Assembly (NCBI GenBank): GCA_963810935.1
Contig: CAWEPK010000002.1
Coordinates: forward strand, 1 to 30,613
Reading direction: 5' to 3'
Source of the DNA: an uncultured delta proteobacterium
GTDB taxonomy: Bacteria; Desulfobacterota; Syntrophorhabdia; Syntrophorhabdales; WCHB1-27
Length of the DNA stretch: 30,613 nt
This document shows positions 1-30,613 of this stretch, one piece after another (positions within the stretch are counted from its first letter, which is position 1; every line of letters starts with the position of its first letter). Below the pieces are notes generated by a model. The model was not told where the DNA came from. It was given only the letters and a program-made list of their open reading frames with translations, and searched no databases. Made by a program: the position numbers and the translations under genes.

Positions 1-1386
1 TATCCTATACTTCTTCATAAGTGCATAGAGCCTGGGCCTGGACAGCCCGGATATCCTGCAGGCTTCCCTTATGTTGCTGCCCGCTATGCTCATAAGGTCT
101 TCAAGGTACTGCCTTTCCGCCTCTTGTAAGGCCGACTCCCTGAACCCCTTCAAAGGAGGAAGGGGTGAAGAAGGGGCACTCTCTTTAGCAGGCAGGTGGG
201 TCTCTTTGGTCACAGACGCCCTTGCCAGGCTCACCCTTATATGGGTAGGCAGGTGCTTGGGGAACAAGGTAGGCTCATGCCTTGCCATGGTAAGGGCCCT
301 TTCTATGGCATTTACCAGCTCCCGCACGTTCCCCGGCCACTCATAGGTAGACAGGGAGTCCAAAAACTCAGGCGCAAACCCCTTGGTCCCTATGCCGTAT
401 CTCTCGGAGAGCTTTGCCATGTGGTACATGACAAGCTCCCTTATATCTTCCTTCCTCTCCCTTAGAGGGGGCAGGTCTATGGTAAAGGTCTGGAGACGGA
501 AGAGAAGGCCCCTCCTGAAGTGGTGGGACTCGACCATCTCATCCAGGTTCCTGTTCGTAGCAGCCACCAGCCTGAAGTCCGACTCTATCTCCTTCTTCGA
601 GCCGACGGGCCTGAACCTGTGCTCCTGCAATACCCTTAAGAAGGCTTTCTGTATGACAGGGGGCAGCTCTCCCACCTCATCTAAGAAGAGGGTGCCCCCG
701 TGCGCCTGCCTGACAAGGCCGTCCTGGTCCTTATCGGCCCCTGTGAAGGCCCCCTTCTCATAGCCGAACAGGGTGCTCTCCACCAGTGTCTTAGGCAAGG
801 CTGTGCAGTCTACGACAACGAAGTTCTTATTGGCCCTCGGGGAGTTCTCGTGTATGGCCCTGGCGAACAACTCCTTGCCTGTGCCCGTCTCCCCTATGAT
901 TAAGACCGAGGCGTCGGAGTTTGCCGCCTGGGCTAAAACATCGAAGCAGCTTCGCATCCTGGGGGAGGAGCCTATGATGCCCTCCCACTTCAAGGCAACC
1001 GCAGGCTTCCTTGCCCTCTTTTCTTCCCTGTACTGCAATGCCCTTAAGAAGGGGAGCATCATCTCCTTTATCGATGACGGCTTCTCTATGTAGTCCCATG
1101 CCCCGTTCTTGATGGCAAGCTCCGCCCCGTCCGGGTCTCCATAGCCGGTCATTATGATAACCTCGGGAGGGGGGCTTATCTCTCTTATCTTGGGAAGGAT
1201 GTCCAGGCCTGAGCCGTCAGGCATGCGGATATCGAGGAAGACTATGTCGAAGCTGTCTTTGGAAAGCTGCCTCATCCCGTCGGTCAGGGTATGCGCCGAT
1301 TGGGCATCGTGACCTGTCCTATGCACCATGCTTGAGAGCATGTCGCACATGACCACATCGTCATCGATGATCATTACGTGGGCCAT
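1..1386 (-). CDS. Sigma-54-dependent response regulator, NtrC family (REC-AAA+-Fis HTH); 3' end runs off the window
   Basis: Manual minus-strand translation from ATG at 1386: MAHVMIIDDDVVMCDML...DIVFLDIRMPDGSG (receiver), GETGTGKE (Walker A), FGYEKGAFTGADK (GAFTGA), C-terminal ACRISGLSRPRLYALMKKYRI (HTH). Absent from the ORF track because no stop lies in the window. Confidence 0.93.
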   Translation of the reverse strand, partial: MAHVMIIDDDVVMCDMLSSMVHRTGHDAQSAHTLTDGMRQLSKDSFDIVFLDIRMPDGSGLDILPKIREISPPPEVIIMTGYGDPDGAELAIKNGAWDYIEKPSSIKEMMLPFLRALQYREEKRARKPAVALKWEGIIGSSPRMRSCFDVLAQAANSDASVLIIGETGTGKELFARAIHENSPRANKNFVVVDCTALPKTLVESTLFGYEKGAFTGADKDQDGLVRQAHGGTLFLDEVGELPPVIQKAFLRVLQEHRFRPVGSKKEIESDFRLVAATNRNLDEMVESHHFRRGLLFRLQTFTIDLPPLRERKEDIRELVMYHMAKLSERYGIGTKGFAPEFLDSLSTYEWPGNVRELVNAIERALTMARHEPTLFPKHLPTHIRVSLARASVTKETHLPAKESAPSSPLPPLKGFRESALQEAERQYLEDLMSIAGSNIREACRISGLSRPRLYALMKKYRI

Positions 1387-1504
1387 ATAAGCAAAATGAG
1401 TAAACATTATATGACTTTTAAAAGGAATTGTAAATGCATACAATAATTGCGGATAGGCCTACGGCGGCCCGCGCAGGCGATGCGGGCGCACTTTTGGAGG
1501 GGCG

Positions 1505-2551
1505 ATGCTGGAGATAGACGGGGGTACGGGCGAGGGAGGGGGCCAGATAGTAAGGAACTCGTTGAGCCTCTCCGCCCTGACCTGCACCCCCTTCCGTATA
1601 CATAATATCCGCATGAAAAGGCCGAAACCGGGGCTGCGGCCGCAGCACCTCGCGGCAGTGCAGGCAGCAGCAGCTATCAGCGGGGCCGCTGTCGAGGGGG
1701 CCCGCATCGGCTCGCCGGAGCTTCTCTTCCGGCCTCACATGACAAAGCCCGGCGAATACAGCTTCGATATCGGGACTGCCGGCGCCGTATCCCTTGTCCT
1801 TCAGGCGCTCATCCCTCCCCTGCTTTTCGCGGGGGGCCGTTCCCACCTTGCTATTACTGGAGGCACCCATGTGCCCATCAGCCCGCCTTTCGACTTCATC
1901 GAGCAGGTGTTCTTTCCCATTCTCGCACTGATGGGCGTCCGGCTCACCTGCTCGGTCGGTCCCTACGGCTTCTACCCCAAAGGCGGCGGGCGCGTCGAGG
2001 CGCATATCGAACCTTGCGCCGGACGTGCCCTCGCCCCGCTTTCGCTTGCCGGGCAAAAGGGCGTATCGGCAGTCAGGGGGACCTCGGCCGTCGCCAACCT
2101 GCCCCTTTCTATTGCGGAAAGGCAGAGGGCGTCGGCTGCCTCGATGCTTGAGAATGCGAATATCGATGCGAAAATCGGCGTAGTTTCCGTGCCTTCCCCC
2201 GGCCGCGGCACATTTCTTTTCCTGAAAACCGAGGGCGCGTGCCTGGCAGGCTTCTCCGCCATAGGGGTGCGCGGCAAGCGGGCAGAGGTTGTGGGCGCGG
2301 AAAGCGCGGGCAGCCTTCTTGCCCACATAAAGCGGCCGGGCTGTCTCGACCCTTACACATCGGACCAGGTGGTCCTCTATCTTGCCCTCGCGCAAGGGCG
2401 CTCGGAGTACACGACAACGCGGATAACACGCCACCTCGTTACCAATATCGGGGTCGTAAGAAGATTCATCGGGGCAGATATTGTTGTTGAGGGAGAGATA
2501 GATGCGCCGGGACGGGTCTCTATAGAGGGTATAGGATATCGGAAGGATTAA
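1505..2551 (+). CDS. rtcA: RNA 3'-terminal phosphate cyclase
   Basis: EIDGGTGEGGGQIVRNSLSLS, RPKPGLRPQHL, GGTHV, GFYPKGGG, ITRHLVTN (adenylated His); GGAGG RBS. Confidence 0.95.
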   Translation: MLEIDGGTGEGGGQIVRNSLSLSALTCTPFRIHNIRMKRPKPGLRPQHLAAVQAAAAISGAAVEGARIGSPELLFRPHMTKPGEYSFDIGTAGAVSLVLQALIPPLLFAGGRSHLAITGGTHVPISPPFDFIEQVFFPILALMGVRLTCSVGPYGFYPKGGGRVEAHIEPCAGRALAPLSLAGQKGVSAVRGTSAVANLPLSIAERQRASAASMLENANIDAKIGVVSVPSPGRGTFLFLKTEGACLAGFSAIGVRGKRAEVVGAESAGSLLAHIKRPGCLDPYTSDQVVLYLALAQGRSEYTTTRITRHLVTNIGVVRRFIGADIVVEGEIDAPGRVSIEGIGYRKD

Positions 2552-3487
2552 GGTTTGTTTATCTGCCGCCCTTCTTCGGACGGCCCGATTTTTTTCAGTA
2601 TCCTGCCGCTGTATGCGTCATAGACCCATAGCTGGAGCAGCCGGACGTGCACGTACCGGTGCTGGGCCAGATATTCACCCGGTTTTTCGGCCGTCGGCTT
2701 CACCTGCACCGTCTCCGACGTGACATACGGCTCGACCGGTGCGCACAGGACAAGCAGCCTGACGTTCCGCTGTAATTGCTCTGCCTCCTTTTTCCCGGCC
2801 GGGGCCCCGAAGACGATGCTGGAGACCATTAAGGCATCATCGAGGCTGCTTAACGATTTCCCCTTTTCCTGCTCTGCCTCCGCCAGCGGCTCCTTCTGGA
2901 CCGGGAAGTCGGAAAGGTTCTCGAATGCGACAGTATATTCGCGGAATTTCAGCTCTTCGATCTCGACCTTTTTGCCATTAGGCGCAGTATAGCGTACCTG
3001 TTGTCCACCGTAGGGGCATACGCGATCCTGAAGCCGAGATTCCTCATGTCAGGCGCGCCCCGGGCGAGGACCGCCCATAACGTGAATAGGCCGATATGGT
3101 CTGCTCGCGCTTGTCGTAGTCGATATCGGAGGGTTTCACCTGAAACGCGTAGACGCTGCCCGGCCTGACAGTCCACGATTGCGACACGACCGGCCGGAAG
3201 CCGGCCGCCCCGGCGCCCCCGGCCTGCGGCATACGGTTTTCGACCGAGGTGTAAATGGCCTGTATGTCGTGGCCGCCGTATGCGACAGGCAGCCGCGCGC
3301 GGGTGATGTCGAAGGGGGCGCTGTCATACTCCAGGGGGACCAGCTTTTCCATATCCATGCCCCGCCCGGGCAACAAGCGGCCGCTGCTCTCGCCGCCCCT
3401 TCGTTGCGCAAACAGGGGGGTGCTCAGGGCAAGAGCGGACAAGGCGAGTAACAGGGACCAGACGGCTATTTTTCCGCGGACTTTCAG
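2548..3487 (-). CDS. Exported hypothetical protein (~313 aa), split by two apparent single-base deletions near 3085 and 2990
   Basis: GGAGG then CTG-AAA-GTC gives signal peptide (M)KVRGKIAVWSLLLALSALALSTPLFAQ. The coding sense continues through ORF frames 3044..3442, 2949..3176 and 2548..2829, ending ...LWVYDAYSGRILKKI. Start codon and junctions are inferred. Confidence 0.55.
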
Positions 3488-3705
3488 CGGCCGTACCTCC
3501 TATCCATATTGCCAAAGGTTTTCTCATATCTGCCATCGCAAAAGCAATGAAAAGATTGAGGGCGCGGGTCGTCGCGTAATGGTGCGCGTCTTCCACCGTG
3601 CTTATATATAATTGTTGCAGGGAGTTTTGACCAAGAAGAGTCGTGTTGCTATGGATAGGCCGGGCCTGGCGGCCCGGAAAGCTTGCAGGAACAAAGGAGG
3701 AATAT

Positions 3706-4074
3706 ATGCGAAAGAGATTGCTGGTGTTCGGTCTTTTGCTTCTGGTCCTGGCATCATGTGCGACCATGGGCTTCCAGGGCCGCGATTCCACGTCGTACCT
3801 CGCGTTCGGCGATAAGCTCCAGAGCGCAGTCACGACCTACAAAGAGAAGGAACCCGGCCTCACGGAAGACCAGAAAAGGGAGTTTCAGGAGGCATATGCC
3901 GAGGCTTGCAAGGCCTTTCAGACCGCCGGGGGCCTTCTCAACGCCATCCTGAAGGCCGGAGACGAAGAAAGCGCGAATACGGCAGTTCTCTCATACAGGC
4001 GCGTAATGACTGAGCTTCCGGACCTCGTAAACAAGGTTGTCTGGATCGTCAGAGACTTCAAGACAGCGAAGTAG
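3706..4074 (+). CDS. Hypothetical lipoprotein (helical)
   Basis: AAGGAGG RBS then MRKRLLVFGLLLLVLASC lipobox. Confidence 0.8.
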   Translation: MRKRLLVFGLLLLVLASCATMGFQGRDSTSYLAFGDKLQSAVTTYKEKEPGLTEDQKREFQEAYAEACKAFQTAGGLLNAILKAGDEESANTAVLSYRRVMTELPDLVNKVVWIVRDFKTAK

Positions 4075-4171
4075 GGCTCCTGTATCACAACGATGCCGGA
4101 GATTGCCGAAAGCGCCGTCGCCGGTGAAGCCGCGTAGAAGCGGATTTTAATTTTTCGCCGGTTATGATATT

Positions 4172-5533
4172 GTGATTGGAGTGGAACCGCGAGTCGTCTC
4201 CCGCAAGGAACACCGTATATCACGAAGGAACATAAGCCCTAACGCCCTGCGCACGCTTTACCGGCTTCAGGCCCACGGCTTTATCGCCTACCTCGTGGGC
4301 GGGTGCGTCCGCGACCTGCTGCTCGGGCGTACCCCCAAGGACTTCGACGTCGGGACGAACGCAACCCCCGGCCAGATCAAGCGGCTTTTCCGCAACTGCC
4401 GCCTCATAGGCCGCCGCTTCAGGCTCGCCCACCTCCATTTTCAGGACGAGATTCTGGAGGTATCGACATTCCGGGGCGCCGGCCTTCCGGCAGACGAGGC
4501 GCAAGCGGACGAGGCGGCCCATCCCGGCCGTTTCCCGCGCCACTTGAAGGACGAGGCGGGAATGGTCCTCGCGGACAATGTCTTCGGCACGCCGGAACAA
4601 GACGCCCTGCGGCGCGACTTCACCATCAACGCCCTGGCGTACGATATCGCAGACTCGTCGGTCATCGACTACAGCACCGGGTTGGCCGATCTTAAGCAGC
4701 GCCTCATCCGCACGATAGGCGACCCCGATGTCCGGTTCACGGAAGACCCCGTGCGTATGCTGCGGGCCGTACGATTCGCAGCGTCCCACGACTTTGTCAT
4801 AGAACAGACCGCCTGGGAGAGCATCTGCGGCCTGTCGTCGATCGTCGCGCGCGTCTCTCCGTCAAGGCTTTACGAGGAGGCATTGAAGCTTTTTCTCCTC
4901 GGGTCCGCCCGCCCTGCCGCCACTCTCCTTGGAAAAAGCGGGCTTTTCGGCGCACTTTTTCCCGGCCTCGAAGACTGGCTGCGCGAAGAGAGTCAGCGGC
5001 AGACGGTCCTTGAAACAAACCTCGAGCAGCTCGACCAGGCCCAACGCGAAGGTAACCCGCCTTCCCTTGCGATATTTCTCGCCTCCGTTTTCGGGCCCGC
5101 GCTGGAGGAGGCAGCCCTTGCCCTGCACCGCGAGGGCATTCCTTATCAGCAGGCCATGGACGCGGTTTGCGGCGCTTTTACCAAGGAACTGTCGAAGACG
5201 GTCGCTATTCCGGGCAGGGTCGGCTTCAGGATGCGGGCGATAGTCGCACTTCAGGCCTCGTTGCGCAGGATCCCGCCGAGGCGGCCCGCCTCGATTACAT
5301 CCAGGCCGGAATTCGCAGAGGCCCTCGTGTATCTCCGGCTGACTGCAGACACTGCGCCGGATTACAGGGACGCCCTCGGATGGTGGGAAGCGTTTATCTC
5401 AGGCAACCCGGTCCTGCCGGCCCCGGAGGCAGCGGCCGATGGGCCAACCGGCAAAAAACGAAGAAGGAGACGCGGGAAACGGCGCCGCGGGCGCCGCCCC
5501 CCCACCCCGTCAGAGACGAACACCCCTTCCTGA
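4172..5533 (+). CDS. pcnB: Poly(A) polymerase I
   Basis: VGGCVRDLLLGRTPKDFD, PAP-specific LIGRRFRLAHLHF, RRDFTINAL, EDPVRMLRA, Arg-rich C-terminal tail. Exact start uncertain (GTG 4172 or 4181). Confidence 0.92.
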   Translation: MIGVEPRVVSRKEHRISRRNISPNALRTLYRLQAHGFIAYLVGGCVRDLLLGRTPKDFDVGTNATPGQIKRLFRNCRLIGRRFRLAHLHFQDEILEVSTFRGAGLPADEAQADEAAHPGRFPRHLKDEAGMVLADNVFGTPEQDALRRDFTINALAYDIADSSVIDYSTGLADLKQRLIRTIGDPDVRFTEDPVRMLRAVRFAASHDFVIEQTAWESICGLSSIVARVSPSRLYEEALKLFLLGSARPAATLLGKSGLFGALFPGLEDWLREESQRQTVLETNLEQLDQAQREGNPPSLAIFLASVFGPALEEAALALHREGIPYQQAMDAVCGAFTKELSKTVAIPGRVGFRMRAIVALQASLRRIPPRRPASITSRPEFAEALVYLRLTADTAPDYRDALGWWEAFISGNPVLPAPEAAADGPTGKKRRRRRGKRRRGRRPPTPSETNTPS

Positions 5534-5541
5534 AAAGAAGG

Positions 5542-7135
5542 CTACACGTCCATTAAGAGACTCTTCCCGCTCTTGAACCCCATGATTATTGCGCCCTTCG
5601 CCTTCTGAAAAAATGCGGCGACCAGCCCGGCGTCGACCGGCTCGTCGTGGAAGGTCCGGCTTGCCGCATCGTAGCAGACGAACCGCTTTTCCGTCAGAAG
5701 GCGCTCCACTATGGTCCGTTTCCTTTCGTCGCCCGCCGCGGCCGCAGGCAGGTCGCTTGCCCGCAACGGTGCATCGGGTGCGTCGAGAATGGTCTTTACG
5801 TAATTAATGAATCTCACGAGTTTTACGAACGTATACGTGACCTGCCTCGGAAAAAGCGGATTGACGGGGAGCATGACGCTTGAGCGCATGTAGCGCAAGG
5901 GGATGTCTATTTCTGCGGCCGAAGCCGCCATCGGGCTGCCCGGCGCAAGGTAAAAAATGCTCGGCCCGAGAAGAACCCGGTGTCCCATGAGGAAGCAGAG
6001 CGTCTCAAGGAGGTCGGCAGGGCTTTGGCTTGGCAGGCCGATGATGAAATGGACCTCCACGAGGAAAGACGAGGCGTCGAGCCAGGGCAGAAGCCGGACG
6101 AAAGAGTCGTGCGAGGCCCTGGCCTGGGCTGCGACCACAGGCAATGACAGGTCCACGAGCGAGAAATTGAGGCGCCGGAAGCCCGCCCGGTGCATAGCCT
6201 CCAGCGTCGGGGCATCCATCCGCGACGGATAGACCCCGTTCATGGCGGAAAGGGTCATCTGCCTGCCGCTGAAAAGGCCGAGTACCTCATGGAAGAGGCG
6301 CCTGTCGAGGTTGAGCATGTCGTCCTCGAAATCGACGGCCTCGATCCCTAATCGGGCGCATTCGTCTATCTCCTCTTCGATGGCCCGAAGGCCCCTTCGC
6401 CTGTAAGGTGCAGGCGGCTTGCCGCAGAAGCTGCACGCGTTGGGGCACCCCCTCGACGTCAGGAAAAAGGCGTAATTCTTTCTACCGATGCGGTAACGGT
6501 CCGCCTCGATGTATCGCCGGCCGGGGAGTCGGTCGATATCTGCCTCGACGGCGGGGAAGAGAGATATGGGGCGGGCCGCTGCCCTTGAAACAGAGGCCGT
6601 CGATGCCCTTTGTTCCGGGATCGAGGCCTGAAGCCAGGGCAGTCACCAGACTGAAAAACGACGTCTCGCCTTCCCCCCTTACGCAATAATCGACCGCCGG
6701 GCTCGCGAGTACCCGCTCAGGGAAGAGTGTGGCGTGGACCCCGCCGACAACCGTGACGATCTCTCTACCTGCCTCCTTTGCAGCTTCCGCCACCTCGATG
6801 GCCTGCCGCTCGAAGGCGCTGCACATTGCCGAGACGGCCACGATATCCGGCCTTTCCTTTTCCATGGCCGCCTTTATCGAGGCACGGGGCAGGCCGAACC
6901 GGCTGTAGCGGGAAAAAAACGAGAAGGGAGTAAAGACGTTCTCCCTGTAGAACGGCCCCAACTCCTTGAAATCATTAGCCACAGTGACCGGCTTACGGCC
7001 CGTCCTAGCGTCGAGAACGGCCACATCGGCGATTTCGCCCACTGCGGCGGCAATATAGAGGAGGCCGAGGGGATAGGTCCTGATCGAAGTGTCATAGAAA
7101 TCTTCGATGGGCGGCTGCACCAGGAGCACCTTCAT
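5542..7135 (-). CDS. B12-binding-domain radical SAM protein (~530 aa), with a +1 frameshift at GGGG 6553-6556
   Basis: N-terminal MKVLLVQPP...YPLGLLYIAA...VGGVHAT...RGEGE. After removing one base the frame continues to TSRGCPNACSFC (CxxxCxxC), FEDDMLNLD and into ORF 5542..6318. Confidence 0.88.
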
Positions 7136-7466
7136 ACGTATCACTATAGTTAAAAACCGCGATGAATGGAAGGAGCAGACAACCCGAATAATTGCAGTTC
7201 TGGCATATTTGCCGGAACCATCCGTAATATCTCGCGGTTACTCCGCTGAAAACGGCTATTTTCGGTCACGCGGCCACAGGCCCGGTTCTTGCAGATTTGC
7301 CGGTTGGGTTAGTACGCCACAATATATTGTGTTATGTCCGCATCGCCTTTGTAGAAGAGAGGCTCTACATGATGCGCATCCGCCCGGCCACCCCTTTCCC
7401 CGAAAACGGTTTCCCTGTAGATACATGTACGGGCAGAGCAGCCGGAAAGGCAGTATTATTGCCTAG

Positions 7467-7495
7467 TTGTCTCCGGTTACAAAACACGATATACT
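7467..7495 (+). promoter_or_regulatory. Putative sigma-70 promoter of the formate dehydrogenase operon
   Basis: TTGTCT-N17-TATACT, about 30 bp upstream of the nuoE-like ATG. Confidence 0.55.
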
Positions 7496-7527
7496 CTTCT
7501 GAAGACTTACAAGCTAAGGGAGGTAAT

Positions 7528-7992
7528 ATGGCAGAGAGCAACGATTTTTCCCAGGTAGACCAGGTCCTCAAGGGGCACCGCAAGGAAGAGGGCTCACTCA
7601 TACCGGTACTCCAGGAGGTCCAGGCGATATACGGCTACCTGCCGGAGGAGGCCCTGGTGCTCGTCAGCCGGGGACTCGACCTTCCCATGAGCCGGGTGTA
7701 CGGGGTGGTCACATTCTACTCGCAGTTTTACCTGACGCGCAGGGGGCGCCATACCGTCCGCGTCTGCAGGGGCACAGCGTGCCACGTACGCGGCGGTAAG
7801 TCGGTCCTTGATACGGTCAAGGATTACCTCGGACTGGAAGACGGCGAAACTTCGCCAGATTTTTCTTTCTCTCTGGAGACCGTGGCCTGTCTGGGCACAT
7901 GCTTTCTTGCGCCTGTCATGATGGTCGACAAGAGCTATTACGGCAAGCTCGTGGGTCCGAAGGTCCCTGCCATACTCTCACAATACAAGTAA
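7528..7992 (+). CDS. NuoE/HydC-like [2Fe-2S] subunit
   Basis: GGAGGT RBS; LIPVLQEVQAIYGYLP, VVTFYSQF, VCRGTACHVRG, VACLGTCFLAP. Confidence 0.93.
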   Translation: MAESNDFSQVDQVLKGHRKEEGSLIPVLQEVQAIYGYLPEEALVLVSRGLDLPMSRVYGVVTFYSQFYLTRRGRHTVRVCRGTACHVRGGKSVLDTVKDYLGLEDGETSPDFSFSLETVACLGTCFLAPVMMVDKSYYGKLVGPKVPAILSQYK

Positions 7993-8007
7993 GCGAAGGG
8001 GGACAAG

Positions 8008-11000
8008 GTGAATAGATTAAGATCGACGTCCGACCTGGAGGCTCTTCGGGCCAGGATCAGACAGGAGAGCGACCCGAACAAGATGGTGGTCCGCATCTGC
8101 ATGACCGGGTGCAGGGCATACGGGGCGGAAGAGGCGAGAGACGCATTTGTCCGGGAGATCGCGAGCCGCGGCCTTGAAAAGAAGGTAGAGGTCCGGGAAA
8201 CGGGCTGCCATGGCTTCTGTGCCAGGGCGCCGGTAGCCGCCATAGACCCCCTCGATATATTTTATCAGCAGTTCTCGGCCGAAGATGTACCTGAAATCAT
8301 TTCGGAAACAATAGAAAAGGGCCACGTGATCGAGCGCCTCGCTTTCCCGGATCCAGGCACGCAGGAGCGGATCTCCCACAGGGGCGATATTCCCTTCTAT
8401 AAGGGACAGACCCAGATTGTGCTGCGAAACTGCGGCAAAATCGACCCGCGCAGCATCGAGCAGTACATAGCCAGGGACGGCTACGCTGCGCTCGCCAAGG
8501 TCATGGGGACCATGAAGCCGGAAGAGGTCGTCGAGGAGGTAAAGAAATCGGGCCTTCGCGGACGCGGGGGTGCGGGCTTCCCGACGGGTGTCAAGTGGTC
8601 GTTCTTTGCCGCTGCGCCAAAAGGGACTAAATACCTGATATGCAACGCCGACGAGGGAGACCCGGGGGCCTTCATGGACCGGGCCGTGCTTGAAGGCGAC
8701 CCCAACAGCGTCATGGAGGGGATGCTGATAGCCGCCTATGCCACCGGGGCAACGCACGGTTACGTTTACGTGCGCGCCGAGTATCCGATTGCGGTCGAGC
8801 ACCTGAAGATCGCGACGGCCCAGGCCAGAGAGCTTGGCCTTCTGGGCGAGAACATCCTCGGCTCCGGCCTTTCGTTCGACCTTACGATCAAGGAAGGGGC
8901 AGGCGCCTTCGTCTGCGGCGAAGAGACGGCCCTTATCGCGTCAATCGAAGGCCGCAGGGGCACGCCGAGGCCCCGTCCGCCCTTCCCCGCCCAGTCGGGT
9001 CTCTGGGGGAAGCCGACAAACATCAATAACGTCGAGACCTTCGCGAATATCTCCTCGATCATCCTGAACGGCGCGGACTGGTATGCATCGATGGGTACCG
9101 AGTCGAGCAAGGGAACGAAGATATTCTCCTTGGCCGGCCGCATCAATAACACGGGCCTCGTAGAGGTGCCTATCGGTTTGCCGCTGCACGAGGTCATTTT
9201 TAAGGTCGGGGGCGGCATCCCGAGGGGACGACAGTTCAAGGCGGTCCAGATGGGAGGACCGTCGGGCGGCTGCGTGCCCATGAAATACCTGAACCTCCCT
9301 ATAGATTACGGCTCACTCGAATCGGTGGGTGCGATCATGGGGTCGGGCGGCATGGTCGTAATGGACCGAAATACCTGTATGGTGGACGTTGCCCGCTTCT
9401 TCCTCAGCTTTACCCAGACCGAGTCGTGCGGGAAGTGCGTCCCGTGCCGCCTGGGCACGAAGCGGATGCTCGAGATCCTGACGCGCATCACGAAGGGCGA
9501 GGGCCGGGAAGGGGACATCGAGCTCCCTGGAGGAGGTCGGCCAATCGGTTAAGGACGCCAGCCTATGCGGCCTGGGCCAGACGGCCGCCAACCCCGTCCT
9601 GTCCACGATACGCCACTTCAGGGAAGAATACGAGGCGCACATAAAATACAAGCGGTGCCCGGCCGGCGTCTGCGAAGCCCTGGTCTTCGCACCGTGCGAG
9701 AATACGTGCCCCGTCCAGTGCGACGCGGTCGGCTACACGTCTTTACTGGCTGCGGGCAGGTACGAAGAGGCCCTCAGCCTCATCAGGCTCACAATGCCGC
9801 TGCCCGGCGTCTGCGGGAGGGTCTGCAACCATCCCTGCGAGAAGGTCTGCAAGCGGGGGGAGATCGATGACCCGATTGCCATATCCGCACTGAAGCGGTT
9901 CGCCGCTGACTGGGAGATAAAGCAGGGGAAAATGGCGCCGCCCGTCTTCATCGAGAAACCCAAGGCGGAGAAAGTTGCCGTTGTCGGGTCGGGGCCTGCG
10001 GGTTTGAGCGCCGCCTACCAACTGGGCAGGCGCGGCTACAAGGTGACGGTCTTCGAGGCGCTTCCTGCCGTCGGAGGCATGCTCTCCGTCGGCATCCCTG
10101 ACTTCCGGCTGCCGAGGGACGTGCTCGGACACGATATCGATTTCATCCGCCTGCACAATGTCGAGATCGTAACGGGCAAGGCCCTGGGCAAGGATTTTGC
10201 CGTCAAAGACCTCTTCGGACAGGGATTTAAGGCGGTCTTCCTCGCGATGGGCGCAAACCTCGACCAGAAGCTGGGCATACCGGGCGAGGACGTGGAAGGC
10301 GTGCTGCCCGGCGTAGAGTTCCTGCGGCGGGCGAACCTCGGCGAGAAGGTCAAAGTGGGCAAAAAGGTGGCCGTCATTGGCGGCGGGAACGTGGCGGTCG
10401 ACGCAGCGCGGGTCGCCGTCCGCAACGGCGCAAAGAGCGTAACCATTATTTACCGCAGGACGCGGGACGAGATGCCTGCCAGCGTCGAGGAGATAGAAGA
10501 GGCCGAAGACGAAAAGATAGAAATCGAATTCCTCCTTGCGCCGCTCAAGGTCATAGCGAAGAAAGGCAAGGTCGCCGGGATCGAATGCCAAAAGATGACG
10601 CTCGGCGAATACGACGAGAGCGGGAGGGCCAGGCCCGTCCCCGTTCCCGGCTCGGAGCGCGTTATCGAGGCGGATACGATCATATCGGCCATCGGTTATG
10701 CGCCGGAGATCCTGCGGCTATCGGAAAACGGCCATTTTCCGCGGAATAAAAACGGGACGCTCGTAGTCGACGACGTGACCCTGGCGACGAACGTGCCCGG
10801 TGTCTTTGCGGGCGGGGACGTGGTGACCGGCGCATCGACGGTAGTGCAGGCAATGGCCGGCGGCTGGCGTGCCGCCGTCTCCGTCGACAGGTACCTGAAA
10901 GGGCAAGACCTCTACAAGGACCGTATATACACGGCCGCAAAGAGGGCCGACGTGCCGCGCGACGAGGCAGCCGCGGAAGCGGCCGGCGAGGCGAGAGGCC

Positions 11001-11137
11001 GGGCGGTTATGCCCCAACTGGGCGCGGCGATGCGGGTTTGCAGCTTTACGGAGGTGAACACGGGCTTCGATGAACAGACCGCCTTGAGCGAGGCGAAGCG
11101 CTGCTTGCGATGTGACCTTGAAAGGAAGAAGGGGTAG
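8008..11137 (+). CDS. NuoF/HydB-like FMN/NAD subunit fused to a GltD/NfnL-like FAD/NAD(P) module (~1042 aa), with a +1 frameshift at CCC 9525-9527
   Basis: Thioredoxin-like 2Fe-2S N-terminus, [43 protein letters not shown]. Removing one C gives ...[26 protein letters not shown]...[16 protein letters not shown]...APCENTCP, in frame with ORF 9794..11137 ([36 protein letters not shown]). Confidence 0.9.
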
Positions 11138-11139
11138 AC

Positions 11140-13833
11140 ATGAGCACTATCAACCTGACAATAGACAACATGAAAGTCGAGGTGCCGGCAGGCGCCACCG
11201 TTTTCTGGGCCGCGAAGAAGGCCGGCATAGACATACCACACCTTTGTTACAGGGAGGGGCTGTCGCCGACGAGCGCGTGCAGGCTTTGCGTCGTGGAAGT
11301 GCAGGGTGCCCGGAACCTTTCCGCCTCGTGCTCGCTGCCGGTAACCAACAACATGGTCGTCAGCACGAATAGTCCGCGCGTGAAGGCAGCCCGTCGCATG
11401 GTGATCGAATTCCTTCTCTCCGACCACCCCTCCGACTGCATGACCTGCGAGAAGAGCGGGACGTGCGCGCTCGAAAAGTACGCCTACGAGCTCGGGGTCC
11501 GGAAAAGCGCATTCGAGGGCGAAAGGCACTCGTACCCGGTCCGTGACCAGAACCCGTTCTACGAGAGGGATTATAACAAGTGCATCCTTTGCGGCAGGTG
11601 TGTGACGGTCTGCCACGAGGTCCAGTACTGCGGCGCCGTCGATCTCACTCACAGGGGGTTTTCGACGAAGGTTGCCGCCTTCCAGGACGGCTCGATGCAG
11701 GGCACGACATGCGTATTCTGCGGCAACTGCGTGAGCGTCTGCCCCACCGGGGCGCTCACCGAAAAGGCCGGCCGGTTCCAGGGCCGCGACTGGGAGATGG
11801 AAAAGGTCCCCACGATCTGCTCGTATTGCGGCGTCGGTTGCACGATCGTCCTCAACGTGAAGGACGGCAAAGTCGTAAAGGCGACCACCGACAGGGAAAT
11901 GGGCATGAACAAGGGGTGGACCTGCGTAAAAGGGAGGTTTGGCTTCGACTACATCCATAGCCCCGACCGGCTCGCCTCGCCGCTTATAAAGGAAGGAGAA
12001 GCGTTCCGCAAGGCCGGCTGGGACGAGGCGCTGGACAAGGTCGCATCAGGCCTGAAAGAGGTAAAAGAGAAATACGGGCCGGACGCGATAGGCGTCCTCT
12101 GCTCGGCCAAATGCACCAATGAAGAGAACTACCTGCTGCAAAAGATCGCCAGGCAGGCCATCGGCACGAATAACGTCGACCACTGCGCGCGTCTCTGACA
12201 CAGCTCAACCGTCGCCGGGCTGGCGATGTCATTCGGAAGCGGCGCAATGACCAATTCCATCGAAGAGATAGGGAATGCAGACACGATCTTCGTGATCGGC
12301 TCGAATACGACGGAGAACCACCCCGTCATCGCCCTTGAAATCAAAAAGGCGGTCAGGAAGAGAGGGGCCAGGCTGATCGTGGCCGACCCGAGGAGGATCG
12401 AGCTCGTCGATTATGCCCACCTCTGGCTTGCCCAGAAGCCGGGCACCGACGTCGCGCTTATCAACGGCATGCTGAACGCGATCATCGAAAACGGCTGGAC
12501 GAACGAGAAATTCGTCGTCGAACGGACGGAAGGCTACGACGTGCTGGCCGAGTCCGTCAAGGCATACACGCCGGAAGCGGTCGAGGCGATCACCGGGGTA
12601 AAGGCGGCCGATATGGTCGAGGCCGCGCGCCTGTTTGCAACATCGGGGAGCGGATCGATCCTTTACTCGATGGGCATCACGCAGCATACGACGGGCACCA
12701 ACAACGTCCTCGCCCTGGCGAACCTCTCCATGATTACCGGGCAGATAGGCAAGCCCTCGTCGGGCGTCAACCCGCTGCGCGGCCAGAACAACGTGCAGGG
12801 CGCCTGCGACATGGGCGGCCTGCCGAACGTTTTCACGGCATACCAGAAGGTGGACGACGAGGCGGCCAGGACGAAATTCGAGAAGGCATGGGGCGCGACC
12901 CTTTCCGGCCACCCCGGTCTCACGCTCATGGAGATGATGAGCGCCATAGGCGAGGGGCGGATAAAGGCGCTCTTCATCATGGGCGAGAACCCGCTTTTGA
13001 CCGACCCGGACGGGGCAAAGGTGCGGCGCGAGCTTTCTCACCTCGACCTGCTCGTAGTCCAGGACATTTTTATGACCGAGACCGCCGAGGTCGCGAACGT
13101 CGTCCTGCCGGGCGTGAGCTTCGCGGAAAAGGACGGTACGTTCACCAACACGGAAAGGCGCGTGCAGCGGGTCAGGGCGGCCATAAAACCGATCGGCGAA
13201 GCGCGGCCCGACTGGCAGATCCTCTGTGACCTGTCTTCGCGGCTCGGCCTTCCCATGAGCTACAAGTCGCCGGAGGAGATCATGGCGGAGATCGCTTCAG
13301 TCACGCCCTCGTACGGCGGCATAACCTATGACCGGCTCGACAAAGGCGGGCTCCAGTGGCCCTGCCTCACGGCCGACCACCCGGGGACTACGTACCTGCA
13401 TAAGGGGCAGTTTACGAGGGGCAAGGGCAAGTTCCACGTTACGCCGTATATGCCCGCGCCGGAGCTGCCCGACGAAGAATACCCCCTGTGCCTGACGACG
13501 GGCCGCATGCTTTACCACTACCATGCAGTCATGTCTAGGAAATCGAAGCCGCTTTCGCAGATGGCGCCGGAGCCCATAATAGAGGTGAGCCGCGAGGACG
13601 CCAAAAAGATAGGCTTCAACGGGGAAGGGGCGCGGGTCGTCGTAGAGTCGCGGCGGGGGAGTGTGGTCGTCCAGGCGCGGGCGGTCGACCATTTGCAGCA
13701 AGGGCTCGTCTTCATGAACTTCCATTTCAGGGAGGCGGCGACAAACCTACTTACCCTCGACGCCCTCGATCCCGTCTCCAAGATACCGGGATACAAGGTG
13801 TGCGCGGTGCGGATCCGGAAGGAAACGGCGTAG
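11140..13833 (+). CDS. fdhA: Selenocysteine-containing Mo/W-bisPGD formate dehydrogenase alpha subunit (897 aa) with N-terminal NuoG-like Fe-S domains
   Basis: ORFs 11140..12198 and 12226..13833 are in the same frame and joined by TGA 12196-12198 in the catalytic motif [17 protein letters not shown]. Also [28 protein letters not shown]. Confidence 0.94.
12210..12228 (+). promoter_or_regulatory. Bacterial SECIS hairpin
   Basis: CGTCGCC-GGGCT-GGCGATG stem-loop with a G-rich apical loop, starting 11 nt after the UGA, as in E. coli fdhF. Confidence 0.8.
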
Positions 13834-13879
13834 GATCGGGTGCAGGGGCAATGCCCTCCAGGCGGGGTCCGAAATGCTG

Positions 13880-13909
13880 TTGACATAAAAGGTTCTTAGG
13901 TGATATTCT
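13880..13909 (+). promoter_or_regulatory. Sigma-70 promoter of the hydrogenase operon
   Basis: TTGACA-N18-TATTCT with extended -10 (TGaTATTCT). Confidence 0.7.
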
Positions 13910-13912
13910 TGT

Positions 13913-13930
13913 TCGTGATTTTCTTCACGT
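13913..13930. promoter_or_regulatory. Putative Rex operator
   Basis: TCGTGATTTTCTTCACGT palindrome resembling the deltaproteobacterial Rex motif TCGTGAAnnnnTTCACGA, overlapping the predicted +1. Confidence 0.6.
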
Positions 13931-14069
13931 TTCAACTTCCGCGCCCTGTTTTGACAAACAAGAGGCATTCAACGCATACAAAAATGGGTTCGCCGGGAGG
14001 GGCACGACGCATGCGCCGTTCTCAGCGATTCGATTATCCGGCCTAGTGTAACGAAAAGGAGGTAATAGT

Positions 14070-16223
14070 ATGTGGCAATTGAGGAATGATGCGCCAGCTA
14101 AAGTGGAGGCTGCGGTCAAGATATTCCTGCCGCCGTGCCAGAACAAGTGCCCGATCCGCGAAGACATCCAGCGGACGAACGTTCTAATCTCCTTGCTTCC
14201 CGAGGACCCAAAAGAGGCGCGTGAAGGCGTGCTGCAGATCGGTGACAGCCTCTACGAGAGGAACCCGTTTTTCACCGTCTGCGGTTACATCTGCGGCATC
14301 TGCGAGCGGGAATGCAACTACAAAACGAAGGGCGGCTCCATCAAGAGAAGGCTGCTCAAGCGCTTCCTCTCTGACACGTACACCCCCTTCCTCAAGGAGA
14401 AGAAGCCGATCGAGGCCGCGAAGACGGGCATCAAGGTGGCCGTCATCGGCGGCGGCCCCGGCGGGCTCATGTGTGCCTGGGAGATGGCCAAGAAAGGGCA
14501 CGACGTAACGGTTTTCGATAACAACCCGAAGCTCGGCGGCGCCATAAGGTATATCCCTAAATACCGCCTCCCGGAAGACGTGCTCGACGCAGCCGTGGAC
14601 AGCCTGGTGCGGATAGGCGGCATCAAGGTCGAGAAGAACGTGAAGCTGGAAGGTGACGTTATCACGAAGCTGAAAGAGCAGGGCTTCAAGGTTTTCTGCG
14701 TGGCCACCGGCACGCCCTACCCCAGGCCGCTGACTTTCGGCGTTGACAAGATCGAGTGGCAGGGCATGGAGGGCGTCGGCTACGGCCTGAGCATGCTCGA
14801 CGAGGCGGGAAGGGGCCTCCTTCCGCCTGACTACTATAAAGGAAAGAGAGTCGTCGTCATCGGCGGCGGCAACGTGGCCTTCGACGCAGCGAGGACTGCC
14901 TACAGGCTGGGCGGCCAGGTGACGGTCGTCTGCCTCGAGAACGAAGACAAGTCCACGCCGGACGGCATCCCGGCTGATGCGGAAGAGATAGAAGGCGCGA
15001 TCCAGGAAGGCATCAAGATCGTCTATTCCAGGGGCGTGCAGAACATAGTCGCGGAGAACGGCAAGTTCAAGAAACTCGACTGCCCGAAGTGTACGAGCGT
15101 CTTCGACTATAAGGGTTTCAACCCGCAGTTCGACTGCGCCGACTGCCAGGATGTGGAAGGCGACGTGCTTCTTATAACGATCGGCCAGATGTGGGACCGG
15201 ACCCTCCTGCAGAACTGTGGTCTTTTCGACCAGAGCGGCCGGCTAGCCGTAGACCCCCTCACCCGGAGGAGCACTCTGCGCGAGGATGTCTTCCTCGGCG
15301 GCGACGTAAGAAGGGTCGGTTTCATGGTCGATGCCATGGCGGAAGGCCGCGAGTCCGCACAGTCTATGGACCGGTACCTCCGCGGGATGTCTTTGCGGCG
15401 GTGGGGCCTGAGAAGGGAGTCCACCGGGACGCCGACGAGGCACAACTTCAAGGCGGAGCCCCACGCGAAATGGACGGCCCCTACCGAAAGGCAGAACTTC
15501 AATATGTTCGAGATAGGCCTGACCCTTAACGAGGCCAGGGAAGAGGCAAGGCGGTGCCTTGAGTGCGGGCCGTGCCCTGCCTGCAAGGCGTGCGTAACGG
15601 TCGGCCTCCAGCCCGACCTCCCCGCGGTTGAGGTTGACGAGTCGCTTTGCTCCGGATGCGGGGTTTGCGTTGCCGCCTGCAACTACGAGACGGCCCACGT
15701 CGTCGAGACAAAAGAGATCATCGAAGGCAGGGAGGTAAGAACCCGCCTCGTAAGCTATACCGACCCCGTAAAGTGCAAGGCGTGCGGCATGTGCGTAGCT
15801 GCCTGTCCGTCGGGCGCCAGGAGGCTCGACCCTGATCTTTCGCAGGCCGGGAAGATTGCCGAAAAGCCGGGCATCGTCACCTTCGCCTGCAAGTTCGGCT
15901 ACGGTTACTGCGGCAACGGGCTCGGTGCTGACATCAAGTCGTTCGTACCAGTCATCTGCATAGGCAAGGTAGATACCAGCGATATCCTGGATGCCTTCAA
16001 TAAAGGAGCGGAGGGCGTGCTCCTCCTGGGGTGCGGCGACGGCTCCTGCCACTTCCAGGACGGCAACGAAGAGGCGAGGAAGCGCATTTACCTGCTGCGG
16101 AGAGTGCTCGAATCCTTCGGGATCGAACAAGAAAGGGTGAAGGTCGTTACGTCCTTCGACCCGAAAGGGGCGGCCGTTGCGGGACTCGTTAACGAATTCG
16201 CGAACGAGCTCAAGGCTCTCTAA
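14070..16223 (+). CDS. GltD/NfnL-like FAD oxidoreductase fused to a 2x[4Fe-4S] ferredoxin domain and an MvhD/FlpD [2Fe-2S] domain
   Basis: PPCQNKCP, CGYICGICEREC, IGGGPGG, IGGGNVAFD, EARRCLECGPCPACKAC, CSGCGVCVAAC/CKACGMCVAACP, then MvhD-type FAC...VICIGKV...GAEGVLLLGCGDGSCHF...GIEQERV; AAGGAGGT RBS. Confidence 0.88.
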   Translation: MWQLRNDAPAKVEAAVKIFLPPCQNKCPIREDIQRTNVLISLLPEDPKEAREGVLQIGDSLYERNPFFTVCGYICGICERECNYKTKGGSIKRRLLKRFLSDTYTPFLKEKKPIEAAKTGIKVAVIGGGPGGLMCAWEMAKKGHDVTVFDNNPKLGGAIRYIPKYRLPEDVLDAAVDSLVRIGGIKVEKNVKLEGDVITKLKEQGFKVFCVATGTPYPRPLTFGVDKIEWQGMEGVGYGLSMLDEAGRGLLPPDYYKGKRVVVIGGGNVAFDAARTAYRLGGQVTVVCLENEDKSTPDGIPADAEEIEGAIQEGIKIVYSRGVQNIVAENGKFKKLDCPKCTSVFDYKGFNPQFDCADCQDVEGDVLLITIGQMWDRTLLQNCGLFDQSGRLAVDPLTRRSTLREDVFLGGDVRRVGFMVDAMAEGRESAQSMDRYLRGMSLRRWGLRRESTGTPTRHNFKAEPHAKWTAPTERQNFNMFEIGLTLNEAREEARRCLECGPCPACKACVTVGLQPDLPAVEVDESLCSGCGVCVAACNYETAHVVETKEIIEGREVRTRLVSYTDPVKCKACGMCVAACPSGARRLDPDLSQAGKIAEKPGIVTFACKFGYGYCGNGLGADIKSFVPVICIGKVDTSDILDAFNKGAEGVLLLGCGDGSCHFQDGNEEARKRIYLLRRVLESFGIEQERVKVVTSFDPKGAAVAGLVNEFANELKAL

Positions 16224-16247
16224 CCAGTAAGGCCTTAGGAGGAAGAT

Positions 16248-17228
16248 ATGGCTGATAAACCTAAAGTTGCGATAATGTGGCTCGGAGGCTGCGGCGGCTG
16301 CGATGAGGCGGTCGTTGACCTTAACGAGGAGATCCTCAAGGTCGTGAGCGCCGTCGACATCGTGCTCTGGCCCGTGGCCCTCGATTTCAAATACCATCAT
16401 ATAGAGGCGATGAAGGACGGTGAGATCGCCCTGGCCATTATAAACGGCTCGGTCAGGAACTCCGAGCTGGAGGAATTCGCAAGGGTGCTGCGCAGGAAAT
16501 CGCAGCTTGTGCTTGCCTTCGGCGCCTGCGCCTGCTTCGGCGGGACGCCGGCTCTCGCGAACTTCCGCTCGAAGGCCGACATCTTCCAGTGGGTTTATAA
16601 AGACGCGCCCACGGTGACGAACCCGAAGGAAAACTACCCGCAGACGGTTTCGACGGTCGACGGCCATGAGCTTACGCTGCCCGAGCTTTTCGAAGACGTC
16701 AGGACCCTCGACCAGGTGATCGACGTCGATTACTACCTGCCGGGCTGCCCGCCGCCCGTCAACCTGATACTCGGCGCAATCGGCGCGGTGCTTGAAGGCC
16801 ACCTTCCCCCGAAAGGCTCGACGCTCGCACCCGAGAGGGCGCTTTGCGACGTATGCGAAAGGAACAAAACGAAGCCCGAAAAGCTTTCGATCTCCAACAT
16901 AAAAAGGATACACGAGATAGAAGCCGACCCTGAAAAATGCATGCTGGCCCAGGGCGTCGTCTGCTCCGGCCCCGCGACGCGGGCCGGGTGCGGCGAAGTC
17001 TGCCTGAAAATCAATATGCCTTGCAGGGGCTGTTTCGGCCCGGTTGAAGGCGTCAAAGACATGGGTTCCAAATACCTTTCCGCCTTTGCTTCTCTCATTG
17101 ACGCTCCCAACCTTGATGAGGCGATGAAGGTAGTCGATACGCTCGACGACCCTACGGGATATTTCTATCGTTTCACGACGGCGTCCTCTCTGCTCCGGAA
17201 GAAGAGAGAAGCATCCAAAAAAGCGTGA
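16248..17228 (+). CDS. mvhG: F420-non-reducing (group 3c-type) [NiFe]-hydrogenase small subunit
   Basis: WLGGCGGCDE, WPVALDFK, FGACACFGG, YLPGCPP, CMLAQGVVCSGPATRAGC, MPCRGCFGP. Confidence 0.9.
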   Translation: MADKPKVAIMWLGGCGGCDEAVVDLNEEILKVVSAVDIVLWPVALDFKYHHIEAMKDGEIALAIINGSVRNSELEEFARVLRRKSQLVLAFGACACFGGTPALANFRSKADIFQWVYKDAPTVTNPKENYPQTVSTVDGHELTLPELFEDVRTLDQVIDVDYYLPGCPPPVNLILGAIGAVLEGHLPPKGSTLAPERALCDVCERNKTKPEKLSISNIKRIHEIEADPEKCMLAQGVVCSGPATRAGCGEVCLKINMPCRGCFGPVEGVKDMGSKYLSAFASLIDAPNLDEAMKVVDTLDDPTGYFYRFTTASSLLRKKREASKKA

Positions 17229-17237
17229 GGTGTGAGC

Positions 17238-18707
17238 ATGGGTAAAACAATTTCCATAAATCCGGTAACAAGATTAGAGGGGCACGGCAAGATCGACATA
17301 TTCCTCGATGACCAGGGGAATGTAGAGGACGCCTATTTCCAGGTGACGGAGCTGCGCGGCTTCGAGCGGTTCTGTATCGGCAGGCCCGTAGAGGAGATGC
17401 CCAGGATCGTGCCCAATATCTGCGGCGTCTGCCCCACGCCCCACAACATGGCGTCGACAAAGGCCCTGGACAAGGTCTTCGGCGTCGAGCCGACCGTAAC
17501 GGCGAAGCTCGTGCGGCAGCTCCAGTACAACGCCTTCTACATTGAAGACCATTACATCCATTTCTTTTTCCTCGGGGGCCCGGACTTCGTGGTGGGCCCG
17601 GATGCTAACCCGGCCGAGCGCAACATCCTGGGCGTTATCCAGAAGGTGGGCCTCGAGATCGCCGGTAAGGTGATCGAGGTCAGGAAGAGATGCAGAGACA
17701 TCATGCGGCTCTTGGGCAGCAAGGCGCCCCATCCTGAAGGCGGCCTGCCGGGCGGCGTGCCGAGGGGCGTGACCGAGGACGAGCGGGTCGTCATTAAAGA
17801 GACTGCCGACTACGCGGTAGAGTTCTCGAAGTTCGCCCTCCAGTTGTTCAAACAGGTAGTCGTCCAGAACCCGGATTACCTAAAGCTCGTGCTGGACGAC
17901 GCTTATGCCCTGAACACATTTTATATGGGCATGGTCGACGAGAACAAGTGCGTCAACTTCTACGACGGCAACATCAGGGTCGTAAACCCGGAGGGCAAGG
18001 AAAGGGCGCTCTTCGATCCGCAGTTCTATACGGACCACATAGCGGAGTGGGTCGAGCCCTGGACGTTCATCAGGCTCACCTACCTGAAGGTGCTCGGATG
18101 GCAGGGGTTGAAAGAAGGTTTCGGTTCGTCGCTCTACCGCGTCGGCCCGCTGGCCCGCCTCAATGCCTCCAAAGGCATGGCAACGCCGTTGGCGCAGGCA
18201 GAGTACGAAGAGATGTACGCGACGCTCGGGCAGAAGCCGGCGCACCATACACTTGCATTCCACTGGGCGCGGCTCATCGAAGCGATGCAGGCAGCCGAAG
18301 ACATGCAGCGGATAGCCAACGACCCGCTGCTCACCAGCAAAGACACCCGCAACATGGGCATGCGGCTCACCAAGAAAGGCATCGGCTGCGTAGAGGCCGC
18401 GCGTGGGACGCTGATCCACCATTACGAGACGGACGACAAGGGCCTGCTCACGAAGGCGAACCTGATCGTGGCGACCCAGCATAACGCAGCCCCGATCTGC
18501 TTATCTGTGAAGAAGGCGGCCCAGGGCTTCATCAAGGGCGGAGAGCCGAAAGAAGGCCTCCTCAACATGGTCGAGATGGCCTTCCGGGCCTACGACCCGT
18601 GCCTCGGCTGCGCGACGCACACGCTGCCGGGCAAGATGCCGCTGGAGATCGTGCTGCGCGACCGCCAGGGCAATATCGTCGACCGCATAGGCCGCAACCT
18701 GAAATAG
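17238..18707 (+). CDS. mvhA: Group 3c-type [NiFe]-hydrogenase large subunit
   Basis: TRLEGHG, ELRGFERF, L1 ICGVCPTPH, EAARGTLIHHY, L2 AYDPCLGCATH followed by a cleavable C-terminal extension; GAGGTG RBS before ATG 17238. Confidence 0.92.
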   Translation: MGKTISINPVTRLEGHGKIDIFLDDQGNVEDAYFQVTELRGFERFCIGRPVEEMPRIVPNICGVCPTPHNMASTKALDKVFGVEPTVTAKLVRQLQYNAFYIEDHYIHFFFLGGPDFVVGPDANPAERNILGVIQKVGLEIAGKVIEVRKRCRDIMRLLGSKAPHPEGGLPGGVPRGVTEDERVVIKETADYAVEFSKFALQLFKQVVVQNPDYLKLVLDDAYALNTFYMGMVDENKCVNFYDGNIRVVNPEGKERALFDPQFYTDHIAEWVEPWTFIRLTYLKVLGWQGLKEGFGSSLYRVGPLARLNASKGMATPLAQAEYEEMYATLGQKPAHHTLAFHWARLIEAMQAAEDMQRIANDPLLTSKDTRNMGMRLTKKGIGCVEAARGTLIHHYETDDKGLLTKANLIVATQHNAAPICLSVKKAAQGFIKGGEPKEGLLNMVEMAFRAYDPCLGCATHTLPGKMPLEIVLRDRQGNIVDRIGRNLK

Positions 18708-18722
18708 GGATAAGGAACAGAC

Positions 18723-18759
18723 CGCACGCCGTGCAAACCCTGCACGGCGTGCGTTTTTT
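18723..18759 (+). terminator. Intrinsic terminator-like hairpin after mvhA
   Basis: Perfect 13-bp stem CGCACGCCGTGCA / TGCACGGCGTGCG, 5-nt loop, then T6. Confidence 0.8.
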
Positions 18760-18765
18760 AATCAT

Positions 18766-19242
18766 ATGGCTATACCGAAAACACTGGTGCTCGGTCTCGG
18801 AAACACCATCCTCGGCGACGACGGCGTAGGTATCTGCGTAGTAAGGGAGATGCGCCGCACGTGGACGCCGGGTGCCGGCGTCGAGCTCGTCGAGGCAAGC
18901 CTCGGCGGCATGGTGCTTTTGGACCTTATCGCCGGATACGATCACGCAGTAATCGTCGACGCCATCATGACCCAGGACGATAAGCCGGCGGGCTTCATCT
19001 ACGAGCTTGCCCTGGACGACCTGGGAGAGCTGGTAGTGCCGTACGCCTCGCACGCCCTCGATTTGAAGACGACCATGGAGCTGGGCAACAGGCTGGGCTA
19101 CAAGATGCCGGAGACGGTGAAGATCTACGCAATAAAGATCGAGGAGAACACAATCTTCCGCGAGGAGCTGACGCCAGCGATCGACGCGGTCGTGCCAGTC
19201 CTGGCGAAGCAGATTGTGGCGGAGCTTAGCCCGCGCGCGTAA
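18766..19242 (+). CDS. Hydrogenase maturation protease (HycI/HybD family)
   Basis: LVLGLGNTILGDDGVG, VIVDAI, SHALDL. Confidence 0.92.
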   Translation: MAIPKTLVLGLGNTILGDDGVGICVVREMRRTWTPGAGVELVEASLGGMVLLDLIAGYDHAVIVDAIMTQDDKPAGFIYELALDDLGELVVPYASHALDLKTTMELGNRLGYKMPETVKIYAIKIEENTIFREELTPAIDAVVPVLAKQIVAELSPRA

Positions 19243-19259
19243 GGCGGGAAAAAAGCGTC

Positions 19260-19543
19260 GGGGAATTCTCCAGGGGCTACGGCTAAAGGCGAAAGACGGT
19301 CGGACTCCTCCAGGTTTGGACTCGCGCCTGGAATGGATCGCGCTATGCGGCGCACTGCTCGCCGTGTGGCCTCCGATGTACGTATGTACGATCTCCGGCC
19401 GACACGGCTCACATTGCACCAATAATAGCGGGGCACCCGCCGTCCACAGGCGGGTCGCAACACGATCCCTTCCAGGCGCTCCTCCACAGCCGGCCGCCGC
19501 TAACGGAATAAAGAGCATATTATAAGGCGGCGGCAAGATCGGG
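19260..19543 (-). repeat. Copy A of a structured non-coding repeat (inverted partner at 23226-23357), interrupted by a 154-bp insertion
   Basis: The reverse complement reads CCCGATCTTGCCGCCGCC...TCCGTTAGCGGCGGCCGGCTGTGGAGGAG[insert]CGAGTCCAAACCTGGAGGAGTCCGACCGTCTTTCGCCTTTAGCCGTAGCCCCTGG, which aligns to 23226-23346. Confidence 0.85.
19325..19478 (-). mobile_element. MITE-like / structured 154-bp insertion with 15-bp terminal inverted repeats
   Basis: GCCTGGAATGGATCG (19326-19340) versus CGATCCCTTCCAGGC (19463-19477), 14/15 match. Removing it restores GGACTCGCTCCTCC exactly as in copy B. It can be read as a 152-bp element plus a 2-bp GC duplication. Confidence 0.6.
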
Positions 19544-19902
19544 TGGTACTGCGTCCTCGGCATGCCATACCAGAATATAGATTCCGATAGTGAAGATTTT
19601 CGGGTGGAACGTTCAATAGCCTTAGTAATCCTCAGTGGAAAAATAGTTCACCTGCAAACGCAGCCCCTCGCATCAAAATTAAAACGTCGCTATTACCATA
19701 AGCAACAAATATTTCAATATGAACGGTACGATCAACAAATCCCCCGTTGTTTTTATTGACAATCGTTATACAATGTTGTAAATATCTGAGAATCCTAAAA
19801 TTGAATTATGCGCTGACGGGGATGGAACGATAATTCGGCTATATCCGCCGGCTTCGGGAACAGGAGTACATCTGTAATTTAGGAAGCTCGTGGGGGGCGC
19901 CT

Positions 19903-22900
19903 ATGACGGAAAGGTCAGTCAGGCTGCGGGCGTTACTGAAAGCAGACATCTTCATTTTTGTTTGTCTCTTTGCTTTGTTTTCGGTCCCTCTTCGGGGCCT
20001 TGCCCAAACGAGCACTACGTGGAACGGGGCCACGGGCGCCTGGAACGTTCCGGCAAACTGGACGAACGGCATACCGTATTACGGCGTTGACGCACTCATA
20101 TCAGCCCCCAATTCCAACGTTACCATAAACACCGTCACCGGCTTCGGTAGCAATGGAAGCGCAAGGAACCTGACCCTTGGCTCGGACAACAACCTCTACC
20201 TTGCCGTCGGCATGAACCTTTCAGTCTTCGGCAGCAACTATAATGGTGTCAACGGTGATGGCGTCATAACCAATAACGGCGCCATAACCCTTTACGGCAA
20301 CAATTCCATCCTGGGATATGGCAGCTTGACGTTGGCCGGCTCGGGTACCCTGATTATGGACAGCGCCGGGACCAGCCAGATCGTTCCCAACGGCTTGAGC
20401 CCAGGCACCCTTATCAACGGTATAACCATCCAGGGCGCCGGCACAATCGGCGAAAATCTTGCCCTCGGCGGACATCTCGGTTTAGTCCTCACGAACACCG
20501 GCACGATCACCGCCGACCAGGGCAATGCCCTAAACCTTTACCTTAACGACGGCAGCACGAATTCCGGCACCATCCAGGCCACCTCTACGGGCGGGCTAAG
20601 TATCAGCCAGGCGGGCACCCTGACGAACGCGAGCGGCGGCTACATCCAGGCCGCCGGCGGGCCGCTTACCATGTCGGGGAACATTATTAACCGGGGCACC
20701 ATGCAGGCCGCGAACGGAACGCTTAATCTTGCGGCGTCGCCAACGGTCACCAACTCCGGCACCATACAGGCAAACGCTGGGGGCACCGTCATTTTCGGGG
20801 GCGGCAGCGCGATCAGCAATGCCGGTGGCGCGATAAGCGCGTCTGGGGGACATATCTCTTTCGGGACCGGCTTCGACAACACGGGCGGCGCGATCAGCGC
20901 GTCGGCGGGCGGCGGCATCGACCTTGGCAGCGGCACGTTCACCAACGGCAGTTTAACAGCGACAGGCTCGCTTATCAATACCTCGGGAACCCTCACGAAC
21001 ATGGCCATAACCATCGGCCAGGGCGCAGGCCTGCAGGTAAACGGCGGGACGCTGAACGCTTCAGGAACCATAACCAACAACGGCGGCATAAGCCTGAACG
21101 GCAACGCGACCCTCAACGCCGGAACGGGCATCCTGACACTTGCCGGCTTGGGCACCATGACAATGGACAGCAGCGGCAACAGCCGGATCATCGGCGGCTC
21201 AGGGGGCGCCCTCGTCAACGGTACGGGCCACACGGTCCAGGGGGCCGGCACAATCGGCGACGCAAGCGGCATAATTCTCACGAATAACGGCTCGATCACG
21301 GCCAACCAGGGCAACGCCCTCAACCTCTACCTGAACTCCGGCAGCACGAACTCCGGAACCATCCAGGCCACATCGACGGGCGGGCTGAACATCTACCTCA
21401 ACCCATTGTCGGGCGGCTTTTTCTCCGGTACGATCACCAATACGGGCAGCATAATGGCGGCGGGCGGGCAGGTAACCACGTATGGGAACATCGTCAACCA
21501 GGGCACAATGCAGGCCGCGAACGGTACGCTGAATCTGATGAATTCGGCAATCACCAACTCAGGCGCCATCCAGGCAAACGCGGGGGGCGCCGTCCTTTTC
21601 GCGATCGGCGGCACGACAGGCAATGCGGGCGGCAGCATCGGCGCGTCGGGGGGCGGCATAGTCAACCTGGGCGGCAGCACGGTTACGGGCGGCAGCATTA
21701 CAGCGACAGGCACAAACACCCGTATTTACAGCTCCTATATCACCAATCCGGGCAACACCACCCTTACGAACGTCTCCGTCAGCCTGGATCAAAACGCCGG
21801 CCTGCAGATCGATTCCGGGAAGACCCTGACCCTTGCCGGCTCCGGCGTGCTCGCATTATCGAGTTTCGGCGCGGTCGTAAGCGGCGGCGGCACGCCCGGC
21901 ACGATCATCAATGATACGGGATACACCATCCACGGCGCAGGGGCAATCGGAGCGGGGGCAGGCATAGTCCTTGCGAACAGCGGCACGATCACCGCCGACT
22001 CAAGCAGCCCTCTCAATCTTACCCTGGCCTCGGGCAGCACGAACTCAGGAACCATTCAGGCCACCTCGACTGGCGGAATATACATCAATGCGACGTCCGG
22101 TTCTTTCACGAACACGGGCACGCTGCATGTAGCCTCCGGAAGCGGTATGAACGTAACGGGCAATTTCACTAATTACGCCTCGGGCGTCCTGACGGGTGGT
22201 ACATACAACCTGGCGGGGATGCTGGTCCTGCCGGTGCCTACCGGTCAGACCATTCAGACAAACGCGGCGACTATCGTCCTCGACGGCGGCAATTCGTCGA
22301 TCTTCGGCCAGAACATGTCGAACGCCCTGACGGGCTTCGCCGCGAACTCAAGCGGCGGCAGCTTTACGGTCACCAACGGCCGCGCCTTCACGACTTCCGG
22401 GGCCTTCAGCAATGCCGGCGCACTGACCGTCGGGACAGGCAGCGCCTTTTTGGCCGGGAGCCCAGGCAGCCAGACGGTTTATACACAGACGGCCGGGACC
22501 ACGACGGTAAACGGCTGGCTGCAGGCTAGCTCCGTCTCTATACAGGGTGGCATCTTAAGCGGCGTCGGTACGGTCTCCCTTATCGCTGGCCCTTTGTCCG
22601 TTTCAAGCGGGGCTATCATCCATCCCGGCAACTCGCCGGGCATTCTGACGATCAACGGGACCTATAACAACGCCGGTACTCTTGCAATAGACATCCTGAA
22701 CCTCGCAGGCGGTCCCGGAACCGGCTACAGCCAGTTGATCGTCAACAGCACCGGAGTGAGCATACTTGGAGGCACGGTTCAGGTCAATCTCTTAACCGGC
22801 GGCGTGGTAACATCGGGCGATAGGTTCGATATACTGCATGCATCCGGAGGGCTGTCCGGCGCCTTCGCGCAGTTGGCCGGTAACCCGAATTTCTACCTTG

Positions 22901-23103
22901 ACTACGAGGCGAGCGACGTCTACCTCGTCGCCACCCCCATACCGCCGGGCATCATACTGCTTGCGCCTGGTCTGGCGGGCCTTTACGGACTGCGAAGGAG
23001 AATGGGGCGGAAGGCTGAACGCAAAAGGGAGATGCAAAGCGGCGCTTCAAGTCCTACCCGAACTCGCTACTATCCTGTTGCTCGAAATCCATTTGGAGTA
23101 TAG
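19903..23103 (+). CDS. Large secreted Gly/Asn/Thr-rich beta-repeat surface protein with a PEP-CTERM/VPLPA-type sorting signal
   Basis: Signal peptide ...LFALFSVPLRGLA|QTSTTWNG; three internal repeats containing GSTNSGTIQATSTGG; IHPGNSPGILTING; C-terminal TPIPPGIILLAPGLAGLYGLRRR. Confidence 0.85.
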   Translation: MTERSVRLRALLKADIFIFVCLFALFSVPLRGLAQTSTTWNGATGAWNVPANWTNGIPYYGVDALISAPNSNVTINTVTGFGSNGSARNLTLGSDNNLYLAVGMNLSVFGSNYNGVNGDGVITNNGAITLYGNNSILGYGSLTLAGSGTLIMDSAGTSQIVPNGLSPGTLINGITIQGAGTIGENLALGGHLGLVLTNTGTITADQGNALNLYLNDGSTNSGTIQATSTGGLSISQAGTLTNASGGYIQAAGGPLTMSGNIINRGTMQAANGTLNLAASPTVTNSGTIQANAGGTVIFGGGSAISNAGGAISASGGHISFGTGFDNTGGAISASAGGGIDLGSGTFTNGSLTATGSLINTSGTLTNMAITIGQGAGLQVNGGTLNASGTITNNGGISLNGNATLNAGTGILTLAGLGTMTMDSSGNSRIIGGSGGALVNGTGHTVQGAGTIGDASGIILTNNGSITANQGNALNLYLNSGSTNSGTIQATSTGGLNIYLNPLSGGFFSGTITNTGSIMAAGGQVTTYGNIVNQGTMQAANGTLNLMNSAITNSGAIQANAGGAVLFAIGGTTGNAGGSIGASGGGIVNLGGSTVTGGSITATGTNTRIYSSYITNPGNTTLTNVSVSLDQNAGLQIDSGKTLTLAGSGVLALSSFGAVVSGGGTPGTIINDTGYTIHGAGAIGAGAGIVLANSGTITADSSSPLNLTLASGSTNSGTIQATSTGGIYINATSGSFTNTGTLHVASGSGMNVTGNFTNYASGVLTGGTYNLAGMLVLPVPTGQTIQTNAATIVLDGGNSSIFGQNMSNALTGFAANSSGGSFTVTNGRAFTTSGAFSNAGALTVGTGSAFLAGSPGSQTVYTQTAGTTTVNGWLQASSVSIQGGILSGVGTVSLIAGPLSVSSGAIIHPGNSPGILTINGTYNNAGTLAIDILNLAGGPGTGYSQLIVNSTGVSILGGTVQVNLLTGGVVTSGDRFDILHASGGLSGAFAQLAGNPNFYLDYEASDVYLVATPIPPGIILLAPGLAGLYGLRRRMGRKAERKREMQSGASSPTRTRYYPVARNPFGV

Positions 23104-23225
23104 CAGCTTACAGATACAGCGTTTGCCGCTCGCTTTCAGGAAGTAGTTCTTGGACGCCCTGACATGTGCGATATGCTGAATACGCACCCTTACACTTATG
23201 ACACATCACCACAAATACCGCACAG

Positions 23226-23357
23226 CCCGCTCTTACTGCCGCCGAAGGGATGCGCGGAATGCTCCGTTAGCGGCGGCTGGCTGTGGAGGAGCGAGTCCAA
23301 ACCGAGGGAGTCCGATCGTCTTTTGCCCTTAACCCGTAGCCCCTGGGTAACTACCCC
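23226..23357 (+). repeat. Copy B (uninterrupted) of the structured non-coding repeat
   Basis: CCCGCTCTTACTGCCGCC...TCCGTTAGCGGCGGCTGGCTGTGGAGGAGCGAGTCCAAACCGAGGGAGTCCGATCGTCTTTTGCCCTTAACCCGTAGCCCCTGG; inverted homologue of 19260-19543. Confidence 0.85.
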
Positions 23358-23367
23358 TTCCCCCGCC

Positions 23368-23396
23368 TTGCATTTCCCCCGCCCTTCGCCTATAAT
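23368..23396 (+). promoter_or_regulatory. Sigma-70 promoter for rubredoxin-purC
   Basis: TTGCAT-N17-TATAAT. Confidence 0.7.
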
Positions 23397-23429
23397 TCCT
23401 ATCATCTAACGGCCAATAAGGAGGACGCT

Positions 23430-23588
23430 ATGGACACTTACACATGCGTTGTGTGCGGATACATCTACGATCCTAAAGAGGGCGATCCGGGCGCGGGCGT
23501 TGCTCCGGGTACGCCGTTCGACGACTTGCCCGATACGTGGGTGTGCCCGGTTTGCGGCGCGCCGAAGACGGAATTCGAAAAGAACTGA
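23430..23588 (+). CDS. Rubredoxin (52 aa; not in the ORF track)
   Basis: [62 protein letters not shown]. Confidence 0.96.
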
Positions 23589-23610
23589 TAAGCACCAGGA
23601 GGCATAAAGG

Positions 23611-24492
23611 ATGCTGCTCGAGACCAGGCTGGCGGGCATGGGTACGCCCAAAAAGGGCAAGGTGCGCGATATCTACGATCTGGGCGATGCGCTTCTGATC
23701 GTCGCGACCGACCGCGTCTCCGCCTTCGATGTCGTACTGTCTACAGGCATACCGGACAAGGGTAAGGTGCTCAACCAGCTTTCCCTTTTCTGGTTCGGGA
23801 TGATGGGCGATTTGGTTAAGAACCACGTGCTGGAGTCGGACGCGGACAAATATCCCGCCCCCCTGCTCAAGTACGCGGACGACCTGCGCGGCAGGAGCAT
23901 GATAGTCAAAAAGGCGAAGCCTTTTACGGTGGAATGCGTCGTCAGGGGATACCTGGCGGGCTCCGGCTGGTCGGAGTACAGGGAGAAAGGGAGCGTCTGC
24001 GGGCTCGGGCTGCCTTCCGGTCTTCGGGAGTCGGACCGCCTTCCCGAGCCGATCTTTACGCCGACGACGAAGGCCGACGAAGGGCACGACGAGGCGGTCT
24101 CCTTCGAGCAGTGCGCAACCATAGCAGGCCGGAAAGAGGCCGAGGAGCTAAGGGCCCTGACCATTGCGATCTACAAAAGGGCCGTCTCTTTTGCCGAGTC
24201 GAAAGGCATCATTATTGCCGATACGAAATTCGAGTTCGGCACAATCGGCAATGAGACGATCTTAATCGACGAGGTCCTCACCCCGGATTCGTCAAGGTTC
24301 TGGTCCGCACGTGACTACACGCCGGGCAAGGGCCAGGACAGCTTCGACAAGCAGATAGTCAGGGATTATCTGAATACATTGGACTGGGGGAAGACATACC
24401 CGGGGCCCGAGCTGCCCCCCTCGATAGTCGAGAAGACGGCCGCGAGGTACAGGGAGATTTTCGAGATACTGACGGGCGATCCGCTGAAGTGA
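23611..24492 (+). CDS. purC: SAICAR synthetase
   Basis: GKVRDIY, ATDRVSAFD, ECVVRGYLAGSGW, ADTKFEFG, DEVLTPDSSRFW, FDKQIVRDYL. Confidence 0.96.
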   Translation: MLLETRLAGMGTPKKGKVRDIYDLGDALLIVATDRVSAFDVVLSTGIPDKGKVLNQLSLFWFGMMGDLVKNHVLESDADKYPAPLLKYADDLRGRSMIVKKAKPFTVECVVRGYLAGSGWSEYREKGSVCGLGLPSGLRESDRLPEPIFTPTTKADEGHDEAVSFEQCATIAGRKEAEELRALTIAIYKRAVSFAESKGIIIADTKFEFGTIGNETILIDEVLTPDSSRFWSARDYTPGKGQDSFDKQIVRDYLNTLDWGKTYPGPELPPSIVEKTAARYREIFEILTGDPLK

Positions 24493-24540
24493 TGGACGAA
24501 GGGCGGAAAAAAGTCTGAAAAAAGATAGCGGAAGGGTCGA

Positions 24541-24578
24541 GGCACAGGGTCCCCGATGGAGGACCCTGTGCCGTTTTA
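24541..24578. terminator. Terminator hairpin between convergent purC and HU genes
   Basis: 12-bp stem GGCACAGGGTCC / GGACCCTGTGCC followed by GTTTTATT. Confidence 0.75.
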
Positions 24579-24582
24579 TTAC

Positions 24583-24855
24583 TTAAGACAGGGCGTCCTT
24601 CATTGCGCTTGCCGGTGAAAATTTGGGCGCTTTTTTCGCATGGATCTTGATTTCTTTCCCCGTGCGCGGATTTCTGCCCGTGCGGGCCTTCCTCTCCACG
24701 ACCGAGAACGTGCCGAAACCGGTGACCGTCACGCGATCGCCCTTCTTCAGAGAGTCCTTTACTGCCGCCACGAAGGCATCAATCGCCTTCTCCGCCTGGG
24801 TTTTTTTGATTGCCGCGCCTGCTGCCACTTTGTCGACAAGGTCTTTTTTAGTCAT
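24583..24855 (-). CDS. hup: HU family DNA-binding protein
   Basis: MTKKDLVDKVA...GFGTFSVVERKARTGRNPRTGKEIKI...PKFSP; AGGAGGTG RBS. Confidence 0.95.
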   Translation of the reverse strand: MTKKDLVDKVAAGAAIKKTQAEKAIDAFVAAVKDSLKKGDRVTVTGFGTFSVVERKARTGRNPRTGKEIKIHAKKAPKFSPASAMKDALS

Positions 24856-25091
24856 ATTCTTTCACCTCCTTTTTATCCAGGACTGTCGTTTTTATTAGTA
24901 AATTACACCCTCAAGGAAACATTGTACGTGTTTTTCAGGCGCAAGGAAATAAAAATCGCACTTATTACAAAGAAAAAAGATGGAAATTATCGAATGCCAG
25001 ACTTATTTTATAATTGTTCAACAGTGTGGGTATAGTATTTTTTTTCGTCCGCCGGCCGAAAGCGCCCGGCTATGCAGCCTGCGGTCTTTTT

Positions 25092-25120
25092 TTGCGTTTG
25101 TGAGAGGAATATGTTATCCT
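25092..25120 (+). promoter_or_regulatory. Putative promoter for rpsU, implying a long leader
   Basis: TTGCGT-N17-TATCCT with extended TG. Confidence 0.45.
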
Positions 25121-25308
25121 ACAAGTCGATATTTCTTCTGTTTTCGCACTTCCGTTCATTCGTACTAAAGCGATCGCAGACAGAGAGGTAGTCGGCGGCG
25201 GGATACATATGCGGGGTGGCACCTATTTTTTTTCGGTCATCCGGGTTGTTGGCTGTCCCGGGATGGCGGCCCGAACATTAAAACGCTAAATGCAGAAATG
25301 AGGTAAGT

Positions 25309-25515
25309 GTGGCGAACGTAGAGGTAAACGACGGAAACATAGAGAAGGCGATCAAGGCGCTCAAGCGCATGCTCCAGCGAGAAGGCATCCTCAAGGAGAT
25401 CAAGAGAAGGAGCTTTTACGAGAAACCGTCCGAAAGGGAGAGGCGCAAGCAGCGGGAAGCAAGGAAGCGGCGTCTTCGGGCGGAAAGAAGAAAACATGCC
25501 TCCGGCAGGGATTGA
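25309..25515 (+). CDS. rpsU: 30S ribosomal protein S21
   Basis: IEKAIKALKRMLQREGILKEIKRRSFYEKPSERERRK; GAGGT RBS, GTG start. Confidence 0.93.
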   Translation: MANVEVNDGNIEKAIKALKRMLQREGILKEIKRRSFYEKPSERERRKQREARKRRLRAERRKHASGRD

Positions 25516-25540
25516 TATCCGGGCGCGCCTTTAGGGCGCC

Positions 25541-26279
25541 CTAGATTCCCCACCCTCCAGACACGACAATTGTCGTGCCCGTTATATACGAGCCTGTCGT
25601 CGGACGCAAGAAAAGCGGCAGTTCGGGCAATTTCTTCCGGTTCCCCCATCCTTCCGACCAGCGTTTCAGCTACGATAGGCGCCCTGTATTTCTCCGGCAT
25701 CCGCTCCATGGGCGGCGTGCGGATGATGCCGGGGACTATCGCGTTGACCGTCACATTGTCGCGGCCGGCTTCGCGCGCGACCGTCTTCGTCATACCTATC
25801 ACGGCAGCCTTCGCCGTGCAGTAAGCGGCCTCCCCTTTAGCCCCTGTTAGCCCGTAAATCGAGCTGATGTTTATGATCCTGCCCCAGCCTGCTTCGCGCA
25901 TCCCCGGCAAAAGGAGCTTCGTCAGGACGAAGGGGACGAGCACGTGTATGCCGAGCACCTCGCCGAAGCCCTTCTTGTCCACCCTGGATGTCGTACCCGG
26001 CCGGTCAAAGCCCGCGTTGTTCACCAAAATGTCGATCGACGCCTTGCCCTTGATCGCCTCTATCAGGGCTTCCAGCTTCCCGGTGTGCATAAGGTCGATT
26101 ATGTGGCCTTCCACGTGTCCGCCTGCCGCCGCTATGCCTTCGACTACGCCCGGCAACGTCCGCCTGTTCTTGTCCAGAAGGATGAGCCGTGCGCCTCTTC
26201 CGGCGAAGACCTGCGCGCACGCGCGGCCGATGCCCTGGCCCGCGCCCGTAATGAGCGCCGTATGTCCTGATAAATCCAT
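25541..26279 (-). CDS. SDR / FabG-like oxidoreductase (~245 aa), with a +1 frameshift near 25595
   Basis: TGAGQGIG, LVNNAG, NISS, YCTAK. Removing one base after FLASD restores the typical SYITGTTIVVSGGWGI* ending at 25541. Confidence 0.88.
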
Positions 26280-26548
26280 ATTTGCCTCTCCGCTATTTTA
26301 AGCGAGAACTGCCGCCGATAGCAACATGATCGTAGGGGGCGCCCGCCGCAGACATATTATTTCGCGGGGCGTCCGGGCGGCTGATATTGCATACAATCGT
26401 CCCTCGCCGTATCGGCAAAAAAGACTTGTATTCCGGCTTTTTCCTGCCTAAAATAAAAGCACAAACAGATGTAATCCGTACAAAAGGTGTAAAGTGCGCC
26501 CGCAAGACGGGAATACCTGAATAGATGGTAGAGACGGAGGCAAGAGCG

Positions 26549-27343
26549 GTGCTTGCAATAGGCGAGCGGATCAACGCGTCGCGTAAATCGATAGGCGAAG
26601 CCATCGCCTTGCGCAACGCGGAGTTCATCCGGAATGAAGCCAGGGCGCAGGCCGCGGCAGGGGCCGACTACCTGGACGTAAACGCCGGGACCTCCGATTG
26701 CAGGGAGGCCGAAGACCTGAAATGGCTCGTCGAGGTCATCCAGCGTGCGACGGACACCCCCCTGTGCATCGACAGCCCCGACCCCGCCGCAATCAGGGCG
26801 GTGCTTCCGCTGGTGGAAAAGACGCCCATAATCAACTCGATCACCCTGGAGCCCGCGCGCATGGAAGGCATCCTCCCTCTCGTCGCCCAATATAAGGCAA
26901 AGGTCATTGCCCTCTGCCAGTCGCTTGATGCGATAGCCGAGACGACAGAGGCGAAGGTACAAATGGCTGCCGAGCTTGCAGCTAAGACAAAAGAGGCGGG
27001 CGTCCCCATAGGCGACCTTTACATCGACCCACTCGTCTACCCGGTTGCGACCAATAAGCTATCCGCAATGGCCACCCTCGCGGCAATCGAGGAGATTATG
27101 GCGCGGCTGCCCGGCGTACACACGACCTGCGGCCTGACGAACGTCTCTTTCGGGCTTCCCAAAAGAAAGCTCGTCAACCGGGCCTTCCTGGTCGTCGCCG
27201 TTGCCAGGGGCCTAGATTCAGCCATCCTCGACCCTACCGACAATGAGCTTTTCGGTACGCTCAAGGCTGCCCTTCTGATCAGCGGACACGACGACTACTG
27301 CATGGAGTTCATCAAGGCCTTCAGAGAAGGAAGGTTGGGATGA
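26549..27343 (+). CDS. Methyltetrahydrofolate:corrinoid methyltransferase, AcsE-like (pterin-binding family)
   Basis: IGERINASRK, ADYLDVNAG, PLCIDS, IINSIT, YIDPLV, GLTNVSFGLP, GLDSAILDP; GGAGG RBS favours GTG 26549. Confidence 0.85.
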   Translation: MLAIGERINASRKSIGEAIALRNAEFIRNEARAQAAAGADYLDVNAGTSDCREAEDLKWLVEVIQRATDTPLCIDSPDPAAIRAVLPLVEKTPIINSITLEPARMEGILPLVAQYKAKVIALCQSLDAIAETTEAKVQMAAELAAKTKEAGVPIGDLYIDPLVYPVATNKLSAMATLAAIEEIMARLPGVHTTCGLTNVSFGLPKRKLVNRAFLVVAVARGLDSAILDPTDNELFGTLKAALLISGHDDYCMEFIKAFREGRLG

Positions 27344-27364
27344 CTTTTGCATATGGGGAGATAA

Positions 27365-29164
27365 ATGGAAAGAAAAAACCCGCCTGAAGCAGCGCGTAAA
27401 AGCCGCCGGTCCTCCACCCTCGCCCTCGTGCCCGCCCGCCCGTCCCCCGGCCTGGCCGCCTCGCTTCGCGCTTACTATGCCACGGTCGAAGGGGCGGGCG
27501 AGGCCTACGCTGACGAGCGCATGAAACGCTGGTCGGCCGACCCTGCCGTCCGGGTGTATCGGGCAAAAAAAGGCAGTGAGACCGTCGCCCATGTAGTTTA
27601 CGACCCCCGCACCAGCATGATAGAGGAAGTCGTCGCGGCCCGCCCGGGTAAAACCGAAGCGTATATGCCGAAAGCGATCGACGCCCTCGTCGCAAAGGAA
27701 AGCCTGCTCGCTGCCGGGGTCCTGAAGACGGATATCCGGAAATACAAATGGCTGGTCGACTACGGCTTCAGGCCCGTCCGCACGTATGCGGATCAGGGCC
27801 GTTCCTTCGTTAAGATGGACTTATCGACCGCCGTATACCTCGAGGCTGCAAAAAGCGGCAGGCCCGCGCGGCCGTACAGGCGCAAAGAACGGGTAGCCAT
27901 CGAAAGGATCGCAGACAGTCAGAGCGAGGCGGAGGTCGCCGCGTCGCTCGGGCGGCTCATCGGCCGTCTCGGCGGCATCCGCAGGTTTGTCGCGCCGGGC
28001 GCGCGCGTCGTGATAAAGCCGAACGTTGTCGCGGACCACGGGATGAAGGATGGCGTCTACACGGGCGGCATCGTGACCGATATAAGGCTCGTCAGGGCGC
28101 TTATCGACCTGCTTTTGCCCGTTGCCGGCGAGGTCATCGTTGCCGAAGGGTCGTCTATCAACCGCAGCGAGACGACGAAGATGTTCGCCCATTACGGGTA
28201 CGAAACGCTGGTCGAGGCCGACCCCGCACGCGTCCGCCTCGTAGACCTCAACACCGATGCGCTTGTCGAGAAACAGGTGCCTTTTGCCAAGAGGATGGCG
28301 TCGAGGAAGGTCCCGGTCACCATCGATCGGGCCGACGTCATTATCAGCCTGCCCGTCATGAAGATCCATTTTGCGGCAGGCGTCTCCATGGCGGTCAAGA
28401 ACCTGCAGGGGACGATGCCCCCGTTAGAGAAGTACATGAGCCATTTCTTCGGGCTCTGGCAAAACCTCATCAACATCCATCACCTCGTCAAGCCCGCCCT
28501 CACGATAATCGACGGCATCACCGGGCAGGAGGATTTCGGCCCGGTCTCGGGCATACCCAAGCCCATGAACGTCCTCATAGGCGGGACGAACCCCGTCGCG
28601 GTAGATGCGACGGCCATGCGCGTCATGGGGCTCGACCCTGTATCCTCGCCTCCCGTGCTGCTTTCCTACCTTCAGGGTTTAGGGCCGATAGAGCGCGAGC
28701 GGATCGAGGTGGCCGGCACACCCATAGAAGATGTTGCGAGCAGCTTTAAGCCGCCCGCGATCGACATTTCGAGCGGCGCCGATTTCCGCATCCACGACGG
28801 GAGCGCATGCCCCGGCTGCAGGGGATATCTCCATTTCGTGCTTACCAAGCTCAGGAGGCCTGACCCTTCCGGCGGCACGCGGTCCCTGATCGACCGGCCT
28901 TTCAACCCGAAGGTGAACATTTTTCTCGGCCCGGAGACAGCCGCGCCCATCGACCCTGCGCAGACGAACGTCTTTATGGGCATCTGCCAGCAGCATAACG
29001 CGGAGTCGGGAGCGCACCTGCGCGGCTGCCCCCCGCACGCAGAGGTAATAATGAACGGCATATTCCGCCTGTTTCCCGACGTGGCGAGACCGAAATACGC
29101 AGATGAGACGGAAGAGGCGAAGCTGGAGAAAATGCTCGACGAAGTCCTTGGGATGGAGGAGTAG
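27365..29164 (+). CDS. DUF362-domain protein with a GNAT-like N-terminal domain and a Cys-rich C-terminus
   Basis: VVIKPNVV, VIVAEGSS, IISLPVMKIH, MAVKNLQG, IIDGI.GQE, PVAVDA; C-terminal ACPGC, GICQ, GCPP. Confidence 0.75.
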   Translation: MERKNPPEAARKSRRSSTLALVPARPSPGLAASLRAYYATVEGAGEAYADERMKRWSADPAVRVYRAKKGSETVAHVVYDPRTSMIEEVVAARPGKTEAYMPKAIDALVAKESLLAAGVLKTDIRKYKWLVDYGFRPVRTYADQGRSFVKMDLSTAVYLEAAKSGRPARPYRRKERVAIERIADSQSEAEVAASLGRLIGRLGGIRRFVAPGARVVIKPNVVADHGMKDGVYTGGIVTDIRLVRALIDLLLPVAGEVIVAEGSSINRSETTKMFAHYGYETLVEADPARVRLVDLNTDALVEKQVPFAKRMASRKVPVTIDRADVIISLPVMKIHFAAGVSMAVKNLQGTMPPLEKYMSHFFGLWQNLINIHHLVKPALTIIDGITGQEDFGPVSGIPKPMNVLIGGTNPVAVDATAMRVMGLDPVSSPPVLLSYLQGLGPIERERIEVAGTPIEDVASSFKPPAIDISSGADFRIHDGSACPGCRGYLHFVLTKLRRPDPSGGTRSLIDRPFNPKVNIFLGPETAAPIDPAQTNVFMGICQQHNAESGAHLRGCPPHAEVIMNGIFRLFPDVARPKYADETEEAKLEKMLDEVLGMEE

Positions 29165-29194
29165 CGAGGAAGCCGGCGCTGGGTGTGAGGCCGG

Positions 29195-29719
29195 CTATCG
29201 GGAGGCGATCTGCCTGCCGATGACTGCGCCCGCCGCAACGCCCAGGGCCAGTAAGCCTATCGTTCTTCCCAGGCCGAGACCGCTCGCCGCAACGCCAAGC
29301 CTGCTTTCGATAAAAGCGAGGTGGCGCCGCTCGTCTGCGTAATGCCTTTCGATCAGGACCATTATCCGGCCGGGGAAGTCCTCATTGGCCGCCTGCCTGT
29401 ACTTGTATCCGACGTATTTCTCTCCCGTCGCACAGGCATCCAGAATGTCGCGGTCGCTCATCGCCCCTTCCGCTGCGGTCATCCCTTCGAAGAAGACGCC
29501 ACGCGGCGCCATCGACATGTCGGGCGGCTCGCCGCCTTCCCTCCTGATCGCCTCGCCGAAGTCTCCGACGTGCCTCTCGTGTTCATGCCGGAAGCGCAGC
29601 AGGGTGTCCTGCAGATCTTGGTCCCTCACCGCAGCAGCGGCCTTGTCGTACGCAGACAGCGCGTCGTGGTCCAGCTTCATAAGGGAACTTAGTCTGTCGA
29701 TCAGATCACGGCTTTCCAT
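29195..29719 (-). CDS. Ferritin-like (DUF2383/PA2169-type) protein with a C-terminal hydrophobic helix
   Basis: LDHDALSAYDKA, FRHEHERHV, DERRHL; GGAGGT RBS. Confidence 0.8.
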   Translation of the reverse strand: MESRDLIDRLSSLMKLDHDALSAYDKAAAAVRDQDLQDTLLRFRHEHERHVGDFGEAIRREGGEPPDMSMAPRGVFFEGMTAAEGAMSDRDILDACATGEKYVGYKYRQAANEDFPGRIMVLIERHYADERRHLAFIESRLGVAASGLGLGRTIGLLALGVAAGAVIGRQIASR

Positions 29720-29829
29720 GGTTACCTCCCCGACCGTCCTTGGGCTTTTCGCTTCCGAAACATAGTGCCTCCGCTGTATGAAATCAAGGAGTGGGAGGTG
29801 TGCTCCCCCGGCCTACGCATATCAGCGGC

Positions 29830-29857
29830 TTGACTTTGGCGTATTTTTGACTATAAT
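29830..29857 (+). promoter_or_regulatory. Sigma-70 promoter directly upstream of rplC
   Basis: TTGACT-N16-TATAAT, followed by a GGAGGTG RBS. Confidence 0.7.
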
Positions 29858-29878
29858 AGTACTCTTCGGAGGTGTAAG

Positions 29879-30524
29879 ATGGCCATCGGGTTGCTCGGTA
29901 AGAAGTTGGGAATGACGCAGATTTTCGGCGAAAACGGCGTCATGATCCCCGTTACGGTTGTAAAGACAGGCCCCTGCCTGATCGTGCAGAAGAAGAGCGT
30001 CGAGAGCGACGGCTACAGCGCCGTGCAGGGTCGGTTTCGGCGAGATCGCGAAGGTTTCCAGGGCCAACAAGCCCCGCACGGGCCATTTCAAGAAAGCAGG
30101 CCTTCCTCCGATGGTAAGGCTGAAGGAATTCAGGGTAAAGGGCGACGAACTGGACGGGTTCGAGGCGGGCAGCGAGGTGCCCATCGACCTGTTCAAGCCG
30201 GGTCATTTTGTCGATGTGACGGGCGTCTCTATTGGAAAGGGAACCGCAGGCGTAATCAAGAGGCACAAGTTCTCGGGCGCCCCCGGAGGCCACGGGACGC
30301 ACGAGTTTTTCCGCCACGGCGGATCGATAGGTAATAACACGACCCCCGGTAGGACCCTGAAAGGCCGGAAGATGGCGGGCCGCATGGGCAACCGGAAAGT
30401 CACGGTGCAGAGCCTTAAAGTTGTCGACGTACGCGGCGACACGAATCTGGTAATGATCCGCGGCGCAGTGCCGGGCCCGAGGAACGGCTACCTCATTCTG
30501 AAAAAGGCGGTCAAGAGGGCGTAA
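29879..30524 (+). CDS. rplC: 50S ribosomal protein L3 (214 aa), with a +1 frameshift at GGG 30028-30030; stand-alone gene
   Basis: [25 protein letters not shown](V)[40 protein letters not shown]. Confidence 0.93.
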
Positions 30525-30556
30525 GGCTACCCCGACCATAAGCGAATACGATTTCA

Positions 30557-30591
30557 AGAATCCCCTGCATCCCAAGGACGCAGGGGATTTT
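30557..30591 (+). terminator. Terminator hairpin after rplC
   Basis: AATCCCCTGC / GCAGGGGATT stem with T-run, extendable to ATTTC/GAAAT. Confidence 0.7.
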
Positions 30592-30613
30592 GAAATTATT
30601 GGGGCTCAGCACC

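Follow-up and report, generated by a model that had tools for sequence, protein, structure and literature searches.

The window analysed here, positions 1 to 30,613 of contig CAWEPK010000002.1 from an uncultured delta proteobacterium of the order Syntrophorhabdales, carries four genes on the + strand that encode a flavoprotein fusion, the two subunits of an Mvh-type [NiFe] hydrogenase and a hydrogenase maturation protease (Table 1). Intergenic gaps are 24, 3 and 58 bp, and the Pfam and NCBIfam matches agree with the initial annotation, which had listed the 717-aa fusion followed by mvhG, mvhA and the protease. The absence of hdrA, hdrB and hdrC that it reported likewise holds for the 24 ORFs of the window scanned with Pfam. 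BLAST of the window proteins together with CCG and FlpD scans of the genome placed hdr genes on other contigs, and apart from the unit the genome encodes a canonical hdrCBA-mvhDGA cluster. A search of this genome, which is 93% complete, turned up no [FeFe] hydrogenase, and no match to the unit at E 1e-60 was found in a plasmid collection. The promoter-like site upstream of the fusion gene matches the consensus at 10 of 12 positions and suggests that fusion-mvhGA is a transcription unit separate from fdhA, although the four sites found compare with 2.3 +/- 1.7 in shuffles, which makes the site a weak signal when taken alone.

Table 1. Genes, protein domains and putative signals of the hydrogenase unit (nucleotide positions in the window)
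Feature	Position	Strand	Description
Sigma-70-like promoter, TTGACA-18-TATTCT	13880..13909	+	In the 236-bp gap from fdhA to the fusion gene
Shine-Dalgarno, AGGAGGT	14057..14063	+	6 nt upstream of the fusion-gene ATG; read from sequence
Fusion gene (output subunit)	14070..16223	+	717 aa; GltD-type flavoprotein / ferredoxin / MvhD
GltD/StnC-type module	14124..15569 (aa 19-500)	+	FAD and NAD(P)H Rossmann domains
Orphan CxxCxxC (C502/505/508)	15573..15593	+	Invariant, lacks a fourth Cys, ahead of the dicluster domain
2x[4Fe-4S] domain	15615..15839	+	Like the HdrA C-terminal (MvhD-docking) ferredoxin domain
Divergent MvhD domain	15864..16220	+	Four Cys kept; Cys16->Gly, His68->Gly; 5-6 residue loop deletion
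mvhG, hydrogenase small subunit	16248..17228	+	326 aa; Oxidored_q6 (Pfam), VhuG E 3.5e-62
mvhA, group 3c [NiFe] large subunit	17232..18707	+	491 aa; NiFeSe_Hases (Pfam), VhuA E 2e-114
Terminator-like 13-bp hairpin and T-run	18723..18763	+	Between mvhA and the protease gene
Hydrogenase maturation protease	18766..19242	+	158 aa; HycI (Pfam), TIGR00072 above cut-off

Hydrogenase subunits and the MvhD domain

MvhA contains the motifs ICGVCPTPH (L1, with C64 and C67) and AYDPCLGCATH (L2, with C457 and C460), followed by a C-terminal extension after H463. Since these match the published group 3c pattern of ICGxCxxxH and AYDPCxxCATH (PMC6085437), the group 3c assignment made initially is upheld; the best NCBIfam match, VhuA, lies under its equivalog cut-off. 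A Hox (group 3d) enzyme working with the upstream nuoEF was ruled out by the same motifs, by VhuA and VhuG as best hits and by the lack of linkage. In MvhG, 12 of 13 cysteines are invariant in 23 aligned sequences. The complex predicted for MvhG, MvhA and the tail of the fusion protein scored 0.86, but a control in which MvhA was replaced still scored 0.79, and the score was given no weight in either direction.

The MvhD domain at the end of the fusion protein keeps its cysteines C607, C630, C655 and C660 in 46 of 46 aligned tails. The fifth cysteine of canonical MvhD (Cys16) is missing, its place being taken by G610, and the counterpart of His68 is G656. In the alignment of tails, position 16 is Gly or Ser in all 46, and the residues tallied at position 68, which cover 45 of the 46 tails, include no His. 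Cys16 and His68 of MvhD point towards the HdrA flavin (PMC13580544), and the degenerate domain could serve as a natural control for how these residues hand electrons to that flavin.

Architecture and origin of the fusion protein

Pfam recognises Fer4_20 (residues 21-104), Pyr_redox_2 (122-426), Fer4_7 (527-583) and FlpD/MvhD (625-717, E 9e-27) in the fusion protein, and this order, along with the cysteine alignment, confirms the earlier proposal that a GltD module, a 2x[4Fe-4S] domain and an MvhD domain with four cysteines are joined in one chain. The AlphaFold model has a pLDDT of 86.5 and a pTM of 0.86. The fusion is not an assembly artefact: FlpD shares the chain in 55 of the best 120 homologues listed. 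That explanation and truncation of an HdrL were both ruled out, as full-length orthologues start at the same position and none of the 120 listed homologues is a protein of 1256-3585 aa with more than 42% identity.

By sequence and by fold, the best PDB matches are StnC/NfnA of the Nfn-Bfu transhydrogenases (8OH5, 9N5U, 9BOV; E 2e-53 to 7e-43). With StnC as the guide, C23, C82, C496 and C499 would ligate the distal cluster of the GltD-type module, and C27, C75 and C78 together with K97 (or C71) the FAD-proximal cluster. K97 corresponds to K170 of StnC, and all 56 aligned rows have it; the position of the Lys-ligated proximal cluster and a conserved Arg are shared with StnC/NfnA. C71 is also invariant. 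StnC/NfnA differ in having the YRR motif for NADPH and in being wired to a HydBC bifurcating core, whereas the fusion has CLE (residues 288-290, with E290 invariant in 56 of 56 rows) and would serve a NiFe hydrogenase via MvhD.

In the tail, the ferredoxin domain matches HdrA-type structures (9sfi_A 578-634, 5odc_A 578-635 and 7bkb_A 597-650). HdrA queries match the fusion in this tail only, and the thioredoxin-reductase and N-terminal domains of HdrA are missing from the fusion. HdrL (type III HdrA) carries a GltD domain inside an otherwise complete HdrA (PMC12054007); the fusion has the GltD module and tail of such a protein but lacks the HdrA core. It shares with HdrL/type III HdrA and with type Ia HdrA-MvhD fusions a GltD module with the LKRF Lys, a CLE/SLE nucleotide site, an EAxRCLxC-CxxCxxC junction and the HdrA-type tail, at 33-42% identity, and the C502/505/508 motif matches the half-ferredoxin motif found just after the GltD insert in HdrL. 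Unlike HdrL, it lacks both HdrA thioredoxin-reductase halves, has lost the fourth Cys of the junction, is 717 aa rather than 1290-1690 aa long and has MvhD fused on.

The initial annotation proposed that the flavin core of HdrA had been replaced by a GltD core, and named clustering of the N-terminal module with HdrA/HdrL cores as grounds against this. Those grounds are half present: the module is no HdrA thioredoxin-reductase core, but it appears to group with the GltD inserts of HdrL. In the tree, a branch with SH-aLRT 100 sets the fusion module, the 22 HdrL inserts sampled and the C16 HdrL apart from 13 other GltD-type rows, and the module nests within the inserts at an SH-aLRT of 85. The sampled HdrL rows had been selected as the top matches of the query, and three rows of HdrL type (L035, L037 and L042) are among the 13 others. 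All trees used are quick trees with SH-aLRT support only. Because the module appears nearest to the GltD insert of HdrL/type III HdrA, the protein looks like an HdrL minus its bifurcating core rather than one built with an outside GltD, and this origin fits the sequences at least as well as replacement. The subunit probably arose by loss of the bifurcating HdrA core, after which MvhD would have lost its HdrA-facing residues and, in one lineage, been fused on.

Conservation of the gene unit

Synteny with mvhGA is kept across genomes: 42 of 46 related loci have both mvhG and mvhA and 44 have mvhG. The unit occurs in 26 of 96 genomes of the order Syntrophorhabdales. The fused form is found in Syntrophorhabdales, including the cultured Syntrophorhabdus aromaticivorans, and the unfused form in Smithella and Chloroflexota; the Chloroflexota version of the flavoprotein module bears a receiver domain. 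Of 40 near-full-length MvhA rows linked to the flavoprotein, 36 form one clade (SH-aLRT 97), the two halves of which mirror the fused and unfused flavoprotein clades.

Proposed reaction and alternatives

MvhA, MvhG and the fusion protein probably form a soluble, Hdr-independent, non-bifurcating H2:NAD+ oxidoreductase; what can be read directly from the sequence is the intact state of the NiFe motifs, the Fe-S ligands, the order of the domains and the conserved linkage of the genes. The domains and the conserved synteny bear out the earlier view of an Hdr-free MvhAG linked via MvhD and an HdrA-type ferredoxin to a GltD-type module. Electrons from H2 would pass from the NiFe site through the MvhG clusters to the [2Fe-2S] cluster of MvhD, then to the two HdrA-type clusters of the tail and possibly the three-Cys site, and lastly through the two GltD-type clusters and FAD to NAD+, along one unbranched wire like that of StnC/NfnA. 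In syntrophic degraders of aromatic compounds and fatty acids the net reaction would, by analogy, likely be re-oxidation of NADH to H2 at low H2 pressure.

NAD(H) is favoured with fair assurance over NADP(H) as the predicted substrate because CLE stands in for YRR; in DsrL, YRR goes with NADP use and its absence with NAD use (PMC7596348). The second Rossmann motif, GxGxxA, counts against this reading, since it has been tied to NADP (PMC12054007). DsrL also has a GltD-type body with a C-terminal dicluster ferredoxin acting as a pyridine-nucleotide port for another enzyme; this likeness is by description and not by sequence, and DsrL differs in having DsrAB as partner and no MvhD.

NAD(P)-coupled hydrogenases of groups 3b and 3d have FNR-type or NuoF-type flavin subunits. 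They and the non-bifurcating HydAB of Syntrophus aciditrophicus share the reaction proposed here, H2 + NAD(P)+ <-> NAD(P)H + H+, with no ferredoxin involved; formation of H2 from NADH without ferredoxin has been shown for the syntroph HydAB (PMC7311640). HydAB has an [FeFe] site, whereas this unit combines group 3c MvhAG with a GltD-type FAD. No characterisation of the fusion-MvhGA architecture was found in the open-access papers searched, a scope outside which key reviews lie, and the available portions of PMC5736913, PMC10579272, PMC5606693 and PMC7325909 yielded nothing on the unit. FAD/NAD-binding subunits are mentioned for Mvh1 of S. fumaroxidans (PMC5947623).

The unit resembles MvhAGD-HdrABC (5ODC, 9SW2) in its MvhA L1/L2 motifs, MvhG, four-Cys MvhD and HdrA-type ferredoxin dock. 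It differs in having no HdrA flavin core, N-terminal shuttle-cluster domain or HdrBC, in an MvhD without Cys16 and His68, and in its output, a GltD-type FAD module.

Alternatively, fusion-MvhAG could belong to a larger Hdr complex, in which an HdrA or HdrL with HdrBC joins in trans and a bifurcating Hdr gains access to NADH through the fusion, a reading with a small chance of being correct. Nearly every genome of the order (95 of 96) has HdrA-type genes at other places, and carrier genomes checked for Hdr gave HdrA-type hits in 5 of 5 and HdrB in 4 of 5, the exception (G085) having 19 CCG matches, one beside hdrA. Because hdr genes occur elsewhere in carriers and are frequently unlinked from mvh (PMC6085437), synteny is compatible with a partner in trans. 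In addition, six of the 46 loci have hdr genes on the same strand, which in L037 and L042 stand immediately upstream; in two Chloroflexota loci the flavoprotein gene comes straight after hdrC-hdrB-hdrL, and one of these, L042, lacks mvhAG. The closest long relatives among the homologues listed are HdrL, and the linked MvhA of L018, L020 and L030 groups with the Hdr-linked MvhA of the source genome (SH-aLRT 100). Against this, the fusion lacks the thioredoxin-reductase and N-terminal domains of HdrA, and its MvhD is without Cys16 and His68. Furthermore, hdrA lies in the DNA retrieved for 8 of 46 loci and for 7 of the 29 with long flanks, leaving 22 without it, and the hdr clusters seen have a canonical MvhD of their own, as in four Desulfobacterota loci with same-strand hdrCBA-flox downstream.

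It is quite improbable, though conceivable, that exchangeable MvhD-bearing modules decide where MvhAG, as a plug-in hydrogenase, sends its electrons, and that the present module goes beyond a simple diaphorase, its three-Cys site and HdrA-type tail forming a ferredoxin exit that would link H2, NAD+ and ferredoxin in a new bifurcating architecture with neither HdrA nor HydB; the Chloroflexota receiver domain could then gate the switch.

Bifurcation by fusion-MvhAG, raised as a possibility in the initial annotation, is unlikely because the FAD-proximal site has Lys and not the Glu of NfnL, no NfnS partner was seen and MvhD is without Cys16 and His68. The FAD of StnC/NfnA is non-bifurcating and NfnL has Glu at the Lys position (PMC10482914, PMC12018979), although the papers call the functional meaning of this difference unclear. 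The Lys is present in all 46 Mvh-clade rows covering the site and in the query, whereas all 6 rows of the sister clade that lacks Mvh carry the Glu of NfnL. The conserved unit showed no gene resembling NfnS or HydBC, the loci having been screened with a FloxA query and not with NfnS. Electron splitting at the GltD-type FAD in the manner of NfnL, or reduction of both NAD(P)+ and ferredoxin by H2 with the tail or three-Cys cluster as a low-potential exit, is very unlikely. Such a new bifurcating hydrogenase would accord with homology in fold to NfnL (TM 0.75 when normalised by target length), with the unexplained invariant residues C71 and C502/505/508, and with R166, which corresponds to StnC R239, an Arg that is tied to bifurcation in NfnL, where it hydrogen-bonds to FAD N5, and is also kept in non-bifurcating StnC. 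The fusion, however, also lacks the YRR of NfnSL, and from domain order all of its clusters would sit on the same side of the FAD, like those of StnC.

That the hydrogenase and the upstream NuoE, NuoF-GltD and FdhA(Sec) are physically joined as a soluble formate-hydrogen lyase is highly improbable: a same-strand fdhA is found no more than 400 bp upstream in 9 of 46 loci, all close relatives, but the other 37 (some on short contigs) lack this arrangement, L015 has nuoF-gltD upstream without fdhA, a promoter-like site separates the two clusters, and, since both clusters carry a pyridine-nucleotide module, the NAD(P)H pool is enough to couple them.

Should the unit prove to be a plain H2:NAD+ enzyme, then a conserved share of the 'group 3c' hydrogenases of syntrophs, Smithella and Dehalococcoidia has been misassigned, and it is the NADH/NAD+ ratio that would fix the H2 thresholds of carriers in methanogenic communities. 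Mvh genes found with this flavoprotein should not be tallied automatically as electron-bifurcating. A cultured carrier is available in S. aromaticivorans UI (L020), where the GltD-ferredoxin-MvhD module stands before an Hdr-type MvhAG.

The four-gene unit and its relatives

The four reading frames described in the initial annotation are present on the forward strand, separated by 24, 3 and 58 bp, and their contig (C2) is the window from end to end. The 717-aa product of the first gene carries all four domains expected of a GltD-type module joined to a 2x[4Fe-4S] domain and MvhD, and the genes downstream match VhuG, VhuA and a maturation protease, as had been proposed. MvhA contains the motifs ICGVCPTPH and AYDPCLGCATH, which are group 3c motifs in the available text of PMC6085437, and the large subunit is assigned by sequence to group 3c. 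A strong Shine-Dalgarno sequence lies 5' of the fusion-gene ATG. A promoter-like site between fdhA and the fusion gene and a terminator-like hairpin 3' of mvhA are consensus matches only, with counts near chance. An AlphaFold model of the fusion, with a 56-row alignment as input, has a pLDDT of 86.5 and a pTM of 0.86.

Coordinates of features in the window and elsewhere in the genome (G000; C, contig)
Feature	Position	Strand	Basis or remark
B12-binding ORF and adjoining 258-aa ORF	5542-7144	-	
nuoE, nuoF-gltD fusion, selenocysteine fdhA	7297-13833	+	
Frameshift breaking nuoF-gltD	near 9525		
In-frame TGA of fdhA	12196-12198		CARL*H
GltD-ferredoxin-MvhD fusion	14070-16223	+	717 aa
Fer4_20 of fusion	aa 21-104		Pfam
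Pyr_redox_2 of fusion	aa 122-426		Pfam
Fer4_7 of fusion	aa 527-583		Pfam
FlpD/MvhD of fusion	aa 625-717		Pfam
mvhG	16248-17228	+	VhuG match, E 3.5e-62
mvhA	17232-18707	+	VhuA match, E 2e-114
Maturation protease gene	18766-19242	+	match
Gly/Asn/Thr-rich repetitive protein	19903-23103	+	1066 aa
Canonical hdrCBA-mvhDGA	G000:C16:142701-149131		
Group 3b-like sulfhydrogenase, four genes	G000:C3:74296-79920		

The unit is real and conserved. A genome scan gave 78 loci. The 46 with a flavin core identity of about 50% or more (L011-L056) were retained; left out were 20 hits to the ferredoxin alone, 11 HdrA-MvhD loci matching in the tail only and a single locus at 30%. Both mvhG and mvhA are nearby on the same strand in 42 of the 46, the synteny for which the initial annotation had suggested looking, and mvhG is found in 44; mvhA is partial at L044, where the contig ends, and L042 has neither gene. 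Among the best 120 homologues listed, 55 have MvhD on the same chain, and most of the others are 589-597 aa long and terminate after the ferredoxin domain. Within the order, 26 of 96 genomes were found to carry the gene. A sample of 301 genomes of the phylum gave 16 matches, ten at identity of at least 53% and six at about 40%, and mvh genes were absent from the regions fetched around the latter six. A quick tree of 73 cores resolves into a series: a sister clade without Mvh (6 rows), a Chloroflexota-type group with canonical MvhD (7), an unfused Desulfobacterota-type group with divergent MvhD (18) and the fused group (22). The tree of MvhA agrees with this, as 36 of its rows fall into one clade (SH-aLRT 97) that matches the flavoprotein tree.

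At L018, L020 (Syntrophorhabdus aromaticivorans UI) and L030 the fusion gene lies 5' of Hdr-type MvhAG, and the partner MvhA, 56-58% identical to that of the window, groups with the Hdr-linked MvhA of this genome (C16), an apparent natural partner swap judging by sequence. The Chloroflexota-type loci L037, L038, L039, L040, L042 and L044 have an N-terminal receiver-like extension and canonical MvhD; the receiver domain is confirmed at L039 alone (Response_reg, E 9e-29). The sister-clade proteins (L105-L110; 590-616 aa, about 40% identity, GltD-ferredoxin) have Glu at the proximal-cluster position, keep CLE and have no mvh neighbours. Downstream of the 848-aa HdrA-MvhD fusions of the Promethearchaeota type (L057-L067) come divergent genes resembling hydrogenase small and large subunits, with 22-25% identity to MvhA.

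In the literature searched, mostly open-access, neither a subunit of the GltD-ferredoxin-MvhD kind associated with MvhAG nor a characterised enzyme of this architecture was found, in line with the initial annotation; HdrA-MvhD (type Ia) and HdrA-GltD (type III) proteins are already described there. The unit is apparently uncharacterised, and the Mvh1 of S. fumaroxidans, for which FAD/NAD-binding subunits are mentioned (PMC5947623), may or may not share its layout. The locus adds a degenerate MvhD that is fused on; it also points to HdrL as the likely source of the flavoprotein, and one carrier is a cultured organism.

Origin and residues of the flavoprotein

The solved structures nearest the GltD-type module are NfnA (9N5U, 9BOV) and StnC (8OH5), followed by NfnL and GltD. 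Similarity to HdrA is confined to the tail, at the C-terminal ferredoxin domain of HdrA, which serves as MvhD dock and electron route in the available text of PMC13518236 and bioRxiv 10.1101/2021.09.25.461819. The best relatives among proteins of 1256-3585 aa are of the HdrL type (33-42% identity). In 30 that were inspected, the similarity is to a GltD insert inside HdrA; LKRF and CLE/SLE are frequent in this insert, and EAxRCLxC-CxxCxxC-xxxC comes directly after it. The fusion keeps this junction (C496/C499 and C502/505/508, then the HdrA-type tail) but has lost the fourth Cys present in HdrL. A quick tree of 50 rows, which sampled 22 of 97 single-domain inserts, places the family among the HdrL inserts. 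Another 13 GltD-type rows, three of them HdrL as well, lie elsewhere in this tree. Descent from HdrL is held to be likely, and no firmer, because the inserts were chosen as best hits to the family and inner support for its position is 85. A broken HdrL was rejected, as the N-terminus of the fusion is shared by its orthologues. The proposal that a GltD core replaced the HdrA core stands in that the HdrA resemblance is limited to the tail and the module has no HdrA-core match; it is weakened in that the module falls among HdrL inserts in the quick tree, the initial annotation having named clustering with HdrA/HdrL cores as counting against it.

At the nucleotide site, CLE takes the place of YRR and E290 is invariant in the 56-row alignment. 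NAD would be considerably more probable than NADP as the nucleotide, since in DsrL, according to the available text of PMC7596348, YRR goes with NADP as the nucleotide and a missing YRR with NAD. The Rossmann motif, GxGxxA, is a counter-sign, being linked to NADP in the part of PMC12054007 available; it is common to YRR-type and CLE-type proteins of the 73-core set.

The MvhD domain appears from its residues to have diverged away from Hdr. C607, C630, C655 and C660, the four Cys noted initially at [2Fe-2S] positions, are invariant in 46/46 tails and are the putative cluster ligands. The Cys16 position is Gly or Ser in 46/46 tails, no His was found at the His68 position in the 45 of 46 tails tallied, and a loop of 5-6 residues is missing. 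In unfused loci of the Desulfobacterota type, the separately encoded MvhD has the same changes, whereas the Hdr-linked MvhD of those loci mostly retains NWC and GCH.

Probable electron path and alternatives

The best reading, and probably the correct one, is that the three subunits would form an unbranched wire between H2 and NAD+, with electrons passing from the NiFe site to MvhG and MvhD, on through the clusters of the tail and then those of the GltD-type module, and finally to FAD and NAD+. The motifs, ligands and gene linkage can be read from the sequences; how the subunits assemble, the path, the nucleotide and the direction of flow are inferred from them. The unit is predicted to behave as an NAD-coupled soluble hydrogenase, and on the tests applied for Mvh-Hdr, HdrL and NfnSL it would belong with none of them. 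The genome has hypD, and no [FeFe] hydrogenase was detected in it at 93% completeness. The unit could be the NiFe counterpart of syntroph [FeFe] enzymes because these are known to produce H2 from NADH without ferredoxin (available text of PMC7311640).

An alternative, that the unit is an arm of an Hdr complex whose partner is supplied in trans, stays alive because HdrA is nearly universal in the order (95 of 96 genomes), but is unlikely. hdrA lies within the fetched DNA of 8 of the 46 loci (same strand in 6; 7 of 29 loci with long flanks), and a partial hdrL at L053 would make a ninth. The hdrCBA-mvhD-flox clusters downstream at L023, L027, L041 and L052 each have their own canonical MvhD; at L037 and L042, hdrC-hdrB-hdrL lies immediately upstream of the flavoprotein gene.

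The initial annotation also suggested possible bifurcation, which is improbable. K97, invariant in 56/56 rows (the query and 55 hand-picked from 120 listed hits), corresponds to StnC K170, and R166 to R239, as counted along the alignment. The available text of PMC10482914 and PMC12018979 describes a Lys ligating the FAD-proximal cluster in StnC and NfnA, where this FAD is non-bifurcating, whereas NfnL has Glu; the meaning of the swap is not clear according to the latter. A joint complex of the hydrogenase with the upstream Fdh is very improbable, Fdh adjoining the unit in 9 of 46 loci.

Neighbouring genes and other hydrogenases of the genome

The upstream nuoE, nuoF-gltD and fdhA possibly encode a formate:NAD+/NADP+ enzyme of unusual layout, NuoF having a C-terminal YRR-type GltD module where HydB has a ferredoxin domain. 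nuoF-gltD is intact (1039-1125 aa) in L012, L013, L015, L017, L025 and L027. The split of the B12-binding ORF is probably a second assembly frameshift, since the pair is a single ORF of 544-563 aa in L012, L017, L025 and L026.

Elsewhere, the mvhA of the canonical hdrCBA-mvhDGA cluster is split across two frames. The genome also encodes a large subunit of group 4 type that resembles NuoD, and its MvhD-type domains total 10. Three tRNA-Sec genes (C4, C6 and C11) and near-duplicate nuoF clusters (C1 and C12) may reflect redundant assembly; contamination is 7%. The 1066-aa protein downstream of the unit has no Pfam match and looks secreted, with a PEP-CTERM-like tail.

Follow-up and report, generated by a model that had tools for sequence, protein, structure and literature searches.

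Structured bacterial MITEs have terminal inverted repeats (TIRs) in common with an insertion sequence (IS), are bounded by target duplications and fold stably, and in one of them, bcr1, the fold has been maintained through compensatory changes (available part of PMC3184786). The repeat studied here resembles several of those covered in that part of the source, namely Correia/nemis, ERIC, Nezha, Chunjie and bcr1, in being non-coding, multicopy and often located near gene 3' ends. Its central hairpin, hereafter the rod, also resembles the REP/BIME sequences associated with TnpA(REP) and TIRYT proteins (subclass 2.1 in the available part of PMC6006769), which are modular, reshuffled, strand-specific hairpins and targets of IS110-family elements. 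A further likeness, judged by eye, is with Gmet_R4001-R4006 of Geobacter metallireducens, for which the part of PMC2700814 at hand (Additional file 19, panel b) gives an alignment only. These sequences are about 140 bp long. One copy has ends of the GGCTGTTGAAAAA type, TCTGCG stands close to the 5' side, CCTC comes after an ACGTAC-loop-GTACG cap, and the return arm contains GCATC, a layout that is also that of the stand-alone rods described below.

The window, that is, the whole stretch of DNA that we analysed, spans 30,613 nucleotides of contig CAWEPK010000002.1 of an uncultured delta proteobacterium (source genome G000: 4.06 Mb, 21 contigs, 93% complete). It contains two copies of one repeat, A (19260-19534, plus strand) and B (23238-23356, minus strand), the flanks of A reappearing inverted at 23263-23356. 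Copy A is filled by a 154-bp segment (19325-19478) that B lacks and that is intergenic, 3' of a hydrogenase maturation protease gene. An earlier note on this DNA had claimed that A equals B plus exactly this segment. Indeed, A reads GGACTCGC, rod, GCTCCTCC over 19318-19485, the minus-strand junction of B (23298-23285) reads GGACTCGCTCCTCC, and deleting 19325-19478 from A recreates the latter exactly. The equality is local, as the flanks are 97% identical over 31 nt and 85% over 61 nt, and loops and tails farther out differ. Contigs assembled from public runs span the short junction of B without gaps (X1, X2, X3) and the filled junction of A (X2); these contigs come from four runs of one study, possibly of the source sample. 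The empty and the filled state are both real DNA.

Several features surround the two copies. A duplicate contig (C18:1-9593), probably from a second strain, is 98% identical to window positions 21012-30613 and likewise bears a rod-less copy B. Upstream, a NiFe hydrogenase operon with NuoEF-like, molybdopterin and FlpD-domain proteins (7297-19242) stops just before copy A. Between the inverted copies lies a gene for a repeat-rich protein of 1066 aa (19903-23103), which had no match in Pfam or NCBIfam. Synteny with the sister species G002 ends at A and restarts past B, and the 1066-aa protein is present there only as a 66-69% paralog elsewhere, which suggests that the interval from A to B is a variable slot. 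We considered A and B as the ends of a composite transposon around this gene and rejected the idea, as no common duplication was seen by eye.

Our results suggest, with good though incomplete confidence, that A and B belong to a dispersed repeat descended from MITEs and built of three parts (a left tail, a rod, and a second hairpin with a tail), that the segment is its central part, the rod, and that copy B lost this rod. In copy A the left tail (19260-19317, plus strand) begins 18 nt past the stop codon of the hydrogenase maturation protease and varies among copies; over 15 copies in the sister species G001 its 50 nt have a mean identity of 58%. The left junction GGACTCGC (19318-19325, plus strand) is constant in the family and includes a CGC microhomology. 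The rod (19325-19478) folds best on the minus strand and is usually about 122 nt long, reaching 154 nt in A owing to a side hairpin. Its most conserved portion is a GTAC-N4-GTAC cap (19378-19389), which adjoins a G-N-A/G-N-A internal loop; in other copies, this region is the target of an IS1111-type element. The side hairpin (19419-19461) is a separately shuffled module, found also in another repeat at C15, in two other rods of G002 and, inverted, in the opposite arm of a rod in G003. After the right junction GCTCCTCC (19478-19485, plus strand) comes the second hairpin (R hairpin, 19493-19534), with a structure that is conserved across genera and a sequence that is not. The right tail (19535-19660, plus strand) fades out without a sharp end and is, by eye, about 70% like some G001 tails. 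Copy B has the left tail, the rod-less junction and the R hairpin, its tail extending to about 23110.

The segment had been read in the earlier note as an undescribed MITE or mobile structured RNA that targets another repeat, a reading to be given up if the rod were only ever found inside this repeat, as it would then be an internal domain deleted in B. A rod-only profile gave 32 hits in G000, corresponding to 27 loci, 25 of which belong to the family of A and B; the other two are weak (E 0.002 and 0.006) and represent a cousin family with other flanks. The rod in G000 is thus confined to this repeat. The left junction is kept in 24 of the 25 family loci and both junctions in 22 (20 intact, two split by an IS); two loci retain the left junction only, one of them stopping at a contig edge, and the leftover locus is truncated. 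The 154-bp segment is an internal mosaic domain of the repeat and not an independent unit.

What, then, of its ends? The first and last 15 nt do pair at 14 of 15 positions, as had been noted, and together with the precise presence and absence of the segment they invite the reading that it is an independent MITE, mobile at present via its 15-bp ends and inserted into A, with B as the untouched target. The end motif GCCTGGAA.GGATCG is, however, present solely at the two segment ends of copy A. The closing stems of the other copies fall into several sequence types, every one of them paired, so that the terminal sequences of the 154-bp segment pair but, unlike the TIRs of a MITE, are not conserved between copies. 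The CGC at both ends can be taken for a 3-bp duplication, but it also belongs to the stem and to the constant junction. Moreover, nearly all loci are filled, and the rod of A with its side hairpin was inherited at the orthologous site in G002 (95% identity). Distant genomes do contain homologous rods that are free-standing and have TIR-like ends, which makes an ancient insertion into an ancestor of the repeat plausible; the present-day mobility of the 154-bp piece is largely refuted, and we regard the independent-MITE reading as extremely unlikely. The link to MITEs proposed earlier survives for the whole repeat and for the distant stand-alone relatives, and fails for the 154-bp piece. Apart from this family, G000 holds hundreds of short hairpin repeats of several families. 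Among them are about 40 cousin rods with the same GTAC cap and, at C12:369295-369572, an ISAs1-type MITE of 278 bp whose 10-bp duplication is near-perfect.

The direction of change can be judged from the sister species. The site orthologous to copy B, with the same small gene and purC downstream, is filled in both: in G002 by 132 nt without the cap, in which a GCGCC/GGCGC outer stem is retained, and in G001 by about 190 nt made of other modules of the family. CGC stands at both feet of the stem, and B is joined at CGC. Taken together, the filled sister sites and the join at a microhomology indicate that B most likely lost its rod by a deletion at the hairpin base, which was the second and, as it turns out, the better of the two readings offered in the earlier note. 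There are parallel losses: C8:335901 has lost the inner arm between two CGC repeats, and in G014 a form of the MITE lacking the rod (L483) is joined at GGCCGGT and lies within a perfect 10-bp duplication. Slippage at hairpins with short direct repeats has been demonstrated in vitro (available part of PMC4134008), and fits all three cases. The fillings of the B site differ in the three species (none, 132 nt and about 190 nt), and independent insertions would give a similar picture. We identified 17 elements in 0.75 Mb of G002, nine of which could be placed automatically on G000. Five are in both species, three of these with exchanged arms or stems; among the other four, one is inverted, one is a remnant and two correspond to other sequence in G000. 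No clean empty site with a duplication was found among these nine loci. Orthologous loci of G000 and G002 thus show module swaps and an inversion.

The rod is a real, conserved single-strand fold. On the minus strand the segment folds at -92.4 kcal/mol (z -7.70; none of 200 shuffles equal), and the features described for it earlier are borne out in the minus-strand centroid: a closing stem extended by G-U pairs, the side hairpin, tandem GA, the GGA/GGA loop and the GTAC cap. The claim that folding is specific to one strand fares differently at two levels. In copy A alone there is little bias, the plus strand reaching z -7.25, whereas at the level of the family it is clear, the strand equivalent to minus folding with the better z-score in 36 of the 37 rods sampled (every other one of 73). 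The suggested constraint on single-stranded structure is supported by covariation. In an alignment of 33 rods, 21 of 38 pairs had changed on both sides, a value that no shuffle in 500 attained and that compares with 6-8 pairs in slid controls. These rods come from nine genomes, including G001, G002, G004, G008, G011, G014 and G021, the copies of G000 and rods with nested inserts being left out; the structure was predicted from the same alignment, and the rods are kin that are not independent, the test having no correction for phylogeny. Strand-neutral counts of arm-to-arm mismatches in 73 rods agree: G-T 181 against A-C 9, and G-A 112 against C-T 9. Repeat copies are related, so these counts overstate the independent events; in distinct contexts the figures are 29 G-T against 8 A-C. 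Pairing and the G-T and G-A mismatches are therefore kept on one strand. The 40 cousin rods of family F2 in G000 show no such bias (G-T 41, A-C 45). No Rfam 15 family matched the window at gathering level, only chance hits being returned (E 3-6.5), and among the loci of genera g9 and g5 and the stand-alone loci Rfam recognized no family except a tRNA.

Could such a fold arise without any function? Template switching could perfect a palindrome and mimic compensation, and a strand bias could stem from a few master copies. Arm-to-arm copying would give stems that are specific to each copy and perfectly paired, and in G024 each copy does have its own, perfectly paired stem sequence; rod-less copies also persist. 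Such copying would nevertheless erase mismatches, and the G-N-A loops and tandem G-A are kept. The same bias recurs in nine stand-alone rods of very different sequence (G-T 20 against A-C 1, G-A 12 against C-T 1, z-score bias in 9/9), and in the 15 copies of G001 the rods are 88% alike whereas the tails on both sides are 58% alike. We thus find a functionless fold very improbable and retain the view that selection acts on the structure.

The family is widespread among relatives of the host. The best hits of the host's purC gene, at 67-68% identity, are to a Syntrophorhabdaceae MAG and a 'Syntrophus sp.' MAG, so that the host may be Syntrophorhabdaceae-like. A covariance model had hits in 42 of the order's 96 genomes, including all 21 searched in the host's taxonomic family and 20 of 69 in another family; across the phylum it matched 8 of 151 genomes, the distant matches being weak (E ~1e-4). 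In genus g9 (G024 and G030) the whole unit is a MITE of 360-430 bp with 16-bp TIRs and duplications of 8-9 bp, the latter having at most two mismatches in 10 of 14 TIR pairings, one of the 14 being a spurious second pairing. Four more rod-bearing copies with perfect 8-bp duplications were found among 120 metagenome loci. The 20 rods of g9 share the mismatch bias (G-T 47 against A-C 9, G-A 39 against C-T 1), with a weaker strand preference (10/14; in distinct contexts, G-T 15 against A-C 9). At one metagenome locus the g9 TIRs, down to the difference between left and right, also bound a transposase of 484 aa. This protein matches Pfam DDE_Tnp_IS240 with 39 bits (cut-off 27) and NCBIfam IS6 with 75 bits (cut-off 125), and as the putative partner of the g9 MITE it is best called IS6-like only. 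It was found in 3 of the 96 genomes of the order and not in G024 and G030 themselves. Read outward, the g9 TIR gives TTGACA, and numerous long ORFs begin 20-45 bp beyond it (L283-L322), suggesting possible hybrid promoters.

Genus g5 points to another vehicle. In G014, a member of the host's taxonomic family, an inward TIR of ISAs1 type lies near 9 of 18 rods (two of them at three mismatches), against none outward, and G001 encodes an ISAs1 transposase with ends of the G014 type and 10-bp duplications. An ISAs1 end was also found at 2 of 17 rods of G001, one of them exact, against one in the control. The one complete rod-bearing g5 copy examined (L491) has both TIRs and is missing a clean duplication. 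Over both genera the whole repeat has what characterizes a MITE: TIRs, target duplications and an IS whose ends match. In the host and in G002 these traces are not visible. No TIR of IS6-like or ISAs1 type was found at 16 rods of G000 or 17 of G002, a generic scan for TIRs plus duplications over 80 rods gave two distinct chance-like hits, none of them at rods of G000 or G002, and tblastn for ISAs1 and IS6-like transposases returned none in G000 (93% complete). Negative family searches are soft, because a Pfam search for Y1 in G000 missed a TIRYT gene that tblastn found.

In distant genomes the rods stand alone as elements of 124-127 bp with inverted ends. For the 126-bp ones in G042, G121, G154 and G186 (L493-L522), counts by eye gave TA at one flank of 12 out of 19 and at the opposite flank of 3 out of 18, with no target duplication. 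Other candidate movers were considered and set aside. IS256 was not found as partner of the g9 TIRs in G024, G030 or G000, and its copies in G001 bear other ends; one of the 120 metagenome loci (L403) has an IS256 gene with the g9 16-mer at one end and no duplication. For the stand-alone rods, no match to IS1182/IS5 (PF05598) bore such ends, and no transposase lay 3' of the ends in 30 loci. A mover based on reverse transcriptase finds no candidate in G000 or G002 (PF00078); PF00078 had matches in 3 of 5 genomes, and the window holds no intron hit in Rfam. Searches of plasmid and phage collections by blastn gave no match.

The strand-specific fold with tandem G-A suits single-stranded DNA as well as RNA. 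The rod might accordingly be a cassette that an HUH (Y1) nuclease, supplied in trans, cuts out and exchanges in the form of single-stranded DNA, each time into the same junction, in the manner of REP/BIME or PATE elements, with empty junctions as excision products or unused sites. This would suit genus g1, where there is no target duplication, the orthologous pair L195 and C17:90588, in which both arms of the outer stem have been exchanged together and the inner arm is unchanged, and the one-sided TA of the duplication-free stand-alone rods (12/19 against 3/18). Nucleases are at hand: G000 has seven IS200-type genes and one TIRYT gene, and of 16 loci with Y1 genes of TIRYT type, 6 have a GTAC-cap element or its tail at a distance of no more than about 450 bp, an uncontrolled count. 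Yet the same intergenic regions are crowded with mobile elements, the nearby Y1 genes bear GGGG-type TIRs of their own, this subclass has no REP-like partners in the available part of PMC6006769, and the flanks of the G000 TIRYT gene that we examined hold no rod. Where ends are intact, they are TIRs of DDE type with duplications. We therefore consider the nuclease cassette unlikely, if less so than a functionless fold. As separate observations, TIRYT genes of G001, G004 and G014 (L237, L242, L249, L250) in many cases terminate in tandem repeats copied from their own TIR, and partial duplications similar to these are seen in some left tails of G014. In G000, a 654-bp IS200-type element is found at C5:31332-31985 and six more places, its flanks suggesting insertion after TAAT; four of the seven lie directly beside members of a third repeat family, which has the element's CCGGCAAAGCCGG hairpin and is a candidate non-autonomous partner.

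We favor the descent from MITEs, in which the unit had TIRs and duplications that are still seen in relatives (IS6-like ends in g9, ISAs1 ends in g5) and whose ends have become unrecognizable in the host genus. While its ends were intact, the repeat would have spread as MITE cargo by DDE transposition in trans. At present, copies may change mainly at the junction motifs that they share, where recombination or gene conversion would swap stems, arms and side hairpins. In copy B, the rod would have been deleted by replication slippage from one CGC repeat at the base of the folded hairpin to the other. DDE transposition acts on double-stranded ends, and the rod-less G014 element lies in a perfect duplication; the rod was thus probably dispensable for movement. 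Because this mode of transposition needs no single-strand fold, selection may instead act on the folded strand of transcripts, most likely read-through transcripts at gene 3' ends, where the rod could have a stabilizing, processing or terminating role, so that insertions would be tolerated. The family loci do lie near gene 3' ends, and the left end is 3' of a gene in the same direction in 20 of 25 loci (crude ORF calls). A rule of sense or antisense orientation was rejected, as both sides favor gene 3' ends and orientations in tandem intergenic regions are nearly equal (8 against 5); they give no sign of which strand is transcribed. The job of the fold is the weakest step of this scheme, and selection on transcripts would be the simplest reason for a one-sided fold.

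Rods and repeats are themselves targets of IS elements. An element of 1.5 kb, which we take to be of IS1111 type from its layout and DEDD-like start, has four copies in G000 (C17:17173-18698, C17:104561-106086, C7:15874-17400 and C5:83374-84894). Three of them interrupt rods, two of the family of A and B and one cousin, at CCGGAG beside the cap; the fourth sits in a gene that contains the same target sequence. A second multicopy element, presumably IS110-like from the start of its protein, sits in the third repeat family (C18:9574-10885, C10:159199-160507 and C7:218148-219415). The downstream non-coding region of the 1.5-kb element contains a complement to the top strand, ACGTACGC, corresponding to the right half of the target, and then a match to the bottom strand, CCCGGAG, corresponding to the left half. 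In the seekRNA of IS1111 the top-strand complement likewise precedes the bottom-strand match (available part of PMC11187229), and like IS1111 the 1.5-kb element has sub-terminal inverted repeats. Unlike the vehicles discussed above, this element is a parasite of the rod and not its mover, with a guide role predicted from sequence. More speculatively, the GTAC-capped rod and its neighbor hairpin could be a widespread, uncatalogued single-stranded device of Desulfobacterota-type anaerobes that is advantageous to mobile elements. It would have been captured repeatedly by unrelated transposons, its cassettes would be exchanged in place by a mechanism of its own at the level of single-stranded DNA or RNA, and RNA-guided IS1111 elements would have evolved guides against its invariant cap. 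We regard this as rather unlikely, although slightly less so than the nuclease cassette.

A lone difference between two copies, in which one has lost a hairpin, is ordinary. From the family behind it comes a covariance model, and the repeat occurs in every one of the 21 genomes searched in the host's taxonomic family; copies A and B form a natural pair with and without the rod, and the IS1111 element and its target a natural candidate pair of guide and target. In the open literature we found no description of the rod family beyond the Geobacter list, and we see it as an undescribed branch of a known class, the structured MITE-like repeats. From what the available part of PMC2700814 depicts, the Geobacter sequences differ from the repeat of the host in standing alone, without second hairpin, tails or fixed junctions. 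Compared with REP/BIME, the rod is much longer, no GTAG-type foot was seen, and no dedicated, flanked Y1 gene was found. Unlike known structured MITEs, the repeat of the host genus has no detectable TIRs or duplications, and a single fold is common to the MITEs of two unrelated transposase families. That one conserved fold should recur in unrelated vehicles and also alone is unusual for the interior of a MITE, and suggests that the fold has a function of its own, whatever moves it.
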